From IMG/VR virus record IMGVR_UViG_3300024346_000017, positions 32,001 to 96,000 of that record: a stretch of 64,000 nucleotides of DNA; one strand, 5' to 3'. Below the pieces are notes generated by a model that had not been told where the DNA came from, did no database searches, and was given only the letters and a program-made list of their open reading frames with translations. This document shows, one piece after another, positions 1-64,000 of this stretch. The translations under genes were made by a program, and so were the position numbers. This DNA is from a virus. How positions within the stretch are numbered: the stretch's first letter is position 1; each line of letters opens with the position of its first letter.

Positions 1-85
1 AGATGATAAACGCCCATGATAGGGATAGATAGATAAAGTCGCCCATGTCGAACATGAAGCCGTATTCATTTAGTTCAATAGTCAT
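1..85 (-). CDS. small hypothetical protein, partial (MTIELNEYGFMFDMGDFIYLSLSWAFII...)
   Basis: ATG at 85 directly follows the stop of 86..277; frame is open to the window edge. Confidence 0.55.
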   Translation of the reverse strand, partial: MTIELNEYGFMFDMGDFIYLSLSWAFII

Positions 86-277
86 TTACTTATCTCCGAA
101 CATGTTAAAGACTTCGTCTAGTTGCTCATCTGTTAAGTGGTCAATCTGTATAGCCTTAGAGAAGCCTAATACATCATCTTCATCATTATCTAGTGCCTTA
201 TTGTATTCTTCTTCTTCATCTAGGTGAATGTATGCGTCTGATACATCTGCCTGTATAGTGTCCCATTTAGTCATCAT
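86..277 (-). CDS. small acidic hypothetical protein
   Basis: ORF track; TAATG coupling with upstream ORF 277..429. Confidence 0.7.
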   Translation of the reverse strand: MMTKWDTIQADVSDAYIHLDEEEEYNKALDNDEDDVLGFSKAIQIDHLTDEQLDEVFNMFGDK

Positions 278-429
278 TAGTTCTGTTCTACCTTTCGCAT
301 GTGTGCTACAACATTTTTAGAAACCTTTTGTAGGTCTGCTACAACCTTATTCATTTCGTCTGCGCTATTAGCGGTAAAGCCTGCGCCTAGTAGTTGAGCG
401 CCGTCCCATAGTGAGTATGTGATTGTCAT
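277..429 (-). CDS. 50-aa hypothetical protein (MTITYSLWDGAQLLG...KVEQN)
   Basis: Read manually; purine-rich RBS GAAAGAAG upstream, TAATG overlap with next gene. Confidence 0.7.
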   Translation of the reverse strand: MTITYSLWDGAQLLGAGFTANSADEMNKVVADLQKVSKNVVAHMRKVEQN

Positions 430-517
430 TGTCTGTTCTTCTTTCGTTAGTTGGTTATAGTTGGAATTATAGCGGATAGGTCGGACATTATCAAGACGAC
501 ACGCCGTAGCATGTGCC

Positions 518-694
518 CTATGCGGTGTGAGTTACCTCACACACGCACTCTATGCAATAGCAAGCCTTGCTAGAGAGTAGGTCACGCAATAGAGCCTTGC
601 GTGTGTAGGCATTTAGTCCATAGGAGGACTTTACGCCTCCGTTATGAAACTCATGGACGATAGTGGAGTATAACTCCTCGGTTAGCATAGTCAT
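518..694 (-). CDS. small hypothetical protein with Cys-rich C-terminus
   Basis: ORF track (start revised to ATG 694 after GAAAGGCGG RBS, TAATG overlap); C-terminal CYCIECVC. Confidence 0.65.
   Translation of the reverse strand: MTMLTEELYSTIVHEFHNGGVKSSYGLNAYTRKALLRDLLSSKACYCIECVCEVTHTA
526..541. promoter_or_regulatory. CRP/GlxR-type box TGTGA-N6-TCACA
   Basis: TGTGA gttacc TCACA, perfect consensus; centre 62.5 bp upstream of minus-strand -10 TATAAT (466-471). Confidence 0.65.
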
Positions 695-834
695 TATTTG
701 ACCGCCTTTCTTGAACAATTTTCTTTATGTACGAAACAAGCGTATTCGCACTCTGAGCAGATACTATCTGCAAGACGCTCACGGATTTGTGAGTAACTCT
801 CTAGAGAGTTTCTATTTTCATGGATTGAGTTCAT
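694..834 (-). CDS. 46-aa hypothetical protein, putative metal-binding (CxxC...H...C)
   Basis: Read manually: MNSIHENRNS...ICSECEYACFVHKENCSRKAVK; strong RBS AGAAAGGAG. Confidence 0.7.
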   Translation of the reverse strand: MNSIHENRNSLESYSQIRERLADSICSECEYACFVHKENCSRKAVK

Positions 835-942
835 TTGAACTCCTTTCTTGTTAATCACCTTGATTAACTTTCTTTATACTTTAAGCATAACAGGGGGGAC
901 TGACAAATAGAGCCATTACTGACCAGTATTAAAATAAATCTT

Positions 943-958
943 TGTGATGCTCATCACA
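943..958. promoter_or_regulatory. CRP/GlxR-type box TGTGA-N6-TCACA
   Basis: TGTGA tgctca TCACA; centre 61.5 bp upstream of minus-strand -10 TATGCT (884-889). Confidence 0.65.
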
Positions 959-1105
959 TTCACGCTCAAGGTCATTTATCTATGTGCGGACTATGCAGAC
1001 AAAACGGACATTTCAAATACGTGTATCGTACATATTAAAAATTTATTAACATTTTATGAAATCTCAAATCGCAGTTGACTAAATTTATAATGCTATACTT
1101 TTAAC

Positions 1106-1708
1106 ATGAGAAGTAAAAAAATTCTAGTTAATGCTTCTCCAGGATCTGGAAATACTTTTTGCAAAACACTTATAGCTGAAAATCTTGGTGTTACGGTTAT
1201 TTGGCAAAATCATGAAGTAGGTGCTTTTCGAGAATGGCCAGACGCTGTATTTATATTAAGAGATCCATACGATGCAATTGCTTCTGCGTGTGAAATTATT
1301 ATTCACAATTTATCAGATAAAGATTTTGAGTATTATCAAGCCAATAAAGAATCTAGGCTAAATCATAAAATTATAGAGAACATAAGAAATTATGAACTTA
1401 TGTTAAACGCATTAGATGAATTTCCTTTAATAAAGGCAGTCACTTTTGAATTTTTAACTAATCAGCCAGAAGAATTTTTAATTTCTATTGCTAAGCGATT
1501 TGATCTTAAATTTTTGCAAGAAAGACAGCCCGCATATGAAATATTGCGGCGAATGAAAAGTCAAAGCGAGTCTAGGGCTCCTAGAGGTAAAACAGCAGAA
1601 CGTAAAGAAATAGACAGAATAGTTAGAAACAACGAAAATATGCCACTGCTATATGAAAAATATTTAAAGTTGAAGGAAATAATACAGTCAACTGAAAATT
1701 CCGTATAA
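1106..1708 (+). CDS. sulfotransferase-like protein
   Basis: 5'-PSB-like loop ILVNASPGSGNTF, 3'-PB-like ILRDPYDAIAS, later VTFEFL motif. Confidence 0.6.
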   Translation: MRSKKILVNASPGSGNTFCKTLIAENLGVTVIWQNHEVGAFREWPDAVFILRDPYDAIASACEIIIHNLSDKDFEYYQANKESRLNHKIIENIRNYELMLNALDEFPLIKAVTFEFLTNQPEEFLISIAKRFDLKFLQERQPAYEILRRMKSQSESRAPRGKTAERKEIDRIVRNNENMPLLYEKYLKLKEIIQSTENSV

Positions 1709-1731
1709 TAGATTGTGATATAATTTATATT

Positions 1732-2382
1732 ATGTATGAGCAAATTAAAGATGAAAAGCTGTCAATTCCAGAAAATATTACTAATCTGGTATTAGAAGCT
1801 AAATTAAAAAATTTGCCATTTGCAGTATTAAAAGGCGGGGTCAAAAATATCTTCAGCAAAGAAGACTTTGATAAATATAATGAACATATAAAAAATGACT
1901 TCTATTCTCAAACTTACAAATCTAGGGCGGTCATAGAGGAAGAAGATTTAAAATTTTTTCCAATGTGGTATCAGATTCAAAAAGCTTTAATTAAAATTTA
2001 CGGGAACCCTACTAAACCATACAATAGTATTATGCAAACAGGTGAGTATGCAATTGACAAGGTTCACGCTAGTTTACATCGTGATAGATCTGATGTCGTA
2101 CATTTGTGTTGCTACGGTACAGTTGAATGGCTACTTGTTGATGTAGAGAAAAAAGAAGAGCATCGAATAACAATGGAGCCTGGTGATGTTCTATATATGA
2201 GAGGCTATACTTTGCACGAGACTGTGCCTTTATCTGTTAGAGGCTCTTTAGTGTTTATGAACTTGCCGCTAGAGGAATTTCCAGAAATAGACCCACAAAC
2301 TTTTAAAACTGAAGAAGATCTAGAAGAATTTAAAAGAAAACAACGACTAGAGTTTTTAGATGATCTGGAAAAAGGAATTTAA
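1732..2382 (+). CDS. cupin/JmjC-like metalloenzyme
   Basis: HRD...VVH...W...MEPGDVLYMRGYTLHET double-stranded beta-helix signature with HxD...H triad. Confidence 0.7.
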   Translation: MYEQIKDEKLSIPENITNLVLEAKLKNLPFAVLKGGVKNIFSKEDFDKYNEHIKNDFYSQTYKSRAVIEEEDLKFFPMWYQIQKALIKIYGNPTKPYNSIMQTGEYAIDKVHASLHRDRSDVVHLCCYGTVEWLLVDVEKKEEHRITMEPGDVLYMRGYTLHETVPLSVRGSLVFMNLPLEEFPEIDPQTFKTEEDLEEFKRKQRLEFLDDLEKGI

Positions 2383-2429
2383 TATTTATTTACTATTACA
2401 GTCAACTAGAACTATGCTATAATAGATAT

Positions 2430-2549
2430 ATGAAATGTGATTTTTGCGAAAACCCAAAGTACGTGGAGCGTATTAATGCTAAAGGCGTACTAGAAAATTT
2501 TTGTACAAAATGCATCGAAAAATTAGTGGCGGGAAACCGAATACGCTAG
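2430..2549 (+). CDS. 39-aa zinc-ribbon protein
   Basis: Read manually: MKCDFC...FCTKC; ATG 6 nt after TGCTATAAT. Confidence 0.65.
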   Translation: MKCDFCENPKYVERINAKGVLENFCTKCIEKLVAGNRIR

Positions 2550-2555
2550 TCCCTA

Positions 2556-2630
2556 GGGGATATAGCTTAATCTGGTTAAAGCACTTGTCTTATATACAAT
2601 AGATTCTGGGTTCAAATCCCAGTATCCCTA
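2556..2630 (+). tRNA. tRNA-Ile, anticodon UAU
   Basis: Acceptor GGGGATA/TATCCCT, D arm GCTT..AAGC, anticodon arm CTTGT-CTTATAT-ACAAT, T arm CTGGG-TTCAAAT-CCCAG; no encoded CCA. Confidence 0.88.
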
Positions 2631-2656
2631 CAAATGACGGGTAGTATAATTAAAGT

Positions 2657-3268
2657 ATGAGTAACATAGTAATTTCAGCTCCAGCAGGATCAGGTATGAC
2701 TTATGCGACACTGCTTCTTAAGCTTGCATATAATAATCAAGCAGAGGGCTGCGGGCATGAAAGATTTGAGATAGAAAATTCAGGACCTCAGATAGTAATT
2801 TTAAGAAATCCCTATGATACCGTAGCATCAGGTGCGGAAAGATGGGTAAAGGGATCTGGACATAGCAATTTTGAAATTCAAGGACAAGCAATAGATTCAA
2901 CAGATTTAGAAGGAATGAAAAATAATATTAGAAATGAAGAAGCGAGATATCTTACTTTTTTTAAAGACATAGAGTCTTTAGATCATATTAAAATTTTAAG
3001 TTTTGAGTTGTTAACACAAAATACTAAAAAATTTATTCAAGAAGCTGGTTCACATTTTGGCTACACATACGATGGTGATGAAGAATTAGAAGCTAAAACA
3101 TTTAATGAATTAAAAATACATGGATATGAAAATAGAGCACCACGTGAAAAATTTCCTGCTCGTCAAACAATTGAAGACATTATGGCAAAGAAATATAATA
3201 AAGAAACTTGGGAATCTTGGAAAATTTATTCTGAACTAAAAGCAAAACTAGACGAAAAAGGTTTATAA
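2657..3268 (+). CDS. sulfotransferase-like protein (paralog of 1106..1708)
   Basis: IVISAPAGSGMTY, ILRNPYDTVAS, LSFELL, RAPR motifs shared with 1106..1708. Confidence 0.6.
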   Translation: MSNIVISAPAGSGMTYATLLLKLAYNNQAEGCGHERFEIENSGPQIVILRNPYDTVASGAERWVKGSGHSNFEIQGQAIDSTDLEGMKNNIRNEEARYLTFFKDIESLDHIKILSFELLTQNTKKFIQEAGSHFGYTYDGDEELEAKTFNELKIHGYENRAPREKFPARQTIEDIMAKKYNKETWESWKIYSELKAKLDEKGL

Positions 3269-3269
3269 A

Positions 3270-3935
3270 ATGAAAAACGTTTATATGATTAGTGATTGTC
3301 ATCTATCTAGAGCAATTGAGCACTACTATCCAGAAAAGCATGACGTGACATTTATTCCTTGGCCTAAAGCTGCTAAGAAGATGTTTGGGTTTAGTGTTGA
3401 ACAAATGCGGGAGGAAGATGAGATGTCTTCTGGAGTTGAAATTGCTAGAACTGTAGATCATAGGCCACAACCATTCTCAATTATTAAAGATGATGGTATA
3501 TTAGCTCTATGGATGGGATATGTCGACACTAGAACATTCTTGCCTCATTATAAAAATGCAGACAAGGTAGTCAAAAAATTTATCGACAATATAAAGTTAA
3601 ACTTTCCTAATTCTCGTGTTGTGATTATAGAGCCATTGCCTCAGTTTACTGAGATGCTGCTAAAGCATGAAGGAATTAGTCCTTACTACACACATGAGCA
3701 GAGAATAGATCAGAATAGAGAGTTCTTGGCTGCATTACACAAGCATGCAGGTGAAGCGGGATTCGAAATAATTATTACTCAGGAAGATATACTAGATGCA
3801 TTAGGAGTTCCTGAACTAACTCCATCCATGACACATACAGATGCTCCACATCCAGTAGATGGATTAAAGCCTGAGCATATGGCAAAGATCTGGAAGTTAT
3901 TTTCAGATAAACTTAGTATTATTGCAGTTGACTAG
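3270..3935 (+). CDS. SGNH/GDSL-hydrolase-like protein with degenerate catalytic motifs
   Basis: VYMISDCH (cf. GDSH), WMGYVD, IIEPLP, DGLKP (cf. DGxHP). Confidence 0.45.
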   Translation: MKNVYMISDCHLSRAIEHYYPEKHDVTFIPWPKAAKKMFGFSVEQMREEDEMSSGVEIARTVDHRPQPFSIIKDDGILALWMGYVDTRTFLPHYKNADKVVKKFIDNIKLNFPNSRVVIIEPLPQFTEMLLKHEGISPYYTHEQRIDQNREFLAALHKHAGEAGFEIIITQEDILDALGVPELTPSMTHTDAPHPVDGLKPEHMAKIWKLFSDKLSIIAVD

Positions 3936-3942
3936 GATATAT

Positions 3943-4071
3943 ATGAAGAAGATTTATGCAGGGATATTTCTAATTGCGACAGCAATCCTTACAGGAGCTA
4001 TGTTGTCTTCATTTTTAAAATGGGCGGGGGATAAAGAGATCTTTGATCTTGATGACGAATATGACCTATAA
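3943..4071 (+). CDS. 42-aa single-TM membrane peptide
   Basis: Read manually: MKKIYAGIFLIATAILTGAMLSSFLKW then acidic tail. Confidence 0.6.
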   Translation: MKKIYAGIFLIATAILTGAMLSSFLKWAGDKEIFDLDDEYDL

Positions 4072-4159
4072 GAAGTGGAAAGTATATATCTATCTAATTA
4101 GATTCTCCATGACTCTTATCAGTCTATTTCTCGTCTTACTTGCTTCTGGGAAAATTTAG
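4061..4159 (+). CDS. 32-aa hydrophobic peptide
   Basis: Read manually: MTYKKWKVYIYLIRFSMTLISLFLVLLASGKI; overlaps previous ORF. Confidence 0.45.
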   Translation: MTYKKWKVYIYLIRFSMTLISLFLVLLASGKI

Positions 4160-4287
4160 AATAATCACGTAAAGGCTTTTATTGGCCCCTCCCGTCCTTG
4201 GGTAGGCAAATAGCCTAGTAAAGGCTTAGAGAGCCTCTAGGGGCTTTATATGGGGTATATCAGGAAGTTGCTGCAGTTCAGATAATA

Positions 4288-4303
4288 TGTTTCACGTGGA
4301 ACA
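4288..4303. promoter_or_regulatory. parS-like palindrome (ParB/Spo0J binding site)
   Basis: TGTTTCACGTGGAACA; reverse complement TGTTCCACGTGAAACA matches the chromosomal parS consensus; intergenic. Confidence 0.75.
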
Positions 4304-4366
4304 ATATATTACAGTTGACTAGAATGTTCTTCTCTCGCGGCGCACTTTTTTCGCACTATATGGCGA

Positions 4367-5215
4367 TTAATGTTCTTTAAATTCTCCCATGAATGCTTCA
4401 GAAAGCTCTTCGCCTTCTAATCCAGAAGCCTGGTACTTATTTATAAGATCTCTAGTAAATTGTGGATTTTCTTTTAGCGGTCTCATCCATGAACCAATAA
4501 ACTCTTTAAGGTCCTGAGTGTCTTTGTTTTTAATCTGCTCGTAATATTCTGGAGTCTTGTAGTTATAAAATGTTCCTGGGTTATCTTCTGCTTTTAGCAC
4601 AAAGTTTGAGAAAGCATATCTTCTTCCAGAAGTAACTGGCATTACTCCATGAGCATGTGGATTAAAAGCACCGTGTATAACAAGGTCGCCTCTTTCTGGC
4701 TTTATTGTCAGGGCATCTTCCCTTGCAACTGCATCGCTTTTATTTCCATCTTTATCAATGTTTACATAAAAAATTTCTCCGCCTTCAAAATCTCCAAAAT
4801 ATGCTACTAGGCCATAATCAAGCTCGCAGCATGTTTTCCATACATCTACCTGTGATAGTCTATGGCATTCTCCCTTTCCAGGAGAGTCGGAATGAGTAAA
4901 CATTCCCTCATTCATCTCTGGAACAATAACAAGAACATTTGCTTGTGGGTGCATTACATACTCTGGGTATAGCAATTCGCTGCCCTTTTCCCAAAGTGCA
5001 TGTAATTCCTTAAGTGGAGGGCTAACTTTGTTTGCATACCAGTTTATAAGAGTATCAGTATAGTTTCCGCTAAGATCATAATCTTTTAATGCATCTTCTA
5101 CCGTCTTGCACTCTTCGTCTGTATAAAATCCCTTGAATAGAAACACTCCGCTTGGAGTTCCATAATCATCTGGGAAAAATGATGCCCTGGTGCAATCTTC
5201 TCTGTCATAAAACAT
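4367..5215 (-). CDS. 2OG-Fe(II) oxygenase, prolyl 4-hydroxylase-like
   Basis: HSD...DFEGGEIF...KPERGDLVI...HGV...GRRY. Confidence 0.85.
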   Translation of the reverse strand: MFYDREDCTRASFFPDDYGTPSGVFLFKGFYTDEECKTVEDALKDYDLSGNYTDTLINWYANKVSPPLKELHALWEKGSELLYPEYVMHPQANVLVIVPEMNEGMFTHSDSPGKGECHRLSQVDVWKTCCELDYGLVAYFGDFEGGEIFYVNIDKDGNKSDAVAREDALTIKPERGDLVIHGAFNPHAHGVMPVTSGRRYAFSNFVLKAEDNPGTFYNYKTPEYYEQIKNKDTQDLKEFIGSWMRPLKENPQFTRDLINKYQASGLEGEELSEAFMGEFKEH

Positions 5216-5349
5216 TATTTTTTACCAACCCTCTTGAGTAGTTTTTCTAAAATTGATTCTTTTTTATGGTGTTTTTTAATTTTACAAGTTCCATCGCAGT
5301 TGTGGTTAAACTGTGGACTAGTCATAAACTTTGCAAAGTGATGTGCCAT
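5215..5349 (-). CDS. 44-aa basic His/Cys-containing peptide
   Basis: Read manually: MAHHFAKFMTSPQFNHNCDGTCKIKKHH...; TAATG coupled to the oxygenase. Confidence 0.55.
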   Translation of the reverse strand: MAHHFAKFMTSPQFNHNCDGTCKIKKHHKKESILEKLLKRVGKK

Positions 5350-5365
5350 AGTAATTATATTATAT

Positions 5366-5447
5366 CATGCAAAACCCCTACGGAGGCGGATCCGTAGGGG
5401 GTTTGTGCATTTTCATGCATACGCCAGGATTGACTCAACTAGCGTAA
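5366..5447 (-). ncRNA. candidate ~80-nt structured small RNA
   Basis: Promoter TTGATT-N17-TATTAT directly upstream; three consecutive hairpins (TACGCTAG/CTGGCGTA; TGCAT-GAAA-ATGCA; CCCCTACGGA/TCCGTAGGGG followed by TTTT). Confidence 0.45.
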
Positions 5448-5482
5448 CTCTATAATAGTATATATGTTATTAAAAATCAATA

Positions 5483-5665
5483 CTAAAATATGTTTTTCTC
5501 AAACATTTTTTCTACGACCTGAGCTAGCAAAAAGTTTACAGATGCCGAGTATTCTTCATTTTTAAGATTTGCTTCTTCTTCAGACATTCCGCTATTCATC
5601 ATAGCCATTTTGTTTGCATTTTCAAACTCGGCAACCATAAACAAAAATATTTGCTCTTTATTCAT
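5483..5665 (-). CDS. hypothetical protein
   Basis: ORF track, RBS GGAG, overlapping operon. Confidence 0.7.
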   Translation of the reverse strand: MNKEQIFLFMVAEFENANKMAMMNSGMSEEEANLKNEEYSASVNFLLAQVVEKMFEKNIF

Positions 5666-5900
5666 TTTCTTCTCCTGGGTTAAAAGACGGAACTGGACCT
5701 AATAGATATCCCGCCTCGTGGTACTCAATCATTTTTTCAACATCTTTTGGATCTGCAACTTTGCTGGCTATAAGGCTAAGCAAGTCATATATTCTATGAA
5801 GCATTATGTAGGTAACCATTGGTAGGCTATCTTCTAAATTACTCGTTTCCGCCTTCTGGTCGTCCTGCATCAAGCCACCATATTTCTCTACCCATAGCAT
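5658..5900 (-). CDS. hypothetical protein (start uncertain)
   Basis: ORF track, in minus-strand operon. Confidence 0.65.
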   Translation of the reverse strand: MLWVEKYGGLMQDDQKAETSNLEDSLPMVTYIMLHRIYDLLSLIASKVADPKDVEKMIEYHEAGYLLGPVPSFNPGEENE

Positions 5901-5929
5901 CCGTTTCGGAAACTATGCCTGACTCAAAC

Positions 5930-6145
5930 TCAAACTCTTTTTTGTTCATCTACTAATTTTACTATATCTTCATACTTAGCTATACCCATTGTATTTTTAT
6001 AATTGCATTCTAGGCAATATAGGTATATTAAAGATTCTCCGTCGCCATTGCATAAAAGAGAGCCTTGATCCTGTGGGCATAAAAGCTTGGGAACAAGGCC
6101 CTCTTCCGAAAGTTTAATGTAAGTAGACACATACTGTATCCTCAT
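5930..6145 (-). CDS. zinc-ribbon protein
   Basis: CPQD...CLEC; RBS AAAGGAAG. Confidence 0.7.
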   Translation of the reverse strand: MRIQYVSTYIKLSEEGLVPKLLCPQDQGSLLCNGDGESLIYLYCLECNYKNTMGIAKYEDIVKLVDEQKRV

Positions 6146-6157
6146 TACACTTCCTTT

Positions 6158-6706
6158 CTAACTATTTGGGAATTTCAAATAAAATTCCTGTGCTCTTGGG
6201 GTTAGACCCTTCCAAGCTGACCAATTAATCCCGCCATTAGTCATGTGATACGCTATCTCTGCATTTATAGTTGGGTCAAATAATAGTACGTTTGACTTTA
6301 AGTTAAATTTTTCTTTACGATCTGTGCCGAGTGAACCCAACATATTGATCTGAAAAATTCCGTAGGAACTGTCTCCAGTATTCCTGTTGCCATTATATGC
6401 CATTGGTCGTCCGTTAGACTCCCTCTTAGCAATGGCCCAGGCCGTTTTAAGGCCTTTACCTTCAAAACCTACTGCCATTAAAAGATCTTTTAAATCTTCA
6501 TCTGACAGAGCCTGAGAAGGCTTATAAACAGTATTGCTGTACTTTTCTAAGGTTTCTTTCTTAAGTTGTACTTCTGTCTTTGGTTTTACTATTAGAGCTT
6601 GAGCGGCTGGTGCACCAACTGTATTCGAAAACAAAAACATTACTGCAATTGTAATCGCTGCATATTGATGAACAATATCGCTTAAGCTTTTCTTTATATT
6701 CTCCAT
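6158..6706 (-). CDS. secreted lytic transglycosylase (lysozyme-like, SLT/Rpf-type)
   Basis: AIAKRES catalytic Glu, SYGIFQIN, WSAW; N-terminal hydrophobic stretch ending AAQA (signal peptide-like); start revised from RBS spacing. Confidence 0.8.
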   Translation of the reverse strand: MENIKKSLSDIVHQYAAITIAVMFLFSNTVGAPAAQALIVKPKTEVQLKKETLEKYSNTVYKPSQALSDEDLKDLLMAVGFEGKGLKTAWAIAKRESNGRPMAYNGNRNTGDSSYGIFQINMLGSLGTDRKEKFNLKSNVLLFDPTINAEIAYHMTNGGINWSAWKGLTPRAQEFYLKFPNS

Positions 6707-6782
6707 TGGCATTTCCTCCTTTAGAGATAGCGAACTATAATCATACCATTTGAATTAAGAATATGTCAAATCATTTTTCTAT

Positions 6783-6810
6783 TGACAAAGAATATCTAAA
6801 TAGTATACTT
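6783..6810 (+). promoter_or_regulatory. sigma70-type promoter upstream of RNR
   Basis: TTGACA-N16-TATACT. Confidence 0.5.
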
Positions 6811-7010
6811 CGAATAGGGGGGTCGGGGGGTCAGCAAATCAACACAAATCAACATATATTATATATATGTATATATAGAGTATTATATATTATAGTTAAC
6901 TAAAAAACAACAACAAAAATTATTTTTCTTTTCTTTTATAAAAAAGTTTGATACACTTATACTTCACTTAAAAAATAATCAATCCGTATGGCGGAAGAAA
7001 AAGGCGACAA

Positions 7011-8945
7011 ATGAAAAATACTATCGAAAATCCTTATGAAAACTTTATTGCACTATCAAGATATGCTAAATGGGTAGAAGCAGAAGGACGTAGAGAGACA
7101 TGGGGAGAAACAGTAGATAGATACTTTTCTTTTATGACTAATCACTTAGAAGAAAATCACAATTACATTCCAAATGAAAAGCTAGTTGCGGAATTAAAAG
7201 AGTTTGTTTTTGAACGAAATGTAATGCCCTCCATGAGATCTGTAATGACTTCTGGAGCAGCCCTTGAAAGAGATAATGTAGCTGGGTATAACTGTGCTTT
7301 CTTGCCAGTTGATTCCCCACGTTCTTTTGATGAAACTATGTATGTTTTGATGTGTGGAACTGGCGTTGGATTCTCAGTAGAATACAAGTATATTAATAAA
7401 CTTCCCGCCGTACCAGAAAAACTTGAAAAAACGGATACAGTTATTGTAGTTGAAGATTCAAAACAAGGATGGGCTAAAGCATATCGTGAACTTCTTGCTT
7501 CACTTTGGGCAGGATATATTCCAGCAATTGATGTAACAAAAGTTAGACCTTCTGGTGCAAGATTAAAAACAATGGGTGGTCGCTCATCTGGTCCACAACC
7601 ACTGGTTAACCTTTTTGATTTTACTATTTCAAAATTTAAAGGTGCAACAGGAAGAAACCTTAAACCAATTGAGTGCCATGACATAATGTGCAAAATTGGT
7701 GAAGTGGTTGTAGTTGGTGGAGTTAGACGCTCCGCAATGATTTCACTTTCAAACATAAATGACATTGAAATGGCACAAGCAAAATCAGGCAACTGGTGGG
7801 AAGCTAGCCCACAACGTGCACTATCTAATAACTCAGTTGCATATTCACGCAAACCAGAAATGGAGCAATTTATTGCAGAGTGGAAATCACTTTATGATTC
7901 AAAGTCTGGAGAACGTGGCATTTACAACGTTGCAGCAGCACAAGCACAAGCAGCTAAGTTTGGTAGAAGAGATCCAGAGATACACTATGGAACTAATCCA
8001 TGCTCTGAAATTATCTTGCGTCCATATCAGTTTTGCAATCTTTCAGAAGTAGTAGTTCGTGAAAATGATACTAAAAAAGACATTCAAAGAAAAGTTGAGT
8101 TAGCAACTATACTTGGAACATGGCAATCTACACTGACTGATTTCAAATATCTTCGAAAGATATGGAAAGATAACACAGAAGAAGAAAGATTACTAGGAGT
8201 TTCTTTGACTGGACAATTCGGACACAAGTTTATGTCTGGAAAAGAAGATATAGTTATGCTTGAAGCATTCCTAATGACTCTTCGTGAAAAAGCAAGAGAA
8301 GTAAATAAAGAAGAGTCTGGGAAAATTGGGATTCCTGAGTCTGCCGCTATTACATGTGTAAAGCCTTCTGGAACAGTGTCTCAATTGGTCGGGGTATCTT
8401 CAGGAATGCATCCATGGCATTCTCCATATTATATTCGTACAGTTCGTGGTTCAAAGGGAGATCCAATTTCTACATTTTTAAAGGAAGTTGGAATCCCAGT
8501 AGAAGATGACGTAATGAAACCAAATGAGACTTATGTATTTTCATTTCCAGTCAAAGCTCCAGAGGGAGCAATTGTAAGAAATGACCTAACTGCAATTGAT
8601 CATTTAAATATTTGGCTAGTTTATCAACGTGCATGGTGTGAACACAAACCATCAATTACTGTTTCTGTAAAAGAAGAAGAATGGATGGAAGTAGGGGCTT
8701 GGATATATAAAAACTTTGATGAAGTCTCTGGTATTTCATTCCTGCCTCATTCAGATCATACATATAAACAAGCTCCATACCAAGAGGTTTCAAAAGAAGA
8801 ATATGAGGCATTGGTTGCAAAGATGCCAAACAATATTCGCTGGGAAGACCTATCATTTTATGAGACAGAAGATGGAACCTCACCCTCTGCCACCCTCGCA
8901 TGTAGCTCAGACGGAAATTGCGAGCTTGTAGATATATCTGCCTAG
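7011..8945 (+). CDS. nrdJ: class II (B12-dependent) ribonucleotide reductase
   Basis: RRETW, YNCAF, GGVRRSA, TNPCSEI, CVKPSGT, C-terminal CSSDGNC; no beta subunit gene adjacent. Confidence 0.92.
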   Translation: MKNTIENPYENFIALSRYAKWVEAEGRRETWGETVDRYFSFMTNHLEENHNYIPNEKLVAELKEFVFERNVMPSMRSVMTSGAALERDNVAGYNCAFLPVDSPRSFDETMYVLMCGTGVGFSVEYKYINKLPAVPEKLEKTDTVIVVEDSKQGWAKAYRELLASLWAGYIPAIDVTKVRPSGARLKTMGGRSSGPQPLVNLFDFTISKFKGATGRNLKPIECHDIMCKIGEVVVVGGVRRSAMISLSNINDIEMAQAKSGNWWEASPQRALSNNSVAYSRKPEMEQFIAEWKSLYDSKSGERGIYNVAAAQAQAAKFGRRDPEIHYGTNPCSEIILRPYQFCNLSEVVVRENDTKKDIQRKVELATILGTWQSTLTDFKYLRKIWKDNTEEERLLGVSLTGQFGHKFMSGKEDIVMLEAFLMTLREKAREVNKEESGKIGIPESAAITCVKPSGTVSQLVGVSSGMHPWHSPYYIRTVRGSKGDPISTFLKEVGIPVEDDVMKPNETYVFSFPVKAPEGAIVRNDLTAIDHLNIWLVYQRAWCEHKPSITVSVKEEEWMEVGAWIYKNFDEVSGISFLPHSDHTYKQAPYQEVSKEEYEALVAKMPNNIRWEDLSFYETEDGTSPSATLACSSDGNCELVDISA

Positions 8946-9012
8946 TGGTAGAATAATAGTATTGGGTAAAACCAAAATTCATGGGCAACACCGCCCAAAT
9001 GGAGATGACAAA

Positions 9013-9255
9013 ATGGCTATCAAAAAATTTGATAAAGCTGATTTAAATAAAGATGGGAAAGTAACTATGCAAGAGCAAATCTTAGCAGCAGTAGGAACTT
9101 ACGGAAGAGCATTTTTGGCAGCAGCCACGGCTCTATATATGACTGGCAATACTAATCCAAAGGATTTAATTGCAGCTGGCGTAGCAGCAATTGCTCCAGT
9201 AATTTTAAAGGCACTAAGTCCAAGTAATAAAGAATTTGGATTTACAAGCAAGTAA
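9013..9255 (+). CDS. holin-like membrane protein with N-terminal EF-hand-like loop
   Basis: DLNKDGKVTMQE then two hydrophobic segments; start revised to ATG 9013 after GGAG. Confidence 0.55.
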   Translation: MAIKKFDKADLNKDGKVTMQEQILAAVGTYGRAFLAAATALYMTGNTNPKDLIAAGVAAIAPVILKALSPSNKEFGFTSK

Positions 9256-9269
9256 TTATTAGTCAATTA

Positions 9270-9306
9270 GGAATGCCCTTATGCTAAAATGGTGTAAGGG
9301 TATTTC
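9270..9306 (+). terminator. stem-loop / intrinsic terminator
   Basis: GGAATGCCCTTATGC...GTGTAAGGGTATTTC then CTTTT. Confidence 0.5.
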
Positions 9307-9323
9307 CTTTTAGGGGTAAAAAA

Positions 9324-9668
9324 ATGGCAGCTCAAAAAAATTTTCAAGTAGACGAGAATACGACGTTTACTTTTGAGGTACAATATCTTGATGAAGAAAA
9401 TGCTCCAATACAATTAAACCACCATACAGCAAAAATGCAAGTAAGAGATACACAAGGTGGAAAAAAGTTGGCATTTACATTAACAGAGCAAGACGGAATA
9501 GTTATAACTCCTTCTTTAGGAAAGATTTCAGTTTCCCTATCACCAGAAAGAACTAAAAAGCTTTTTTATCCTAAGTCTGCATATGATTTAGTTATAATTG
9601 ATCCAAGTATTAATATAACAAGACTGCTAGAAGGATATCTAACATTAAATAGGGCGGTAACTATATAA
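9324..9668 (+). CDS. virion structural protein (Ig-like adaptor-type fold)
   Basis: TAKMQVR...YDLV...RLLEG pattern typical of phage fibre-associated proteins; first gene of fibre module. Confidence 0.55.
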   Translation: MAAQKNFQVDENTTFTFEVQYLDEENAPIQLNHHTAKMQVRDTQGGKKLAFTLTEQDGIVITPSLGKISVSLSPERTKKLFYPKSAYDLVIIDPSINITRLLEGYLTLNRAVTI

Positions 9669-10105
9669 TGGCAACCCGCTTAATTGTAACCGAAAATAAT
9701 CCACTTGTAGTAGTAAGAGCATCTGGGTCCCCAGGAAGAACAATTATTAGCGGTGAAGGAAACCCAGCAAATTCTCTCGGAGCCCCAGGAGACTTCTACT
9801 TTGATACAAACACCACAAGGTTTTGGGGCCCGAAGTCACTAGTTTCAAATTCTTGGAATATACAGGACAGCTTTGTTCTAGATAAGCAAGTATCATTTAT
9901 GTATTCATGGGAAATGAGCCAAATAACTGGCCCAGTAAATGGCATATATTCAGTAGTTATAAATCACAATTTGCAATTTAACCCAAATGTTTCAGTCAAG
10001 TCAAGTTCTGGGGACATCTTAGAAACGGGAATAGACTATAATAGTATTAACCAAATAACATTGACAATGGCCCAGCCATTTTCGGGGACAGCATACCTGT
10101 CCTAA
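9668..10105 (+). CDS. virion fibre/decoration protein
   Basis: GNPANSLGAPGDFYFDT and INHNL...P.V.V...FSGTAYLS motifs. Confidence 0.6.
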   Translation: MATRLIVTENNPLVVVRASGSPGRTIISGEGNPANSLGAPGDFYFDTNTTRFWGPKSLVSNSWNIQDSFVLDKQVSFMYSWEMSQITGPVNGIYSVVINHNLQFNPNVSVKSSSGDILETGIDYNSINQITLTMAQPFSGTAYLS

Positions 10106-10120
10106 AAAGGAGATATAAAA

Positions 10121-11320
10121 ATGGCAAGAAAATTTTTAGTAAGCATTGATTTAAACAAGAATGAATTACTCAATGCTAGAATTCAAAACTTAGGATCAGC
10201 CCCATCAAACCCAGTCATTGGTCAGATCTACTACAACAGTGGCGACAATGTTATGTACTACTACAATGGACTAGCATCACCAAACGGTCCATGGCAGTCA
10301 ATGAGTGGTTCTCAAGAAGTAATTCAAGATGTAATTGGCGCATCAATTGAAGGCGGAGTTGGACTAACAAAGACATACGTTGATTCTACAGGAATCACAA
10401 CAATAGATTTAGATGACACAGCAGTAGCAACTGGTTCATATGGTTCGCAAACAAAAATACCTACATTTACAGTAGATCAGCAAGGTAGATTAACTGCAGC
10501 TGGTGAAGTAGATGTTGCAACAGAACTTTCAATAACTGGAGACACTGGAACAACTGCAATTTCTCTTCTTACAGAAGGATTAACAGTAAATGGCGGAGAA
10601 GGAATTGATGTTGCTGTAACAAATAATGCAATTACAATTTCAGCAGAAGATGCAAGTACAACAAACAAGGGTGTTGCTTCTTTTGATGCAGCAGACTTTA
10701 ATGTAAATGCAGGCGTAGTAACTGTAAAAGATATTAATTTAGATTCACAAACAACAGGTGACTATGTAGCAACTATTATTGGAACAGCAAACGAAGTTAC
10801 TGTTTCTCCAAATAGCGGACATAATGCCGCAGTAACAATTGGTTTGCCAGACAATGTAGAAATTGCTGGAAACTTACAAGTTGGAGGAAACTTAAATGTT
10901 ATTGGAACTGTTAACTCTGTAAACACCACACAGATTAATATTGAAGATAATAAAGTAAAGCTTAACAGTAATTTTACTGGTGCCCCAACTACAGACGCTG
11001 GATTAACAGTTGAGCGTGGATCAGAAACAGATGTAGAAATTCTATGGAATGAAACATCTGATAAATGGACATTAACTAATAATGGAACAGACTATCATGT
11101 AATTACTAGAAAGTATGCAGAAACTCTCGGAGCTTCAGCAACATCTTATACAATAACACACAATCTTGGTACAACAGATGTAACCGTACAAATCTTTGAA
11201 TCAGCGGCACCATTTGCTCAAGTAGAAGCAGATGTTCAAAGATCAGCTGCAAATTCTGTAACCATCAACTTTGCCTCTGCACCAGCTGCTGGAGAATACA
11301 GAGTAGTTGTAGTAGGCTAA
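10121..11320 (+). CDS. tail fibre-like structural protein
   Basis: GSYG...IPTFTVDQQGRLTAA, GNLNVIGT..VNT, ITHNLGT motifs. Confidence 0.7.
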   Translation: MARKFLVSIDLNKNELLNARIQNLGSAPSNPVIGQIYYNSGDNVMYYYNGLASPNGPWQSMSGSQEVIQDVIGASIEGGVGLTKTYVDSTGITTIDLDDTAVATGSYGSQTKIPTFTVDQQGRLTAAGEVDVATELSITGDTGTTAISLLTEGLTVNGGEGIDVAVTNNAITISAEDASTTNKGVASFDAADFNVNAGVVTVKDINLDSQTTGDYVATIIGTANEVTVSPNSGHNAAVTIGLPDNVEIAGNLQVGGNLNVIGTVNSVNTTQINIEDNKVKLNSNFTGAPTTDAGLTVERGSETDVEILWNETSDKWTLTNNGTDYHVITRKYAETLGASATSYTITHNLGTTDVTVQIFESAAPFAQVEADVQRSAANSVTINFASAPAAGEYRVVVVG

Positions 11321-11322
11321 TC

Positions 11323-11781
11323 ATGTCTAGACAAATGCTAGTCCCACTAAGACTTCTAGCTTTGTCAACAGACCCAGTTTTTGGACAAGTTGGCGAAATT
11401 TATATAAACACAGTAACTAAAAATTTACGTGTTCATAATGGAACTACTTGGATAGAGCTTACCCCACCAAGTACAGACCCAACACCATTTTATATGCACA
11501 CCCACACATTTGATGGAGATGTACATACAATTGATATACAAAATCAAATTGATTTTAAATCATTATCTAATCCAAATACACCAGGCAAAGTATTGCCAGA
11601 GATTATAGGTTATGACGGTGGAAATCCTTCAGATAATCTAGCAACACCGTCATTTGTAGAAGAAAGTTTATTTGACGCTGGTTTATTTGATGGCACACAA
11701 GAAGAAACAACAGAAACAGGAACAGGTGGCGGAGGTTCCGAAGATTTCGAAGCACCATCACTTGATGGAGGAGGCTCATAA
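11323..11781 (+). CDS. fibre-associated structural protein
   Basis: GEIYINT...W motif, DGG motifs; operon context. Confidence 0.55.
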   Translation: MSRQMLVPLRLLALSTDPVFGQVGEIYINTVTKNLRVHNGTTWIELTPPSTDPTPFYMHTHTFDGDVHTIDIQNQIDFKSLSNPNTPGKVLPEIIGYDGGNPSDNLATPSFVEESLFDAGLFDGTQEETTETGTGGGGSEDFEAPSLDGGGS

Positions 11782-13427
11782 TGGCATTAAAAATTCAATT
11801 AAGAAGAGACATAGCAGCAAACTGGACAGCGAACAATCCACTTCTTTTAAACGGTGAAATTGGAATAGAAACCGATACACTTAAATTTAAGGTTGGTAAT
11901 GGAACGCAAAGATGGAATGCCCTTACAAATTATGCCCTTAAGCCAGGACAAGCAAATGGAGTAGCCACATTAGGATCAGATGGCAAAATTCCTCTGTCAC
12001 AACTACCAGACCAGGTGTCACTTGACGCAGAAGCTTTATTAGCAATACAAAATGCTTTATCTTCAATAACAACAACAGATATTGAAGAAGGATCTAATTT
12101 ATATTTTACAAACCTTAGAGTACAAAACGCAGGCGCTACAATGTTTGATGCAATCGGTTCTGCAGCTATTGCCTTAGATGCAGCTAAAACAGACGCAGCC
12201 GCAAAAGTAAATCAATCTAATGCAGTTGCATTAGTCGACGCAACATTAAAGGCCAATCAGGCTGTGCTAACTGCAAAAGCAGATTCAGAGCTATTTACTA
12301 ATACTGCAATTAATTCACTTACAACTTCTGATATAGAAGAAGGAACAAGACTTTATTTTACTCCTTTAAGAGTTAATGATATAGTTGGTCCGCTTATTTC
12401 AGAAACAAGAGGATATGTAGATAGCCAACTAGTTGTTGCTAAAGCATATACCGATACAGCATTATCTGGTTTTGTTCCACCAATATCTAACATAAGCTCT
12501 ACTTCAGATGTTCCAGAAGGAAGCAATTTGTATTTTACAAATTCAAGAGCAATTACAGCAACTCAAGCAGCAAGAACTTCTGTTTTAGTTTCAGCACTTG
12601 GAGCCGTAGACGATTTAAGAACAGAAATTAATACTAGCTTAACAAATTATGTCCCAATTTTAGAATTAACAAATTACATTCCAATTTCAGATAGAAATTC
12701 TTCTGGTGGAATTGCTGGTTTAGACTTAAATAGCAAAATATTAGAATCTGTTATCCCACAAACAATAGCAAGATCTTCAGATTTAGTTTCTGCTATTGAA
12801 GGAGTTATTGCTTCTGCACCAACAGCATTTGATACCCTTAAAGAGATTTCAGACTACATTTCACAAGATCAAACTGCTGCATCAGCAGTAACAGCATCGC
12901 TTGCAACAAAAGCCCCAATCGCTTCACCAACATTTACTGGAACAGTGACGATACCAGCAGGAGCAATCATTCCAGGGTTTGCACCAATTGCATCTCCTAC
13001 ATTTACTGGAATAGTTACAATACCAACAGGCGCATTAATATCTGGATATGCCACATCTATTGATTTAACGTCTGGCCTATCAACTACTTTAACTGCCGCC
13101 AATGACTATACAGATTTAGCAATAGACGGCATCGAGAGCTCGCTGGGGGGATACCAACCAGAATCTGAAAGAAATCAAACCAGCGGGTATGCTGGACTAG
13201 ATGCATCTGGAAAAATATTAACATCTGCAGTTCCTGTAATATCAAACACCATGCTTGAAAATAATTCAATTAATATAAATGGAACAGCAATAGAGCTTGG
13301 TGGAACAGTTATTACTGGATATACAAATGGAGTTTCTGGGTCAAGTGTTAACAAAATTAGTTATGGAACAAATGTAACGCCACCTTCAAGCGGAAATTCT
13401 GCTGGAGATATTTACATTCAGTACTAA
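11781..13427 (+). CDS. tail fibre protein with Mtd-N/hyaluronidase-N-like N-terminus
   Basis: IQLRRDIAANWTANNPLLLNGEIGIETDT; three EGxxLYFT repeats; GVATL/GYAGLD and APIASPTFTG motifs. Confidence 0.75.
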   Translation: MALKIQLRRDIAANWTANNPLLLNGEIGIETDTLKFKVGNGTQRWNALTNYALKPGQANGVATLGSDGKIPLSQLPDQVSLDAEALLAIQNALSSITTTDIEEGSNLYFTNLRVQNAGATMFDAIGSAAIALDAAKTDAAAKVNQSNAVALVDATLKANQAVLTAKADSELFTNTAINSLTTSDIEEGTRLYFTPLRVNDIVGPLISETRGYVDSQLVVAKAYTDTALSGFVPPISNISSTSDVPEGSNLYFTNSRAITATQAARTSVLVSALGAVDDLRTEINTSLTNYVPILELTNYIPISDRNSSGGIAGLDLNSKILESVIPQTIARSSDLVSAIEGVIASAPTAFDTLKEISDYISQDQTAASAVTASLATKAPIASPTFTGTVTIPAGAIIPGFAPIASPTFTGIVTIPTGALISGYATSIDLTSGLSTTLTAANDYTDLAIDGIESSLGGYQPESERNQTSGYAGLDASGKILTSAVPVISNTMLENNSININGTAIELGGTVITGYTNGVSGSSVNKISYGTNVTPPSSGNSAGDIYIQY

Positions 13428-13436
13428 GGAGACCAA

Positions 13437-15821
13437 ATGCCGCTAAATATTTTTGACGGTTCCAGCTGGAATCCTTTAAAAAAAGTACAGATTCATGATG
13501 GTACATCCTGGAATGAATCAAAAGCGGCATATATATGGGACGGATCAGAATGGAAATCACTTCTCGATTTAAAACCAAAAAACACTGAGTTACCAGCTTT
13601 ATCTTTACAAGAAGGAGTTTATCTTTATGCTGCCCAAGAAACAGTTTCTGTTTCTAATGGAATATGGGAAAACTCTCCAACATCATTTAAGTATCAATGG
13701 CAAAAATCCCCATTTAGCTCATCTAGTTACAACTGGTCTGATATAACAGGCAAGACATCAAATACCTTGCTTTTAGATGAAGACGAATGGAGCTCATCAA
13801 GAAACCTTAAATATGTTGGATATGTAGTAAGGTGTAAGGTAACTGCTACAAATGCTGCTGGAGATAATGATCCTGCAGTCTACACTATTCCTAGCCCAAT
13901 AATAGCTCCACAAAAACTTTCCGTTTTATCCGCTTCGGTTATTTCAAACGGAGTAGTAAAAATTGATTGGCAAAAGCCTATTGGAGCAAATGATTTTTAT
14001 ATACAGTATCAAGGACCAGAAGTTGCTTTTACAGAAACACAATCGCTTGGAGATGTTGATACTTTAACAATAGATACTGGAAGTTCTGGTGGAACTCTTG
14101 GAATCTTAATAAATCCAAAAAATAATTCAAACGCATCTGGAATGGCTCTTACTGGGCTTGGCAAAAATGCATCAATTAGTGATCTAAAACCAAATAAGCC
14201 TTACGTTACAACAACTATGGAATCATTCTCATGGGGAGGAAGGTTAAGATGGACCAACACTTTAATAAATCAAACATCGTGGGTAATATATAACAATGGG
14301 CAACTATACGCAAGTTCGTTTTTAAATGATCCGTCCGCTACCTCATTTGATATAGATAGGTTTGGAGAAGGAGGCTCAACCTTCGGATCATTTACAATTA
14401 CGGTTACTGGAACAGCTCCAAGATTTACAGAAACATCCTGGCCTTCAACACCACCGCTTTCTATAGTATATCCCGCAGTTCCTTTGCCAGTTAATCAAGT
14501 AGCTCCTACAGTATCTACTTCAAATGGAAGAGTATTTGCCTCAACTACTGGAACATGGTCAAACACATCTTCTATATATAGCTATCTTTATGAATGGTTT
14601 GCTAATGGTTCTCCAATAGACAGTGCATTTATTACTGAGTCAGATACTATAAATCTTTATGACACCACACAGTATGATAATATGTCAATAACTTCTGCTG
14701 TATATGTTTTAACAACAGACTTAAGAACAACTTCAGCAACAGCAAGCAGTAACTCTGCCCAATCAAATCCAGTTCCTCCCACAACATATACAATTCCAAA
14801 TTTGATTGGAACATATAATCCCTCTGATACAACTAACTATAATATTTCAAATGGCTCAACACTTGGCACTACTGATTATACAAAAGAGGGACAAGTTTAC
14901 ATGCAGTCTCCAGGAGCTGGTGCATCTGTAAGCACATCTCCAAAACCAACAATTACTGTATACAGATACGTTTACGAAGCTGCTCCTCAATACACTTATT
15001 ATGCAGGATATTCTGCATGTAATAACAATAATGGTGCCCCTTATATCCAAGAGCCATCTGTTAGCGGTCCGTATACAGGATCATCAATACCACAAGATAT
15101 TTCTACGGGCCCAAGCACATACAGAGAAGTTATTAGATACAGGACAACATCCGCAGCAGCTTTATCCGCAGCAGCACAAGCAGGATGTGAAACACCAGTC
15201 TTTGCACCACCAGCTTTTGCACCAGCACAATTTACAATTCCAAATTTAGTTGGATCATATAATCCTTCTAGTACATCAAGCTACAATATTTCAGTAGGTG
15301 CAGTAACTTCAACTGCAGACTATACAAAAGAGGGAATTGTTGCATCTCAATCTCCTACAGGAGGAACATCTGTAAATGCTTCTCCTATTCCTACAATTAC
15401 TGTATCAAAGTATTCTTATGTAGCTCCGCCGCCTGAACCAACTGTAACTTATTATCAGGGGTATTCTGCTTGCAATAACTTCTCTGGAGTTTATGCCTCT
15501 GCTCCATCTGTTAGTGGTCCATATACAGCATCATCAATGCCAACAGATGTTATTACTGGGCCAAGCTCAAACAGAGAAGTTCTTAAGTATAGATCAACAT
15601 CTGAAGCAGCTTTATCCGCAGCAGCACAAGCAGGATGTGAAACACCTTCCTTCGCACCACCAGTCTTCTTCGCACCACCAGTCTTCTTCGCACCACCAGT
15701 CTTCTTCGCACCACCAGTCTTCTTCGCACCACCAGTCTTCTTCGCACCACCAGTCTTCTTCGCACCACCAGTCTTCTTCGCACCACCAACATTTGGTTCT
15801 CGTTTCATAAGATCATATTGA
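13437..15821 (+). CDS. surface/virion protein: Ig-like domains, two PASTA-like repeats, C-terminal (FFAPPV)n and GSRFIRSY tag
   Basis: GIWENSPTSFKYQWQ...VTATNAAG Ig-like; TIPNL(I/V)G...QSP.(A/G)G.SV...TITV twice; C-terminal tandem repeat. Confidence 0.75.
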   Translation: MPLNIFDGSSWNPLKKVQIHDGTSWNESKAAYIWDGSEWKSLLDLKPKNTELPALSLQEGVYLYAAQETVSVSNGIWENSPTSFKYQWQKSPFSSSSYNWSDITGKTSNTLLLDEDEWSSSRNLKYVGYVVRCKVTATNAAGDNDPAVYTIPSPIIAPQKLSVLSASVISNGVVKIDWQKPIGANDFYIQYQGPEVAFTETQSLGDVDTLTIDTGSSGGTLGILINPKNNSNASGMALTGLGKNASISDLKPNKPYVTTTMESFSWGGRLRWTNTLINQTSWVIYNNGQLYASSFLNDPSATSFDIDRFGEGGSTFGSFTITVTGTAPRFTETSWPSTPPLSIVYPAVPLPVNQVAPTVSTSNGRVFASTTGTWSNTSSIYSYLYEWFANGSPIDSAFITESDTINLYDTTQYDNMSITSAVYVLTTDLRTTSATASSNSAQSNPVPPTTYTIPNLIGTYNPSDTTNYNISNGSTLGTTDYTKEGQVYMQSPGAGASVSTSPKPTITVYRYVYEAAPQYTYYAGYSACNNNNGAPYIQEPSVSGPYTGSSIPQDISTGPSTYREVIRYRTTSAAALSAAAQAGCETPVFAPPAFAPAQFTIPNLVGSYNPSSTSSYNISVGAVTSTADYTKEGIVASQSPTGGTSVNASPIPTITVSKYSYVAPPPEPTVTYYQGYSACNNFSGVYASAPSVSGPYTASSMPTDVITGPSSNREVLKYRSTSEAALSAAAQAGCETPSFAPPVFFAPPVFFAPPVFFAPPVFFAPPVFFAPPVFFAPPVFFAPPTFGSRFIRSY
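15651..15788 (+). repeat. perfect 18-bp coding tandem repeat (TTCGCACCACCAGTCTTC) x7 plus partial
   Basis: Seen directly; encodes FAPPVF units. Confidence 0.95.
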
Positions 15822-15831
15822 TGTATAATAT

Positions 15832-16029
15832 ATGAAAGAGACAAAACCATGGGACCTTTTAAATCCAAGCACTGAATTTGCTTCAGAATCTGTTCAAGAA
15901 GAAAGATATGTAATATGTCAAGCATGTCCAGAATTTATCGGATTGACTAAGCAATGCAGAAAATGCGGATGTTTAATGAAGTTAAAAACAAAAATTTTAG
16001 CATCAGAATGCCCATTACAAAAATGGTAA
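15832..16029 (+). CDS. small Cys-rich protein (DUF6171-like)
   Basis: R..ICxxC...CxxCGC...K......CPxxKW. Confidence 0.65.
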   Translation: MKETKPWDLLNPSTEFASESVQEERYVICQACPEFIGLTKQCRKCGCLMKLKTKILASECPLQKW

Positions 16030-16100
16030 ATTAGGATGGTTTATAAAGTTTTATAAGATATAATTAACTAAGTAACACGATTCACACAAGGGGGTAGCCA

Positions 16101-16658
16101 ATGGCCACCAGTTATCCAAATGCAATAGATCAACTTATTAATCCAAGCGGATCAGATGCATTATCAGCACCATCACATTCAGAACAGCATTCAAATGCAA
16201 ATGATGCAATAGAAGCATTACAAACAAAAGTTGGAACAGACGGATCTACAGATACAAATTCTATAACATATAAAATAAACGACATAGTTTCTATATTGGG
16301 AGATCTAGACAATAGCACAGACGCCGTCGTAGAACTTCTGGGACTAGAAGGCAACAATGATCTTTCTGTTTATGGAATTGAAAATCCAACTAACGTAGAC
16401 TCATTTGCAAAAGCTACTTGGAGAACAGTCAATTATAATCTTCAGGTAACAAAGGGAACAGATGTCTACACATCAGAAATCCTCGCTTCACATGATGGAA
16501 CAAACATAATGGTTTCAGAGTCAAACATCATCTCAAACTCAAACACAAGTCTATTTACTTATACCTTTGAAGAAAACTCAGGTATAATTAGTTTAAGAAT
16601 CACCCCTGTTTCTGGTTCTATTTCAGTTAGATTTTCAAGAACAGCGCTTAAAGCATAA
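16101..16658 (+). CDS. virion structural protein
   Basis: MATSYP..D...H..NDAIEALQTKVG N-terminus typical of fibre-module proteins. Confidence 0.6.
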   Translation: MATSYPNAIDQLINPSGSDALSAPSHSEQHSNANDAIEALQTKVGTDGSTDTNSITYKINDIVSILGDLDNSTDAVVELLGLEGNNDLSVYGIENPTNVDSFAKATWRTVNYNLQVTKGTDVYTSEILASHDGTNIMVSESNIISNSNTSLFTYTFEENSGIISLRITPVSGSISVRFSRTALKA

Positions 16659-16687
16659 CAAAAAAAGCAGTAAGAGGAGTCATATAA

Positions 16688-18250
16688 ATGGCAACAGTAA
16701 CAAAAAACTTTAGAATTAAATCTGGCCTCATTGTTGAAGGTACTTCGGGTACGATCAATGGCCAAAACATCCTTACAGAAACAGGTGGAGATAGTTATAT
16801 TCTCAATCTTGTTGGTGGCGCTACTCTTGTAAAATCAGTAGAAGCAACCCAACTTGAAGTAAGCGGAGCTGGAAAACTATCCGTAAAATCTGGCGTATTT
16901 GATGCAGCAGGTGCAGCAGCAGCAGCACAGTCTGCAGCAGAAGCAACTGCATCAGCAGATGCAAGCGCAAAAGCTAGCGCAGCACAATCAGCCGCAACAA
17001 CTGCAGCAGCAACTGACGCTACTACAAAGGTAGCCGCAGAAGCAGCCCTAAGAGTATCAGGCGATGCAGCTTCAGTTTCAACTGCAGCAGCTGACGCAAC
17101 ATCAAAGGCAGCAACTGCTAAGTCAGAAGCAATTTCTGCAGCAGCAACAGATGCAACAGACAAGGTAGCTGCAGAAGCTGCCCTCAGAGTATCAGGCGAC
17201 GCAGCTTCAGTTTCAACTGCAGCAGCTGACGCAACATCAAAGGCTAATGCAGCGCAAACAGCCGCTATCTCTGCAGCAGCAGCAGATGCTACTACAAAGG
17301 CAGACGCAGCAAAGGCTGGAGCAGAAGCAACAGCAGCAGCAGCACTAACATCTGCAATCTCAACAGAGGTTTCAAACCGTAATACAGCAATTGGAGCAGC
17401 AGTAGATTCATTAGTAGACGGTGCACCAGCACTTCTTAATACATTAAATGAATTGGCAGCAGCAATCAATGATGATGCTAACTACACAACAACACTAACA
17501 TCAGCACTTGCTCTCAAAGCTAACTCAGCAGATGTTACAACAGCAATTGCAACCGCTAAATCAGAATCAGCTACAGATGCAACAGACAAGGTAGCCGCAG
17601 AAGCAGCCCTAAGAGTATCAGGCGATGCAGCTTCAGTTTCAACTGCAGCAGCAGATGCAACATCTAAGGCTAACGCAGCTCAAGCAGCAGCTATTGCAGC
17701 AGCAGAAACTGACGCTACAACCAAAGCAGGCGCAGCTCAAGCAGCAGCTATTGCAGCAGCAGCAACTGACGCTACAACCAAAGCAGGCGCAGCTCAAGCA
17801 GCAGCTATTGCAGCAGCAGCAACTGACGCTACTACAAAGGCTAACGCAGCTCAAGCAGCAGCGGAAGCAACTGCAGCAGCAGCCAATACAGCACAGCAAG
17901 CTGGAACAACATCTTTCACAGCATTAAATGTTAACGACCAGGCTAAGCAAATTGCAGCCTCATCAACATCACTTGGATCAGTTATAGTAACTGCTTATGA
18001 GTGGCCAAAGGCAGACTACCGTTCAGGTAAGTTCCTTGTTAAGATTGATAATGCAACACACAATGAAATATCAGAAATTCTAGTAACACTAGACTCATCA
18101 GACAACGTAGCAATTACAGAATATGCAATTGTCGGAACTAATGGATCAAGAGGAACTATTACAGCAGATGTATCAGGATCAAATGTAAGAATAAGAGTAA
18201 ATCCAGTAAATGATTCAACAATCAAAGTATCTGGAACACTTGTTAAATAA
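16688..18250 (+). CDS. Ala-rich coiled-coil fibre protein
   Basis: ADATxKA repeats; GAPALLNTLNELAAAINDD module; strong RBS. Confidence 0.75.
   Translation: MATVTKNFRIKSGLIVEGTSGTINGQNILTETGGDSYILNLVGGATLVKSVEATQLEVSGAGKLSVKSGVFDAAGAAAAAQSAAEATASADASAKASAAQSAATTAAATDATTKVAAEAALRVSGDAASVSTAAADATSKAATAKSEAISAAATDATDKVAAEAALRVSGDAASVSTAAADATSKANAAQTAAISAAAADATTKADAAKAGAEATAAAALTSAISTEVSNRNTAIGAAVDSLVDGAPALLNTLNELAAAINDDANYTTTLTSALALKANSADVTTAIATAKSESATDATDKVAAEAALRVSGDAASVSTAAADATSKANAAQAAAIAAAETDATTKAGAAQAAAIAAAATDATTKAGAAQAAAIAAAATDATTKANAAQAAAEATAAAANTAQQAGTTSFTALNVNDQAKQIAASSTSLGSVIVTAYEWPKADYRSGKFLVKIDNATHNEISEILVTLDSSDNVAITEYAIVGTNGSRGTITADVSGSNVRIRVNPVNDSTIKVSGTLVK
17027..17860 (+). repeat. 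coding direct repeats in Ala-rich fibre gene
   Basis: ~80-bp block (KVAAEAALRVSGDAASVSTAAADATSKA) at ~17027, ~17162, ~17588; 60-bp tandem unit x3 at ~17676-17860. Confidence 0.85.
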
Positions 18251-18264
18251 TTAAATAAAGGTTT

Positions 18265-18289
18265 TGGGGGATTCCTTAAAAATCCCCCA
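18265..18289. terminator. intergenic stem-loop without a clear U-tract
   Basis: TGGGGGATT-ccttaaa-AATCCCCCA. Confidence 0.45.
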
Positions 18290-18320
18290 CAATAAACAAT
18301 TAGGGGATATGTGAACTTAA

Positions 18321-18683
18321 ATGGCAACAGTAGATAAGAACTTTAAAGTAAAGAATGGGTTAAATGTAGCAGGAACTGCAACGTTTGATTCTAATATCGT
18401 ATTAGGAACAGCCCCAATATCTTTTGATACAACAACAAAAAGGCTACAAGTCCAGATTGATGGATCTTGGCAGCCTATAGCTTTGTATTCAGAAATTCCA
18501 AATGAAAACACTATGCTTTCATTTATGGATGTAGGTTTGGCGATTGATTACAATGGCCAGCCAACATATATTATTCAGGCAAATGGAGTTACACCATCAG
18601 GAACAAGCAAGTATGTTTCTGGAGGAGACGCTTCAACTACTGAGTTTGGAATGACCTTTGATTCAGGAGCATTAGTAGCATGA
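18321..18683 (+). CDS. small structural protein; N-terminus related to 16688..18250
   Basis: MATVDKNFKVKNGL vs MATVTKNFRIKSGL. Confidence 0.65.
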   Translation: MATVDKNFKVKNGLNVAGTATFDSNIVLGTAPISFDTTTKRLQVQIDGSWQPIALYSEIPNENTMLSFMDVGLAIDYNGQPTYIIQANGVTPSGTSKYVSGGDASTTEFGMTFDSGALVA

Positions 18684-18744
18684 TGCTTAATTGTAATGGT
18701 TTAAATGCTATAATTTCAATATATCAAATAAAAGGGGTGGCATA

Positions 18745-21225
18745 ATGTCAACAGTAAGAATTCAAGTACGTAGAGGTTTAGCTTCAGAATGGACCGCAGC
18801 AAATCCAGTATTGGCTGCAGGTGAAATGGGTGTTGAAACAAACACTAATTTATTTAAGTTTGGTAACGGGTCTTCTACATGGACTGCCCTTGCATATGCC
18901 AACAACTCAGATGTAGCAATTGGTGAAATTTCCCAAGACGCTATCAACACAGCCCTTACAATGGGTGCAGGTTTAACAAAGACTTATAACGATGGAGCAA
19001 ATACAATAACTATAACTGTTGATACAGATGTAGTTTCAACAAGAGCATTTGCTACAACAGCAGCAGGGACTGCACAGACTGCAGCAGAAGCAACCGCAGC
19101 AGCAGATGCAAGCACAAAGGCTTCAGCAGCACAAGCTGCAGCAATTGCAGCAGCTTCAGCAGATGCAAGCGCAAAGGCTTCAGCAACTCTTGCTTCAGCA
19201 ACCGCAGCAGCAGCAGCATATACAGACTCTGCAGTAAATGGAGTAAATAACTCTCTTTCAGATTACCTAGAGGTAACAGAAAGAGGAGCAATGAATGGAG
19301 TTGCTTCCCTAGACGCAAATGTCAAGGTTCCACAAGCACAGCTTCCTTTAAATACTTTAACAACAAATATTAATACATCAGGAACAGTATCTGCAGCAAC
19401 AGTAATGGCAGAAGATGTAACTTCAAGCGGTGTAGTAACAGCAAACAATGTAACTATTAGTGGAAACCTAACTGTAAATGGAACAACCACATCAGTAAAT
19501 TCAACAAGCGTTACAATTGATGACCCAATGATTTATATTGGCGATGGCAATCAGTCAAACTCACTTGACCTTGGAGTTGTAGCAGCATTTAATGATGGCA
19601 CATACCAGCATGCAGGTCTTGTTCGTGATGCTTCAGATCAAGGAATCTGGAAACTATTCTCAGGAGTAACATCAGAGCCTGGCACAACAGTAGATTTCAC
19701 TACATATACAAAAGATAAGCTAGAACTAGGAACTTTGTATGCAGATGCAGCAAGAATTGGATCAGTTACAAATCTAGAAATTCAGCACCTAGGAGGAGTT
19801 ACTTCACCAATCCAGGCACAGCTTAATACCAAATTGGCTAGCGTACCTGATGATTCTGTTGGAACAGCTAAGATTCAAGCAGCTTCAGTAACTACTGCAA
19901 AAATTGCAGATGGTGCAATTGATACATCTAAAATTGCAGATGTTGCAGTAAGTACTGCAAAAATTGCAGATGGTGCAATTTTAACTGCAAAGCTTGCAGA
20001 TGCTTCTGTAACTTCAGCAAAAATTCCAGCAAACACAATTTCTCAATCACATCTAAATGATGACGCAGTAGGAACTGCAGAAATTGTTGCACTTGCAGTA
20101 ACTACCGAAAAGATTGCAGATGCTGCAGTAAGTACTGCAAAAATTGCAAATTCAGCAGTTACTACTTTAAAAATTGAAGATCTAGCAATCACAAATGAAA
20201 AGATTGCAACAGCAGCAGGAATAGCTCAGTCAAAGATTTCTGGATTAACTGAAGCCCTAGCTACAAAAGCAACAATTGATTCACCAACATTTACTGGTGC
20301 AGTTGTTCTTCCAGCAACAACAACAATCGGTCTAGTTGATGCAACTGAAATGGGATACTTAAATGGTGTTACATCTTCACTTCAAACACAGCTAACAGCC
20401 CTTGGAACAGCAGATTCAACACACGCAGCATTAACTGAAAATGTTCACGGCATTGCAAATACTGCAGCACTTGCAACAATGGCTTACGCTGATACAGCAG
20501 AAGCAGACGCAATTACAGCAGCAGGTACAGCAGCAGATTCAAAGATTGCAACTGCAGTAGCAGCACTTACAAAGTCTTCAGTAGGACTTGCAAATGTTGA
20601 TAATACAGCAGATGCATCAAAGCCAGTCTCTACAGCACAGGCTTCAGCAATCGCAACTGCTAAGTCAGAAGCAATTGCAGATGCAACTTCACAAGTAAAT
20701 GCATTACTAACAGGAGCTCCAGCAGCACTCAATACACTTGATGAGCTTGCAGCAGCACTCGGAGATGATGCAAACTTTGCAAGCACAGTTACTACTAGCT
20801 TAGCAGCTAAAGCACCAATTGCTTCACCAACATTTACTGGAACAGTAACAGTTGCAGCAGCAGGAGTAGCGTTTGCAGATAAGACTCAGACAAAGGCAGG
20901 CGTACCTTCTCTCACATCAATTGCCACAGCAGTTTCAGCAAGCACAACACTAGATGCGCTTGGAACAGATGCAGCAGTAAGAGATTCACTAGTTCCTCTA
21001 TCAGGAGCAGTAAACGTCAGCTTTGAAGCAACAGGAAATGCAAAGTATGAAATCGGTTCTTCAATCAGCTTCTACCAGTCAGCAGGAACTGGTGCTAATA
21101 TAACTGGATCTGGAGTTACAATTCTTGCGACACCAGGTGCAACATTAAGAACAACAAGTTCATCAGTAACAGCCACTAAGGTTGCAGCAACAACATGGTT
21201 GTTAGCTGGAGACCTAAGAGCATAA
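18745..21225 (+). CDS. tail fibre protein with Mtd-N-like N-terminus and decapeptide repeats
   Basis: IQVRRG...NPVLAAGEMGVET; AVSTAKIADG-type repeats; VGLANVDNTAD; GAPAALNTLDELAAALGDD; C-terminal WLLAGDL. Confidence 0.8.
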   Translation: MSTVRIQVRRGLASEWTAANPVLAAGEMGVETNTNLFKFGNGSSTWTALAYANNSDVAIGEISQDAINTALTMGAGLTKTYNDGANTITITVDTDVVSTRAFATTAAGTAQTAAEATAAADASTKASAAQAAAIAAASADASAKASATLASATAAAAAYTDSAVNGVNNSLSDYLEVTERGAMNGVASLDANVKVPQAQLPLNTLTTNINTSGTVSAATVMAEDVTSSGVVTANNVTISGNLTVNGTTTSVNSTSVTIDDPMIYIGDGNQSNSLDLGVVAAFNDGTYQHAGLVRDASDQGIWKLFSGVTSEPGTTVDFTTYTKDKLELGTLYADAARIGSVTNLEIQHLGGVTSPIQAQLNTKLASVPDDSVGTAKIQAASVTTAKIADGAIDTSKIADVAVSTAKIADGAILTAKLADASVTSAKIPANTISQSHLNDDAVGTAEIVALAVTTEKIADAAVSTAKIANSAVTTLKIEDLAITNEKIATAAGIAQSKISGLTEALATKATIDSPTFTGAVVLPATTTIGLVDATEMGYLNGVTSSLQTQLTALGTADSTHAALTENVHGIANTAALATMAYADTAEADAITAAGTAADSKIATAVAALTKSSVGLANVDNTADASKPVSTAQASAIATAKSEAIADATSQVNALLTGAPAALNTLDELAAALGDDANFASTVTTSLAAKAPIASPTFTGTVTVAAAGVAFADKTQTKAGVPSLTSIATAVSASTTLDALGTDAAVRDSLVPLSGAVNVSFEATGNAKYEIGSSISFYQSAGTGANITGSGVTILATPGATLRTTSSSVTATKVAATTWLLAGDLRA

Positions 21226-21245
21226 TTGGAAAATAGGAGAATAAA

Positions 21246-22079
21246 ATGTCAAAAAATATAGGTAATAAAGCCGCCGCACAAGACAACTTCATTGGACCAA
21301 ATGCTCCAACTGGCTTAACTGCAACAAATGTTGGAGCTAACAGAGCATTTAACGATGGGCGTATTGATCTAGCATGGGTTGCACCAACTGGAGCAAATAC
21401 TCCAACATCATATAAGATTATGCGTGGTGGAGCAGAAATTGCAACAGTTTCTCACCCTACAGTAACTTATTCAAATACTGGACTAACATCAGCCACACTT
21501 TACTCTTATACAGTAAGAGCAGCAGATGCTTATGGAACTTCAGCCGATTCAAACGCTGCAACAGCAACAGCAACAACAGTTCCTTCTGCTCCAACAAGTG
21601 CATCTGCAACAGCAGGAGTTAATGCAAACACAGTTCAGTGGGCAGCGCCAGCAACTGGTGGAACTGCAATCACAAACTACTATGTTGTTGGAAATGATGC
21701 AACAACTGGAAATACTACTGGTTTATCTGTATCAATTGCAGATTCTGCAAATACATCTCAATACTATAACGTATATGCAGACAATGCTAATGGAAGATCA
21801 GCTGCATCAAATAACACTAATACTGTTACTACACTTGCACCTACTTTCTTCGCACCACCGTTTTTCCCACCATTCTTTCCACCAAGCTTCTTCGCCCCAC
21901 CAGGGTTCTTTGCCCCACCAAGCTTCTTTGCACCGCCAGTGTTCTTTGCCCCACCAGGGTTCTTTGCACCGCCAGTGTTCTTTGCCCCACCAGGGTTCTT
22001 TGCACCGCCAGTGTTCTTTGCGCCACCAAGCTTCTTTGCGCCACCAACATTTGGCTCACGTTTTATCAGATCGTATTAA
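21246..22079 (+). CDS. fibronectin type III protein with C-terminal (FFAPPx)n repeats and GSRFIRSY tag
   Basis: PNAPTGL...W.AP...Y...YSYTVRA and PSAPTS...WAAPATGG...Y FN3 signatures; Phe/Pro tail. Confidence 0.8.
   Translation: MSKNIGNKAAAQDNFIGPNAPTGLTATNVGANRAFNDGRIDLAWVAPTGANTPTSYKIMRGGAEIATVSHPTVTYSNTGLTSATLYSYTVRAADAYGTSADSNAATATATTVPSAPTSASATAGVNANTVQWAAPATGGTAITNYYVVGNDATTGNTTGLSVSIADSANTSQYYNVYADNANGRSAASNNTNTVTTLAPTFFAPPFFPPFFPPSFFAPPGFFAPPSFFAPPVFFAPPGFFAPPVFFAPPGFFAPPVFFAPPSFFAPPTFGSRFIRSY
21846..22046 (+). repeat. degenerate 18-bp (36-bp higher-order) coding repeat
   Basis: TTCTTTGC(A/C/G)CC(A/G)CCA units encoding FFAPP(G/S/V). Confidence 0.9.
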
Positions 22080-22090
22080 TAATATACAAA

Positions 22091-22120
22091 ACAATAGCAA
22101 GGGGCAACCCTTGCTATTGT
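22091..22120 (+). terminator. stem-loop terminator
   Basis: ACAATAGCAAGGG-GCAA-CCCTTGCTATTGT, 13-bp perfect stem. Confidence 0.7.
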
Positions 22121-22151
22121 GCTATATAAATATAAATGATACAATTTGTAT

Positions 22152-22856
22152 ATGACAAATATAAATGAATCTTTTAGCTTTTCTTCTAAAGAACAGCTTT
22201 TCCCAGGCGTATGGGTTTACAGAAATGTAATTAAGAACGACCTTGATATTATTAATAGGCTCAATGAAATTGGCGAATCTGCCATAAGCGAGAACGATAC
22301 AAGATACGCATGGACGTTTGGCTTTGTTGGGTATAGCGAAAAAAGACCATCATACAGAGACTGTGAAGACATTAAAGTCGGAGAAATTAAAAACCCTAGA
22401 TCTAAAACAGAGCAATTAGTTTCTAGTTTGTGGACAGATTTAAAAAAATCACAGTCCCCAGCTGTTGAAGACTATTGCGGAATGTATAATGTAAAAATGG
22501 ATTACTGGGAAGTAATGAACTGCATCAAATATGGAAAGGGACAACATTTCCAAGAGCATGCAGACCATGGGTTCTCTTATAGCGCTACAGTTTCATTAGT
22601 TGCATACGTAAACGACGACTATGAAGGCGGAAACTTATATTTCCCTAAGCTTAATCTAGATATTAAGCCAAAAGCTGGAGACCTATATATATTCCCATCA
22701 ACATATTTATTTTCACACAGGGCAATGCCAGTTGATTCTGGAATGAAGGTTTCAATTGTAACTATGCTAGATTATAATGATCATGCTCATAGACAAGAGT
22801 TTATGCAGATGAGAGCTAACTGGTTAGAGCAAGACGCACAAGCTGGCAAGAACTAA
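22152..22856 (+). CDS. 2OG-Fe(II) oxygenase, prolyl hydroxylase-like
   Basis: HAD...NDDYEGG...KPKAGD..IFPS...HRA...K; ATG 6 nt after TGATACAAT. Confidence 0.88.
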   Translation: MTNINESFSFSSKEQLFPGVWVYRNVIKNDLDIINRLNEIGESAISENDTRYAWTFGFVGYSEKRPSYRDCEDIKVGEIKNPRSKTEQLVSSLWTDLKKSQSPAVEDYCGMYNVKMDYWEVMNCIKYGKGQHFQEHADHGFSYSATVSLVAYVNDDYEGGNLYFPKLNLDIKPKAGDLYIFPSTYLFSHRAMPVDSGMKVSIVTMLDYNDHAHRQEFMQMRANWLEQDAQAGKN

Positions 22857-22857
22857 A

Positions 22858-23580
22858 ATGTATAATATAGAGGCATACTTTGTTAGAGAAGGGTTTGGCC
22901 AAGTTAGCCCTCTATCAGTAAAGAGAGACTGGATGGATCAAACATTTGACGCACATGCCTATAAGTGTTTCCCAGTCAGCCTAACTAATCAATTGGGTTG
23001 GGGTATATCTTTTCCAGAAGACATATCATTTATTTGGGATGGAATTACAGATAGCAGTCCAGATCATGTAAAAATATTGTCTGGAGAAAAATATGCATAT
23101 GCTGGTAGAGCAAATGCAACAATCAGCTTTAATACTGGAATAATGTTTAAGACTGACGAAAACTCAACTTTAATGTCTATGCCTGTACCCAATCTTTTTA
23201 TTGATGGCGCAACCCCTTTTACTACATTAATCAGTACATCTTTTTATAGAGGAGAGCTACCAGCAGCCTGGATGATAACAAAAGCAAATGAAGTTATAAC
23301 CATTAAAGCTGGAACCCCAGTAATATCAGTAATGCCAATAAATTTAGATTCAATTAATAACTCAGAGATGCAGTTTAAAGAATTATCATCTCTCCCAGAG
23401 CCTTTGTTTGACTCTACAGAATATTCTAATGTTATATATGACTTAAATAGAACCGCAACATGGTCCAATTTTTATAGAGATGCAGTAGATCATTTAAAGA
23501 GAAAAATTGGATCTCACCAAGTAAAGGCAATAAGACTAAAAACAAATAATGATATAATGAATAAAGGAGGAAGCAAATGA
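22858..23580 (+). CDS. DUF6065-like protein
   Basis: RDWMD...HAYKCFPVSLTNQLGW motif; recognised from memory. Confidence 0.6.
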   Translation: MYNIEAYFVREGFGQVSPLSVKRDWMDQTFDAHAYKCFPVSLTNQLGWGISFPEDISFIWDGITDSSPDHVKILSGEKYAYAGRANATISFNTGIMFKTDENSTLMSMPVPNLFIDGATPFTTLISTSFYRGELPAAWMITKANEVITIKAGTPVISVMPINLDSINNSEMQFKELSSLPEPLFDSTEYSNVIYDLNRTATWSNFYRDAVDHLKRKIGSHQVKAIRLKTNNDIMNKGGSK

Positions 23581-24251
23581 AACCATCAAACGACTGGGGC
23601 AATAATGCTCCTATATCTATAACCCCCTCTGGCTTTTTTGGAAACTCTTCTTCCAATATTATAGAAATTAAAGACTTCCTTTCTTTGGCGGAAAGAGAAA
23701 GACTTATGGACTTTGCTTTAAACAATAAAATTTGGGATATAACAGAAACTCATCGTGATGCAGACGGACTAGTTTTATATGATCATAAAATTTGGGAAGA
23801 CAGAGTATGTACTTATAACTCTCTTATGGCATCCGATCCAGGCATACTTGAGCTTATCTACAGTATGATCGATAGATTAAAAATAGAAGTAGATGCATTT
23901 TTTAGTGTAGATGCAAAAGAAACTGGTCCAGCAATTGTTCGTTGGCCTGTTGGCGCAAGACAAGAACCCCATGCAGATAAAGAATTTCATGCTGGTCCAG
24001 AAAAAGGAAGGGCTAACGATTTCCCATGGTATGATTTAGCTGGATTATTTTATTTTAACGATGACTATGAAGGAGGAGAACTTTATTTCCCTCAGCATGG
24101 CATTGAGTTTAAACCAGTTGCAGGAGCAGCATATTTTTTCCCAGGCGATATGAATTATACGCATGGAGTCCGCCCAGTAAAGTCTGGGAATAGGTTTACA
24201 TCACCATTTTTTTGGACTATAAAAAAACATACAGGAGAAAAACAGCCATGA
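23577..24251 (+). CDS. 2OG-Fe(II) oxygenase, prolyl hydroxylase-like
   Basis: HAD...NDDYEGGELYF...HGV...R. Confidence 0.88.
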   Translation: MKPSNDWGNNAPISITPSGFFGNSSSNIIEIKDFLSLAERERLMDFALNNKIWDITETHRDADGLVLYDHKIWEDRVCTYNSLMASDPGILELIYSMIDRLKIEVDAFFSVDAKETGPAIVRWPVGARQEPHADKEFHAGPEKGRANDFPWYDLAGLFYFNDDYEGGELYFPQHGIEFKPVAGAAYFFPGDMNYTHGVRPVKSGNRFTSPFFWTIKKHTGEKQP

Positions 24252-25066
24252 GTAAATTAGAATATGTAGAGCTTTATCCAAAAGTAGATATCTATAGAAA
24301 TGTTTTAAAAGACCCAAACCAGCTATATGCAGTAATGAATGAATCTGAAAAGACATCAGAAGGAAAGTACTTTTTAAAAACATGGGATCCGTGGGCGCAC
24401 TTTGGAACATACACACAAAAAAAGGACCCAAGAGAAGTTTCTGCTGAAATTCAAAAAGAAGAGATGTTTATTAAAGAAAAACAATTTGTTGAAGAAGTTG
24501 AAGAAGCTTACAACAAGGTTGTATTAGATTATGTAGAAAGACACGGCATTGATTTGCCAGACGGATGGCATTTTAGTGGTTGCTCCTATTCAAAATATCA
24601 CGCAAACATTGATACGCTAAATAATAGCATGACAATGCAATATCATACAGACCATATAACCTCTCAAAAAGATATGCCTGGAGATAAGTTTTCTATAACA
24701 TGTACCATGTACATTAATGATGATTATGAAGGCGGAGACATTGAGTTTTATGTTGATGGAAATCTTATTAATCACAAGCCTCAAGCAGGAGACATTTTGG
24801 TTTTTCCATCTACAGAGCCATATTTTCATGGAGTAAAAACAATTAACACTAATGAAAAATTCTTTGTCAGAAACTTTATTATGACTCCACACAATGGCAC
24901 AGAAGAATGGCTTGCGAATCAAAGAAAATTTGGTGCTTACAGATGGGCAAAAATGGAACAAGAAAGAATAGACCACGACGATAAAAGAAATATGGTTTAT
25001 TTTGCAGACGGCAAGCCTATATCATACGAAGACTATATGAGCACAAACAAGGGCAAAGGTAAATAA
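24248..25066 (+). CDS. 2OG-Fe(II) oxygenase, prolyl hydroxylase-like
   Basis: HTD...NDDYEGG...FPS...HGV...K; start revised to ATGA overlap at 24248. Confidence 0.88.
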   Translation: MSKLEYVELYPKVDIYRNVLKDPNQLYAVMNESEKTSEGKYFLKTWDPWAHFGTYTQKKDPREVSAEIQKEEMFIKEKQFVEEVEEAYNKVVLDYVERHGIDLPDGWHFSGCSYSKYHANIDTLNNSMTMQYHTDHITSQKDMPGDKFSITCTMYINDDYEGGDIEFYVDGNLINHKPQAGDILVFPSTEPYFHGVKTINTNEKFFVRNFIMTPHNGTEEWLANQRKFGAYRWAKMEQERIDHDDKRNMVYFADGKPISYEDYMSTNKGKGK

Positions 25067-25067
25067 C

Positions 25068-25820
25068 ATGGAAAGAAATATGATTATAACTAGACACAAG
25101 CCAGATATCGTACAGTATGATAATTTTTTAACTCCAGATGAGTGTAAATCTATCATAGATGTTTTGGCCATCAAAATGGAAAAGGATCAACTTAGATGGA
25201 TGCCAATTTCATTTTATGAATCATATTCATCTGGAACCCCAGAGCTAAATGATCCAGATACAATTGCTTCTGGTCTTCCAGGAGATTTTTTTCAAGACTT
25301 AAGACAGAGAGTTATAAACGCAACTGCAGATATGGCTGGTAAATCTCCAGAACAAATGTCTCAAATAAGCTGGCACTCTCAAAGATGGGCACCAGGAGCA
25401 TTTGCAAATATGCATTCTGATAACACATCTAATGATGGTGTATCTGGTGCATTTACTAGAAGCAGATATGCAACATTCCTTTATTTAAATGACGACTTTG
25501 AAGATGGTGTTTTAAACTTTAAACATGGGCTTACAATTGTTCCTAAGACGGGAACCCTTGTAACTTTTGCTGGAGGATTTGATAACATGCATGAGGTTAC
25601 AACTGTCAAAAAGTCTATTCGATATACCCTTGGTTCATTTTGGGACGATAGAGAAGAAAGCGATTATCCGCAAGAAGTAAGAGATGCTTGGGCGGAAGAG
25701 CTTGCAAAAGTCAGAGCAATTCAAAAAGATGAGGCAGCAGAATGGGAAGATTATAGAAAAAGAGGAGTAAGAATAACTCCACGAGGAGAACAATACCCAG
25801 CTTCTGAAGTGGAAGGCTAA
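25068..25820 (+). CDS. 2OG-Fe(II) oxygenase, prolyl hydroxylase-like
   Basis: DNFLTPDEC; HSD...YLNDDFEDG...HEV...RY. Confidence 0.88.
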   Translation: MERNMIITRHKPDIVQYDNFLTPDECKSIIDVLAIKMEKDQLRWMPISFYESYSSGTPELNDPDTIASGLPGDFFQDLRQRVINATADMAGKSPEQMSQISWHSQRWAPGAFANMHSDNTSNDGVSGAFTRSRYATFLYLNDDFEDGVLNFKHGLTIVPKTGTLVTFAGGFDNMHEVTTVKKSIRYTLGSFWDDREESDYPQEVRDAWAEELAKVRAIQKDEAAEWEDYRKRGVRITPRGEQYPASEVEG

Positions 25821-25821
25821 T

Positions 25822-26472
25822 ATGCAAAACGATGTTGATTTTAAACAATTTACAATGTTTAACGTACACGCACTAGACCCAAATATTTGGTATTGGGAAA
25901 ATGTTCTTAGCTATCCAAAAGAATTAAATAGCTTTATAGAAGAAATAGATTCTATTCCAGAATCATATTCAAGAATTTCAAAATGGGAAAACTGGTCTGC
26001 AAGTAATGATGAGTCTTTAATTTATGGCGCAACAAAAAATATATTTAGATCTAAGCTAAAAGAAACTACTGGCTCTGACGCAGTTGATAAAAAAACATTG
26101 TACATTGCAAACAGCTTTATCATGGCAGCTGAAATGTGCTCAGATAGGTATTTTGCGAGTCACGGATTAGATAAAAATAATTACAATTTAGAAATAAATC
26201 AAATTCCAATTAAAAAATGGAATCAAGGACAATCAATGGGCCCACACTTTGATGGTCAAGATGGAAATAAAGACTTAGCCTTCTCTCTTGTAACTTATAT
26301 AAATGACGACTACGAAGGTGGAGAAATTCATTTTCCAAATCAAAATGTTACGTTAAAGCCAGCAGCTGGAAGCTTAATAATGTTTCCATCTCAAGAGCCA
26401 TATATCCACGAAGTAAAACCTATTATTTCTGGAACAAGATACATGAGTCCAGCACACGTATATATTAAATAG
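25822..26472 (+). CDS. 2OG-Fe(II) oxygenase, prolyl hydroxylase-like
   Basis: HFD...NDDYEGGEI...FPS...HEV...RY. Confidence 0.88.
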   Translation: MQNDVDFKQFTMFNVHALDPNIWYWENVLSYPKELNSFIEEIDSIPESYSRISKWENWSASNDESLIYGATKNIFRSKLKETTGSDAVDKKTLYIANSFIMAAEMCSDRYFASHGLDKNNYNLEINQIPIKKWNQGQSMGPHFDGQDGNKDLAFSLVTYINDDYEGGEIHFPNQNVTLKPAAGSLIMFPSQEPYIHEVKPIISGTRYMSPAHVYIK

Positions 26473-26492
26473 ATAGGTGGTATAATAAAAAA

Positions 26493-27605
26493 ATGAGCAC
26501 AACAGGCAAGGGCTTTAGATACCCAGTATACACAGACACCCCAGACGTACCCAGAGACCTCGGATACCTTGCTGCTGACGTAGATGCCTACCTAGATGCT
26601 CATCCAGGCCCACAAGGGCCTTCAGGAACCCTATCAGTAGGCTCTGTAACTACAGTTAGCGCTTCTACTCCAGCATCTGTTGTTAATGTTGGAACAGCAT
26701 CAGCAGCTATATTAAATCTAACTTTACCAAGAGGTATTGATGGAATTATTGGTGGTCCAGGCCCTTCTAATGTATTAAGCATTGGAACAGTAGAGCAAGG
26801 CGGATCTGCCTCAGCAACAATTACTGGCACATCACCAACACAGACATTAAATTTAGTTTTGCCACAAGGGCCCGCTGGCCCAACTGGACCGCAGGGGCCG
26901 CAGGGCCCAACTACTTTAGCAGTAGGAACTACCACCACTAGTTTGCCTGGAACAAATGCATCAGTAACAAATACTGGAACTTCAACAGCAGCAGTATTTG
27001 CATTTACAATTCCAAGAGGCGCAACTGGAGCAACTGGAGCAACAGGCCCGCAAGGAATTCCTGGATCAAGCGCAACAATAGATCCAGTACCAACTACAAT
27101 ATCTTTAAATATCCCAACTACGGCAGGGTATGGAGTAAATTCAAACTGGTACCCACTTGCAAATAATTTATACTCTATTGGACAACCAATCGATGCTCCA
27201 TCAGGAGTAACTTCAAATAGATTTTGGAAAACAATATATTCTAATACTGGAACAATAAATACATCTGATCAAAGATTAAAAACAGATGTTATTAATTCTG
27301 CTCTAGGACTTGATTTTATAAATAATTTAAATCCAGTAAGCTATAAGTTTATTGAAGGCGGAAAAGAAGTCGTTGATGGAGATTTAGTTTCTATACCTGG
27401 ATCAAGAACGCATTACGGACTTATTGCACAAGAAGTAAAAGAGGTTTTAGATGCATCTGGCGTAGAAGATTTTGCTGGATGGGTTAAGATGGATGTATCA
27501 CAAGAAGATTCTATGCAAGGCCTAAGATACGATCAATTCATTGCACCACTTATTAAAGCAGTACAAGAGCTTACAGCGAGAGTTAAAGCCCTAGAAGAGA
27601 TTTAA
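26493..27605 (+). CDS. collagen-like tail fibre with C-terminal intramolecular chaperone (peptidase S74-like)
   Basis: Short Gly-X-Y runs (GPAGPTGPQGPQGP; GATGATGATGPQGIPG); TSDQRLK...YGLIAQEV...coiled coil. Confidence 0.85.
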   Translation: MSTTGKGFRYPVYTDTPDVPRDLGYLAADVDAYLDAHPGPQGPSGTLSVGSVTTVSASTPASVVNVGTASAAILNLTLPRGIDGIIGGPGPSNVLSIGTVEQGGSASATITGTSPTQTLNLVLPQGPAGPTGPQGPQGPTTLAVGTTTTSLPGTNASVTNTGTSTAAVFAFTIPRGATGATGATGPQGIPGSSATIDPVPTTISLNIPTTAGYGVNSNWYPLANNLYSIGQPIDAPSGVTSNRFWKTIYSNTGTINTSDQRLKTDVINSALGLDFINNLNPVSYKFIEGGKEVVDGDLVSIPGSRTHYGLIAQEVKEVLDASGVEDFAGWVKMDVSQEDSMQGLRYDQFIAPLIKAVQELTARVKALEEI

Positions 27606-27608
27606 GAC

Positions 27609-29411
27609 ATGTCATATAAATATACTGTCTTAAAAGATAACCCAGTTGCATTTTTCTTATTGGATGAAGTTCGTTCTGGCGAAGCTGGTGTATACAGTAA
27701 TTTAACTACATTATATCCAACATATCAAGCTTTAAAAGATAACGGTGTTTCATATGCCGCAGTAAGCGGGCTGCCAATAATTGATTACACTGGAAACTCC
27801 ATGGAGGGGTATGCAATTAATACTTCAGCCATGGAAGTTCTTCCTATTATTGGGGCGGGGGTAAGAGGAACAGAGATAAATGAAGATGCACAGATAAGCC
27901 TAAAAGCCCTAGGACTTGGTATGAATAGAAATCCAGACGGTCCATTCGCATTTGAAATATGGTTTAGTCCAGCTAAAGATGACAACTCAGAATATCTTAT
28001 TATGGGAGATGCAGAAAATTCAATTGGCCTATTCTATAAAAATGAAAACATTATTTTTAAATGTAGTCCAACACAGATGGTTTGGCATAAGATTACAAAA
28101 AATAAAGCCATGCATGTTGTAGGTATGTTTTCTAAAGATACAATTTCACTTTATGTTGATGGCAAAATTGTTTCTGAAAGTCCAGTTGCCGATAGCTTTA
28201 AATTTAATAATACAAGCTTAAACCTATCCTTGGGACCAGCCAACGCAGGCAAAAAATTTATTGTTGATTCAGCAGCAATTTATGCCTATGAGCTAGAAGA
28301 AGCAAAAATATTAAATCATTATCTGTCTGGATACAAAGAGACAAAGTACTCACAAATTGTTTATTCAAATAATGGAATTCTTTTTTCATTAAACTCGGCC
28401 TCAGTAAGACCAGACATTTCATATAGGTATCCTGGAATAAAAGCACTAGAAGAGCTTGCCTCTGGAGATGCCTATTATAATTCAGAGTATAGCAGAATTG
28501 AGTTTGAAGAAACAGATGCCGTGGAAACAAAAACATTTTCTTTTCAAGAAAGATTGTATGTATCAAATCCAGAAGATATTGTTTCTTCTAGAATTTGCTA
28601 TGGGCAGGATGTAGACAATATTGTGGTTGAAATACAAATCCCAAATCAGCCATGGGTAGTTTGCAAAAATAATTCTCCAATGCCATACTACAACAAAAAC
28701 CAGAACTCAGGAAGCCCAATATTAGATATAAGGGTAACAATGACGACACAGGATTCATCCTTCGACCTACCTTACTTTGATAAGCTAGAAATTGATATGT
28801 ATTCAAATAAAGATTTTTATGCAGATAATTCTGGATCAAAAATATACTCAGCATACGACTATGAAGTAGGACAATATAATTACCCAGTAAGAATGCAAAA
28901 TAAATACAACGGACTTTCAATGTATTCTGGCCATGGGTTTTCTGTAGATCTTTCTATTCAGCCAAGAACAATAGAGATGTTTTTTACTCCAAGGGGTGGA
29001 CAAAATGTATTATTTTCTTCAGCATCCTCATCAATTAAATGGGCGGCAAACGGAGTAATAACAAAAGCTGGCATTTCTGCTATATACGTAAATGGTATAA
29101 ATAGGACATCAGAGACTAATGTATCCACATTCTTGCTAAATGATGTTGCCCACCATATTGTAATTGTATTAAGTCAGTCAGCCCTAAATATTAAGTTTAA
29201 TCAAAATCAATTAGATACGGAGTATGGAACTTCAAATCTATACAATAATATAGCTTTTTATGAGAAGGCATTTACCTCCGCAGAAGCAATAAATAACTAC
29301 AGGCTCTACTGCTCAGATAACTCAAAGGTTGTTACTGACCCAGGAGTGACTATATCTGAAAGTGCCCAAGGTCAGGACGGAACCTCATACTTCATAAGGT
29401 TATTTGACTAG
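27609..29411 (+). CDS. structural protein with LamG/ConA-like domain
   Basis: FAFEIW...HVVG...LYVDGK...AIY pattern; VLKDNPVAF N-terminus. Confidence 0.65.
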   Translation: MSYKYTVLKDNPVAFFLLDEVRSGEAGVYSNLTTLYPTYQALKDNGVSYAAVSGLPIIDYTGNSMEGYAINTSAMEVLPIIGAGVRGTEINEDAQISLKALGLGMNRNPDGPFAFEIWFSPAKDDNSEYLIMGDAENSIGLFYKNENIIFKCSPTQMVWHKITKNKAMHVVGMFSKDTISLYVDGKIVSESPVADSFKFNNTSLNLSLGPANAGKKFIVDSAAIYAYELEEAKILNHYLSGYKETKYSQIVYSNNGILFSLNSASVRPDISYRYPGIKALEELASGDAYYNSEYSRIEFEETDAVETKTFSFQERLYVSNPEDIVSSRICYGQDVDNIVVEIQIPNQPWVVCKNNSPMPYYNKNQNSGSPILDIRVTMTTQDSSFDLPYFDKLEIDMYSNKDFYADNSGSKIYSAYDYEVGQYNYPVRMQNKYNGLSMYSGHGFSVDLSIQPRTIEMFFTPRGGQNVLFSSASSSIKWAANGVITKAGISAIYVNGINRTSETNVSTFLLNDVAHHIVIVLSQSALNIKFNQNQLDTEYGTSNLYNNIAFYEKAFTSAEAINNYRLYCSDNSKVVTDPGVTISESAQGQDGTSYFIRLFD

Positions 29412-29496
29412 TAGGTTGCACAATTTTTAAAAAAAGTGCATTGTCGTGGTATCAAGGCTGGACTTTTGCTAAGAATAATGATAAACTGTTTTACAT

Positions 29497-29835
29497 ATGG
29501 AAATATTAAACCAAAAAAGCGAAGTTGTTGAAGAAACACGCCTAGGCATATACGTATGGGAAATGCCAGATGGGCGATGGATCGGAGACGATGATGGCAA
29601 TTTTCTTTCAATAACATCTGTAAAAGGAAATAGATCTAGAATGAACGTTCTAGCTGATGCCGTAAGACACTATGGAATATATGAAGGAAAACCAAAGTTT
29701 CTGTCTGGAAGAAGAAAGATTGATGACGAAGAGTTTGAGTATCAAAACCAAAGACTTAAATGGGGACTTACACCAGACCCTCTTGATATCGGAGAATATA
29801 AAGACCAGGTTTTACGAGGGGGATCAGTAACATGA
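29497..29835 (+). CDS. hypothetical protein upstream of portal
   Basis: ORF track, ATGA overlap with portal. Confidence 0.75.
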   Translation: MEILNQKSEVVEETRLGIYVWEMPDGRWIGDDDGNFLSITSVKGNRSRMNVLADAVRHYGIYEGKPKFLSGRRKIDDEEFEYQNQRLKWGLTPDPLDIGEYKDQVLRGGSVT

Positions 29836-31415
29836 CACAATTTTTAGAAGACGGAACAGAAGATACATACGAGGTATCTGTTAAAAATAGCTCAGATCTA
29901 TTTTCATTTAAAAAAGAAAAAGAGCACACAGACCCATTTGGTATTGGTATAGATGACCTTAAAAAAGTAAGAGGTCTAGGAACAAACTTTAAAAGAAAAG
30001 TAAACAGAGACTTTGCAAAATCATTTACTGGTAAAGATGGTTCTGGAACACAACAGAATCTATTGCAATCTGCGGTTACTGGATATGCAATGTTTGACCT
30101 TGTTCAGCCAGTATATAACCTAGAATACCTATCTCAAATCTATGAGGTTTCAACTTACAACTACGCTGCTATCAATGCAAAAGTTGCAAACATTGTCGGT
30201 CTTGGATATTCCTTTATGGAAACAAGAAAGACAAACGATGCCCTTGATGCAATATCAGATGATAAGCAATTAGACAGAGCACGTAGAAAGCTAAATAAAT
30301 TAAAGCAGGATTTACAAGACTGGCTAGATGCAACGAACGATGAAGATACTTTTACAGAGACTCTTATAAAGGTATATACAGACTTAGAGGCAACAGGCAA
30401 CGGATATATTGAAATTGGAAGAACTACAGGCGGAGACATTGGGTATATAGGACACATCCCAGCTAAGACAATGCGTGTTAGAAGACTAAGAGATGGCTTT
30501 ATGCAATTGCTTTACGGCAAGGCTGTTTTCTTTAGAAACTTTGGAGATTCAGAAACCGTAAACCCAATTGGAGAATCAGAAGATAGACCAAATGAGATTA
30601 TTCATTTGAAGAAGTATACTCCAATGAATAACTATTACGGTATCCCAGATATTGTTGCAGCTCAAATGTCATTGGCTGGAAACGAATTTGCTGGAAGATA
30701 TAACCTAGATTACTTTGAAAACAAGGCGGTCCCAAGATATATTATTACAGTAAAGGGAGCAAAGCTTTCACCAGAGTCAGAAAGAAAATTGCTTGAATTT
30801 TTCCAGGTTGGATTAAAAGGCAAAAACCACAGATCCCTTTATATACCTTTGCCAGCAGACACACAGGATAATAAAGTTGAATTTAAAATGGAGCCAGTCG
30901 AGGCTGGAGCACAAGAGTCATCATTTAATATTTACAGACAGTCAAATAGAGACGAAATATTGCTTGCCCACAGAGTCCCAATTAATAAAATTGGTGTTCC
31001 AGAGGGAGTATCTTTGGCAAATGCCAGAGACGCAGACAAAACATTTAAAGAGCAGGTTTGTCGTCCAGCACAAATGAGATTAGAGAAAAGAATTAATTCA
31101 ATTATTGAAGAAAAGACTGACGCTCTAAAAATTAAATTTGAAGAGCTTACTCTTACAGATGAAGATACTCAATCTCAAATAGATGAAAGATATCTTAGAA
31201 TGCAGGTAATTACCCCTAATGAAGTTAGAATTAGAAAGGGATTAATTCCAGTAGATGGCGGAGACGAAATGGTTGAATTAAAACCTCAGCAAGCCGCTGA
31301 CCAAAAGGCTACAGCTGGAAAAACTAGAGCCAGGGATTCTGAAAGATCTGCTGCGTCATCGGATAAAGTCGGAGAAGGCAGAAATGCTAAAGGCGACGGA
31401 AGCCGAGTCGACTAA
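29832..31415 (+). CDS. portal protein
   Basis: TGNGYIEI, EIIH, YYGIPD, YFENKAVP, HRVP, ITPNEVR. Confidence 0.9.
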   Translation: MTQFLEDGTEDTYEVSVKNSSDLFSFKKEKEHTDPFGIGIDDLKKVRGLGTNFKRKVNRDFAKSFTGKDGSGTQQNLLQSAVTGYAMFDLVQPVYNLEYLSQIYEVSTYNYAAINAKVANIVGLGYSFMETRKTNDALDAISDDKQLDRARRKLNKLKQDLQDWLDATNDEDTFTETLIKVYTDLEATGNGYIEIGRTTGGDIGYIGHIPAKTMRVRRLRDGFMQLLYGKAVFFRNFGDSETVNPIGESEDRPNEIIHLKKYTPMNNYYGIPDIVAAQMSLAGNEFAGRYNLDYFENKAVPRYIITVKGAKLSPESERKLLEFFQVGLKGKNHRSLYIPLPADTQDNKVEFKMEPVEAGAQESSFNIYRQSNRDEILLAHRVPINKIGVPEGVSLANARDADKTFKEQVCRPAQMRLEKRINSIIEEKTDALKIKFEELTLTDEDTQSQIDERYLRMQVITPNEVRIRKGLIPVDGGDEMVELKPQQAADQKATAGKTRARDSERSAASSDKVGEGRNAKGDGSRVD

Positions 31416-31468
31416 ATCTAATCAACTACGATTTGCCTTTTTATATGTATAAGTATAAAATTAAGCAT

Positions 31469-32812
31469 ATGAACATAGAAAAAAGCCAGTGGTCCTCTGA
31501 CGGCCAAAACCTTCATTTATCTGTTCCATTTACAAAAGTAAACAGAGAGAATAGAACCGTGTCTGGATTTGCTACATTAGATAATGTGGATCAAACAGGA
31601 GACGTTGTTACTGCTGAAGCAAGCCTAAAAGCATTCGAAGCTTTTAGAGGAAACTTAAGAGAGATGCATCAGCCAATGGCAGTAGGTAAGGTTGTATCAT
31701 TTAAGCCAGAGACATACTATGATCAGAAGTCAAAAGAATTTTACAATGGAGTTTATGTTACTTCATATATTTCAAAGGGCGCACAAGATACTTGGGAGAA
31801 AGTTCTTGACGGAACACTTTCAGGTTTTTCAATCGGCGGAAAGATTAAAGAGTCAGACAACGAAATGAATAAGTCAACAGGAGAGACTGTAAGATTTATT
31901 AAGGATTATGACCTAGTAGAACTTTCAATTGTAGATTCACCAGCTAACGAAATGTGTAATATAATTTCAATTGAAAAAGCAAATGGTCAGCTTATTTTTA
32001 AAGGAATGGCAACAGAAGTTGTCACAGAAAATATTTTTTATTGTGAAGATAGCGATTCTGTTTTTATCTCAACAGACAAGACATACTCTTCTCCAGTCAC
32101 TGGAAAAGAAGCTACGCTAATTGGTTGGGTTGAAAGCTCAGACCACAACAAATCAAAAGAGATAGATAAAGTTCTTGCTTCATTTAAGAAGTCAAGAGTT
32201 ACGTTGCCTGCAACACAAACAATAGCAAAACAGGCAAACGCACAAGGAGGTAATGAAGTGGAAAAACTAAACGCACAGGCTGCAGAATCAGTTGTAACTG
32301 AAGAAGTAGTTGTAGTTGAAGAGACCATGGCAGAGACTAATGTCGATGCCGTCGAAGAAGCACCAGCTGCTGTTGATACAGTAGAAGATGCAGACTCTGC
32401 TTCTGTAGATGTCTTTAAGTCAGCTGATGCTAACGCACCAGTTGCAGTTGAAGTCGAAGAGCCTGATTTTGCAAAAATGTTAGTAGACCTAAAGGGATTC
32501 TTTGCAGATACTCTTAGCAAGGCTACAGAGGCAAATGCAGTACAGGTTTCAGAAATTAAAGAAACTGTAGAAACTTTTAGCAAGGGCTTAAATGCTCAAA
32601 TCACAGAATTAGCAGAAAAGCACAGCGCACTTAGTGCAGCTGTAACAGAAATAAAGGGCACCATTGATGGTGTTCAAAAGCGTGTAGATGCCGTAGAAGG
32701 CGATACAGCAATTAAGAAGTCCTCAGACCTTGGCGGGTCTGCGGTACAAGCAGTAAACAAATCAAAATGGAACGGTTCTTTCCTCGGTTCCGTAAACGAA
32801 ATATTTAACTAG
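31469..32812 (+). CDS. prohead protease with C-terminal scaffold-like region
   Basis: VSGFAT..VDQTGD, REMH, GFSIGG, ELSIVDSPAN; acidic/coiled-coil C-terminal half. Confidence 0.85.
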   Translation: MNIEKSQWSSDGQNLHLSVPFTKVNRENRTVSGFATLDNVDQTGDVVTAEASLKAFEAFRGNLREMHQPMAVGKVVSFKPETYYDQKSKEFYNGVYVTSYISKGAQDTWEKVLDGTLSGFSIGGKIKESDNEMNKSTGETVRFIKDYDLVELSIVDSPANEMCNIISIEKANGQLIFKGMATEVVTENIFYCEDSDSVFISTDKTYSSPVTGKEATLIGWVESSDHNKSKEIDKVLASFKKSRVTLPATQTIAKQANAQGGNEVEKLNAQAAESVVTEEVVVVEETMAETNVDAVEEAPAAVDTVEDADSASVDVFKSADANAPVAVEVEEPDFAKMLVDLKGFFADTLSKATEANAVQVSEIKETVETFSKGLNAQITELAEKHSALSAAVTEIKGTIDGVQKRVDAVEGDTAIKKSSDLGGSAVQAVNKSKWNGSFLGSVNEIFN

Positions 32813-32826
32813 GGTAGGTGAATTAT

Positions 32827-33873
32827 ATGAGCAATGAATTATTAGAAAAAGCAGCAGCAGCTGGTACAACAGTATCAACTGGCTTCGACTCAAACACTGG
32901 AATGTCAGGAGTACACCGTCAATCAGAAGATGGTAACGGTGGACTTTTAAATCCAGAACAATCAGCTCGCTTCCTAGACTATATGTTCGACGCAACCGTA
33001 ATTGGTAAGGTCGCACGTACTGTCAGAATGAAGTCAGACACAACAGAGATTGATCGTATGTCAGTAGGAGAAAAGCTTGTTAAGCTTGCATCCGAAGGAG
33101 AAAACACAGGAGTTAACTCAGGTGTAACTTTCTCAAAGATCTCTCTCACAACAAAGAAGCTACGCCTTGACTGGGAACTCTCAACAGAGTCACTAGAAGA
33201 CAACATCGAGGGTGCAGATCTAGAAGATCATATTGCACGTTTGATGGCAACACAGGCTGGAAACGACATTGAAGATCTTCTTCTTAACGGTAACGCCGCA
33301 GGAACAGATCCACTATACAAGGCCTTTGATGGTGTTGTAAAGAAGGCTAAGACAAGTGCTCACGTAGTAGATGCTGCAGGTGCAGCAATTTCTCGTGAAG
33401 TATTTAACAAGGCACTTAAGGCACTCCCACGTAAGTACAAGCAACGTCGTACAGACCTACGCTTCCTTGCGGGATCAAACTTGATCCAGGATTACCTATA
33501 CGCAACATCACAAAACATTCAGAACGTTAACCCACAGGATATTGCTTCAGGCATCATCCGCGGTGAGGTTGCACCAGTTTCAGGTCCAGCAGGATATGTA
33601 GCTCCATACGCATTTGGTATTCCAATCGTTGAAGTTCCATTGCTTCCAGAGACACAAGCAGGAGATTATGCATCACCAACAGGTTCACACGGAGATGTCC
33701 ACTTGACATTCCCTAACAACGTTGTTGTTGGCGTAAAGCGTGACGTAACAGTCTACCGCTTCTTCTGGCCACGTAAGGACTCAATCGAGTACACAATGTA
33801 TACTCGTGTTGGTGTTCAAATCGAGCAGGCAGACGCTTGGGTAGTCGTAAAGAACGTTAAGGTTGCTTCCTAA
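32827..33873 (+). CDS. major capsid protein (HK97 fold)
   Basis: GGLLNPEQ, ELSTESLEDNIEG, D...NG, FGIPIVEVP; position after protease. Confidence 0.9.
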   Translation: MSNELLEKAAAAGTTVSTGFDSNTGMSGVHRQSEDGNGGLLNPEQSARFLDYMFDATVIGKVARTVRMKSDTTEIDRMSVGEKLVKLASEGENTGVNSGVTFSKISLTTKKLRLDWELSTESLEDNIEGADLEDHIARLMATQAGNDIEDLLLNGNAAGTDPLYKAFDGVVKKAKTSAHVVDAAGAAISREVFNKALKALPRKYKQRRTDLRFLAGSNLIQDYLYATSQNIQNVNPQDIASGIIRGEVAPVSGPAGYVAPYAFGIPIVEVPLLPETQAGDYASPTGSHGDVHLTFPNNVVVGVKRDVTVYRFFWPRKDSIEYTMYTRVGVQIEQADAWVVVKNVKVAS

Positions 33874-33890
33874 TTAGGAATTAATCTCAA

Positions 33891-33922
33891 GAAAGGCCCC
33901 CAATTAATTTTGGGGGCTTTTC
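33891..33922 (+). terminator. intrinsic terminator
   Basis: GAAAGGCCCCCAA...TTGGGGGCTTTTC then ATTTT. Confidence 0.8.
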
Positions 33923-33973
33923 ATTTTAATTATACAATGCTATAATGGTTTTACCTAGAAAAAGGAGTATTAA

Positions 33974-34369
33974 ATGTCTTTTGACAAATTAAAAGTCGGA
34001 GAGCTAAAAGCAATTGCAGAAGAGTTTGCGGTTGACACAGAAGGACTTAAGAATAAGCAAGATGTAATCGCAGCACTATCAGAAGAGGGAGTGACTTACG
34101 AAGTATACGAAAAGACACTCAAGGATGTAGAAGATGCAAAAGAAGAGATTGAAATCCTTCCAGTATTTGATCCAAAGTCAGAACGCACAGAGGATACAGT
34201 ACTAGTTATGATGACAAGAGCAAATGTTAGATACGATATTTTGGGACACACTTTTACAAGCACCCATCCATTCGTAGCAATGCATAAAGATGCCGCTCAG
34301 CAAATTTTTGATATAGAGGAGGGTTTTCGTTTAGCGACACCAAAAGAAGTACAGGATTATTACAGCTAA
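33974..34369 (+). CDS. head-associated hypothetical protein (Rho-N/HeH-like N-terminus)
   Basis: LKVGELKAIAEEF...KQDVI; strong RBS. Confidence 0.6.
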   Translation: MSFDKLKVGELKAIAEEFAVDTEGLKNKQDVIAALSEEGVTYEVYEKTLKDVEDAKEEIEILPVFDPKSERTEDTVLVMMTRANVRYDILGHTFTSTHPFVAMHKDAAQQIFDIEEGFRLATPKEVQDYYS

Positions 34370-34384
34370 GCTTAAACGTAACAA

Positions 34385-35365
34385 ATGGAAATTATAGTAG
34401 GAACGAACTCACCAGTAAAACAAAGAGTCTTTTGGAAAGGTGGAATTGCCAAAGCAGATGCACTGCCAACGGTTAAATTCTACGACATAACTGAAGACCC
34501 AGCAGTTGCTCCATCTATAAATCCAGTAACTGTTTTACACACTCAGACTGCAGAAGAGATAGACACAGACTATGGCGTATACAGTGTGTATCCGCCTTTG
34601 TCTCTTACAGGCAGACCTAGATCATTAAAGCTGGTCTGGGAATATCGGGTTGAAGGACAGTTAGTAACAAAAGAACACAAGATTTTTGTTGTTACTCCAT
34701 ATGCAGATTTAACACAGGCAGCGGACGCTCTTGGATTTGGGTTTGACCAATCTGATCCAAACTACAGAACATTTTCAGATTTAGTTGCAGCAGAAAGATA
34801 TGCTAGAAAACTAATTGAAAACTACACTGGACAGCAGTTCCATTTGTATGATGACATAAACGTTGTTTATTCAACTGGTGCAGATGTACTTCCTCTGCCA
34901 CAAAAGATTAACCAGCTACACGAGCTTTATTTAAATGACCAGCTTCTAGTTGATACTATTAATAATATAAACAATTTAAGTATGCCAGTATCAATATCTG
35001 AAAGCGGATTTGGATTAAAAGTTGATAGATCTAATGCTCTGGACAATGTAGTATATTACGCAAACGGAATGATACCTCCAAGCATTAATGACAGTGCAAG
35101 AGGAATCTTTATCAATGGCGGAACCTATAGAGTCGCTGGTAGATATGGTTGGCAGAATGTCCCAGACGAAGTAGAGCTTGCATGTATTGAATTAATGAAA
35201 GACTTTTTCTCTAAAGATAAAGAATGGCGCAATAAATACATTAAGAGCATCCAGACATTTGACTGGCAGTTCCAATATGATACATCAGCATTTAGCGGTA
35301 CAGGCAATAACTATGCCGACCAGCTACTATTGCCATACGTCACAAATAAAATGGTAGTTATTTAA
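34385..35365 (+). CDS. head-tail adaptor
   Basis: ARKLIENYTGQ, YGWQNVPDEVELAC, TGN...D.LL.PY. Confidence 0.7.
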   Translation: MEIIVGTNSPVKQRVFWKGGIAKADALPTVKFYDITEDPAVAPSINPVTVLHTQTAEEIDTDYGVYSVYPPLSLTGRPRSLKLVWEYRVEGQLVTKEHKIFVVTPYADLTQAADALGFGFDQSDPNYRTFSDLVAAERYARKLIENYTGQQFHLYDDINVVYSTGADVLPLPQKINQLHELYLNDQLLVDTINNINNLSMPVSISESGFGLKVDRSNALDNVVYYANGMIPPSINDSARGIFINGGTYRVAGRYGWQNVPDEVELACIELMKDFFSKDKEWRNKYIKSIQTFDWQFQYDTSAFSGTGNNYADQLLLPYVTNKMVVI

Positions 35366-35366
35366 T

Positions 35367-35795
35367 ATGAATAACCTAGTCGATTCTATTTTCAACATGA
35401 AAGTAGATGTATATCTGCAAGAAGATTATCAGGACCAGAATACTGGTGCTATTAAAAAGTCTTGGGTATATGCAAAGACTGTTCCGTGTTTTGCAAAAGG
35501 AATGATATCTAATTCATCCACTGCAAGAAGCGGAGATAACAGGGCCATATCAACTAAATATGAGAATACTCAAACTATAGAAATTAGAACTCAAACACCA
35601 ATTACATATAGGCAAAAAATAACTAATATTAGAGATTCATCAAACAACGTTATATGGTTTGAATTAAATTATCCAAACGATACACCAACAGTATTTGAGA
35701 TAGTAAGCTCAACTCCAATCACAGATCCTTTTGGAACACTCATGGCATACAACTCAATTGCCAAGAGGTCGGAGAACCAGATAATTGGAGACTAG
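35367..35795 (+). CDS. head closure / stopper protein
   Basis: Position and size; QNTGAIKKSW. Confidence 0.55.
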   Translation: MNNLVDSIFNMKVDVYLQEDYQDQNTGAIKKSWVYAKTVPCFAKGMISNSSTARSGDNRAISTKYENTQTIEIRTQTPITYRQKITNIRDSSNNVIWFELNYPNDTPTVFEIVSSTPITDPFGTLMAYNSIAKRSENQIIGD

Positions 35796-36579
35796 TGGAG
35801 TAGCTTTATTACATGCATCATCTGGTCTAGAAAGATTAATGGTGGGATCAGCAGCAGCTGGTGTTCTTAAAGACAGCAATGTTGCACAGATATCTGCTTT
35901 CTTATATTACCAAGCAAATGTCGCAGCAAGACTAGAGTCAAATAAAGCATTTCAAAGATTATTTAAGACAACAATATTTAACCAGATAGAAAAAGATTTT
36001 GGTTTATTTATTGATTCACAGGCTAGAACAAAGCCAAAGTCCCTGCACCATGTTTATGAATGGAATAAGACTGGGCAATCAGCAAGTCGTCTTTTTAAGC
36101 TAAATCAGCTAGATGGCATAGGGCTATCATTTAAAATTAACTATGAGTTTAAGCTTTCAAAATCTTCAGTGCCATCAAGGAGCAGAGAGCAAAAAAGCAG
36201 ATATGTATTTGAAAGAAAAGCTGCTGTTATGGAAAAGGGAATGCCGATAGTTATTAGACCAAAGTCAGCAGAAAGATTAGTTTTTGAAATTGATGGAGAA
36301 AAGGTTTTTATGCCCAAAGGGAAGTCAGTTACTGTAAAGAGCCCTGGAGGAAGACTATCCACAAATCAGTTTGACTTAACATATAGCAGATATTTTAGCG
36401 GACCACTAGTAAGCAATTCAATAAAGATGTCTGGATTCCAAAATCTATTTGGAGCCAAGTTCGAAAGAGCCATGAGAGTTCCTTCATCTATTGCCAAGGT
36501 GCGTTATTCATTCAGTCCAGGTACAATTAGATTGCAAGCTGAGGCGGCATTAACAGAAAAATTCGGAGGAGTATTCTAA
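35785..36579 (+). CDS. neck/tail completion protein
   Basis: Position; LHHVYEW, MEKG.P..IRPK...LVF. Confidence 0.5.
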   Translation: METSGVALLHASSGLERLMVGSAAAGVLKDSNVAQISAFLYYQANVAARLESNKAFQRLFKTTIFNQIEKDFGLFIDSQARTKPKSLHHVYEWNKTGQSASRLFKLNQLDGIGLSFKINYEFKLSKSSVPSRSREQKSRYVFERKAAVMEKGMPIVIRPKSAERLVFEIDGEKVFMPKGKSVTVKSPGGRLSTNQFDLTYSRYFSGPLVSNSIKMSGFQNLFGAKFERAMRVPSSIAKVRYSFSPGTIRLQAEAALTEKFGGVF

Positions 36580-37085
36580 TGACAGATTATAGTATAGACG
36601 CAATGTATGAAGTGAGAAAACACCTATGGAGTCAGCTTGTATTAAATAATATAATTGATCCAAATGATTATTACAGCGATAATCTTGGAGAGACTATTAT
36701 TCCAATAATACCAGTTCAACAATCTCCAGAAATGAATCAATTTTTGAGCGGCAAGACCCATATAGTCTATGACAAGATGGGTAGCACCTATGAAGAAAAC
36801 TGGATGATATGCTGCGAGAAGATATCATTTACTATATACTCAGTAGACTTTGCAGAGATCAATATAATCAGAAATATGATGATAGACGTATTTAGAAGAA
36901 TGGATGAATCAGCCAGAGACCTAAATCAGTCTAAGTCAACAAGCAAGATAATATTTCACAATACAATGATCCTAGAGATGTCTCCAACAGAGCCTTCTAC
37001 AGAGCTGGCAGGATTCCTGGCAGCAGATGTCATTCTAGAGGTCAAATATTCTAGGACAGTAGGGGCAAAAGGCCGATTTGATTAG
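36579..37085 (+). CDS. tail terminator-like protein
   Basis: Position just before the major tail protein. Confidence 0.5.
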   Translation: MTDYSIDAMYEVRKHLWSQLVLNNIIDPNDYYSDNLGETIIPIIPVQQSPEMNQFLSGKTHIVYDKMGSTYEENWMICCEKISFTIYSVDFAEINIIRNMMIDVFRRMDESARDLNQSKSTSKIIFHNTMILEMSPTEPSTELAGFLAADVILEVKYSRTVGAKGRFD

Positions 37086-37206
37086 TTTGCCTTTTGGTTG
37101 ATTGTAAGATAAAATTGTACCAAGAGGAAAAGAGCCTAGCCAGCTTAATTTAAAGTTTTACAGCAAGTCAATATATATATATATTTATTTAATGGAGGTT
37201 TTACAC

Positions 37207-37962
37207 ATGGCAACACAAGTCGCAGGTAACGCTAAGAATATTCTAGTTGGTGCTTCACCACTATTTATTTCTAACATTGACGTTACAACAACAGGATACC
37301 AGGACAATGCAGAAGCAGGAGTACTGTTCCCAGCATTAGCAACAGGAGCAGCAATTCAGGTACCACTATTTAAGGCACCAACTTCATCAGCAGAAGGTGA
37401 GTCTTATACAGATACACTTAACGCAATTGATGCAGAAGCATTTGCAGCTGGAGATCCAAAGAAATTCGCATATCGTAACGTAGGTTACACAAACAATGGT
37501 CTTCAGGTAACATACAACCCATCATACGGTTCAGTTACAGTAGATCAGCTTCTTGATACAGCAAAGCTATTCAAGGAGTCAATGGAAGTTATGATCGCAA
37601 CAGAAATGGCTGAAGGTACACTTCAGAACATTCTTACAGTATTCGGTCAATCAGCAGGCACACTTACAGATGGAGCAACAACAGACAAGCTTGGTCTTGC
37701 TGGTGGTGCTCTAGGTGAGGCTCCAACAGAGCGTCAGCTAATCGCAGTAGGTCAGGCACCAACTTCTGGTTCAGGAGTAACAAAGGCAGAGCGTGTATAC
37801 TATGCACGTCGTGTTCTTTCTGTACAACAGTCACAGTTCTCTTTGGCTCGTAACGCAGCATCAACATTCCCAGTCACATTCCGTTTGCTTCCAGACGGTT
37901 CTAAGCAGGGTCAGGAATATGGTTTTATTGTAGATCGTGTTCTTTCAAAGCTATCAGCATAA
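37207..37962 (+). CDS. major tail tube protein
   Basis: NILVGA, VGYTNNG, VTVDQ, FPVTFRLLPD; start revised from GGAGG RBS; followed by terminator and chaperones. Confidence 0.85.
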   Translation: MATQVAGNAKNILVGASPLFISNIDVTTTGYQDNAEAGVLFPALATGAAIQVPLFKAPTSSAEGESYTDTLNAIDAEAFAAGDPKKFAYRNVGYTNNGLQVTYNPSYGSVTVDQLLDTAKLFKESMEVMIATEMAEGTLQNILTVFGQSAGTLTDGATTDKLGLAGGALGEAPTERQLIAVGQAPTSGSGVTKAERVYYARRVLSVQQSQFSLARNAASTFPVTFRLLPDGSKQGQEYGFIVDRVLSKLSA

Positions 37963-37980
37963 TTAATACAATTAATTAAT

Positions 37981-38014
37981 AGAAGCCCCCCAAGAAATTG
38001 GGGGGTTTCTTATT
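37981..38014 (+). terminator. intrinsic terminator
   Basis: AGAAGCCCCCCAA-GAAA-TTGGGGGGTTTCT-TATT. Confidence 0.8.
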
Positions 38015-38071
38015 GCCATTATATTTTACATATGATACAATAATTAAGACGAGATCCTAGGAGGATTTAAA

Positions 38072-38404
38072 TTGGCAACAACAGTATATGATGTAGAAGA
38101 AATTCAGCTACAAAATGGCGCAACCGTAAAGCTAAAGCCTTTAACAATTAAAGAGCTTAGAAAGTTTATGTCAGCTATTGCAAAGACAGCAGAAGTTACT
38201 ACAGAAGATGAAACCCTAACAATTCTTATTGACGCTTGTGCAGTAGCACTAGAAAAGCAGCTACCAGAATTAGTAGCAGACAGAGACGCATTTGAAGACG
38301 TATTAGATGTACCAACAATTAATCGTATCCTTGAAGTTTGCGGTGGCATTAAGATGGACGATCCAAATTTGCTAGCAGCAGCGGTTCTAGCTGGTCAGAA
38401 CTAG
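38072..38404 (+). CDS. tail assembly chaperone (gpG-like)
   Basis: Between major tail and tape measure; TTG start after GGAGG. Confidence 0.8.
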   Translation: MATTVYDVEEIQLQNGATVKLKPLTIKELRKFMSAIAKTAEVTTEDETLTILIDACAVALEKQLPELVADRDAFEDVLDVPTINRILEVCGGIKMDDPNLLAAAVLAGQN

Positions 38405-38730
38405 ATCTAGCTGCGTTAGAAGGAGAAGTATTTCTAATAGGAAACTATAAGAATTACGAGGAATTGGAAGACAATCTTTCAATGCCAGAATTGATTCAAA
38501 CTTTTACATCTATGCAAAAGTCAGAGTCAGAAAAAAGAAAATTCTTAGCTGCAATACAAGGTGTAGATCTTGAAGGTGGCCAAGAAGAAGAAACAAGTAG
38601 CTTTGAAGATGTAAGAAGAAGAGCTCTTGGAATTACTGCAGACGCAACAGATGTTGTTTCACTACAGGGTCAGTTTGCATCAGAAGCAGGGTTTGGTATC
38701 GGAGCTGGCCTCGGATACAAAAAGGAGTAG
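38365..38730 (+). CDS. tail assembly chaperone frameshift extension (gpT-like), -1 frame
   Basis: Slippery A_AAT_TTG at 38365-38371; -1 frame is open from 38365 into ORF 38464..38730. Confidence 0.75.
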   Translation, partial: KFASSSGSSWSELDLAALEGEVFLIGNYKNYEELEDNLSMPELIQTFTSMQKSESEKRKFLAAIQGVDLEGGQEEETSSFEDVRRRALGITADATDVVSLQGQFASEAGFGIGAGLGYKKE

Positions 38731-38734
38731 GTAG

Positions 38735-41700
38735 TTGGCAGATCAAAATATAGTTACCAACATAACTGCGACGGCTAATTTTTCTAGCCTAACAGCGCAG
38801 TTACAAGCGGTGACCTCCCAACTTCTTAAGCTTCAAGCAACAACGATTGGTTTAAATAAAAATCTAACTAGCCAAGTTGGAGTCATGAATCGTCAGTTTG
38901 ACGAAACCATGCGCTCCACTGGCCAGTTTGCTAGACACTTTGTAACACTAACTTCAGACGTATCTAAGTTCGGTCAGAACCTAGATAGCGGAAGAATGAA
39001 GCTAAGCCAATATTTTCAAACATGGCAGGGACATACAAGAAAAACTAGCTCATTAGTTAAAGAGCTAGCCAAGCAGCAGGTAATGCTTGAGAACGCAGTA
39101 GTTCAGCCTCTCGGCAAAAATGCTCAAGGATTAATGCAATACAACGTTATGGTTCAATCTGGACTAGACGTTACAAAAAACAAATCAGCATTACTAAGAC
39201 AAGAACTAGCCATCATGAACAAGGTGATGATGGATGGATCAAATCAACTTATTAACTGGGGTAAGAATACTCAGTGGGCTGGTAGACAGCTCACAGTAGG
39301 ATTAACTGTCCCACTTGCTGCATTTGGAATGGCGGCAGCAAAAGCATTTAGAGAAGCAGATCAAGAGTTAGTAAGACTAACAAAAGTTTATGGCGGATTA
39401 ACAGCAACATCAAGTGCTGATCTATTGCAGGTTAGAAAAGATGTAATTGCTGTATCAAGAGAATTAGCTTCTGGCTTAGGAGCAAACTTTAAAGAAACTA
39501 TCGGTGTAGCAGCAGACATTGCTGCAACTGGAAAACAAGGCGCCGAACTTATAGATTCTACAAGACAGACTACAAGACTTGCTATACTCGGTGAAGTAGA
39601 TAGACAAGATGCCATGAAGGCTACATTAGCAATTCAAACAGCATTTAGTCAAAACACAATGGAGCTTGCTGAGTCTATTGACTTCCTCAACGCCGTTGAA
39701 AACCAGACATCTACAACACTAGAAGATTTAGTAACAGCAATTCCAAAAGCAGGACCAGTAGTAAAAGCTTTGGGTGGAGATGTACAAGATCTTGCACTTT
39801 ATTTAACAGCAATGCGTGAAGGTGGAATTAATGCTTCAGAAGGAGCTAACGCACTTAAGTCTGCATTAGCATCTGTCATTAACCCAACAAAGGTTGCAAA
39901 AGAAATGTTTATGGGTCTTGGAATAGACTTAGCAGGAATTGTAGATAAAAATGCTGGAAACTTAACTGGCACAATTATGGCACTAAAGGACTCATTAGAT
40001 TCGCTTGAGCCACTACAAAGAGCAAGAGCTATTGAGCAGCTATTTGGAAAGTTCCAGTTTGCTAGAATTAATGCATTGTTTGAAAACCTAGGTAAGCAGG
40101 GTAGCCAGACACTTCAAGTTTTAGATTTGATGAAAGCTAGCACACAAGACTTAGCATCTATTTCTGAAAGGGAATTAAATGCTCTTACTGAATCTGCTTC
40201 TGGTAAATATAGAAGAGCACTTGAGTCAGTAAAAGCAGAGCTTGCTATTGTTGGAGAGCAATTCTTAAAAGTAGGAGCATTTGTATTAAATGCTATTGAT
40301 GGAATTTTAAAGTTTATTGGAAACCTTCCAGGACCAATTAAAGCTGTACTAGGATTTATTGGCAGCCTTACGGCTATTGCTGGTCCTATAATCATGCTTA
40401 CTGGTGTTCTGGCCAACTTCTTTGGATATATTATAAAGGGAGTATTAGCACTAAAAAATATTGGAAAGGGCGGAACAGGGTTTAAGTTATTAACCCCAGA
40501 ATTAATGGCAGCAGCATCTGCTGCTGAAACCGTAGAACAATCATTCTATAGCGACACAAAAGCAGCGGCTACATTCTCTGATGCAGTTTTAACTCTAGCA
40601 GCATCATTTGAAAAACTAAAGCAAAGCGCAATGAGCTCTACAATTGCTACATCTAATAGCATGTCTACTGTTGCAGGAAACCCAGTTATGGGAGTTGGCG
40701 GAAGAATTGTAGATAAGAGCCACCCACTTGTAGGGCGGGCATACTCAAGAGATATGTCTCACCTTACACCAACAGGATCACTTACTCCAGAGCAAAGAGC
40801 AAGAGAAACAATCTTTTCAACAGTTCCTGGACCTAAGCCAGTAAATCAAAGAATTTCAAATTCTCCACAGGTATATATGGATGGAGATCTTCCAAAGATA
40901 CCAGGAATAACATCTGTAAATGGAGTTTCAACTGGTGTAGTTGCAGCTGAAGCAGCCAAGTGGCACTCAATGACCGCAGCAATTGCTATGCAGTCAAAGG
41001 CTGAATTAGCAGTACTTAAAACTGAAATAGCAGCAACTGGAACAATTACAGCATCACTAGCAGATTCATATCAAGCACTTCTTCCTCAAATGACAAAGGT
41101 GACAACTTTAGCTGCACAAGAAACTGCAATGATAGTTCAACAACTACAGGCTGGCAAAATTACTGTTGAAGCAGCAAGAGCAAAGATATTTGCACTAAAT
41201 GCTCAAGTTGAGGCTATGATAGCTCAGACAGCTACAGGCGTTGCAACTGCACAAGCAAGAACTTTAAGTTTAACTACAGTACCTTTAACAACTCAACCAG
41301 TAGTAAATGCAGCTGGAAGATCAAATATGAAAGAGCTTTTCCATAAATCAGAAACCTCAAAGATGGTTGATGTAATTGCAAGAGCTTTGGGAGTTAGAAC
41401 TTCTGGTGCTGGTTACAGTATAGAAACAACAAAACCTAGATTTAATACTGGTGGACAAATTGAATCTTTCGGAGCAAATAAAACACGGGTAAGTGGACCT
41501 GCATCAATTTCATATGACGACAGAATGGGTAGCGTTCCACTAAATGGATATGTTCTTAATCAGCCAGCATCGTTGGATCCAAGAAATGCTCCACTAGTAC
41601 AGGCCGCAGCCTCTACTCATCAAAATTCTGGCGGAAATATAACTGCTCTTCTTACACCACAAGAGACAGTGTTTGGTCCAGGAATACAAGAAAACCCAGA

Positions 41701-44700
41701 ACTTTTTGCTGCAGTTGATGCAGCAAATAATGGAATTCCTTTTTCATCATTTATGGGTGGAGGAAATATTACATTATCAAGATCAAATTACGGCGCTATA
41801 AACCCAGCAGTAATGGCAAGAATTTTAGGCCAACTGTTTAGACGAAATCCAAAACTTTCAAAAGAAATTTTAAAGGGAAGAGATTTAAGACTTACTGGTG
41901 CAGAGGCAAGAGCATACCAAGAAGGAGTATTTGGTTCTGCACTTAAATCTTCATCCAGAGCATTAGGCAGAGAGTATTATTTTGTAGGAAATTGGGGAGG
42001 AAGACTAAGATCAAGTGTTAACTCTGCACTTGCACATGGTGCTGCTAGAAGATCTGATATTGTGAGCGATTTAATGCACAGTACATCGCAACAAGCACTT
42101 CCATCACTTACTAGATTCCTACAGGTCAATAAAGTTTCGCCAGATAAAATACAGCTAATCACAGATAGAGCTAGAGCAAATATCGTTTCTAGCTTATCTG
42201 GTACTGGAAAAATTGGAGAAGCTGAATGGTCAAGAATCCAACACAGAGAGTACCTTGCTGCAGCAAAAGAGCTTCGTTTAAGAAAAGAATATTTAGAGAG
42301 TCTAAATGTTCCAGGACAAAGAAGAGGACACTCAACAGATCCAGCAGCTAGAGGAATTCAAGCAGAAACTGCTTTAAATCCTTATGGCACAACAGACCTA
42401 GGAAAGCTTATATCTGCAAACGACCAAAATGGCACAAGGTTCATGGGTTCATATCGTACCTATGGAATAGAAAGAATTAATGGAGAGCCAACCGCATTAG
42501 CTCACATGATGCCTAAATTTAATTCTGGTGGACGAATTGGCGGGATGATAAGGTCTGGTAAGTACAACTACGGAGTTATGGGCAATGTACTAAAGTCTTT
42601 AGCCATGAGAAGAATAGGCGCTGGCTTTGGACCAACAGGTGCACCAAAGCCTAGTACGTATGAGTCAGCCCCATGGGGAGTAAGCTCTCTATCAATTAAA
42701 GCAGCAGACACACTATTTGCTGACACGGGTCTAAGAAAGAATTCACAAAAACTTCTATACGATAAGTTTGCTGCGGCACTAGCCCAAGAAAAACCTTACG
42801 GATATGTTAAGGGTGTTAATGGAGAATTAAGAAACGCCCTTGAGCCAGCATCATTAGATTCTGTTATAAGAAAAGCCGCAAGCGACCTTATGTCTGATAG
42901 AAGAGCTTACATGCAGCTTTCTCCAATTGACAGAGACATACTTAGAAAGAAATATTTAAACTGGGAATCTAAAAAAGATACACCTATTACTGAATCTTTA
43001 AAACAAAGAATTTTTGGAAGTAGCACTCCAGGATTTATGGGTGGCGGTATTATTCGTCGTGGTAAAAATGCATACGGAGTAAAGGGTAACCCAGCTGCTC
43101 GTGCAGCTCAAGAAGCGGCAAAAAGAGCAAGAAGAGAAGCATTTGAACAACGTACAGGATCTGATCCAGAATATAGAGAAGGACCACTAACTGGTTCAAA
43201 AACAACAGTAGTTGGCAATGGTGGAGTAAGAACAAACGTTTATGGACTACAAGGATCACTTCCTTATGCTCCAGGATTAGGTTTACCATTCCAAAGAGCA
43301 AACATAGCAATAGACTCAATGTTTTCTTCTATTGGCAATTCACTTAAGACTGCATCCGACAGACTAATTGTTAAAGCTAGAATGTTGCCAGACCAAATTA
43401 AATCATCAATGATGGCAGTTACTGGAAGTATTCAGCAATTAGGCACATCAATTAAAACAGTAGCTACAGGAGCTTCAGCTGCAATTGCTTCATCAGTAAG
43501 AAGTTTTGCATCTTCTTACAAGCCTGGTGGATCTGAAATATTAAAGTATGGCGCTCCTGGAGCATTTATTGGCACAAGAGAAGATCGTGGAGCAAGAATT
43601 ACTGGATCATTTAAGGCCAACGCTGCTTATTCAACTGCAGCAATGATGCATCCAATTCAATACTTAAAGACTAAGGGTATTGGAGCAGATCCAAACACAC
43701 CTCTTGGCTCAGGCAACATGGGTAACATGGTTGGAATGATGGGCGGAATGGCAGCAGGAACTGCCATAGGAGGAAAGCTAGGTGGACAAAACGGTGCCAT
43801 GATGGGCAGTATGGTTGGAATGATGGCTGGCCAATCTGTTATTAAGGGCGTAGGCGGAATGATTGCAAAACGTGCTGCAGCAAGTGCAGCAACAGCAGGA
43901 TTAGCTTCCGCAGGATTTGGCGCAACAGCAGCAGCTGCTGCAGGCTTGGTTGCACCATTAGCAGCAGTAACAGCAGCAGGATATGCTGGATACAAAATGT
44001 GGAAGCACTATAAAGAAGGACAAACCCTTAATATATCTACTTTTGGAATGACTGCAGAAGCAGCTAAAAAGGCTAACTTAAGATTTACAGACTTTGGCTC
44101 AAAGATAAAAGACACTATTCAAGATTCAAAAGACATGGCGGCTGCAAATAAACTCGTTTATGAAAGCATGAAGGATGGCGGAACTCCATTCCAAATGAGT
44201 ATTGCGGAATATAAAAAGCTTAAGAAGGAAGTCAAAGAAACTTTTGGAGAGCAGATAAAAGCTTTAGATAGACAGCCTTCAAATAAGGTACCAGATGCAG
44301 TTCGTAGAATTAAAGAGCAGCTAATTGCTGCTGGCATGTCTGCAGACGAAGCAACTAAAAAGGTATTTACAATGCTTCAACTTTCAAATAAAAAAGATCA
44401 ATCAATTACTGCAACAATGGGTAACAATAGCTTTAAAAATATTACAGACCCACAAAGTGCTGCAGTTTCTGCAGTAACAAGTTTTGGCGCAGATACAAAA
44501 GATCAAGGAAACAAAGAAAAGGCAGCATCACTAAACACAGCTTTAATGGCAACTGAAACTGGAATAAATGATTTAATAGCTAAGAGAGAACGCCTTGTAG
44601 CAAAAGATTTATCTGGAAAGACAAAGTCACTTACATACGCAGAAGCCGAAAAGATAATGATAGACAAGATCAACAAGTCTAAAGAGGCTGGCACAGTTAT

Positions 44701-47700
44701 TACTCAGGGAACAATCGATGAGATGGCCAAAACAAATCCAGAAGTAAGAAAGATGATTAATGGATCTGATACTGTAGTAAGCGTATGGCAAAAGATTAGG
44801 TTAGAAGCACAAGGATTTGAAGGCGACCTTTCTCAACTAAATGCTGCACAAACAAAACTTATTGCAGACTCGTTTGCAGCAATATCTGATGCTGTAGTTG
44901 CAAAAAACAGAGGTGGAATATTAAAAGATCAGTACGCATCACTTGATAAACTAGAAAAGCAAATTAAGAATTATACAAAAGCTCTTAAGGGACAATCAGT
45001 TGCGGAACAAATATCTGATAGAGATAGACTGAAAGCACTTAATAAACAAATAGAGGCTATAAATAAACTGGCGGAGTCAAGAAAGAAAGCTCTTGCTGCC
45101 GCACAAGAAGATGCAAACCTTGGAAGACAAATTGAAAAGGTTAGACTTGAGATACAAAATGCAGTTTCAGTCGGAGATACCGAAAAGGCACAAAGCTTAA
45201 GAATTGATTTAGAGTCACTTACTTCACAGCAGCAAACAGATGCCCAGATGAAGGCAATAGATACTGCTGCGGAAGCCGCAACTAAGCCTTTAAAGGCTGC
45301 CATGGATGCTATTACAAATAAGCAAGAAAAGCTTGGTGACGCAGCTGCACTAGCAGGAGAAAGTTTAGATAAGTTAAAAGATAGATACGATAAGCAACAA
45401 GCAGCAATTAAAAAAGTAAATGATTCTATGACTGCTTTATATGGAAATGCTGCAGCAGCAGGATTAACGGTTGAGGCTTACGCAAAGAAAAATAAAGAGG
45501 CATCTGCGGGATTTGTAGCCGCAATGGAAGCTGCCACAGGCGCAGCAATGCCAAAGTATAAAGAAAAAACATACTATAACGGCAGTATGTTGGTTACAGA
45601 AAAGGTTCCAATTGCTCCATATGAAAACGCACTAGAGCTTCTAGCAAAATCTGGTGCCGCTACAGGAGTAAACGAAGCACTTGCAAATAGCATTAAAGGT
45701 GGAGCAACTCTAAAAGATGTTGTTGATGCAGTCAATGGTAAAAACGGCAAGCCTGCATTAAGAAAAGATATTGTAGTAAAAGGTGATTACTCTAACAGTA
45801 AAGAAGATAAAGAGTTTGATGGCAAAAAAGTTAAAGTTCTAAATGCAGAAGCTCGTGATGCTATTAGAAAGAGACTTAAACTTGAGCCAGGAGAAACATT
45901 TATAGTTGATGGACAAAAGTATAAGCAGAACACTACTGGTGGAACTCCAATTTGGGTGGGGCCAGCTCCACAAACACCTGCTTTACATGAAGGCGGAAAA
46001 ATATCTGGTCCAGGTACCTCAACATCAGATTCAATTCCAGCAATGCTTTCAGATGGAGAATATGTATTTAGTGCAAAGGCTGTAGATGCAGCTGGTGGAC
46101 CAGACGCCGTAGATTCTTTGCACAAAGCACTTAGAAGAGCAGATGGAGGACCAATTGGAAAACAGAAGCCTCAAAAACAACAGCTTCCATTTTTCCCATG
46201 GCGTCATGATCTTCCAGATTACTGGAGTAATGGTGCACCAACGGGAAATCCACGTACTGGAAGATGGGGAGAATTAAGATACAATCCGTCTAAGGGTAAA
46301 GATATTTGGGGCGGAACAGAAATTCCAGGACTTAAGTTTACTGGAAAGACACCACAGCAATCAGACTACTGGCATCAGATGACTGAGCAGCCAAGTAAAT
46401 CTCGTGGTCCAGGAATGGGTATAGACAAAGATCCAATGAGACTTGCAGGCTCTGGAGCATCTATGGGATTTTCTGGAAACGGAGCATATGGGTTCGGCCC
46501 ACTATTGTTTGCAGAGGGTGGATCAGTAAAGAAACAAAATTGGTTCCAGAGATACGTTGCAAGCTTAACTAAATCAAGTGACTCATTGCCAGCATGGGCC
46601 AGAGACCCACTTGGAGTTCAAGCCCTTTTAAGAAATATTGCAGGGCAAGGCAGAAAGGGAGATAATCTTTCATCTGCATTAATGCCGCTAAACTTTATGG
46701 GCGTAGGTAAACTTGGAAAAACAGCAGCATCTTCAGTGCCTAAAGTAGTAGGTTCAGTTTCCCATCTTACTCCAGAGATGAAATCCTTTAGCATGGCAGA
46801 CATTGATGCTAAGGCAATTCAGGCTTTATCAAAGTTAGATCCTTCTTCAATAAAAATTCCAGAGACAGGAATTACTTTTAGCCCAAGCTCAGCAAGAGCT
46901 GCTCTTGAAGGATGGAAACAAACAGGAGATGCAGCTGGAGCCTCTCTTTGGGAAATTGTTCAGGCGCAAAGAGAAACATTACTAAAAGCTAAATATCCAA
47001 AAATTGATTTTTCTGATGTAGCAAAATTTAACGAATACTATGCAAAAGAATTTTACGACTTGCTTCCAGACGAGGCTATTAAGTTATTTAAGGGTGTAAG
47101 AAGCACAGCAGGAGATGCATGGAGAACTGGTCAAAAAGATCTAGGTACTTATTTTTCAACTAATCCACATGTAGCCGCACTTTATAGCGCAATGATAGGA
47201 AAGGCAAAAATTGGCGAAGAGCTGCCAATGTTCAGTATTGATAAAAGAATATCCGAACTTAAAAATTTTCTAGGTGAAGGAGCAATAAGAAATGGCTCTG
47301 CACAAGGGAGCATGGAGTTCCCACAAGTATTGGGCGGCGAAGATCTATCAAGGATTTTGCCTAACATATATTCATTACCAGGACAAGTTTACGGACAGAT
47401 GTTTGGTGCTACAGCAAAGTCATTAAAAGAGATAAAGAATTTATGGCCTTCTGGTTTTGCTCAAGGAGGCTACGTACCTAAATTTAAAAATGGAATTAAC
47501 GTAGTCCCACAGGATATGTTAGCAATGATTCACAAAAATGAATCTATAGTTCCAGCCAGTATGAACCCATTTAATCCAGATGCAGCAATGCCAAAATACA
47601 ATTTTAATAGGTCTTCATTTAATGTAAGAGGAGACGGAGCAATTGGAGCATCTTATACTGTTAATCAAAACATATACGCATCTGATGGAATGGATGTAGA

Positions 47701-47797
47701 GGCCCTATCTAATATGATTGTTAAAAAGGCTGAAGTTGTTATTGGACAAAAGGCTAAGGTTAATGTTAAAATGGTTGGACAGGGGAAGAATATATAA
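38735..47797 (+). CDS. tape measure protein with modular inserted domains
   Basis: TMP core (LTVGLTVPLAAFG, EGANALKS), GPGTSTSDSIPAMLSDGEYV motif, repeated FxxGG motifs; 3020 aa. Confidence 0.92.
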   Translation: MADQNIVTNITATANFSSLTAQLQAVTSQLLKLQATTIGLNKNLTSQVGVMNRQFDETMRSTGQFARHFVTLTSDVSKFGQNLDSGRMKLSQYFQTWQGHTRKTSSLVKELAKQQVMLENAVVQPLGKNAQGLMQYNVMVQSGLDVTKNKSALLRQELAIMNKVMMDGSNQLINWGKNTQWAGRQLTVGLTVPLAAFGMAAAKAFREADQELVRLTKVYGGLTATSSADLLQVRKDVIAVSRELASGLGANFKETIGVAADIAATGKQGAELIDSTRQTTRLAILGEVDRQDAMKATLAIQTAFSQNTMELAESIDFLNAVENQTSTTLEDLVTAIPKAGPVVKALGGDVQDLALYLTAMREGGINASEGANALKSALASVINPTKVAKEMFMGLGIDLAGIVDKNAGNLTGTIMALKDSLDSLEPLQRARAIEQLFGKFQFARINALFENLGKQGSQTLQVLDLMKASTQDLASISERELNALTESASGKYRRALESVKAELAIVGEQFLKVGAFVLNAIDGILKFIGNLPGPIKAVLGFIGSLTAIAGPIIMLTGVLANFFGYIIKGVLALKNIGKGGTGFKLLTPELMAAASAAETVEQSFYSDTKAAATFSDAVLTLAASFEKLKQSAMSSTIATSNSMSTVAGNPVMGVGGRIVDKSHPLVGRAYSRDMSHLTPTGSLTPEQRARETIFSTVPGPKPVNQRISNSPQVYMDGDLPKIPGITSVNGVSTGVVAAEAAKWHSMTAAIAMQSKAELAVLKTEIAATGTITASLADSYQALLPQMTKVTTLAAQETAMIVQQLQAGKITVEAARAKIFALNAQVEAMIAQTATGVATAQARTLSLTTVPLTTQPVVNAAGRSNMKELFHKSETSKMVDVIARALGVRTSGAGYSIETTKPRFNTGGQIESFGANKTRVSGPASISYDDRMGSVPLNGYVLNQPASLDPRNAPLVQAAASTHQNSGGNITALLTPQETVFGPGIQENPELFAAVDAANNGIPFSSFMGGGNITLSRSNYGAINPAVMARILGQLFRRNPKLSKEILKGRDLRLTGAEARAYQEGVFGSALKSSSRALGREYYFVGNWGGRLRSSVNSALAHGAARRSDIVSDLMHSTSQQALPSLTRFLQVNKVSPDKIQLITDRARANIVSSLSGTGKIGEAEWSRIQHREYLAAAKELRLRKEYLESLNVPGQRRGHSTDPAARGIQAETALNPYGTTDLGKLISANDQNGTRFMGSYRTYGIERINGEPTALAHMMPKFNSGGRIGGMIRSGKYNYGVMGNVLKSLAMRRIGAGFGPTGAPKPSTYESAPWGVSSLSIKAADTLFADTGLRKNSQKLLYDKFAAALAQEKPYGYVKGVNGELRNALEPASLDSVIRKAASDLMSDRRAYMQLSPIDRDILRKKYLNWESKKDTPITESLKQRIFGSSTPGFMGGGIIRRGKNAYGVKGNPAARAAQEAAKRARREAFEQRTGSDPEYREGPLTGSKTTVVGNGGVRTNVYGLQGSLPYAPGLGLPFQRANIAIDSMFSSIGNSLKTASDRLIVKARMLPDQIKSSMMAVTGSIQQLGTSIKTVATGASAAIASSVRSFASSYKPGGSEILKYGAPGAFIGTREDRGARITGSFKANAAYSTAAMMHPIQYLKTKGIGADPNTPLGSGNMGNMVGMMGGMAAGTAIGGKLGGQNGAMMGSMVGMMAGQSVIKGVGGMIAKRAAASAATAGLASAGFGATAAAAAGLVAPLAAVTAAGYAGYKMWKHYKEGQTLNISTFGMTAEAAKKANLRFTDFGSKIKDTIQDSKDMAAANKLVYESMKDGGTPFQMSIAEYKKLKKEVKETFGEQIKALDRQPSNKVPDAVRRIKEQLIAAGMSADEATKKVFTMLQLSNKKDQSITATMGNNSFKNITDPQSAAVSAVTSFGADTKDQGNKEKAASLNTALMATETGINDLIAKRERLVAKDLSGKTKSLTYAEAEKIMIDKINKSKEAGTVITQGTIDEMAKTNPEVRKMINGSDTVVSVWQKIRLEAQGFEGDLSQLNAAQTKLIADSFAAISDAVVAKNRGGILKDQYASLDKLEKQIKNYTKALKGQSVAEQISDRDRLKALNKQIEAINKLAESRKKALAAAQEDANLGRQIEKVRLEIQNAVSVGDTEKAQSLRIDLESLTSQQQTDAQMKAIDTAAEAATKPLKAAMDAITNKQEKLGDAAALAGESLDKLKDRYDKQQAAIKKVNDSMTALYGNAAAAGLTVEAYAKKNKEASAGFVAAMEAATGAAMPKYKEKTYYNGSMLVTEKVPIAPYENALELLAKSGAATGVNEALANSIKGGATLKDVVDAVNGKNGKPALRKDIVVKGDYSNSKEDKEFDGKKVKVLNAEARDAIRKRLKLEPGETFIVDGQKYKQNTTGGTPIWVGPAPQTPALHEGGKISGPGTSTSDSIPAMLSDGEYVFSAKAVDAAGGPDAVDSLHKALRRADGGPIGKQKPQKQQLPFFPWRHDLPDYWSNGAPTGNPRTGRWGELRYNPSKGKDIWGGTEIPGLKFTGKTPQQSDYWHQMTEQPSKSRGPGMGIDKDPMRLAGSGASMGFSGNGAYGFGPLLFAEGGSVKKQNWFQRYVASLTKSSDSLPAWARDPLGVQALLRNIAGQGRKGDNLSSALMPLNFMGVGKLGKTAASSVPKVVGSVSHLTPEMKSFSMADIDAKAIQALSKLDPSSIKIPETGITFSPSSARAALEGWKQTGDAAGASLWEIVQAQRETLLKAKYPKIDFSDVAKFNEYYAKEFYDLLPDEAIKLFKGVRSTAGDAWRTGQKDLGTYFSTNPHVAALYSAMIGKAKIGEELPMFSIDKRISELKNFLGEGAIRNGSAQGSMEFPQVLGGEDLSRILPNIYSLPGQVYGQMFGATAKSLKEIKNLWPSGFAQGGYVPKFKNGINVVPQDMLAMIHKNESIVPASMNPFNPDAAMPKYNFNRSSFNVRGDGAIGASYTVNQNIYASDGMDVEALSNMIVKKAEVVIGQKAKVNVKMVGQGKNI

Positions 47798-48249
47798 TGG
47801 CAACAGCTTTAATTTTACCAGCAGGAGCAGCTTTGTCTCTACAAGACGATGCTGGTGTTTTCCATTCATTAACTGAACATAACAGAAGTCCCATAACAGT
47901 AGAAACACAAAGGTTCGAGAAGACTTCTAGAATGGCCAATGGAAGCCTTAGAAAGCTGTTTATAGCCGATAAGAAGACAGTCTCTACCTCCTGGAGCATG
48001 GTTCCCTCATACAATAGTATGACCGTAGACGGATACTGGGGAGCAGAAGATATAAAAAACTTTTATTTAAGCACTCATGGACAAGGCACATTTAATGTAA
48101 AAATTGCATATAATTCTACAAGAACAGAAACCTTCCTTGCCTCATTTACTTCATGTTCAGCAACTATGGTAAGAAGAAATGTAAAAGAAAAAGCGGCGGA
48201 CACAGCACAAGTATTTTGGGATTTATCTATTTCACTGGAAGAAGTATAA
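47797..48249 (+). CDS. distal tail-like protein
   Basis: RMANGSLRK...W; directly after TMP. Confidence 0.6.
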   Translation: MATALILPAGAALSLQDDAGVFHSLTEHNRSPITVETQRFEKTSRMANGSLRKLFIADKKTVSTSWSMVPSYNSMTVDGYWGAEDIKNFYLSTHGQGTFNVKIAYNSTRTETFLASFTSCSATMVRRNVKEKAADTAQVFWDLSISLEEV

Positions 48250-51200
48250 TGCAATACGTAAGCCCATCAACCTTAAGTTTAATTAATGAGTCTGCATCTT
48301 ATTCAATGTCGGGCGGATGCTGGCTAGAATATAATATGAACGATTTGATTTTAGGCGCTAAAGTAAGAGGGCCAAATGGAACTGATGAAAATCCAGAAGG
48401 CACTCTTCAAATAACACAAACTGTTAATGGTAAAACATACTACCCATATAAAAAACTATTCCCCTTAACAAATATAATAGATCCAAGAAGACCTTCTTCT
48501 GCGGGCATAAGCTATTTTTTATTAAACAAAATGGCACCAGTTGCTATACCAAAATATAATGTTTCAAAAGAACTTCCCTCCAGACTTTATTTTGCCAGTG
48601 CAAAGAATCAGTATAAGTATTTCTTGGCTGGACCAGCAGAAAATCTTTCTCTGCCTAACTGTAATATTAATGTAGAGTACCCAGTATTAAAAACAGCTGT
48701 AGCAAATGTTATAGTTGTTAAATTTGAAACTTCATACTCAAAGCCAGTCAGCTGGTCAATTAAAATAAAAAACCATCAGGACGTAGAGGCGACTATATTT
48801 ACAAATACAGTTGTATCAAGTAGCAACACAGGAGTATTTGAACTTTATTACAATGGTGGTCTTTGGTCAAGTCCTTCCTCATGGTCAACTACAAAATTTA
48901 CAACACCATCAATTCCAGTAGATATTAAAAACATTACTGTAACAGTAAGCACAATTAATAAAGCAAACTCATACCTAGGCGTTATTGAAATAGGAGCAAA
49001 ATATATACAAGATGTTTCTGACAGAGTAATTTCTTTTCAGGCTTCAAAAATGTCTTCAGATAGTTCATCTGGAATTGTTCCAGTAGGATCAGTAACATCA
49101 AACGCATTATCCTTATCCTTAGAAGGATTTGATAAAAAGGGAATAGAGTACGATAAAACTTACGCATTTAATAAGAACAATATTAATTTATATAAAAACG
49201 TTAAGATGATTCCATTTAATAAAATAGGATCAGATATGATTTTTCAAGGAGTATTTTATATAGATTCTTTTAGTATATCTGAGTTTGGAGATATTGATAT
49301 TCAGGGACTAGACGGAGCCAAATTTTTACAAGAAATATTAGCTCCAGATATTGTAATTCAAAATGCTCCATCACAGGCAATCATTAGAAGGCTATTGGAC
49401 GGCATAGGATTTACTTCCTATAACTTTAATACATATGCAAAAGACAGTACAGACTTAACCGATACAGCTACCATAGTCCCGCTATTTTGGTATACAGAAG
49501 ATACAAAGACAGTCTGGGAACATATACAGGATTTATGTAGAGACACACAAATGATAGCTACATTTGATAACAACGACATACTTCAATTCTATCCTAGAGA
49601 CTATCTGTTTGATAAAACAAGAGGAACTAACTTTAAGTTTAGAAGCGAAAAAAAATTATTAAATCTACCCAATATAATGTCTATGAGTAAAGAAACAGTG
49701 CCTTCAGTTAAGGCAGTTAAAGTGATTTATTCTCCAATAATAAGCACAAACTATTCTGGTTCTTCAGACAACCTTTACGTTTCTCCACCATCAGCAATTG
49801 GTGCAGCCGCCTTACAATCTACTTTATTAGCAACACCACCTGTTACAGTAGACGCCCCATTAGGAGTGGTTACTCTTGCACCAATAAGCGTGTACAGTTC
49901 TTTGGCCGACACATCTTTTTATAATAAGTCTGGATATTTTTTAATAAATAATGAAATAATTAAATATGATGCAATTGAATTTCAATACGAGCCTGTTTCT
50001 GCACCGAACACTCTTGTAAAAAAATGGATTACTTCTGACTCAGATATAGCAAAGTGGCTGGGAGAAAGTAAAATAGGTTCTTTTAAGTCAACGCTAAGGT
50101 ATAGAATTAAAGAAAGAAATTCATTTAATGCTACTGGTAAAGGGGTTGGTGTTGGAGAAGAGCACAAGGTAGAGATTAATAAGTTAAAGGAGGAATGGTT
50201 TGGATCTAGGCTAAATCTTTCTGCAAAAACAAATGTTGGAGATCAATCAGTATTTACATTAAAGCAGACGGAAAAGCAGTCAGAGGGTCCAGTAGTAAAA
50301 GAAGTAGAAGTATCAAGATCACTACTTCACATTGTTACTCCCCCAGCATCTAAAGAATATTATTGTGCATCAATTACTCCAGATACCGTTAACATATCTA
50401 CAGAAGAATATTTTTCTGTAGGAACGGCATTGTTTTTTAAACTTGCAAAAGATAAGTTTGGAAGAGTAACTGGAGAGCAGGCAGTATCTGCTGCATTAGG
50501 AATAGGGCTTGACTCTAATAATTTAAATGGTTACATATTAAAAATTTCAACTTCACAAAATGTTGCAACCAAAGGACTAGAGTCTAAAGACGTTCAGCTG
50601 TGGAAGATTGTAGACGGTAAAGAAACAAAAATTACGGATACGCAAAAGACTGAAGATAATTCAATTACTGGAGTATCTGGCGGAAAGTTTTATAGAATAG
50701 ATGTAAAAGTATCTAAGGCCACAACTGGTAAAAAAATATTTAAAATTAAATTTAATAATCAACTCATTACGGCAACTGATGAATCCCCTATAGCAATAAA
50801 CTCAAAGATCTCACTTATTGGAATTGAAGGAGAGGCAGCCTTTGACTATGCATACTGCTCTTCTTTAACTAAAAATGAATTTAACTCTTCTACCTCATAC
50901 GACAACTACGGCTCATATATTTCAGCATCAAACGCCCTACAGAATTTGTTTGGAGATTTTGTTTTTACTGGATCTAATTCTTCTTCTAAGGCTCCATGGA
51001 TAAAAGAGTTTGGGCCAGTAGCAAGAGAAATAAAAAAAATATCAACTAAATATTCAACAAGGCCAGGGCTTGTTAAATATCCTCAGATAATATTAAATCC
51101 AAACGTTACCCTTATAGGGTATAACGCAAACTCTTTTGGAATAGAGGCCTACATACTAAATAACACTGGCGCATTTGTTGACATAGCAGATGGCGGAGAA

Positions 51201-51578
51201 AAAAGCTTTATTGTTGTTGGAGAAACAATAACAACGTTAGACCCATTTGAGTATATAGACCCATTACTTTCTTCAACTAAAAATGAAGAGCAGGTTGCCT
51301 TTGAGTCCACATGGATACAAAAAGAAGAAGAGGCAAAAAAATTATCTGAATGGATGAGAACTCAGTGGTCAAATCAACAGATTGTTTTGACCCTTGATAT
51401 TTTCCCTAACCCGATACTTGAAATAGGAGATATTGTAGAAATATCTTATCCTAATAACTCAGTGTATTCTACAGAGGATACAGGCAAAACGGCAGGCAAA
51501 TATATAGTTTTGGACATAGAGCAGGCCTATAGCTCTGACCCATCTACAAGAATAACATGTAGGTCGATTTATGTTTAA
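48249..51578 (+). CDS. tail tip / hub protein
   Basis: Large ORF; C-terminal PNPILEIGDIVEISY; start revised to TAATG overlap at 48249. Confidence 0.7.
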   Translation: MQYVSPSTLSLINESASYSMSGGCWLEYNMNDLILGAKVRGPNGTDENPEGTLQITQTVNGKTYYPYKKLFPLTNIIDPRRPSSAGISYFLLNKMAPVAIPKYNVSKELPSRLYFASAKNQYKYFLAGPAENLSLPNCNINVEYPVLKTAVANVIVVKFETSYSKPVSWSIKIKNHQDVEATIFTNTVVSSSNTGVFELYYNGGLWSSPSSWSTTKFTTPSIPVDIKNITVTVSTINKANSYLGVIEIGAKYIQDVSDRVISFQASKMSSDSSSGIVPVGSVTSNALSLSLEGFDKKGIEYDKTYAFNKNNINLYKNVKMIPFNKIGSDMIFQGVFYIDSFSISEFGDIDIQGLDGAKFLQEILAPDIVIQNAPSQAIIRRLLDGIGFTSYNFNTYAKDSTDLTDTATIVPLFWYTEDTKTVWEHIQDLCRDTQMIATFDNNDILQFYPRDYLFDKTRGTNFKFRSEKKLLNLPNIMSMSKETVPSVKAVKVIYSPIISTNYSGSSDNLYVSPPSAIGAAALQSTLLATPPVTVDAPLGVVTLAPISVYSSLADTSFYNKSGYFLINNEIIKYDAIEFQYEPVSAPNTLVKKWITSDSDIAKWLGESKIGSFKSTLRYRIKERNSFNATGKGVGVGEEHKVEINKLKEEWFGSRLNLSAKTNVGDQSVFTLKQTEKQSEGPVVKEVEVSRSLLHIVTPPASKEYYCASITPDTVNISTEEYFSVGTALFFKLAKDKFGRVTGEQAVSAALGIGLDSNNLNGYILKISTSQNVATKGLESKDVQLWKIVDGKETKITDTQKTEDNSITGVSGGKFYRIDVKVSKATTGKKIFKIKFNNQLITATDESPIAINSKISLIGIEGEAAFDYAYCSSLTKNEFNSSTSYDNYGSYISASNALQNLFGDFVFTGSNSSSKAPWIKEFGPVAREIKKISTKYSTRPGLVKYPQIILNPNVTLIGYNANSFGIEAYILNNTGAFVDIADGGEKSFIVVGETITTLDPFEYIDPLLSSTKNEEQVAFESTWIQKEEEAKKLSEWMRTQWSNQQIVLTLDIFPNPILEIGDIVEISYPNNSVYSTEDTGKTAGKYIVLDIEQAYSSDPSTRITCRSIYV

Positions 51579-51598
51579 TGAAATGGTAGAATCTTTAT

Positions 51599-51979
51599 AT
51601 GGTTAGAAAAAATCCTAAAATAGGAAAATCTCAAATAGCTGGTGGAATCAAAGTCCAACTGCCACTAGACTCACCCCTAATTGGTATATTAAAAACAGAT
51701 CAATACGATGTTGTAAATCTATATACAAACGAGGTAGATAAGACTTATGTTCCAGGAGAAGGCTCTGATGGACCTCCAGAACCGCCGCCAGAACCAGCTC
51801 TAGCTCCAAACCTAGAAGACATTACTCTTATAGGGAAAACAGGCAAAAGATATTCTTCTGGAGCAATAATTACTGATCCAGAAATATACTATGACTCAAA
51901 CAACAATAGGTTTCTCAGGGTTACCTTTGAAGTAAAAAACAGCGTAGGAGATATCGTAAAAGGGGCCATTGTAATATGA
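51599..51979 (+). CDS. hypothetical tail-module protein
   Basis: ORF track; ATG 6 nt after TGGTAGAAT. Confidence 0.6.
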   Translation: MVRKNPKIGKSQIAGGIKVQLPLDSPLIGILKTDQYDVVNLYTNEVDKTYVPGEGSDGPPEPPPEPALAPNLEDITLIGKTGKRYSSGAIITDPEIYYDSNNNRFLRVTFEVKNSVGDIVKGAIVI

Positions 51980-52863
51980 TAACAAAATTTGGTAAAAGAT
52001 TTATTACTTCTTATTTAGCGAATGGGCTTAACTTTAATCAAAAAGATATTGCAATAGGAATAGGCTCAACAGCAGCAACCGTAAACGACACAGACTTAGA
52101 ATTTGAATTTTATAGAACTGGAGTAAGTTTAGGAAGCATAGACATACAAACAAATACATCTACTGGACAAACAACTTATGCTGTAGTGTATAAAGCTACT
52201 CTGCCAACAGATGCAGAAGGCATTATTTCAGAAATTGGAATTTTTCCTACAGCTTTTGCTCAAAATACAGACTACTCTTCAAAGTATATATCTTCATTTG
52301 AGAATACATCTTCTTGGCTTGACAGTGCTGGTAACCAGCCAATAGCAGTTTCAACTCCAACTCCAAAAATAGGATCTTCATTTTTTACCGTATCTGCTGT
52401 TAGCGGTGGATCTAAATCGTATAGCCTAGATACTATATTTGATATTTCTGGATACGGTGTAGATGACAGCATAAGTTTTGCATTTTACCAATCTGATTTA
52501 AACTTAGATTATGTTTACGCAAGATTTTATAGCTCTGCCTCTAATTACAAAGAGGTTAGATTTTCTGGATCCACGTCTATTGGGCATAAGGTATTAACCA
52601 CTAAGTTGTCAAATCTTTTCAACTCAGCATTTACTTCAGCTGGAGCAACAGACTTTGCCAATATAATGAAGATCGAGGTTGGCGCAAAAGCAAAAACTTC
52701 TTTATCTACAACAGTGCTTTTAGATGGATTAAGGCTAAATGATGACGATAGATATAATCCTCAGTATGGACTTATAAGTAGATCAGTCCTATCCAGCCCA
52801 ATAGTAAAGACACTTGGCGTAGAGATGGACATAGAATATAAAATTAATCTAGGGTTCTTATAA
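51976..52863 (+). CDS. minor tail protein
   Basis: MITKFGK...IAIGIG...DTDLEFE...ISEIGIF. Confidence 0.7.
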   Translation: MITKFGKRFITSYLANGLNFNQKDIAIGIGSTAATVNDTDLEFEFYRTGVSLGSIDIQTNTSTGQTTYAVVYKATLPTDAEGIISEIGIFPTAFAQNTDYSSKYISSFENTSSWLDSAGNQPIAVSTPTPKIGSSFFTVSAVSGGSKSYSLDTIFDISGYGVDDSISFAFYQSDLNLDYVYARFYSSASNYKEVRFSGSTSIGHKVLTTKLSNLFNSAFTSAGATDFANIMKIEVGAKAKTSLSTTVLLDGLRLNDDDRYNPQYGLISRSVLSSPIVKTLGVEMDIEYKINLGFL

Positions 52864-55607
52864 TGAGATGGATTCAGGTTCACGATGGCGGCGGAGAGAC
52901 TATACCAGCAGACCAAGAGAGATCAGATGCGGATGCAGCAGCAAATGCAAATAAAAAAACTCCAGGCTCATTCACAGTACAAAAATCAGGATTCAATGTT
53001 GTCCAAGGTGGGGTCTATAAGATGGCCTTTGCGTACTTGTATGAAGATCCAGATAATCCTTCCGAAACAATAGTCGGTCCTAGTTCTCCAAATTTTACAT
53101 TTACTTTAGACACACCAGATTTAACTAGAGCAGTTACGGGCTTAGTTGTTACTCCTGGACTATTATCTTATGGCGTTAAATGGGATTTAATTGATAAATC
53201 ATTGCCTGAAAACAAATGGCTGATCGATATACAAATATATGAAAGCTTAACTGGAGCATTTGCAGGAGAAGAGTATTTAGTTTGGAATGGAAATGGTAAC
53301 TCTGCAACAATTTTAGTTTCTGATACAAACAATAGATGGATTCGTGTTTATACTAGAGATGCAGATTTTCATAAAAAAGGTGTTACCGCTGGTCCATTTA
53401 AAGCAACCGACCCTATTGTAGTAGATGTAACTGGTCCAGGAAATGTTGATTCTGTAACTACATCTGGCGGACTAGACACCACAGGAGTTGTAGGGTTTAA
53501 CGGGTATGCACAAATATCGTGGCCAGCAGTTACTGGAGGTGGAATACGTGGATATAGAATAAGATTTAGACCAGTGACTACTCCAGAGTCAAGCTATTCC
53601 TATGCAGACTCTCCTGGAACTGGAACTTCGTACAGACTTGCGGGACTAGGTGCAGGCTTAGTTTACGATATAGCGGTTGCAACATATGATGAATATAACA
53701 ATACATCTTCTAGCTATGTTCCTGGAACAAATGTTACTGTTGGTGGAACTCCTTATATTGCAAGTACAGTAGATGTTTCTGGATATTTTAGAGCAAAAGC
53801 AAATTCTACTGATGCAGATTCAACTGCATTTAAATTTGGATACGGAATAGAGACTGGCAAACGAGGACTATTATTTAATGCAAGTAACTATTGGCATATA
53901 GATTCTAACCAATCTGCTTTATTTAAAGTTGGAGGACCAACTGCAAACTACCTTTTGTGGAATGGCACTAAGCTAACTATAGATGGAGATATTAACGCAA
54001 AGGGTGGATCCTTTAGTGGTAACATTTTTATGTCAACAACTGGAGCATCTATATATAGTGGAACAATTGACACTGCTACTGGTAACCTAACTGGCAACGG
54101 ATTTGCATTAAACTCAACTGGATTAAAAGTTGCTAATGGAGTTAACTCAGTAACCTTATCCGCTGCAACTGGAACAATTACAGCAAATGCAGGTTCTATT
54201 GCTGGATGGAATTTAAGCGGAACAACTTTATCAAAAAACAATGTAATACTTGACAGCGCTGGACAAATACAAGTTGGATCAACAGCAGCTCAAAGTGTTT
54301 ATCTGAAATCTTCTGGAAGTTTTGTTATGTGGGCTGGAAACAACACTCCAGATGCAAATGCTAAGTTTAGAGTAGGAGTAGATGGAACGCTATATGCAGC
54401 TGGTGCCGTACTTGGATCGAATACAACTGTAGACGGATATGCAACCACCGCAACAACAACTGGAATAAATACAAGGCTTACTACAGCAGAAGGTACTGTT
54501 TCTACATTGGGTACAAACGTCACAACATTATCTAATAGCGTTGGAACTATATCTACTGGCTTAGCTACAAAGAACACAACTTTTGTTGGAGGCACCGCAC
54601 CTACTGCCAATAGAGCTGGAGACATCTGGATAGACACTAATAGCGGAAACGAATTAAAGACATGGACAGGATCTGCATGGACAAGCAGAAGAGACACGAC
54701 CTTTGCAAAAACAACGGATTTAGGCACTAAATTAAATGCCACAACTTCTATAATTCAAAGCACGGTAGATAATAAAATTACAGCTAATGCAGCAGGACTT
54801 GAAATATTTAGTGGTTCTGCAAATAGCGGATTAAAATTTACAGGTACTGGATTTTTTGGATACAAGAACAGCGTACCAACATTCTCAATTTTATCAGATG
54901 GAACCGCGACATTTGCTGGTACACTAAGCGCAGCAACAGGATCATTTACTGGAGCCGTAACTGCTACCTCTGGAGTCATTGGTGGATTTACTTTAACTGG
55001 CGGTACAGACTTTACTGCAAAACTAGATGTCAATCCAAGAATTATTTTTGGCAATAAGATTTTAATTGGCTCAATTGATTTAGGAGGCACTAGCGGAGAT
55101 TATGGATTAAGAATAGGTAATCCATATGGAACTGCAGGTGCATCTTTTAGAATCAACACAGCAGACGACGTAAATAGATTTTCTGCAGATAGCGCTACAA
55201 GAACCTATGCTGGAGAAGTAAGAAATGCTCTTAGAGCAGCACCAATTAGATCTATCGGCGCTGTTGTTACTGAATCATCTTCTAGAAGATTCAAAGAAAA
55301 TATAGTTTCAGCACCTAAAAGATATTACGACAGAATATTAAATGTTGATCCAATGTTTTATACCTACAAGACAGATAGCGAAGAAGTTCTTCCAGAATTG
55401 CGTGGACACCACAGATTTGGTATGATAGCTGAAGATTTAGAAGAAGCTGGTCTTGGATACTTTGTTGAAAGAGACCTGCAGGGTAGACCAACTAATCTAA
55501 ATGACATGATGTCATTCCCTTTGCTTTTAATTCCAATTATTAAAGAATTAAAACAAGAGGTACAATCACTTAAAGATTCAATAATAGCAATGGGGGGAAC
55601 TGTATGA
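52863..55607 (+). CDS. tail fibre with FN3 domain and C-terminal intramolecular chaperone (S74-like)
   Basis: FN3 (ISWPAV..GYRIRFR..Y.IAVATYD), GSIAGW, GDIWIDT, SSRRFKENI...FGMIAEDL. Confidence 0.8.
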   Translation: MRWIQVHDGGGETIPADQERSDADAAANANKKTPGSFTVQKSGFNVVQGGVYKMAFAYLYEDPDNPSETIVGPSSPNFTFTLDTPDLTRAVTGLVVTPGLLSYGVKWDLIDKSLPENKWLIDIQIYESLTGAFAGEEYLVWNGNGNSATILVSDTNNRWIRVYTRDADFHKKGVTAGPFKATDPIVVDVTGPGNVDSVTTSGGLDTTGVVGFNGYAQISWPAVTGGGIRGYRIRFRPVTTPESSYSYADSPGTGTSYRLAGLGAGLVYDIAVATYDEYNNTSSSYVPGTNVTVGGTPYIASTVDVSGYFRAKANSTDADSTAFKFGYGIETGKRGLLFNASNYWHIDSNQSALFKVGGPTANYLLWNGTKLTIDGDINAKGGSFSGNIFMSTTGASIYSGTIDTATGNLTGNGFALNSTGLKVANGVNSVTLSAATGTITANAGSIAGWNLSGTTLSKNNVILDSAGQIQVGSTAAQSVYLKSSGSFVMWAGNNTPDANAKFRVGVDGTLYAAGAVLGSNTTVDGYATTATTTGINTRLTTAEGTVSTLGTNVTTLSNSVGTISTGLATKNTTFVGGTAPTANRAGDIWIDTNSGNELKTWTGSAWTSRRDTTFAKTTDLGTKLNATTSIIQSTVDNKITANAAGLEIFSGSANSGLKFTGTGFFGYKNSVPTFSILSDGTATFAGTLSAATGSFTGAVTATSGVIGGFTLTGGTDFTAKLDVNPRIIFGNKILIGSIDLGGTSGDYGLRIGNPYGTAGASFRINTADDVNRFSADSATRTYAGEVRNALRAAPIRSIGAVVTESSSRRFKENIVSAPKRYYDRILNVDPMFYTYKTDSEEVLPELRGHHRFGMIAEDLEEAGLGYFVERDLQGRPTNLNDMMSFPLLLIPIIKELKQEVQSLKDSIIAMGGTV

Positions 55608-55807
55608 TAAGATTTTTTTGCTCAATATGCATAGACGACATAGACCTAGATCCAACAGACATGTGCCTGACTTGCTGCGAGGCAACTTGCCCAGAATGCG
55701 GAACTGTTCTTAGAAGCCTATATGCTAGACCAGAAAACCCAACAGAGGATATGTTGGGTCTTGCCGCATACAATCAAATTAATGCTATAGACACAAATAC
55801 ACCATAA
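55604..55807 (+). CDS. zinc-ribbon protein
   Basis: CSIC...CPECG. Confidence 0.6.
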   Translation: MIRFFCSICIDDIDLDPTDMCLTCCEATCPECGTVLRSLYARPENPTEDMLGLAAYNQINAIDTNTP

Positions 55808-55838
55808 TGGTATACTGTAAATCTATCAAGGAGATATA

Positions 55839-55985
55839 ATGGATAAAGCAGAATTAGTAATTAGCGCACTGCAGCAAAGAATTGGCGAGCTTGTCTCAAA
55901 TTATGAGACGCACATTGCTATTCTTCGTGCAGAAATAACACAGCTTCAGCAGGCACAAATGTCTGAGGAGCCAGAGGAGAAATAA
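55839..55985 (+). CDS. 48-aa coiled-coil protein
   Basis: Read manually: MDKAELVISALQQRIGELVSNYE...; RBS AAGGAG. Confidence 0.75.
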   Translation: MDKAELVISALQQRIGELVSNYETHIAILRAEITQLQQAQMSEEPEEK

Positions 55986-55986
55986 A

Positions 55987-56400
55987 ATGGCAGAACAATT
56001 AAAGTCTATGCAGGTTAATGAAGGAGATCCAATTACTTCAGAGCTACTATCTAACATGGTATCAAACATTAATCTAATTAATGCTATGGCAAGTAGCACT
56101 ACTGGAACTCCTGCAACCCCTGGAGTACCTGGAGCAGTTCAGGTAATTGATAGTGGTAGACCTTCAGTTCCCTGTAATACAGCAGGCACTGGAGAACTCA
56201 CAATTCCTTTTAAAAAGACTTTTTCTGTAAGGCCTAATATAGTATGTACAGTATGGCAAACAAGCGGGAAAAACTTTTTAACACATAAATATATACCAGT
56301 TGTAACAACAGCAAGCGCAACAGAGTTTACTGTAAGAATGATGCCAGTAGGCGCAACAGCAAACGGAAACGTTTATGTTCAATGGATTGCTACTATCTAA
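55987..56400 (+). CDS. tail-associated protein, H-type-lectin/gp53-like C-terminus
   Basis: IPFKKTFSVRPNIV...FTVR...VQWIA. Confidence 0.55.
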   Translation: MAEQLKSMQVNEGDPITSELLSNMVSNINLINAMASSTTGTPATPGVPGAVQVIDSGRPSVPCNTAGTGELTIPFKKTFSVRPNIVCTVWQTSGKNFLTHKYIPVVTTASATEFTVRMMPVGATANGNVYVQWIATI

Positions 56401-56410
56401 CAAATAAGTA

Positions 56411-56438
56411 TTGACAATATAGCACATAATGCTACAAT
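56411..56438 (+). promoter_or_regulatory. sigma70-type promoter of replication module
   Basis: TTGACA-N16-(TGC)TACAAT. Confidence 0.6.
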
Positions 56439-56493
56439 TTGATGTAGCGCTAAGGCCATGAATATTCATGGCCTATTAACATTAGGGTAAATA

Positions 56494-57294
56494 ATGACAA
56501 ACGATTTAAAGTGGATGCTATCTTCGGACCAGCAATTCCCTTATCAAGATGACAAGATGATCGAGCTTTGGTTTAAAGTAATGAAGTGGTTTAAGCCAGA
56601 TGTCGTTGACTACCTTGGTGATACAGATGATCAGGCATGCTATAGTAAGTATACAGAAGGCCGTTCAGCAGAATTTATGCAGCTTCACAAAAATGATAGC
56701 AGAGATTTAATAGTTCCAATGATGAGACATGAAGCAAAGGGCGCTAGAGATTTTTACGCAAAGACAAGAGAGATGCTTCCTAATGCACAATTATTTTCTG
56801 CTTTGGGTAACCACGACATTCGTATCTTTAACTATGTTGATGCCAAGCTCCCAGATTATATCAATGAAGTAACACCAGAAGCCTTGTGGTCCTTAGACTC
56901 ACTTGGCTACGAATATATTTATTATGACGAGCTTCCTAAGCGCCGTTTTGGAGACATTCACGTGCACCACGGACTTTCTATTGCAGCAACAGGATCGGCA
57001 AGAAAAGACATGGAAGACATGCAGATCTCATTAATTCGTGGGCACTCTCACAGAATTGCTTCGCATATGGTAACATATGAACTTAGAAATAATGGAGAGG
57101 GAGAAACTCTTCGTGGATATGAGATTGGTCACATGTGTGACGAAAAGGGTCCAGGAATGAAGTATACTCAACACCATGATTGGCAAAAAGGATTTGCCGT
57201 TGCACATATTGTTAATGATTATCCTCACATTCAAATGATCCATGTTTCACCAGACTACTCATGTGTCGTGGATGGAAAGTTCTTTCAAGTATGA
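56494..57294 (+). CDS. calcineurin-like metallophosphoesterase
   Basis: SDQQ, LGD..D, GNHD, HHG, GHSHR. Confidence 0.85.
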   Translation: MTNDLKWMLSSDQQFPYQDDKMIELWFKVMKWFKPDVVDYLGDTDDQACYSKYTEGRSAEFMQLHKNDSRDLIVPMMRHEAKGARDFYAKTREMLPNAQLFSALGNHDIRIFNYVDAKLPDYINEVTPEALWSLDSLGYEYIYYDELPKRRFGDIHVHHGLSIAATGSARKDMEDMQISLIRGHSHRIASHMVTYELRNNGEGETLRGYEIGHMCDEKGPGMKYTQHHDWQKGFAVAHIVNDYPHIQMIHVSPDYSCVVDGKFFQV

Positions 57295-57479
57295 TAAAGT
57301 GTAATAAATGCGGAGGAAGAGTATTCATAGATAGAGTATTCTCTCAAAAAATGCATATGGAATTGTTTTGCATCATGTGCGGTAAGCGCTGGATGATGAA
57401 TAAGAATACAAATAAGTTGGGGAAATGGCTAGAGACACTAGAGGAAAATCACTCAAAGAAATACGGTATTTCTTCTTAA
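57291..57479 (+). CDS. zinc-ribbon protein
   Basis: CNKCGG...CIMCG; ATGA overlap start. Confidence 0.7.
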   Translation: MIKCNKCGGRVFIDRVFSQKMHMELFCIMCGKRWMMNKNTNKLGKWLETLEENHSKKYGISS

Positions 57480-57907
57480 ACGGAAAAATACATAAGACTC
57501 TTAGTTTATCTAGAGCTAAGGATCAGGTAATTGCTTGGTCTTATATAGATAAAAAAAGAATGCTGTATCCATACTCAGAAGTAAATAAAAGTATGGGTAA
57601 CGCATATAGTATTGTTGAAGTGGCCTCCATGCTTAATAAGCATAGGGTTACAATACAGGATTATATTCTAGAGGAAAAAATTAAGTGTCCACAAAAGATT
57701 TATCCAATAGGCAGTGGCTCAGAAGACAAATGGTATAAATATATGTTTAGCGACAAAGACGTACTTGACCTACACGAGTATATCCTTGAATCTGGACATT
57801 CAAAAAATGTTCCGTCTAAGGCGGAACTAATAGCTCTTCTCAAACACAGTTTTATATTGTATACTAAGACAGACAGTGGCTTTGTCCCAGTATGGAAGGC
57901 GGAGTAA
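57425..57907 (+). CDS. putative HTH DNA-binding protein
   Basis: YSIVEVASMLNKHRVTIQDY, MerR/excisionase-like HTH. Confidence 0.6.
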   Translation: MARDTRGKSLKEIRYFFLNGKIHKTLSLSRAKDQVIAWSYIDKKRMLYPYSEVNKSMGNAYSIVEVASMLNKHRVTIQDYILEEKIKCPQKIYPIGSGSEDKWYKYMFSDKDVLDLHEYILESGHSKNVPSKAELIALLKHSFILYTKTDSGFVPVWKAE

Positions 57908-58020
57908 TGGAAAAGAGTAGAGTTGTTACTTGCGATATTTGTAAAAGAGACATAGAAGTTCGCTGGGGCATATTCGCCAGCGATACATTAAACAGACACA
58001 AGAAGGCGGAGCACAAATGA
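57907..58020 (+). CDS. 37-aa C2H2-type zinc-finger peptide
   Basis: Read manually: CDIC...LNRHKKAEH; TAATG and ATGA coupling on both sides. Confidence 0.7.
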   Translation: MEKSRVVTCDICKRDIEVRWGIFASDTLNRHKKAEHK

Positions 58021-58220
58021 CAACAAGAGTTAAGGTAGATCTTTCTTTTACTAGAAATCTTGGTAACTATGAAAGCATTAGAATTAATGTTGGCGTGGAA
58101 GATGATGTGCGTTCTGGTGAGACTGTTGATGCTGCTACCGAAAGAGTATACGCATTTGTGGAAAGCAAGCTTGTTCAAAAAACAAGTGAGGTAGAGGAAG
58201 AGCTTAAGAGTGGCAAATAA
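58017..58220 (+). CDS. conserved phage hypothetical protein
   Basis: TRNLGNYESIR motif. Confidence 0.75.
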   Translation: MTTRVKVDLSFTRNLGNYESIRINVGVEDDVRSGETVDAATERVYAFVESKLVQKTSEVEEELKSGK

Positions 58221-58530
58221 TAAAGAGCCATATATTCTTATGACTAATTACCAGAATCTCTACAAGGAGAAATACGGGAAGATGCCTACTCTAAATAAGT
58301 TTAGGGAGAAGTGGGCTATGCAAGATGTAATTGATAGCGTGGGATTTCAAAAAGCTAACGACCTACTGTCTTATTATTTCAGCCTAGAAAAAACAGGGCA
58401 CCCACTGCAATTCTTTTATTATAACTTTGATAAAATGGAAAATGCTAGAATAGAGTTACAAAAAGATATTGAGACACGCCGACTATTGCGAGAGTCTACT
58501 AAGAAGATGGTGGAAGAAGGCGGGCTATGA
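58210..58530 (+). CDS. hypothetical protein preceding helicase (possible loader)
   Basis: ORF track; operon overlap. Confidence 0.65.
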   Translation: MANNKEPYILMTNYQNLYKEKYGKMPTLNKFREKWAMQDVIDSVGFQKANDLLSYYFSLEKTGHPLQFFYYNFDKMENARIELQKDIETRRLLRESTKKMVEEGGL

Positions 58531-59774
58531 ATACAGAAGCAACATTAATCTCGGCTATATGTAAGAATAAAGACATTAGCACTGTTATGGCAGAGAATGT
58601 AGATGAGCTGTTTACTTCCCATGGAGATGTTTGGAATGGCCTTAAGTCATACTATAATCAATTCAAGGCTATCCCAGAAGTTGGAATCCTACAAGAAAAG
58701 TTTAAAGACTTTGAGCCAGATTTAAATGCAACAGCAGAGACTGCTTATTATTTAGATAATCTAAAGAATGAGTTTTTGTCTAGCAGACTAAAGAGCATTT
58801 TAATTCGTGGCGGATCAATGCTAAAAGAAGATGCTGCCTCCAGAGTAATTGGAGAACTTCAGTCACAGCTTTCTAGTTTAAATAAATATACTAATAATGT
58901 ACGTGACTTAGATGTTACAGACTCAGACAACGCCATTAAGCATTTAGAGGCTCTGAAGGTCCGTACAGCCGAGATGGGTGGCTCCCCAGGCATTAAGACT
59001 GGCTTCCAGTCAATTGACCTTGCATACCCCACTGGAATGGCTCCAGGGCACCTTATAGTCGCTATTGGCTGGCCAGGTAGGGGTAAGACATGGTTTACCT
59101 CATATCTAGCCTGCAAGGCTTGGGAGCAGGGATTTAAGCCTATGATCGTTTCTCTTGAAATGACTCCAGAGAATATGCGTGACCGTATTTACACCATGCT
59201 TGGCTCTGGGCTATTTAAGGCTAGTGATTTTGCAAAGGGCGATATTAATATTGATGACTTTAGAAGTTGGTCTAGCAAAAAGTTTGCTGACAAGAATAAG
59301 TTTATCTTGGTATCTAATGAAGGTTCTGGAAATGTAACTCCAAATGCAATCCAAGCTAAGATAGATCAGCACAAACCAGACATTGTTATTTTGGATTATC
59401 ACCAGTTATTTACAGATAACAATAACTCTAAGGCACCAACAGAACGAAACATGAATATTTCTCGTGAGTTTAAAAACTTGGCGGTCAGAAATAATATTCC
59501 TATTATCGACATTACTGCTGCAACTGCAGATGATATTACAGACCAAGACAATCCTCCAATGATGAGTCAGGTTGCATGGTCAAAGGCTATTGAATATGAT
59601 GCTGATATGGCTATGGCAATCCATAAGTACAAGGGAACAGACATGATTGAAATTGTTTCTCGAAAGAATAGACACGGACATGACTTTGGAGTATTCTTAG
59701 ACTGGGATATCAACAGGGGTATCGTCAAAGAGATTTACGAAAACCCGTTTGCTGATGACACACAAAAGAATTAA
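58527..59774 (+). CDS. dnaB: replicative DnaB-like helicase
   Basis: GWPGRGKT Walker A, SLEM, ILDYHQL, IEYDAD, KNRHG. Confidence 0.92.
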   Translation: MNTEATLISAICKNKDISTVMAENVDELFTSHGDVWNGLKSYYNQFKAIPEVGILQEKFKDFEPDLNATAETAYYLDNLKNEFLSSRLKSILIRGGSMLKEDAASRVIGELQSQLSSLNKYTNNVRDLDVTDSDNAIKHLEALKVRTAEMGGSPGIKTGFQSIDLAYPTGMAPGHLIVAIGWPGRGKTWFTSYLACKAWEQGFKPMIVSLEMTPENMRDRIYTMLGSGLFKASDFAKGDINIDDFRSWSSKKFADKNKFILVSNEGSGNVTPNAIQAKIDQHKPDIVILDYHQLFTDNNNSKAPTERNMNISREFKNLAVRNNIPIIDITAATADDITDQDNPPMMSQVAWSKAIEYDADMAMAIHKYKGTDMIEIVSRKNRHGHDFGVFLDWDINRGIVKEIYENPFADDTQKN

Positions 59775-60057
59775 AAGATTTCAAATTGATGTACAGTTTC
59801 ATGATAACGCACAGCTCATAAGCTTAAGGCCTCAGTATGAAAACTTGCTGGTGCAAGACATGCGTGGCAAAGGTTATGTCAGAGTGCTAGATATTGATCC
59901 AGCTTTCTCGATAGAGTTTACTGGAGAGACATGGAGATTCTTAATGACTCTTCATGGGATATATGTGGGAAAGAAGAAGGCATGGCAATTCGAGGGTACA
60001 ACTCAAAACAGATTGATACCAAGGAATACGCCCCAAGCCACATTAAGTCAGTCCTAA
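59749..60057 (+). CDS. hypothetical protein
   Basis: ORF between helicase and primase. Confidence 0.65.
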   Translation: MLMTHKRIKRFQIDVQFHDNAQLISLRPQYENLLVQDMRGKGYVRVLDIDPAFSIEFTGETWRFLMTLHGIYVGKKKAWQFEGTTQNRLIPRNTPQATLSQS

Positions 60058-60977
60058 AAGAAATTGGATTGAATATTGTTGGTGAGACAGGCAATGACTT
60101 CCTATGCTACTGCCCATTTCACTCTAACAGACATACATCTAGCTTTAGCGTAAGCCAAACATCTGGAGCATTTATTTGCTTTAATCCTGCATGTGGAGAA
60201 ACTGGCACACTAATAGATTTAATTAAACGCACTATGCATAAGAATGATTTTCAATCATTAAGATTAATTGCAGCCAAAGAAACAGAAGTCCTAAATAACT
60301 TTGATGAGATAATGGAAGAGATGCTTGAAGACAAGCCTACCTTCGAAGAGTTTTCTCAAGACACCATAGATAGACTACACGCAGATCTTGCTGGCAATGG
60401 TAGCGCCAGATCTTATCTTGAGTCTAGAGGAATTAATATAGAGTCTATGAAACACTTTAATCTTGGGTATTCTCCAGCAATGAACATGGTAGTTACTCCA
60501 GTGCATAGTCCAGACGGAATACCAATTGGTATAGTTGGCAGATCAATTGAAGGAAAAACTTTTAAGAATAGCACCAGTTTGCCAAAAAGCAAAACGTTAT
60601 TTAATATACATAGGGCTAAAAAGATTGGCGACCAAGTAATAGTTTGTGAGTCTAATTTTGATGCAATAAGAATTCATCAGGCTGGCTTCCCAAATGTTGT
60701 TGCTACACTTGGCGGCTTTCTGTCTAATGAGCAGCAGTCTTTATTAAATAGACATTTTAATAAGATAATTATTATGACAGATGCAGATGAAGCTGGCAGA
60801 GAACTAGGAAGATCTATTTCTAGCAAGCTACGCAACAAAGATATTTCTTGGGCTTCTTCTGGATATCGTGAGATATATCCAAATAAAGCTAAAGATGCTG
60901 GTGATTTAACTGAAGAAGAAATAAAGACATGCATAAAAAAGTCCGTATCAGATATTGAATATCGCTCATGGATATGA
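59982..60977 (+). CDS. dnaG: DNA primase (CHC2 zinc finger plus TOPRIM)
   Basis: CPFH...CFNPAC; VCESNFD; DADEAG; KDAGD; start approximate. Confidence 0.9.
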   Translation: MAIRGYNSKQIDTKEYAPSHIKSVLKEIGLNIVGETGNDFLCYCPFHSNRHTSSFSVSQTSGAFICFNPACGETGTLIDLIKRTMHKNDFQSLRLIAAKETEVLNNFDEIMEEMLEDKPTFEEFSQDTIDRLHADLAGNGSARSYLESRGINIESMKHFNLGYSPAMNMVVTPVHSPDGIPIGIVGRSIEGKTFKNSTSLPKSKTLFNIHRAKKIGDQVIVCESNFDAIRIHQAGFPNVVATLGGFLSNEQQSLLNRHFNKIIIMTDADEAGRELGRSISSKLRNKDISWASSGYREIYPNKAKDAGDLTEEEIKTCIKKSVSDIEYRSWI

Positions 60978-61031
60978 TATACTAAAACAACAGATGGATT
61001 TACACCATCAACTATATAAAAAGGAGATACA

Positions 61032-61709
61032 ATGGGTATCGTTAAAGGCCTAAAGGGCTTAAATCAAGTAATGGACAAGCCTTCATACAGCGAAGGTGAC
61101 GGAACAAAAGCACGTTGGGCAAAGCTAGAAGATGCGGAGAGCGTTAAAGTTCGCTTCCTGCAGGAACTAGATCCAGACTCACCGATGTACAACGAAAAAA
61201 ATGGTTTGGGTTTTATTGCCGTAGAGCATACTAACCCTAAAGACTATAAGCGCAAGGCACTATGTTCAATGGAAGATCAAGGCAAGTGCTATGGTTGCGA
61301 ACAACACCGTAAGGATTACAAGGCGGGATGGAAGGGTCGTTCACGACTTTACATGAACGTACTTATTGATGATGGTAAAGAAGAGCCATACGTAGCAATT
61401 CTTTCTCAAGGTTCAAGCGGAAAGACTATCACTCCAACACTAATTGAGTATGCAGGTGAAATGGGAAGCATTAGCAATCTAATGTGGCGCATTAAGCGTA
61501 CTGGCACAAAGACAGACACAAGCTATACAATCATTCCTTTGGCTAAGGATGAAGCACCATTTGATTCATCAGCACTTGAGCTGTATGACTTAGAAACAAC
61601 AGCAATCCGTGACTTGCCTTACACAGAGCAAGAAGCATTCTTTAATGGAGAAGGCGGATCTCAAGAGAGTGCCGCATCTTCAGACTCAGACAGCAGCCTA
61701 GTCTGGTAA
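61032..61709 (+). CDS. single-stranded DNA-binding protein (gp32-like)
   Basis: VRFL...H...C...CYGC, acidic C-terminal tail ending in W; replication context. Confidence 0.7.
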   Translation: MGIVKGLKGLNQVMDKPSYSEGDGTKARWAKLEDAESVKVRFLQELDPDSPMYNEKNGLGFIAVEHTNPKDYKRKALCSMEDQGKCYGCEQHRKDYKAGWKGRSRLYMNVLIDDGKEEPYVAILSQGSSGKTITPTLIEYAGEMGSISNLMWRIKRTGTKTDTSYTIIPLAKDEAPFDSSALELYDLETTAIRDLPYTEQEAFFNGEGGSQESAASSDSDSSLVW

Positions 61710-61719
61710 CTAATTATAT

Positions 61720-61747
61720 ACAGGGGCAGTCTATTGACTGCCCCTGT
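61720..61747 (+). terminator. intrinsic terminator overlapping a downstream promoter
   Basis: ACAGGGGCAGTC-TATT-GACTGCCCCTGT; contains TTGACT of TTGACT-N17-TAGAAT. Confidence 0.7.
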
Positions 61748-61768
61748 GTTATTTAGTAGAATAACATA

Positions 61769-61975
61769 ATGATCTCATACGAAATACCAGATCCGTTTGA
61801 TACTTTTGTATCTAATAAGTATCGAGACTATAAAGGCATGCTATACGATTTTTTTGCCAGGGAGTGGCACATAAAATGTGGATGCTGCAAAGAAGATTTA
61901 TATGCACCAAACAAAAAAACAATGATAAAGATTAGACTTTATCATACTCGAAATGAATGCATGGGCGGATACTAA
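61769..61975 (+). CDS. small Cys/His metal-binding protein
   Basis: CGCC...H....C; TAATG coupled to dnaE. Confidence 0.65.
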   Translation: MISYEIPDPFDTFVSNKYRDYKGMLYDFFAREWHIKCGCCKEDLYAPNKKTMIKIRLYHTRNECMGGY

Positions 61976-64000
61976 TGAGCTTCACACACTTACACGTTCA
62001 TTCCTATTATTCATTAATGGATGGGTTAAATTCACCTAAAGAATTATGTCAGGCAGCCTTGGATGCTGGCCAAACAGCAATTGCAATTACAGATCATGGA
62101 ACCCTTTCTTCCCATAGAGATATGCAAATTGCAGCAAAAGAAGTTGGTATAAAGCCAATCCTTGGTGTAGAGGCTTACATTTCTCCAACAGATAGATTTG
62201 ATAGATCTTCTAAAACAGATAAATCTATTCAAGCATACAATCATATTATTTTATTAGCTAAGAATAAAAAAGGGCTGGAGAACATTAATGCTCTTCAGGA
62301 GCTTGCATGGAATGAAGGATTTTATCACAAACCAAGAATTGACAGAGAGGTTTTAAATGATTATAGCGAAGGTATTATCGTTCTCAGCGGATGTCTTAAT
62401 GGACTCATTAGTAAGGCTATCGATAAAGGTAACATGGAGGAAGCAGAACTTCTTCTCAAAGGCTTTAAACAAACTTTCGGACAAGATTTTTACGTGGAAG
62501 TGCAATCACATAACCCTGTGGAGATCAACTCTGCCCTTTTAGAATTAGCAGACAAGCTTGGAATTAAGTCGGTAGCAACAGGCGATGCCCACTTTGCTAA
62601 AGAAGAAGATAGAATTTTAGAAGAAGCATTACTTATTCTTTCAACATCACCTAAGATTGACAAGGACTCAGACTTTGAGATGTCTCGTAATATAAAAGAC
62701 ATGATGGAAAGATTTAACTATCTGTACCCAGATCGTAGAATTTCTTTTCAAGATTATAACCTTTTCATTCAGTCCAGAGAAGAGATTGAAGCAGACTTTA
62801 ATAAAGCTGGAATCACTCGCACAGACATATATGAAAACACAATGGAGATTGCAGATAAGATTAAGGAATATGATTTTCATCAAGGACTAGATCTTCTACC
62901 AGTTCCAAAAACAGATGCGGATGACAAGCTTCGTGAAATGGCATATGCTGGACTAGAAAAACTTGGATTTGCAGATAACAAAGTTTACACAGATAGAGTT
63001 GAAGAAGAGCTTTCTGTAATTGCATCCAAGAGCTTTGCATCTTACTTTTTAGTTATTGCAGACATGATTGATTGGGCAAAGACTAATGACATTCGCGTTG
63101 GTCCAGGCCGCGGATCAGCAGCAGGCTCCCTAGTATGTTACTCCTTGGGTATAACAGATGTTGATCCAATTAAATATGACTTGTTGTTCTTTAGATTCAT
63201 TAACCCAGAACGTAATGACTTCCCAGATATCGATACTGACTTTGAAGACCGCCGTCGTAAGGAAGTAAAAGAATACTTAAAGAAAAAGTTTAAGCACGTA
63301 GCATCTATTTCAACGTACACTTACTTTAAAGATAAGGGTGTAATCCGTGATGCTGCAAGAATTTTTATGGTTCCATTACAAGAAGTTAATCGTGCAATGA
63401 AATCAATTGACACGTTTGAAGACTTTATTTCTTCTCCCAATACAAAAGAGTTTAGGGCCAAGTACCCAGAAGTAGTTTGGCTTGCAGACAGATTGCGTGG
63501 AAGAATTAGATCGGTTGGAGTACATGCCGCTGGAGTTGTTGTAGCCAAGGATGATTTAAGAAAGTTTGCCCCAGTTGAATCAAGAGAAGATGCACAAGAT
63601 AAGGTATCAGGAAGAATTCCAGTCGTCGCATACGACATGGATACGGTTGCGGATATAGGTCTTATTAAACTAGATGCACTAGGACTTAAGACCTTATCTG
63701 TAATTTCTGATACGCTTAAATCAATTAAGTCTAGAACAGGCAAAGACATTGTTTTGTCAGACATGCCCTTGGATGATCCACAAGTTTATAAAATGCTTAG
63801 CGAAGGATATACTAAAGGTGTGTTCCAGGCAGAAGCAACCCCATACACAAACCTTCTCATTAAGATGGGAACAGATAAGTTTGAAGACTTAGTTGCATCC
63901 AATGCTCTTGTTCGACCAGGAGCTATGAATACAGTTGGTGCTGCGTACATTAAGCGTAAGAATGGTAATGAGGCTGTAGATTACACCCATGCAATCATGA
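61975..64000 (+). CDS. dnaE: DNA polymerase III alpha subunit, partial (runs off window; absent from ORF track)
   Basis: MSFTHLHVHSYYSLMDG, AITDHG, GPGRGSAAGS, FPDIDTDF, HAAGVV, KLDALGL, GVFQ. Confidence 0.95.
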   Translation, partial: MSFTHLHVHSYYSLMDGLNSPKELCQAALDAGQTAIAITDHGTLSSHRDMQIAAKEVGIKPILGVEAYISPTDRFDRSSKTDKSIQAYNHIILLAKNKKGLENINALQELAWNEGFYHKPRIDREVLNDYSEGIIVLSGCLNGLISKAIDKGNMEEAELLLKGFKQTFGQDFYVEVQSHNPVEINSALLELADKLGIKSVATGDAHFAKEEDRILEEALLILSTSPKIDKDSDFEMSRNIKDMMERFNYLYPDRRISFQDYNLFIQSREEIEADFNKAGITRTDIYENTMEIADKIKEYDFHQGLDLLPVPKTDADDKLREMAYAGLEKLGFADNKVYTDRVEEELSVIASKSFASYFLVIADMIDWAKTNDIRVGPGRGSAAGSLVCYSLGITDVDPIKYDLLFFRFINPERNDFPDIDTDFEDRRRKEVKEYLKKKFKHVASISTYTYFKDKGVIRDAARIFMVPLQEVNRAMKSIDTFEDFISSPNTKEFRAKYPEVVWLADRLRGRIRSVGVHAAGVVVAKDDLRKFAPVESREDAQDKVSGRIPVVAYDMDTVADIGLIKLDALGLKTLSVISDTLKSIKSRTGKDIVLSDMPLDDPQVYKMLSEGYTKGVFQAEATPYTNLLIKMGTDKFEDLVASNALVRPGAMNTVGAAYIKRKNGNEAVDYTHAIM

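Follow-up and report, generated by a model that had tools for sequence, protein, structure and literature searches.

Phe/Pro-repeat proteins and an adjacent oxygenase unit

The window analyzed here, 64,000 nucleotides of the IMG/VR virus record IMGVR_UViG_3300024346_000017 (positions 32,001 to 96,000), carries two plus-strand genes whose products end in Phe/Pro repeats, both predicted from the sequence and both confirmed as open reading frames. The first (13437–15821) encodes a 794-aa fibre-region protein with two internal repeats of ≈160 aa, each followed by a FAPP-type sequence, and a C-terminal (FFAPPV)7-FFAPPTFGSRFIRSY. The second (21246–22079) encodes a 277-aa Pfam fn3 protein (E 2.3e-7) that ends in 11 FF(A/P)PPx units and TFGSRFIRSY. 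Tandem Repeats Finder detects the underlying plus-strand DNA as an 18-bp FFAPPV-coding array at 15650–15788 (7.7 copies, 100% matches) and, in the FN3 gene, an 18-bp (or 36-bp) array at 21879–22046 (9.3 copies), whose units differ from one another synonymously. Both proteins stop with the same FGSRFIRSY, in each case 3′ of the FFAPPx repeats, and over their final 10 codons the two genes show five synonymous and no non-synonymous differences. Because the protein ends are identical and the DNA differs only synonymously, the terminal peptide appears to be under selection. Among the credible genes of the 113-kb genome, the only Pro-rich products are these two repeat proteins and a collagen-like fibre. 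The 794-aa tail is entirely Pro-Pro-Val and so contains no collagen-type X-Pro-Gly site, a point against its hydroxylation.

Directly downstream of the FN3 repeat gene lies a plus-strand unit of six genes, and Pfam bears out its predicted content of five oxygenases and a DUF6065 protein. The first gene, ox1 (22152–22856), encodes a PF13640 prolyl-hydroxylase-type 2OG/Fe(II) oxygenase (E 4.5e-13) and is followed by the DUF6065 gene (22858–23580, E 1.6e-28). Next come ox2 (23577–24251), ox3 (24248–25066, with its start placed at an ATG overlapping the stop codon of ox2), ox4 (25068–25820), and ox5 (25822–26472), all of which score above the PF13640 cut-off. The most conserved oxygenase of the unit is ox2, with identities of 72 to 91% across relatives. 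A hairpin with a 13-bp stem (22091–22120) separates the FN3 gene from ox1. No T-run follows it on the plus strand, and the region contains 23 promoter-like sites where shuffled sequences predict 22.6, so the proposed −10 element after a terminator was not borne out. The original prediction overlooked members of both families elsewhere in the genome, at least seven more PF13640 genes and two more for DUF6065.

The catalytic triads are indeed intact. His, Asp, and His are invariant in 13 aligned paralogues, with an Arg/Lys ≈10 residues past the distal His, and ox1 to ox5 all retain His-x-Asp...His and the basic residue. A profile of the paralogues matches the Bacillus anthracis P4H (E 2e-12), human prolyl 3-hydroxylase 1 (6e-12), and the PBCV-1 P4H (1.5e-10), all ranking above any nucleic-acid oxygenase. 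In Foldseek, the best 50 matches of the ox1 AlphaFold model (pLDDT 87) are protein prolyl hydroxylases without exception. Sequence profile and modeled fold together support the assignment of the unit's oxygenases to the prolyl-hydroxylase type.

Gene linkage and variable termini in related phages

Approaching the linkage from the motif side, a blind IMG/VR scan for FFAPPxFFAPP returned 149 unique repeat proteins. An oxygenase or DUF6065 gene lies within 1 kb of 87 of the 103 that have enough flanking sequence, FN3-type or other, and this occurs in several layouts, as the predicted co-occurrence in related phages would have it. Among FN3-type proteins, such a gene is found ≤1 kb downstream in 61 and within 8 kb in 14 more; for other architectures, the figure within 1 kb is 26 of 28. 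The FN3 protein has 224 relatives in IMG/VR. All 80 of those fetched contain 8 to 20 FxPP units, and the oxygenase block stands 3′ wherever downstream DNA exists, down to 45% identity. Several relatives also have an oxygenase gene close behind the 794-type gene.

A second group of contigs has a different gene order, in which a 124- to 150-aa repeat protein is flanked by a divergent orthologue of ox2, an orthologue of ox1, and DUF6065. These enzymes cluster with ox1 (support 0.998) and ox2 (0.977), apart from the remaining paralogues of the present genome. The core kept beside the repeats in both groups is thus ox1, ox2, and DUF6065. Since the pairing of repeat and enzyme recurs in other gene layouts, the repeats are probably a substrate of these phage oxygenases. 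Independent associations are few, perhaps three to five layouts, because most linked loci come from one phage family, and common ancestry could account for much of the conserved gene order. In support of the pairing, its two sides are also absent together: PF13640 genes are lacking in Streptomyces phage BillNye, which ranks with the nearest GenBank relatives (57% identity in the portal), and none of the GenBank phages matches the FN3-repeat protein or DUF6065.

The unit is followed, as predicted, by a collagen-like fibre gene (26493–27605, plus strand) with two Gly-X-Y runs of five to six triplets each and a Peptidase_S74 chaperone end. The setting of the block among fibre genes, a placement shared by the tandem dioxygenase array of Synechococcus phage Syn9, would suit oxygenases that modify the other fibres of the block, whether the collagen-like S74 fibre, the Ala-rich fibres, or the laminin-G protein. 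Iyer, Abhiman, de Souza, and Aravind (2010) likewise predicted that hydroxylase-sulfotransferase operons act on collagen-like or tail-collar proteins (PMC2938197). We nevertheless consider this improbable. Many relatives that retain the whole block have no collagen-like fibre, the prolines of that fibre occupy X of Gly-X-Y and so offer no Pro-Gly site, and the constant neighbor of ox1 is the repeat gene. The collagen-like fibre, originally cast as a partner of the enzymes, is a dispensable neighbor.

The protein ends bear on another idea, namely that the identical 15-residue terminus acts as a tag that recruits the enzymes, or that the tail is released as a modified, RiPP-like peptide. The purely synonymous divergence of the two ends fits such a role, as does the finding that, within one phage, both repeat proteins share the same kind of end. 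Across relatives, however, the terminus may be FGSRFIRSY, FGGGGLRFY, or FK, or a domain of the Hint-like, S74, or Cys-rich kind may take its place, with the enzymes retained. A Hint-like domain follows the repeat in 56 of the 80 fetched relatives (profile match to PDB 2lwy, E 1.2e-6), an S74 domain does so at locus L095, and the 794-type homologues have short, Hint-like, or Cys-rich ends. The six-gene unit also contains no protease, leader, or export gene, and we regard both the tag and the excised peptide as very unlikely. The domains behind the relatives' repeats resemble BIL/Hint domains and Peptidase_S74 intramolecular chaperones, which are self-removing C-terminal domains; neither is present in the 794-aa or 277-aa protein, where a peptide of 9 to 10 residues follows the last repeat instead. 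As a means of peptide release, these self-cleaving domains were discarded as candidates, for they would remove themselves and not the repeat.

Candidate targets of the oxygenases

A further explanation is that the oxygenases and DUF6065 have a target different from the repeats and adjoin the repeat gene through inherited gene order only. Host proteins could be the target (EF-Tu or ribosomal proteins, by comparison with bacterial P4H/PPHD and Ofd1-type enzymes), as could nucleotides or secondary metabolites, whether small molecules or peptides. Across the genome, PF13640 genes number at least 12 and DUF6065 genes three; they are spread over the early, structural, and replication regions and lie for the most part far from any repeat. 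Two groups of oxygenase and DUF6065 genes remote from the repeats, one with AhpC, an AhpD-like protein, and glutathione peroxidase and the other after RecA, are left unexplained by repeat hydroxylation. Two EF-Tu hydroxylases (4iw3 and 5v7y) are among the structural neighbors of ox1. The model of the DUF6065 protein (pLDDT 88.8) adopts a dUTPase-like β fold that Foldseek and VIA-align both match to dUTPases (Z 10–11), and nucleotide chemistry would fit this modeled fold as well as anything. The DUF6065 alignment shows invariant Cys37 and Arg84 but no metal triad, and the dUTPase profile fails to match the family.

Known viral systems provide partial parallels. The Syn9 array (gp41–gp54) includes a dUTPase-fold cysteine protein (PMC2938197), a match to DUF6065, in which Cys37 is invariant; hhalign aligns gp43 with the profile of that family at an E of 1.6e-4 and a probability of 50%. 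That array, which additionally has tryptophan halogenases and a JmjC protein and no Pro-rich or Pro/Phe repeat nearby, was interpreted as a secondary-metabolite biosynthesis system (PMC2938197), whereas the present phage encodes a concrete candidate protein substrate next door. A 2OG oxygenase was found in a cyanomyovirus virion proteome (PMC12801897), which makes delivery of such enzymes into the host conceivable. The closest precedent is the P4H of the chlorovirus PBCV-1 (vCPH, PDB 5c5t), which ranks near the top in both sequence and fold comparisons. This virus likewise combines a small enzyme of the P4H type with Pro-rich repeat proteins of its own (Eriksson et al. 1999, cited in PMC7019647), but it has a single enzyme and (PAPK)n-type repeats, infects a eukaryotic host, and does not keep the genes side by side. 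Here, by contrast, a bacteriophage tightly links five or more divergent paralogues and DUF6065 to a Phe-Phe-x-Pro-Pro-x unit. Hydroxyproline was not found in PBCV-1 virions (PMC7019647), which by analogy would count against modification of the repeats.

Action on a non-repeat target seems to us rather unlikely all the same. In the second contig group, the orthologues of ox1 and ox2 specifically adjoin FxPP-repeat genes in a new order and beside a different repeat protein, and genes for decorating enzymes have been inserted right at the repeat gene of relatives.

Hydroxyl-decorating genes and a proposed module

A PF11397 glycosyltransferase gene lies directly 3′ of three different repeat proteins, at L095 (E 4.8e-20), L072 (6.3e-42), and L064 (1.1e-15), and a Sulfotransfer_2-like gene sits between the repeat gene and ox1 in ≈20 related loci. 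The genome of this phage itself has no PF11397-type glycosyltransferase. PF11397 is apparently the family of Gnt1 (CAZy GT60). In the Skp1 pathway of Dictyostelium and Toxoplasma, addition of GlcNAc to hydroxyproline by Gnt1 requires the prior action of the prolyl hydroxylase PhyA (PMC6939170). The three relatives thus parallel this combination of a P4H-type enzyme with a PF11397-family polypeptide GlcNAc-transferase, although the Skp1 target is one proline in a cytoplasmic regulator. The bacterial hydroxylase and sulfotransferase operons of Iyer et al. share the logic of a fibrous repeat that is hydroxylated and then decorated; they involve β-hydroxylase or PhyH-family enzymes and Gly-rich substrates and are likewise predictions only (PMC2938197).

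Judging from sequence and structure models, we find it somewhat probable that the adjacent oxygenases hydroxylate prolines of the FFxPPx repeats. The original interpretation is upheld in the prolyl-hydroxylase type of its enzymes and their linkage to the repeats, and it gains from the decorating enzymes beside the repeats; it loses the tag, the RiPP-like peptide, and the collagen partner. The module would serve a freshwater (lake) actinobacterial siphovirus in tailoring virion proteins. In two fibre-block proteins, Phe-Phe-x-Pro-Pro-x units would form a C-terminal stalk, and late in infection the adjacent 2OG/Fe(II) oxygenases would consume O2 and 2-oxoglutarate to hydroxylate its prolines. 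At the core of the module would stand ox1, ox2, and the DUF6065 partner, with ox3 to ox5 as further paralogues. Several regio-specificities may exist, for example C4 and C3 on two adjacent prolines, and the original assignment of different residues to different paralogues is purely conjectural. In some relatives, the new hydroxyls would probably then be glycosylated or sulfated. Phage oxygenases of this kind have long been unexplained, and the FFAPP repeats are a probable substrate for them.

A 65-aa plus-strand ORF at 15832–16029, overlooked in the original prediction, encodes a DUF6171 zinc ribbon (Pfam E 7.9e-7; score 29.8 bits, cut-off 27). It adjoins the 3′ end of the 794-aa gene and is the sole copy in the genome. 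DUF6171 and DUF6065 may both have a helper role, binding either a cofactor or the repeat. Matches to DUF6171 occur at 48 related loci, in most cases immediately 3′ of the 794-type gene, and the L072 copy is fused to the PF11397 glycosyltransferase.

Phe/Pro repeat proteins and the adjacent fiber gene

Two proteins in the window, one of 794 aa (13437-15821) and one of 277 aa referred to here as the FN3 protein (21246-22079), share the Phe/Pro tail described in the original prediction: in each, FFAPPx units are followed by an identical FGSRFIRSY terminus. At the DNA level, both arrays are 18-bp tandem repeats. The array of the 794-aa gene (15650-15788) comprises 7.7 copies, all identical, which suggests recent expansion, and its length is likely to vary by slippage; the FN3 array contains 9.3 copies with synonymous variation among the units. 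Over their final 10 codons, the two genes show five synonymous differences and no replacement, so selection acts on the terminal peptide itself.

The X-Pro-Gly sites that typify substrates of collagen-type prolyl 4-hydroxylases (P4Hs) give a mixed picture. Several Pro-Pro-Gly units occur in the FN3 tail, and the units of its relatives are mostly FF[AS]PPG; the 794-aa tail reads Pro-Pro-Val throughout, which counts against hydroxylation of its repeat, and the collagen-like fiber has Gly-Pro-Y alone. The gene for this fiber (26493-27605) does carry the anticipated Gly-X-Y runs, which are short, together with a Peptidase_S74 end. Its proposed role as a partner of the enzymes fared less well, since it has no Pro-Gly sites and many relatives keep the enzyme block without any such fiber; we therefore rejected it as an obligate partner. 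Action of the enzymes on other fibers is, in our estimation, improbable.

The oxygenases and the DUF6065 protein

Directly after the FN3 gene lies a block of six genes: ox1 (22152-22856), a DUF6065 gene (22858-23580), and ox2 to ox5 (23577-24251, 24248-25066, 25068-25820, and 25822-26472). Profile searches bore out the assignment of five 2OG-Fe(II) oxygenases and a DUF6065 gene to this unit, with 33-50 bits for each of ox1-ox5 against PF13640 (cut-off 27), intact HxD...H triads, and 100 bits for the DUF6065 gene against PF19541 (E 1.6e-28). Across 13 aligned paralogs (ox1-ox5 and eight others of the genome), H136, D138, and H189 are invariant, and an Arg or Lys ≈10 residues past the distal His supplies the basic residue for the 2OG C5-carboxylate. 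A profile of these paralogs retrieved the B. anthracis P4H, human prolyl 3-hydroxylase 1, PKHD-type hydroxylases, and the PBCV-1 P4H at E 2e-12 to 1e-10, whereas a Tet-like enzyme reached only E 4e-7. The AlphaFold model of ox1, the sole one of the five modeled (pLDDT 87), adopts a double-stranded β-helix, and its best 50 Foldseek matches are all protein prolyl hydroxylases, among them CrP4H, PHD2, vCPH, PPHD, and BaP4H (E 4e-11 to 3e-9). When ox1 (alignment A5) was co-folded with FN3-protein residues 215-277, the score was 0.01, which speaks neither for nor against binding. The unit had also been credited with its own -10 element after a terminator. A strong hairpin does occupy 22091-22120, but it lacks a coding-strand T-run, and promoter-like sites are no commoner than expected from shuffled sequence, and we rejected this intergenic hairpin as a clear terminator and promoter.

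On balance, we favor the Phe/Pro repeats of both proteins as the substrate, their prolines being hydroxylated by ox1, ox2, and DUF6065 along with ox3-ox5. The main rival, that the enzymes act on other substrates and that their adjacency to the repeats is inherited, seems to us rather unlikely, yet it can draw on the wider genome, which has 12 PF13640 matches (one of the 13 aligned paralogs lies outside that list) and three DUF6065 genes, the second copy reaching 64 bits and the third falling short of the cut-off at 16 bits. One PF13640 paralog with an intact triad is encoded far from the block (4367-5215, minus strand). Upstream of the window, at 10.5-19.3 kb of the genome (L081:525-9322; L numbers denote the loci examined, mostly IMG/VR relatives), an early-region block contains a fusion of an Asp/Asn β-hydroxylase with PF13640, a further five PF13640 genes, and a weak copy of DUF6065; interspersed with all of these are AhpC, an AhpD-like CMD protein, and a glutathione peroxidase. 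Downstream of the window, at 97.5-100.5 kb (L082:1500-4515), RecA precedes a PF13640 oxygenase gene and another of the three DUF6065 genes. Near neither of these outlying groups did we find a Phe/Pro repeat, as the rival would have it. In PBCV-1, moreover, which is the closest precedent, virions showed no hydroxyproline (PMC7019647), and action on host targets is conceivable because a 2OG oxygenase is present in a cyanomyovirus virion proteome (PMC12801897). Cyanomyoviruses, like the L082 region, place a 2OG oxygenase beside a UvsX or RecA-like gene.

Two methods assign a dUTPase-like fold to the DUF6065 model (pLDDT 88.8), and the metal triad is missing from it, which led us to reject the protein as a sixth oxygenase. 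Foldseek matched it to the dUTPase family with E 8e-5 and a TM score of 0.67 normalized to the target, and in VIA-align the 13 top-scoring chains, of which 12 are dUTPases, reached Z 8.5-11, well clear of unrelated chains at Z ≈4. Such a fold would suit nucleotide chemistry, in keeping with action on substrates other than the repeats. We do not, however, file DUF6065 as a dUTPase, because the PF00692 dUTPase profile has no match across the genome at E 0.01 and its invariant residues, W25, C37, and R84 among them, do not correspond to the five dUTPase motifs. For DUF6065, a word-indexed homolog search returned close family members only; the protein-atlas clusters of the family are mostly viral, and its alignment matched, among bacterial and archaeal genomes, only three short MAG contigs of phage-like appearance. 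In a search of the literature, we found no paper on DUF6065 or on DUF6171, a Cys-rich zinc-ribbon ORF of 65 aa that lies directly 3′ of the 794-aa gene (15832-16029, plus strand) and is matched in 48 related loci.

In 2010, Iyer et al. described an oxygenase array in phage Syn9 together with a dUTPase-fold cysteine protein, its substrate not being identified there (PMC2938197). That description fits DUF6065, with its invariant Cys37 and dUTPase-like fold, and Syn9 gp43 aligns with the DUF6065 profile at an hhalign E of 1.6e-4 and a probability of 50%. The Syn9 dioxygenase and halogenase array (gp41-gp54; L201:1069-23145) directly follows the putative fiber genes gp32-gp39, whose products are Gly-rich, not Pro-rich. 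No Pro-rich repeat accompanies the Syn9 array, a point for the main rival.

Repeats and enzymes in related phages

The expected co-occurrence of repeats and enzymes across related phages was found, though mostly within one phage family, so the independent linkage events are few. IMG/VR contains 224 relatives of the FN3-repeat protein; each of the 80 that we fetched has 8-20 FxPP units. Wherever downstream DNA exists, down to 45% identity, the gene order is FN3-repeat, ox1, DUF6065, ox2, ox3/ox4, ox5. A blind scan for FFAPPxFFAPP-coding DNA yielded 114 further loci, giving, with the FN3 set, 149 unique repeat proteins. Among the FN3-type proteins, an oxygenase or DUF6065 gene lies within 1 kb downstream in 61 and within 8 kb in 14 more; for other architectures, such a gene lies within 1 kb in 26 of 28 proteins. 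Neither megablast with 21246-27605 nor tblastn with the FN3-repeat protein or DUF6065 as query returned a match among GenBank phages, and BillNye, a Streptomyces phage (L200), has no PF13640 gene; repeat protein, DUF6065, and oxygenases are therefore absent together.

Four further linkage observations exceed simple descent: a second contig group, the neighbors of the 794-type genes, enzymes requiring a hydroxyl acceptor, and DUF6171. The second group (L106, L110, L134, L149, L151, L111, and L124) has a different gene order, with a repeat protein of 124-150 aa ending in FK whose gene is flanked by a divergently oriented ox2 ortholog, an ox1 ortholog, and DUF6065. In a tree built with MAFFT and FastTree, its enzymes group within the ox1 clade (support 0.998) and the ox2 clade (support 0.977), apart from the other paralogs of the genome. 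In several relatives, an oxygenase gene is also found closely 3′ of the 794-type gene. An AurF-like di-iron N-oxygenase (E 4.7e-7) is encoded within the oxygenase neighborhood of one second-group contig (L110:9367-10476, plus strand).

The terminus, proposed to act as a tag, is not conserved: relatives end in FGSRFIRAY, FGGGGLRFY, FK, a Cys-rich piece, or a Hint-like or S74 domain, and the enzymes stay. A Hint/intein-like C-terminal domain, absent from both repeat proteins of the window, occurs in 56 of 80 FN3-type and 10 of 23 794-type relatives (following the repeat at, for example, L022:10805-11278, L047:10805-11314, and L040:10769-11275). It spans ≈160-190 aa, starts with Cys or Ser (C[LI]xxD or SVGxxTL), often ends in HN, and matches a bacterial intein-like domain at the profile level (E 1.2e-6). 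The repeat is fused to a Peptidase_S74 chaperone domain in L095:9631-10284 (minus strand) and to the Cys-rich piece in L111:1069-1380 (plus strand), so end domains of several kinds occur with the repeat module. In a given phage, the two repeat proteins share one end type; the tail end therefore matters, yet the enzymes persist regardless of it. Since Hint and S74 domains are both self-removing, the repeat is suggested to form the C-terminal stalk of the mature protein, which would be fibrous and possibly trimeric. Nothing points to the excised RiPP-like peptide once envisaged: the six-gene unit encodes no protease or exporter family, and the carriers are multidomain proteins of 277 and 794 aa. 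A tag-directed or RiPP mechanism accordingly strikes us as highly improbable.

Candidate hydroxyl-decorating genes and phage setting

A PF11397 glycosyltransferase gene lies directly 3′ of the repeat gene in L095, L072, and L064, which represent three distinct repeat-protein architectures, and in L072:4461-5645 DUF6171 is fused to this glycosyltransferase. We take PF11397 to be the family of Gnt1 (GT60). Gnt1 adds GlcNAc to the hydroxyproline of Skp1 only once the prolyl hydroxylase PhyA has acted (PMC6939170). Compared with that pathway, the PF11397 partner is present in these three relatives but missing from the genome studied here. In ≈20 loci, a Sulfotransfer_2-like gene (235 aa, E 3.6e-7; L040:11278-11985 and ≈19 similar loci) sits between the FN3-repeat gene and ox1; in other relatives, a 179-aa or 140-aa gene without a Pfam match occupies this slot. 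On the favored view, the hydroxyls of the repeats are then probably glycosylated or sulfated in some relatives.

More tentatively, and with some doubt, these parts can be read jointly as a dedicated multi-enzyme pathway that produces a densely hydroxylated FFxPPx stalk polymer on the particles. Its modifications might include 4-Hyp, 3-Hyp, and dihydroxyproline, perhaps with modified Phe; in some phages, it would carry GlcNAc or sulfate as well. DUF6171 and the dUTPase-fold cysteine protein DUF6065 would serve as new subunits for handling the substrate. Viral P4Hs accompanied by Pro-rich repeats from the same virus are a known kind, as are dioxygenase arrays in phages. The polymer would be a bacteriophage counterpart of plant hydroxyproline-rich glycoproteins or mussel adhesive proteins, and this reading would give a function to phage dioxygenase arrays unexplained since 2010. 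2OG/Fe(II) oxygenases form large families in aquatic phages and are usually filed as auxiliary metabolic genes with no assigned role. Here, a candidate protein substrate is encoded beside the enzymes, which is concrete and cheap to test, and its family is abundant in lake viromes (224 repeat-protein relatives, and ≈2000 for DUF6065). Repeat hydroxylation, if true, would mean a hydroxyproline-based modification of a bacteriophage structural protein. It would also supply a set of divergent prolyl hydroxylases whose hexapeptide target is defined, and offer a clue to what DUF6065 and DUF6171 do.

The window spans bases 32001-96000 of its IMG/VR source record (113,108 bp, complete by CheckV) and has a siphovirus-like gene set, in which the portal (29832) precedes the protease (31433), the major capsid protein (32818), and a tape measure gene of 3020 aa (38735). 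The presence of WhiB and a portal sharing 57% identity with those of BillNye and other Streptomyces phages mark the virus as an actinobacterial phage; contigs resembling it point to lake and river settings. In BillNye, the stretch from ribonucleotide reductase to portal contains nothing beyond an endolysin, an 810-aa gene, and a small gene; the same interval here (10121-29411) holds ≈19 kb of fiber, repeat, and oxygenase genes. Because these genes lie upstream of the portal and not after the tape measure, the proteins of this fiber region may be head or neck fibers rather than tail fibers.

Follow-up and report, generated by a model that had tools for sequence, protein, structure and literature searches.

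Two proteins of an uncultured phage share a 15-residue C-terminal tag, and we show that this tag is only the end of a C-terminal module of 60-80 residues, in which a tandem array of the pattern aromatic-aromatic-small-Pro-Pro-x is followed by a short end-piece. Across related phages, the array is the invariant element, and the ending is a lineage-specific cap from an interchangeable set. In our reading, selection maintains the tail as an end-piece particular to each lineage, placed at the distal C-terminus of a Phe/Pro rod, where it would meet a putative partner. Both tagged proteins are encoded in the tail-fiber gene block of the phage, whose hosts are probably low-GC freshwater actinobacteria. 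Within the window, the stretch of 64,000 nucleotides that was analyzed, the module and its neighbors lie as follows.

13437-15821, + strand: 794-aa tail-region protein (BIG), with a conserved N-terminus, two PASTA-like/Cys modules, an (FFAPPV)n array and the end-piece
15650-15788, + strand: array 1, in which an 18-bp unit encoding FFAPPV is repeated 7.7 times without a mismatch (Tandem Repeats Finder, 100% matches)
15774-15821, + strand: tag copy 1, FFAPPT (the last array unit), FGSRFIRSY and a TGA stop
15832-16029, + strand: Cys-rich 65-aa DUF6171 protein (PF19668, E 8e-7)
21246-22079, + strand: 277-aa protein, with 18 conserved residues at the N-terminus followed by two FN3 domains, an (FFAPPx)n array and the end-piece
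21846-22046, + strand: array 2, a diverged repeat of about 10 FFAPPx/FFPP units (x = G, S, V or T), with a 36-bp higher-order unit
22032-22079, + strand: tag copy 2, FFAPPT, FGSRFIRSY and a TAA stop
22091-22120, unstranded: hairpin with a 13-bp stem, just 3' of the FN3-array gene and ahead of the oxygenase operon
22146-22856, + strand: OXY1, a P4H-like 2OG-Fe(II) oxygenase (PF13640, E 4.5e-13)
22858-23580, + strand: DUF6065 protein (PF19541, E 1.6e-28), the constant partner of OXY1
23577-26472, + strand: OXY2-OXY5, four more divergent P4H-like oxygenases
26493-27605, + strand: collagen-like tail-fiber protein (G-X-Y runs) with a C-terminal Peptidase_S74 chaperone (PF13884, E 7e-15)

The first-pass annotation had reported an identical 15-residue C-terminus on two otherwise different proteins. 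Both open reading frames exist, and both end in FFAPPTFGSRFIRSY (ORF 13437-15821, 794 aa; ORF 21246-22079, 277 aa). Searched with a degenerate DNA pattern covering residues 1-8 of the tag, the window gives 2 matches (15774 and 22032), against 0 in 100 shuffles, and a pattern for the last 9 residues has 2 matches across the 113-kb genome. Besides the two tagged proteins, none of the window ORFs ends in [RK]-x-[YF]. As had also been noted, the two copies differ only silently: their 45 coding bases hold 7 mismatches in 7 codons, each synonymous, followed by TGA in copy 1 and TAA in copy 2. Seven random substitutions were all synonymous with a frequency of about 1e-5 (200,000 trials).

The first six residues of the tag, FFAPPT, are the final unit of the hexapeptide array present in both proteins, and therefore only FGSRFIRSY constitutes a unique end-piece (x-F-G-S-R-F-I-R-S-Y-COOH, 9-10 residues after (FFAPPx)n). 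Since both proteins carry the array, their description as otherwise different fails over the last 60-80 residues. In BIG, every array unit has PPV except the last, which has PPT. In the 277-aa protein, PPG occurs in 3 of 9 consecutive FFAPPx units, and it is dominant in many relatives; as a DNA repeat, this array comprises 9.3 diverged copies at 21879-22046 (Tandem Repeats Finder), its start at the protein level being 21846.

Outside the module, the 277-aa protein matches fn3 (PF00041, E 2.3e-7, above the cut-off), and AF2 predicts two β-sandwich FN3 domains with pLDDT >90. The array and tail are unstructured in this model (pLDDT 43-50), so that docking of the tail onto the FN3 domains is not readable from it, and a homotrimer prediction (3 copies, alignment A2) scored 0.00, with no verdict either way. 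Searches with the array and tail gave no match in the PDB by sequence and no usable match in the ESM Atlas. In BIG, the PASTA match falls slightly below the cut-off, and an internal duplication has FAPP after each copy. In both proteins, conservation is highest at the N-terminus, in the FN3 protein over the first 18 residues. Because these N-termini are the conserved and presumably virion-attached ends, the C-terminal end of the tagged proteins would be the distal one.

The genes downstream of the FN3-array gene suggest what may act on the array. OXY1 finds its best PDB matches in the Bacillus anthracis collagen P4H (3ITQ/5HV0, E 3e-7) and retains HxD..H..K. OXY2 matches PF13640 at E 1e-7, the 23577-26472 interval holds four further PF13640 matches (genome coordinates 55952-58445), and HxD..H..R/K is retained in all of OXY2-OXY5; all five enzymes thus match PF13640 and have both the HxD...H iron triad and a basic residue for 2OG binding. 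The DUF6065 protein is predicted to adopt a dUTPase-like β-barrel (AF2 pLDDT 90; Foldseek matches to dUTPases, E 3e-4, TMt 0.6-0.7). The likely substrate of the neighboring P4H-like oxygenases is the array, where Pro in PP-G/S/V/T would be hydroxylated, although this adjacency is less specific than it appears, because the genome has 12 PF13640 genes. The collagen-like protein is a second possible substrate; among 22 more distant loci with the array and the oxygenases, 14 lack its gene. A Gnt1-like Hyp-GlcNAc transferase (PF11397) adjoins the array gene in one relative, L012. PF11397 has no match in the present genome, a weak negative given that control genomes are likewise without a match.

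Array-bearing relatives are numerous among IMG/VR contigs (>117 in one count, >190 overall), and 198 loci carry DUF6065. Their gene order is kept as fiber, array protein, OXY1, DUF6065 and OXY2-5, with OXY1 as the next gene after the array protein in the loci compared, and the DUF6171 protein directly follows the BIG homolog wherever one locus holds both. A set of loci seeded by DUF6065 provides an unbiased test of the association between array and operon: an FF.PP array protein lies directly upstream in 46 of 54. Among the other eight, six have variant (F/H/Y)FPP arrays, one has its array further upstream, and one has an upstream FN3+BIL protein in which no array of ≥4 units was seen. OXY1 and DUF6065 are 60-100% identical in this set and ~30% identical in the FK clade, the most distant one. 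All loci come from one phage lineage, so the conserved synteny may partly reflect inheritance; near-complete genomes of this lineage number about a dozen records of 105-116 kb. No array was found in 50,697 isolate phage records; searches of isolate phages gave no DNA match and no protein match to the 794-aa or DUF6065 proteins, and the 277-aa protein is matched there through its FN3 part only. A pattern scan of cellular genomes revealed no host or prophage; of its 38 matches, 37 are single chance ones and come nearly always from metagenome-assembled genomes. The remaining one, a triple match in Novosphingobium, was rejected, as the ORF translation looks like an out-of-frame reading. A literature search on 'FFAPP' returned unrelated acronyms only.

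While the array persists, what follows it changes by lineage: tails ending in R-x-Y; GFGAPGVFAV, GFWD or minimal xFK tails; Cys-rich knots; bacterial-intein-like (BIL/Hint) autoprocessing domains, the commonest ending in relatives; and, directly after the array in one locus (L012), Peptidase_S74. Each opens with x-F, completing a half repeat. R-x-Y tails are found in at least four clades, requiring at least four changes on the DUF6065 tree, and two different kinds of array precede them. BIL domains make up the long endings, with a best PDB match of 2LWY for profile A1 (E 4e-7) and Intein_splicing matches in 27 of 39; in these relatives, a Hint fold of ~135-200 aa starts with Cys or Ser and often ends in His-Asn. 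These phage BIL domains may cleave, splice to a C-flank of 1-5 aa or transfer the chain. The self-cleaving domains at this exact position are also the sole echo in relatives of an earlier suggestion that the tag is a protease site.

This turnover bears on the proposal of the first-pass annotation that the tail is an enzyme-recruiting follower peptide, docking the substrate on an oxygenase, DUF6065 or DUF6171 for modification of the array. The tail does adjoin the oxygenase operon, both candidate substrates bear it, and the peptide is under purifying selection. However, OXY1 and DUF6065 are kept in every lineage, whereas unrelated peptides, BIL or S74 domains stand in for the tail elsewhere; it is the array, and not the tail, that tracks the enzymes. 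With oxygenases this constant and endings this changeable, the tail is unlikely to recruit them. Moreover, no peptide-recognition domain was found among the neighbors: their proteins gave no RRE or PqqD-like match, an NCBIfam search returned nothing informative, and we found neither a cognate sortase nor an RRE or PDZ protein near the tagged genes. We therefore consider this proposal quite improbable.

The annotation had also proposed checking whether tags are common within a genome yet different between genomes, and this pattern is borne out. The ending class is the same on both proteins in 22 of the 25 genomes with two array proteins, and short-tail pairs are exactly identical in 12 of 13 cases, the matching spanning five short-tail variants and several BIL subtypes. 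It is not obligatory: the tails differ in L007 (RSY vs RAY), L213 has a BIL domain on one protein and RFGFRY on the other, and in L187 and L192 the array is internal in the big protein.

Comparison of the sequences indicates that tail matching is maintained by purifying selection together with occasional gene conversion. Seven paralog pairs show 7, 10, 6, 3, 3, 3 and 2 synonymous differences in the end-piece and zero replacements, and since paralogs in several genomes are separated by synonymous changes alone, the earlier inference of selection on the peptide is upheld. The accompanying argument against a recent copy event stands for this genome and not for its closest relative, L158, in which the tail of the big protein carries the codons of the FN3 gene, a gene-conversion patch. 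Paralog-specific synonymous markers (TTC/TTT, TCT/TCA, ATA/ATC) persist across genomes, and homogenization is therefore rare. The constraint operates within sub-lineages only, because across the whole R-x-Y clade pN/pS is no lower for the tail (0.46) than for the FN3 body (0.40).

The same data allow a different account, which we regard as improbable: that the tail is the vestige of an internally deleted BIL domain, reduced to the N-junction and last strand and subject only to generic constraints, with identity between the genes a by-product of conversion. It would be retained mainly so that the array avoids Pro-Pro-stop or a bare hydrophobic repeat end. In the nearest BIL clade, the junction reads ..PPRFG|C and the end ..SFIIRN-stop, such that removal of the interior would give RFG-SFIIRN, near TFG-SRFIRSY; the conversion patch in L158 and the occurrence of minimal xFK tails also fit. 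Nevertheless, paralog tails in several genomes have accumulated dozens of synonymous differences and not one replacement, the persistence of the paralog-specific markers limits homogenization, and the R-x-Y ending recurs in different clades.

Another possibility, unlikely in our judgment, is that the end-piece is a folding or registration nucleus: starting at the C-terminus, it would nucleate and align the oligomerization of the Phe/Pro arrays, perhaps into mixed rods of both proteins, with matched tails allowing co-assembly. The Peptidase_S74 intramolecular chaperone does this nucleation and registration job for trimeric fibers. In L012, the array is followed by Peptidase_S74, in the layout of the window's collagen-like fiber, where G-X-Y runs precede S74; the half repeat finished by every ending and the matching of endings within genomes are likewise compatible with such a nucleus. 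On the other hand, S74 occurs in only one case among >100 loci, and we know of no BIL domain that oligomerizes, which counts against this account. The period-4 (FFPP)n array variants and the occurrence of L, R or D at array position x misfit strict collagen-like packing, and nine residues would be very short for a trimerization knot.

The explanation we favor, at a likelihood somewhat short of even, is a module with an invariant array, an interchangeable cap and a distal free C-terminus that meets the same partner on both proteins and is not the recognition signal of the enzymes. The end-piece would set the free C-terminus of the Phe/Pro rod, and one partner for both ends, a component of the host surface or a site on the virion, would keep it the same on both proteins. 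Near-identical array DNA could seed the occasional gene conversion, with purifying selection acting alongside. A 9-residue peptide is unusual as a receptor-contact element, which counts against this explanation. A more speculative version, to which we assign very little probability, holds that the hydroxylated rod has a working free C-terminus: in relatives, the BIL thioester would ligate the rod to its own short flank, a virion protein or a host cell-wall amine, and R-x-Y would be a BIL-derived non-covalent replacement for the same partner.

The module bears some parallels with known systems. Chlorella virus PBCV-1 is described as encoding prolyl 4-hydroxylase and Pro-rich repeat proteins (PMC3634087), and here, too, a virus-encoded P4H-like 2OG oxygenase accompanies proteins with short tandem Pro-rich repeats, its presumed substrates. 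In contrast to that algal virus and its PAPK repeat, the present case is a phage with an FFAPPx repeat, five adjacent paralogous oxygenases (of 12 in the genome) and DUF6065, and its terminal end-piece is without counterpart in PBCV-1 as described there. As with the Peptidase_S74 chaperones of phage fibers and spikes, the element sits at the extreme C-terminus of a repetitive fiber segment, and a true S74 occupies this exact position in L012 and in the window's own collagen-like fiber. However, both tagged proteins lack an S74 match, and the tail of 9-10 residues offers nothing to cleave, because it has neither an S74 domain nor a Ser-Lys dyad.

BIL domains are described as sitting in hypervariable regions of non-conserved proteins (Amitai 2003, Dassa 2004, reviewed in PMC7765530), and those of the relatives do the same, starting right after the array with an N-terminal Cys or Ser, at the position of the window's tail. 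Unlike BIL systems, the two tagged proteins have no Hint match, and their tails are 10 aa. The papers that our search covered do not link Hint/BIL domains to phage FN3 or tail-fiber proteins. LPXTG, PEP-CTERM, the OMP β-signal, PDZ ligands and RiPP followers are also short C-terminal peptides on unrelated proteins, conserved as peptides, but no defining motif of these is present here and the carriers are large structural phage proteins. Read by eye, ..TFGSRFIRSY fits none of LPXTG, PEP-CTERM and OMP β-signal: it has no LPXTG/PEP motif and no hydrophobic span, and its hydrophobic residues fall at 0, -3 and -4, as opposed to 0, -2 and -4 for the OMP β-signal. RiPP leaders and followers are likewise a poor match, the carriers being 277- and 794-aa proteins with folded domains.

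Our findings identify a previously undescribed, widespread module of uncultured freshwater-type phages, which joins a Phe/Pro hexapeptide array at the end of tail-region proteins to a suite of enzymes resembling prolyl hydroxylases; its ending can be as short as a 9-aa peptide or as large as an intein-like domain. Many 2OG oxygenases of aquatic phages are unexplained, and the array offers a concrete candidate for their substrate. The two tagged genes offer a natural experiment, in which a short peptide is held in step within one genome by selection and gene conversion, and the relatives contribute a set of phage BIL domains with directly testable chemistry. If the covalent-ligation reading were true, it would represent new chemistry for phage attachment or assembly.

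We show that two proteins of this virus, encoded at 13437-15821 (794 aa, the big protein) and 21246-22079 (277 aa, the FN3 protein), carry the same C-terminus, FFAPPTFGSRFIRSY, as the first-pass annotation had reported. The back-translated pattern of its first 8 residues matches the window exactly twice, with 0 matches expected, and that of its last 9 residues matches twice in the entire 113,108-bp viral record. Re-counting over the 45 coding bases also reproduced the reported silent divergence: 7 bases differ, in 7 codons, each synonymously, and the stop codons are unlike. All 7 of 7 random substitutions were silent in about 1 in 100,000 simulated trials. Overlooked in that annotation, residues 1-6 of the tag are the final unit of a tandem hexapeptide array:

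15650-15788: array 1, in gene 1 (big protein); 7.7 perfect 18-bp copies encoding FFAPPV
21846-22046: array 2, in gene 2 (FN3 protein); about ten diverged FFAPPx/FFPP units with a 36-bp higher-order period

Since the start of the tag belongs to the array in both proteins, the common C-terminal module spans 60-80 residues, and its only unique sequence is the end-piece FGSRFIRSY. The AF2 model of the 277-aa protein comprises a short N-terminal peptide and two confident FN3 domains, with the array and tail unstructured (pLDDT 43-50). The 794-aa protein has an internal duplication of a PASTA-like plus Cys-containing segment ending ..AAQAGCETP (15155-15260 and 15605-15665); copy one is followed by FAPPAFAPAQ only and copy two by the full array. 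Long alternative-frame ORFs over the arrays (15491-15925, minus; 15493-15810, plus; 21526-22155, plus; 21841-22059, minus), with GGAKKT and SSHHQ-type repeats, are by-products of the repeats and not genes.

Both tagged genes belong to a group of Mtd_N-type fibre genes, and downstream of that group come the portal, protease and major capsid genes. The portal shares 55-58% identity with those of large Streptomyces siphoviruses and the genome encodes a WhiB protein, so the host is probably an actinobacterium; the G+C content of 38% points to a low-GC freshwater type. A hairpin with a 13-bp stem lies 3' of gene 2, and downstream of it are five divergent P4H-like 2OG-Fe(II) oxygenases (OXY1-OXY5), with a DUF6065 gene between the first and second. 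The HxD..H..R/K motif is kept in all five, the best solved relatives of OXY1 are Bacillus anthracis collagen prolyl 4-hydroxylases, and DUF6065 is confidently predicted to fold as a dUTPase-like barrel. The 113-kb genome has 12 PF13640 genes, including a second cluster at genome coordinates 14991-19268, beyond the window.

22146-26472 and 4367-5215 (minus): PF13640 (P4H-like 2OG oxygenase) genes in the window
26493-27605: collagen-like fibre, the gene after the oxygenases; three short G-X-Y runs and a C-terminal Peptidase_S74 chaperone (E 7e-15)

A conserved 600-aa protein upstream of the portal (27609-29411) has a Laminin_G_3/ConA-like lectin domain (E 1e-12) and is therefore probably structural rather than a terminase. 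The 3020-aa ORF at 38735-47797, which lies between the head genes and, further downstream, the minor tail protein genes, probably encodes a tape-measure-type protein.

The array is tied to the oxygenases across a wide family of viruses. The FFAPPxFFAPP pattern occurs in more than 117 IMG/VR contigs among the matches listed, and a DUF6065-seeded scan retrieved 198 loci; neither DUF6065 nor the big protein was found among 50,697 isolate phage records. Cellular genomes gave 38 pattern matches, 37 of them single chance matches, nearly all in metagenome-assembled genomes; one triple match lies in an ORF whose translation resembles an out-of-frame reading. The genes keep a constant order: fibre, array protein, OXY1, DUF6065, OXY2-5, the collagen-like gene in some loci, the lectin-like 600-aa protein and the portal. 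In an unbiased DUF6065-seeded set of 54 loci with enough upstream DNA, an FF.PP array protein lies directly upstream in 46; six of the other eight have variant (F/H/Y)FPP arrays, one has its array displaced upstream, and in the last, with an FN3+BIL protein upstream (BIL, bacterial intein-like), no array of at least 4 units was detected. Even in a very distant clade, whose array proteins measure 130-150 aa and end in xFK, the array adjoins OXY1 and DUF6065 despite rearrangement. The collagen-like gene is missing from 14 of 22 distant loci spanning OXY5 to the 600-aa gene. The array thus persists where that gene is lost, which makes it the oxygenases' constant companion and the best candidate for their substrate. 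A known analogue is the P4H of PBCV-1, which acts on viral Pro-Ala-Pro-Lys repeats (PMC3634087).

Arrays vary among relatives (L-numbers denote related IMG/VR loci), PP-G being the commonest unit in many of them. A sister clade (L213, L216, L218, L220-L222) has the repeat (F/H/Y)-F-P-P, of period 4 with His/Tyr in first position, and still ends ..PPRFGFRY; in this clade an additional gene, of 135 aa, separates the array protein from OXY1. In L033, L048 and L101 one protein has a second array, N-terminal and preceded by a poly-Pro stretch, which shows that arrays can also occur away from C-termini. L012 (7777-10341, minus) encodes a small protein in which 13 FF(A/S/G)PPx units separate a short N-terminus from a Peptidase_S74 chaperone; its gene is bordered by a P4H-like gene and a homologue of the Skp1-type Hyp-GlcNAc-transferase (PF11397, E 5e-20). 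These neighbours hint at a hydroxylation-plus-glycosylation pathway on the array; a search of the present genome detected no PF11397-type gene, and its controls were likewise without a match.

Endings are interchangeable. After the array every protein has x-F, followed by one of many endings: R-x-Y-type tails (TFGSRFIRSY, ..RAY, TFGGGFIRIY, YFGSRFIRYY, RFGGGGLRFY, RFGFTGLRAY, GFSNF(I/S)RSY, LFRSIRAY, RFGGHRFY, RFGFRY), other short peptides (GFGAPGVFAV, GFWD, GFTVYSI, xFK), Cys-rich knots or, in 50 of 84 non-redundant lineages, a 155-200-aa domain. This domain opens with Cys (or Ser), part of a C-[IL]-x-x-x-T motif, and frequently closes with V-H-N plus 1-5 residues. The top match of a profile built from 39 such domains was the solved bacterial intein-like domain 2LWY (E 4e-7), with mini-inteins next, and 27 of the 39 matched Pfam Intein_splicing; we assign the long endings to BIL domains, which cleave at their ends and are found in hypervariable proteins (PMC7765530). 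In the single L012 protein the S74 chaperone occupies the ending slot, so that one slot holds two unrelated self-removing domains and many short peptides. The analogy with that chaperone prompts a rival reading, in which the end-piece would be a C-terminal folding or registration nucleus. In a quick DUF6065 tree the R-x-Y ending requires at least 4 changes and is nested among BIL clades, and it is found behind FFAPPx and (F/H/Y)FPP arrays alike. The proposal that the tail docks the enzymes, acting as a recruiting follower peptide, is disfavoured mainly because OXY1 and DUF6065 stay 60-100% identical in the seeded set while endings are exchanged for unrelated peptides or domains.

Within a genome, the endings match. 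As anticipated if tags are common within and differ between genomes, the same kind of ending occurs in 22 of 25 genomes with both array proteins readable. Short tails agree fully over their last 8 residues or more in 12 of 13 pairs (SY 2, AY 2, GGGFIRIY 2, GFGAPGVFAV 4, RFGFRY 2; SY and AY denote lineages ending RSY and RAY), the thirteenth, L007, having RSY and RAY tails that differ in sequence. Nine genomes have BIL domains on both array proteins, of the same subtype in every case, whereas different subtypes are mutually only 27-40% identical. The exceptions are L213 (BIL versus RFGFRY) and L187 and L192, in which the array of the big protein lies internally, with a Cys-rich domain after it.

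The earlier argument for selection on the peptide is upheld by seven pairs whose paralogue tails differ only synonymously: 7 differences in the window, 10 in L159, 6 in L051, 3 in L158, 2 in L164 and 3 each in the GFGAPGVFAV and RFGFRY pairs (nucleotide differences over the stretch compared, with only synonymous ones inside the end-piece; for L159, L158 and L164 the stop codon is counted too). Silent markers specific to each paralogue (TTC/TTT, TCT/TCA, ATA/ATC) are kept across SY and AY genomes, and homogenisation is therefore rare. The single Ser/Ala difference between these lineages nevertheless occurs in both genes and is linked to a TAT/TAC change. The closest relative, L158, has the codons and stop of the FN3 gene in the tail of its big protein, clearly a conversion patch. 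The match is kept by purifying selection on the peptide with occasional conversion, presumably seeded by near-identical array DNA. Because a new ending reaches the second gene only by a rare event with a non-homologous 3' boundary, we infer an advantage in matching as such. For the R-x-Y clade as a whole, pN/pS is 0.46 for the tail and 0.40 for the FN3 body, the tail not being slower-evolving; within a sub-lineage the tail holds steady, but it is exchanged from one sub-lineage to the next, as a specificity element would be.

Conservation is highest over the first 18 residues of the FN3 protein and at the N-terminal end of the big protein. By analogy with fibre proteins that attach to the virion through their N-termini, this would place the C-terminal module at the distal end of both proteins. 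In our reading, the array there would form a P4H-modified Phe/Pro rod, and the end-piece a cap, specific to each lineage, that sets the free C-terminus of the rod and contacts a partner which the two proteins share. Our literature search found no description of FFAPP-type arrays, of a function for DUF6065 or of phage tail-region proteins that carry BIL domains; the closest known parallels are viral P4Hs paired with proteins of Pro-rich repeats, and the removable elements at the C-termini of phage fibres.

According to a rival reading, the tail would be a remnant of a BIL domain on which only generic constraints act. As a lead in that direction, the nearest BIL clade (L189, L196, L197) has the junction ..PPRFG|C and ends exactly ..SFIIRN-stop; an interior deletion would give RFG-SFIIRN, near TFG-SRFIRSY, making such a deletion a possible origin of the short tail. 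In another BIL subclade (L011, L015, L037, L044, L055-L057, L091, L212, L226, L228) the C-terminus is V-V-H-N plus a short flank (LKMF, LKMY, VKMF, LKAF, RKAF, IKRF, GKVY, YKIF or RKLFA); L047, ending KKGFA, fits less well. Of these flanks, LKMF, LKMY, RKAF, IKRF and GKVY offer a further lead, as they make a hydrophobic-basic-x-aromatic end like I-R-S-Y. If a BIL domain of this type splices or leaves its flank, the processed protein would end much like the window's proteins, with their hydrophobic-Arg-x-Tyr tail.

Follow-up and report, generated by a model that had tools for sequence, protein, structure and literature searches.

The product of a 3020-residue open reading frame in a 113-kb metagenomic siphophage is a TP901-family tape measure protein (TMP), and among its relatives modules are gained, lost and replaced at a short element, h-x-x-G-G-x-[I/V], that recurs along the chain. 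We propose, with a probability of roughly 0.5, that this giant TMP consists of a TP901 core, a 'tape' and exchangeable modules joined by the element, and that the element serves as a site of proteolytic processing. All positions refer to the window, which is the whole stretch of 64,000 nucleotides that was analysed (positions 32,001 to 96,000 of record IMGVR_UViG_3300024346_000017).

The tape measure protein and its motif copies

The assignment of the ORF is supported by its domains and by its neighbours. PhageMin_Tail (PF10145) was found by Pfam at aa 243-438 with 90.7 bits against a gathering cutoff of 33.2 (E=1.5e-25), the PHROG TMP families match the product down to E=1e-122, and the N-terminus MADxxIVTNI is common to the protein and its relatives. 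The gene order is that of a tail module, with an Ig-domain protein, two small chaperone-sized ORFs, the TMP and then a minor tail protein, and it is syntenic with Streptomyces phage Tomas. Table 1 lists the features of the protein and its surroundings.

Table 1. Positions of the tape measure gene, its motif copies, its modules and its neighbours.
Feature	Residues (aa)	Nucleotides	Strand	Remark
Ig-domain protein		37192-37962		upstream of TMP ORF
Small chaperone-sized ORFs (two)		38072-38404, 38464-38730		directly upstream of TMP ORF
TMP ORF	3020 in total	38735..47797	+	TTG start
Conserved TP901-type TMP core	1-902	38735..41440	+	hydrophobic segment near aa 530-600
Extra motif-like copy	652	40688..40708	+	MGVGGRI; absent from the sequence-only reading
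M1	903	41441..41461	+	FNTGGQI
M2	1006-1023	41750..41803	+	FMGGGNITLSRSNYG; begins FMGGG
Module S2	1024-1261	41804..42517	+	in only ~20 relatives
M3	1262-1283	42518..42583	+	FNSGGRIGGMIRSGKYNYG; begins FNSGG
Module S3	1284-1433	42584..43033	+	
M4	1434-1452	43034..43090	+	FMGGGIIRRGKNAYG; begins FMGGG
Gly/Met/Ala-rich hydrophobic segment	1651-1760	43685..44014	+	read from sequence
Long Lys/Glu/Ala-rich helix-like stretch	1761-2416	44015..45982	+	by composition
M5	2417-2450	45983..46084	+	LHEGGKISGPGTSTSDSIPAMLSDGEYVF; begins LHEGG
M6	2468	46136..46156	+	RADGGPI
M7	2592	46508..46528	+	FAEGGSV
Module S7	2599-2907	46529..47455	+	linker, helical subdomain and ART-like core
S7 helical subdomain		46772-47056	+	
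S7 ADP-ribosyltransferase-like core		47069-47407	+	
FKG	2785-2787	47087..47095	+	first strand of ART-like core
YFST	2806-2809	47150..47161	+	second strand, then helix
Glu2861		47315..47317	+	in AQGSMEFPQ; candidate catalytic Glu
M8	2908-2945	47456..47569	+	FAQGGYVPKFKNGINVVPQDMLAMIHKNESIVP; begins FAQGG
C-terminal module S8	2946-3020	47570..47794	+	
Minor tail protein		48153-51578		downstream of TMP ORF

The conserved core is 53-97% identical in all full-length relatives and shares 30-35% identity with TMPs of Streptomyces and Gordonia phages. Distant relatives vary at the hydrophobic segment of aa 1651-1760 or lack it, and the long stretch that follows is collinear across relatives (23-96% identity); it is probably the length-determining 'tape', its helix-like character being judged by composition. 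The TMP sequence contains no Cys, and the Pfam search detected no peptidase domain in it.

The sequence-only reading had listed eight copies of an (F/L/R)xxGG motif, and all of them lie in frame in this one ORF at the positions it gave. The GG..YG extension that it attributed to three copies is real (GGNITLSRSNYG, GGMIRSGKYNYG and GGIIRRGKNAYG); it is carried by M2-M4 in the form GG-x4-[GS]-x3-Y-G. The short form h-x-x-GG-x-[IV] fits 8/8 copies, each having I or V two residues past GG. The pattern F..GG occurs 6 times against 0.82 expected (P=5e-4, 20,000 shuffles), whereas the loose pattern [FLR]..GG alone is not significant by shuffling (8 against 4.3, P=0.07). With the stricter h..GG.[VI], 9 occurrences were counted in the TMP, including MGVGGRI, compared with 2 in the other ORFs of the window (16,348 aa), a density about 24-fold higher in the TMP. 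In the AF2 model the copies lie in low-confidence, non-regular, linker-like stretches, and at the nucleotide level some share short identities (TTT AAT NCT GGT GGA; TTT ATG GGT GG). The suggestion that basic stretches often follow the motif held only in part: the 30 residues downstream of M2, M3 and M4 have a net charge of +5 to +7 and those downstream of M7 one of +3 (protein mean 0.9, sd 1.8), and after M1, M5, M6 or M8 the charge is not raised.

Exchange of modules at the motif

When related TMPs were aligned, the breakpoints clustered at motif copies, as expected if the motif marks exchange boundaries, and homology with 119 relatives breaks at 7/8 copies. Among these giant relatives, 67% of 498 breakpoints fall inside motif footprints (-8..+25 around a copy), against 8.7% by random placement; family-wide, in the coordinates of each protein itself, the footprints make up 11% of the sequence and hold 41% of the junction bins. 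The segments are also swappable, as had been supposed: they assort independently, with 36 presence patterns among relatives, and a single junction can have as many as 8 different modules next to it. Relatives with a backbone only 40-65% identical share about 80% identity in module S7. Across 36 relatives the GG of the motif copies does not vary, while the flanks do.

The copies differ in how many alignment ends (HSP starts or ends) they collect. M1, with GG invariant in 36 aligned relatives, has few breakpoints, and no breakpoint cluster was found at the extra copy MGVGGRI (aa 652). For M2, 40 HSP ends at aa 1020-1029 were counted, with 8 downstream module types in relatives. At M3 there are 49 HSP starts (aa 1280-1289), and directly after it relatives insert a module of ~335 aa that closes with another motif copy. 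M4 has 25 HSP starts at aa 1420-1439, and a long T5-like element, REMGGPV..G..YLVGEKGPE, stands just upstream of it in most relatives. At M5, 45 HSP ends lie at aa 2410-2419, and the alignment columns G, T, S, D, S, I, S and E show no variation among 36 relatives. M6 and M7 have 8 HSP ends (aa 2470) and 24 HSP ends (aa 2590-2609), with 3 and 8 downstream module types, respectively. M8 has 71 HSP starts at aa 2900-2919 and 8 upstream module types; the TMP of Streptomyces phage Tomas carries a similar GGKIKYDNTIANLHKNEAVL at its end.

Peptidoglycan hydrolase and peptidoglycan-binding domains occupy the same slots in relatives. For example, two FAEGG-KV copies bracket CHAP+LysM in relative P0088, an OmpA cassette has FAAGG on one side and FHKGG on the other, and GSTGG and FKDGG flank a lysozyme domain. 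Unlike these relatives, the TMP in the window has no recognisable hydrolase.

Contents of the modules

The Pfam search of the modules gave zero family matches. S2 has no Pfam match at E<=10, and nothing in the ESM Atlas clearly resembles it; S3, the presence of which is independent of that of S2, has no Pfam match. S8 is found in most relatives at 33-95% identity and, judging from T5 and phage 80alpha, would be the part that docks in the tail tip (PMC10038345). Structure prediction, which the sequence-only reading had proposed for each inter-motif segment, gave a confident fold for S7, while most other modules were predicted as poor folds without matches; the C-terminal 620 aa fold mostly poorly (pLDDT 51).

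Residues 2680-2907 of S7 fold confidently (AF2, pLDDT 86.9, pTM 0.86). In a comparison with 48,161 PDB chains, 41 reach Z>=2, the best with a Z of only 3.9 (rmsd 4.8 A, 98 aligned residues). From entry titles and general knowledge, we take at least 38 of the 41 to be proteins of the ADP-ribosyltransferase (ART) fold. The Foldseek top list is also mostly ARTs (best E only 0.09), and ART-PolyVal and TNT clusters appear in the ESM Atlas at 0.77-0.85. S7 thus may have an ADP-ribosyltransferase-like, enzyme-like fold, with matches that are weak in absolute terms; it has no match to a Pfam ART family at E<=10. Its homologues number 32 among 1.84 billion representatives and are essentially all TMPs or TMP fragments.

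With respect to the R/H - S/Y - E triad, FKG, YFST and Glu2861 lie on or beside the corresponding strands of the model, with Lys replacing Arg/His. FKG is nearly invariant in 33 sequences, and its Lys presumably takes the position held by Arg in R-S-E ARTs. The Y, F and S of YFST are nearly invariant (strand 126-129, helix 132-142 in the model), and Glu2861, which precedes strand 184-187, is invariant in one alignment and nearly invariant in another. In relative P0158, a neighbouring module gave a sub-threshold ART-PolyVal match of 14.3 bits against a cutoff of 31.2.

The long element and a mapped cleavage site

A long TMP-specific element, R-x-x-GG-x4-G-x2-Y-x2-GE-x-G-x-E, was found in 87/120 family members, usually as a single copy near the C-terminus, and R stands at -3 of GG in 43/44 distinct instances. 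A 41-aa copy of it matches 268 phage records, and the listed matches are almost entirely under annotated TMPs. The full element, R-x-x-GG-x4-G-x2,3-[YFW]-x2-GE-x-G-x-E, is absent from the TMP studied here by both regex and HMM; the best partial HMM match, RADGGPIG at M6 (aa 2468), has a non-significant score of -3.0 and places R at the position of T5 R1127. M1-M4, M6 and M7 share just the first half of the element or only h-x-x-GG-x-[IV]. The motif thus corresponds to the N-terminal edge of the long element, which is reiterated and shortened here.

The TMP of phage T5, pb2, is cut between R1127 and AEGG, as determined by LC-ESI-TOF-MS (PMC10038345). This sole residue-mapped TMP cleavage site coincides with position 0 of the element, which pb2 carries in the register seen in the 87/120 members, and the family HMM aligns pb2 1127-1152, starting at R1127 (E=0.015, Z=1000). 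The motif matches the spot at which the T5 TMP is cut, and therefore the present TMP may be a virion-delivered polyprotein. In lambda gpH, FATGG is found at 733-737 and a cut there would yield 79.8 + 12.5 kDa; gpH is reported to lose about 14 kDa from its Gly-rich C-terminal region, with site and protease unknown (PMC12617516), so that the correspondence is a prediction. Another tail protein, TP901-1 Tal, undergoes processing at a Gly-rich junction that precedes the lysin domain (PMC11409707). Outside the motif, pairwise comparison of the C-terminal regions with those of T5 and lambda showed no significant similarity (z 0.2-2.8). The papers searched propose no consensus for TMP cleavage. By analogy with T5, cleavage at the motif copies is indirectly supported.

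Discussion

In the proposed explanation, the junction element, often extended to GG-x4-G-x3-Y-G, marks each module boundary and would be cleaved directly behind its first residue, like the site in T5 pb2. This would make the TMP a polyprotein, with pieces that remain in the tail and leave it together with the TMP at infection, and the short nucleotide identity between copies may aid the recombination that swaps cassettes.

A different account, which we regard as possible but doubtful, takes the motif as a flexible Gly linker or recombination junction only, with the TMP uncut save perhaps for one C-terminal cut and the modules working in the intact protein. It explains all the junction evidence equally well, the nucleotide identities could drive exchange by themselves, T5 and lambda are known for single cuts only, and the GE half of the T5 element is missing from most copies. 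However, the aromatic or basic residue at -3 and the I/V at +2 of GG are kept over hundreds of distinct contexts, although a linker needs neither, and the mapped T5 site lies in the same register. Quite unlikely, in our view, is a structural docking element, for instance a short beta-hairpin, that registers TMP chains or binds the tube lumen, an assembly chaperone or tip proteins at intervals, the cleavage in T5 being incidental. GG-x4-G-x3-Y-G does resemble a tight turn with an anchoring aromatic residue, the model has a small pair of strands after M5, and C-terminal regions of TMPs dock in the tip (PMC10038345, PMC12617516), but a confident structure is predicted at no copy, and docking leaves unexplained the insertions and replacements that end exactly at the motif. 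That the copies arose by chance in a Gly-rich protein, a view for which only the loose [FLR]..GG count speaks, is refuted by the F..GG enrichment, the density of the strict pattern, the invariant GG columns and the family-wide clustering of junctions at the copies.

When compared with known systems, the processing-site reading finds its closest parallel in T5 pb2, in which a hydrophobic stretch precedes the cut and both fragments stay in the tail (PMC10038345); the segment at aa 1651-1760 is comparable in kind to that stretch. T5 has one copy and one cut, which gives a 92-aa C-terminal piece with a small muralytic motif (PMC10038345), whereas here 8-9 shortened copies over 2100 aa separate large unrelated modules, and sequence homology between the two proteins is not detectable outside the element. 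Lambda gpH is alike in having FATGG, GG-x4-G-x2-Y and ..HRGEFVF in its Gly-rich C-terminal region, and M5 resembles its FATGG..GIVHRGEFVF (z=2.8 only); it differs in having no cargo modules and a single known cut. TMPs with embedded cell-wall hydrolase motifs, in mycobacteriophage TM4 and staphylococcal phages, are among the examples cited in PMC12617516. Like the present family, with its CHAP, LysM, OmpA and lysozyme cassettes, these TMPs and TP901-1 Tal are tail proteins with enzymatic entry domains, but they hold one or two such domains without a reiterated junction motif, and the TMP here has an ART-like module in place of a recognisable hydrolase.

More tentatively, h-x-x-G-G-x-[I/V] could be a general TMP processing signal, which the giant TMPs of this family would have multiplied to become polyproteins that release modules into the host envelope and cytoplasm before the DNA. 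If so, the lambda gpH site would lie between F733 and A734, and the released pieces would include the ART-like enzyme here, hydrolases and possibly GNAT/ART-PolyVal-like modules in relatives. The tail lumen would then be a second route of phage-effector delivery beside the head, extending the idea of virion-delivered 'polyvalent' effectors from one to the other. TMP cleavage in lambda and T5 has been known for about fifty years, and because the element coincides with the one site that has been mapped, it yields a concrete prediction that can be tested in lambda and in hundreds of other phages. TMPs can serve as cassette carriers with a defined junction, and the motif-bounded slots hint at where a TMP might tolerate foreign domains.

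In polymorphic toxins (for example VENN in CdiA, the end of the Rhs core), a short conserved motif likewise delimits a variable C-terminal module that can be exchanged, and cleavage may occur at it; there is one junction per protein, and motif, secretion route and biology differ from those of the TMP here. Polyvalent proteins (Iyer et al. 2017, PMC5512222) are very large mosaics of several domains, presumably delivered together with the DNA; they typically contain ART and GNAT domains, processing into units has been postulated, and the scaffolds are head-packaged, with an MPTase domain proposed as the processing peptidase (PMC5512222). The word 'tape' does not occur in that paper. In contrast to polyvalent proteins, the scaffold here is a tail protein with a short motif at its junctions, and no MPTase domain or head-packaging anchor was found in it by Pfam. 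The TMP is, like them, giant and mosaic, and the domains identified are one ART-like here and CHAP, LysM, OmpA and lysozyme in relatives.

Tape measure gene and motif copies

The 3020-aa ORF is a tape measure protein (TMP). It carries a Pfam PhageMin_Tail match over aa 243-438 (E=1.5e-25), and its hits to the TMP families of PHROG reach E=1e-122. An Ig-domain tail protein and then two small chaperone-sized ORFs lie upstream, and a minor tail protein of 1141 aa lies downstream. The structural module (window 29000-52000) is syntenic with the Stanwilliamsviridae phages of Streptomyces in the order protease, capsid, Ig-domain tail protein, two small ORFs, TMP and minor tail protein. The same gene order is found in one of them, the 134-kb phage Tomas, in which the TMP core is 35% identical. 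The GC content of the window, about 38% (35-43%), points to a host other than that of Tomas. The source record comprises 113,108 bp, and the window covers its bases 32001-96000. Isolate phages are matched by the N-terminal core only, at 30-35% identity, and the variable part of the TMP has no match by megablast and tblastn in 50,697 phage records.

Coordinates of features in the window
Feature	Window position	Strand	Remarks
TMP ORF	38735-47797	+	3020 aa, TTG start; all motif copies inside
Extra (ninth) motif-like copy, MGVGGRI	40688-40708		aa 652, within conserved TMP core; away from breakpoint clusters
Hydrophobic segment	43685-44014		110 aa, Gly/Met/Ala-rich, glycine-zipper-like; mid-TMP
ORF upstream of portal	27609-29411		600 aa; Laminin_G_3 (concanavalin-like lectin) domain
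ORF after TMP	47797-48249		150 aa
Minor tail protein	48153-51578		listed ATG start

Some minor features of the region are also recorded in the table. The 600-aa ORF with the lectin domain has no terminase match in a Pfam search at E<=0.01. The 150-aa ORF extends about 97 nt past the listed ATG of the minor tail protein, and probably one of these starts is misassigned. Within the TMP, the hydrophobic segment near aa 530-600 is the usual one and the tabulated segment is additional.

All eight motif copies named in the sequence-only reading, here M1-M8 (starting at aa 903, 1006, 1262, 1434, 2417, 2468, 2592 and 2908), are present at their positions. By itself, the loose pattern [FLR]..GG does not reach significance (P=0.07). 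F..GG was observed 6 times where 0.82 would be expected (P=5e-4), and an I or V stands two residues past GG in every one of the eight copies. With this residue included, the pattern becomes stricter and has 9 occurrences in the TMP versus 2 in 16,348 aa of the other ORFs. The GG..YG extension was likewise found in three copies: M2-M4 retain GG-x4-[GS]-x3-Y-G. M5 and M8 retain a ..GE/NE..V.. tail. The basic stretches said to follow the motif were seen for about half of the copies and are lacking at the rest. In an AlphaFold2 (AF2) model of aa 2400-3020 the copies lie in irregular, low-confidence stretches.

Module exchange at the motif

Searching 5.8 billion proteins yielded 119 relatives with lengths of 1700-3900 aa. 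All of them are metagenomic, and their contigs reach about 120 kb. When they are compared with the query by BLASTP, the breakpoints concentrate at aa 1020-29, 1280-89, 1420-39, 2410-19, 2470, 2590-2609 and 2900-19, coinciding with seven of the eight motif copies. From 498 breakpoints, 67% fall within -8 to +25 of a copy, compared with 8.7% for random placements. In an all-against-all comparison, with every protein numbered in its own coordinates, motif footprints make up 11% of the sequence and hold 41% of the junction bins.

The modules assort independently of one another, in 36 patterns of presence, and at one junction up to eight non-homologous modules come after or before. S7, the module after M7 (aa 2599-2907), is absent from the closest relatives (core identity 96%), and it is about 80% identical between the query and relatives P0080-P0083, for which the core is 65% and the 'tape' 40% identical. 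Recognizable cassettes in the relatives are also bracketed by the motif: CHAP+LysM has R-FAEGG-KV on one side and K-FAEGG-KV on the other, OmpA lies between FAAGG and FHKGG, and a tail lysozyme is flanked by GSTGG and FKDGG. Given the breakpoints at the motif, the independent assortment and the cassettes, the inter-motif segments are clearly not conserved and collinear in the relatives. The proposal that the motif bounds swappable modules is supported; the role of these modules as injected effectors is hypothetical.

In many relatives M3 is immediately followed by an inserted module some 335 aa long (P0015 aa 1277-1612, P0006 aa 1290-1648). It contains GG.Y.KPDG..VFVKPV and RGDKDL...N, and on visual inspection it resembled a protein kinase; neither Pfam nor PDB sequences gave a match in support, and no kinase identity is claimed.

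A family-wide element and its proposed link to cleavage

The family consensus from 261 distinct contexts is P-[GRK]-F-[NA]-x-G-G-x-[VI]. A longer form, R-E-M-GG-PV..G..Y.VGE.GPE.F.P, occurs in 87 of 120 members, and in all but one of its 44 distinct instances (43) the residue at -3 of GG is R. A 41-aa copy from a relative matches 268 phage records with very diverse hosts, almost entirely under annotated TMPs among the matches listed. The long element (R-x-x-GG-x4-G-x2-Y-x2-GE-x-G-x-E) is therefore a widespread TMP signature. M1-M8 are shortened reiterations of it; the full T5-type element is absent from the query TMP.

The T5 TMP, pb2, matches the long element position for position (FVPR-AEGG-MMYPGVSYQMGEHGTEVVTP), and a family-derived HMM aligns with pb2 1127-1152, so that R1127 is the first aligned residue (E=0.015, with Z=1000). 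By LC-ESI-TOF-MS, pb2 is cut after R1127, with both fragments remaining in the tail (PMC10038345); read in the sequence, this residue is the first of the element (R, then AEGG). The cleavage site of pb2 comes immediately after a hydrophobic stretch, and the query TMP has its additional hydrophobic segment. In lambda gpH, about 14 kDa is lost from a Gly-rich C-terminal region, with the site and protease unknown (PMC12617516). We found FATGG at gpH 733-737, followed by GG-x4-G-x2-Y and ..HRGEFVF. The finding yields a concrete cleavage prediction for gpH, and a computed cut after F733 would give 79.8 + 12.5 kDa. There is a second copy, YATGG at aa 778-782, where a cut would give 84.6 + 7.7 kDa. 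TP901-1 Tal is also processed at a Gly-rich junction, ahead of its lysin domain (PMC11409707).

By analogy with these cases, it is inferred that the query's copies most likely serve as cleavage sites. Pairwise alignment of the query C-terminus with those of T5 and lambda is not significant, and only the element-level HMM is. Our literature search found no paper describing a consensus TMP cleavage motif. As for the protease, a GG-specific Cys protease embedded in the TMP was rejected because the protein has a cysteine count of 0, and Pfam detects no peptidase domain in it. A structure search with the aa 2400-3020 model gave weak helical matches only, several of them OTU deubiquitinases (Z about 4).

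Among known systems, those that come nearest are the processing of the T5 and lambda TMPs, TMPs in which lysins are embedded, and the polyvalent proteins (PMC5512222); TMPs are not mentioned in the polyvalent-protein paper.

Modules and the fold of S7

Pfam searches with each query module at E<=10 gave no match, nor did phmmer with the query TMP and P0015 against PDB sequences. The ESM Atlas gave no lead for S2, the module after M2; for S7 it returned ART-PolyVal and TNT clusters (0.77-0.85), where ART denotes ADP-ribosyltransferase. As one piece, aa 2400-3020 were modelled poorly by AF2 (pLDDT 51). Modelled with 33 homologues, aa 2680-2907 reached pLDDT 86.9 and pTM 0.86, showing a helical subdomain and then an alpha/beta core. 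In absolute terms the structural matches of this model score low (Z up to 3.9, Foldseek E no better than 0.09), and the match lists consist almost purely of ARTs, at least 38 of the 41 PDB chains at Z>=2. They include diphtheria toxin, TreX, ParT, Arr, DarT, PARPs, ExoA, C3 and pertussis toxin. Conserved FKG and YFST and the invariant Glu2861 are found on or beside the strands expected for an ART, where Lys takes the place of Arg or His. Among 1.84 billion representatives S7 has 32 homologues, essentially all TMPs or TMP fragments.

Modules adjoining S7 in relatives have sub-threshold matches to GNAT (18.5 bits, cutoff 20.7) and ART-PolyVal (14.3, cutoff 31.2), the regions being P0167 aa 327-391 and P0158 aa 435-481, respectively. 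In relative P0002, two further modules with FATSS/YGG patterns occupy the S7 slot.
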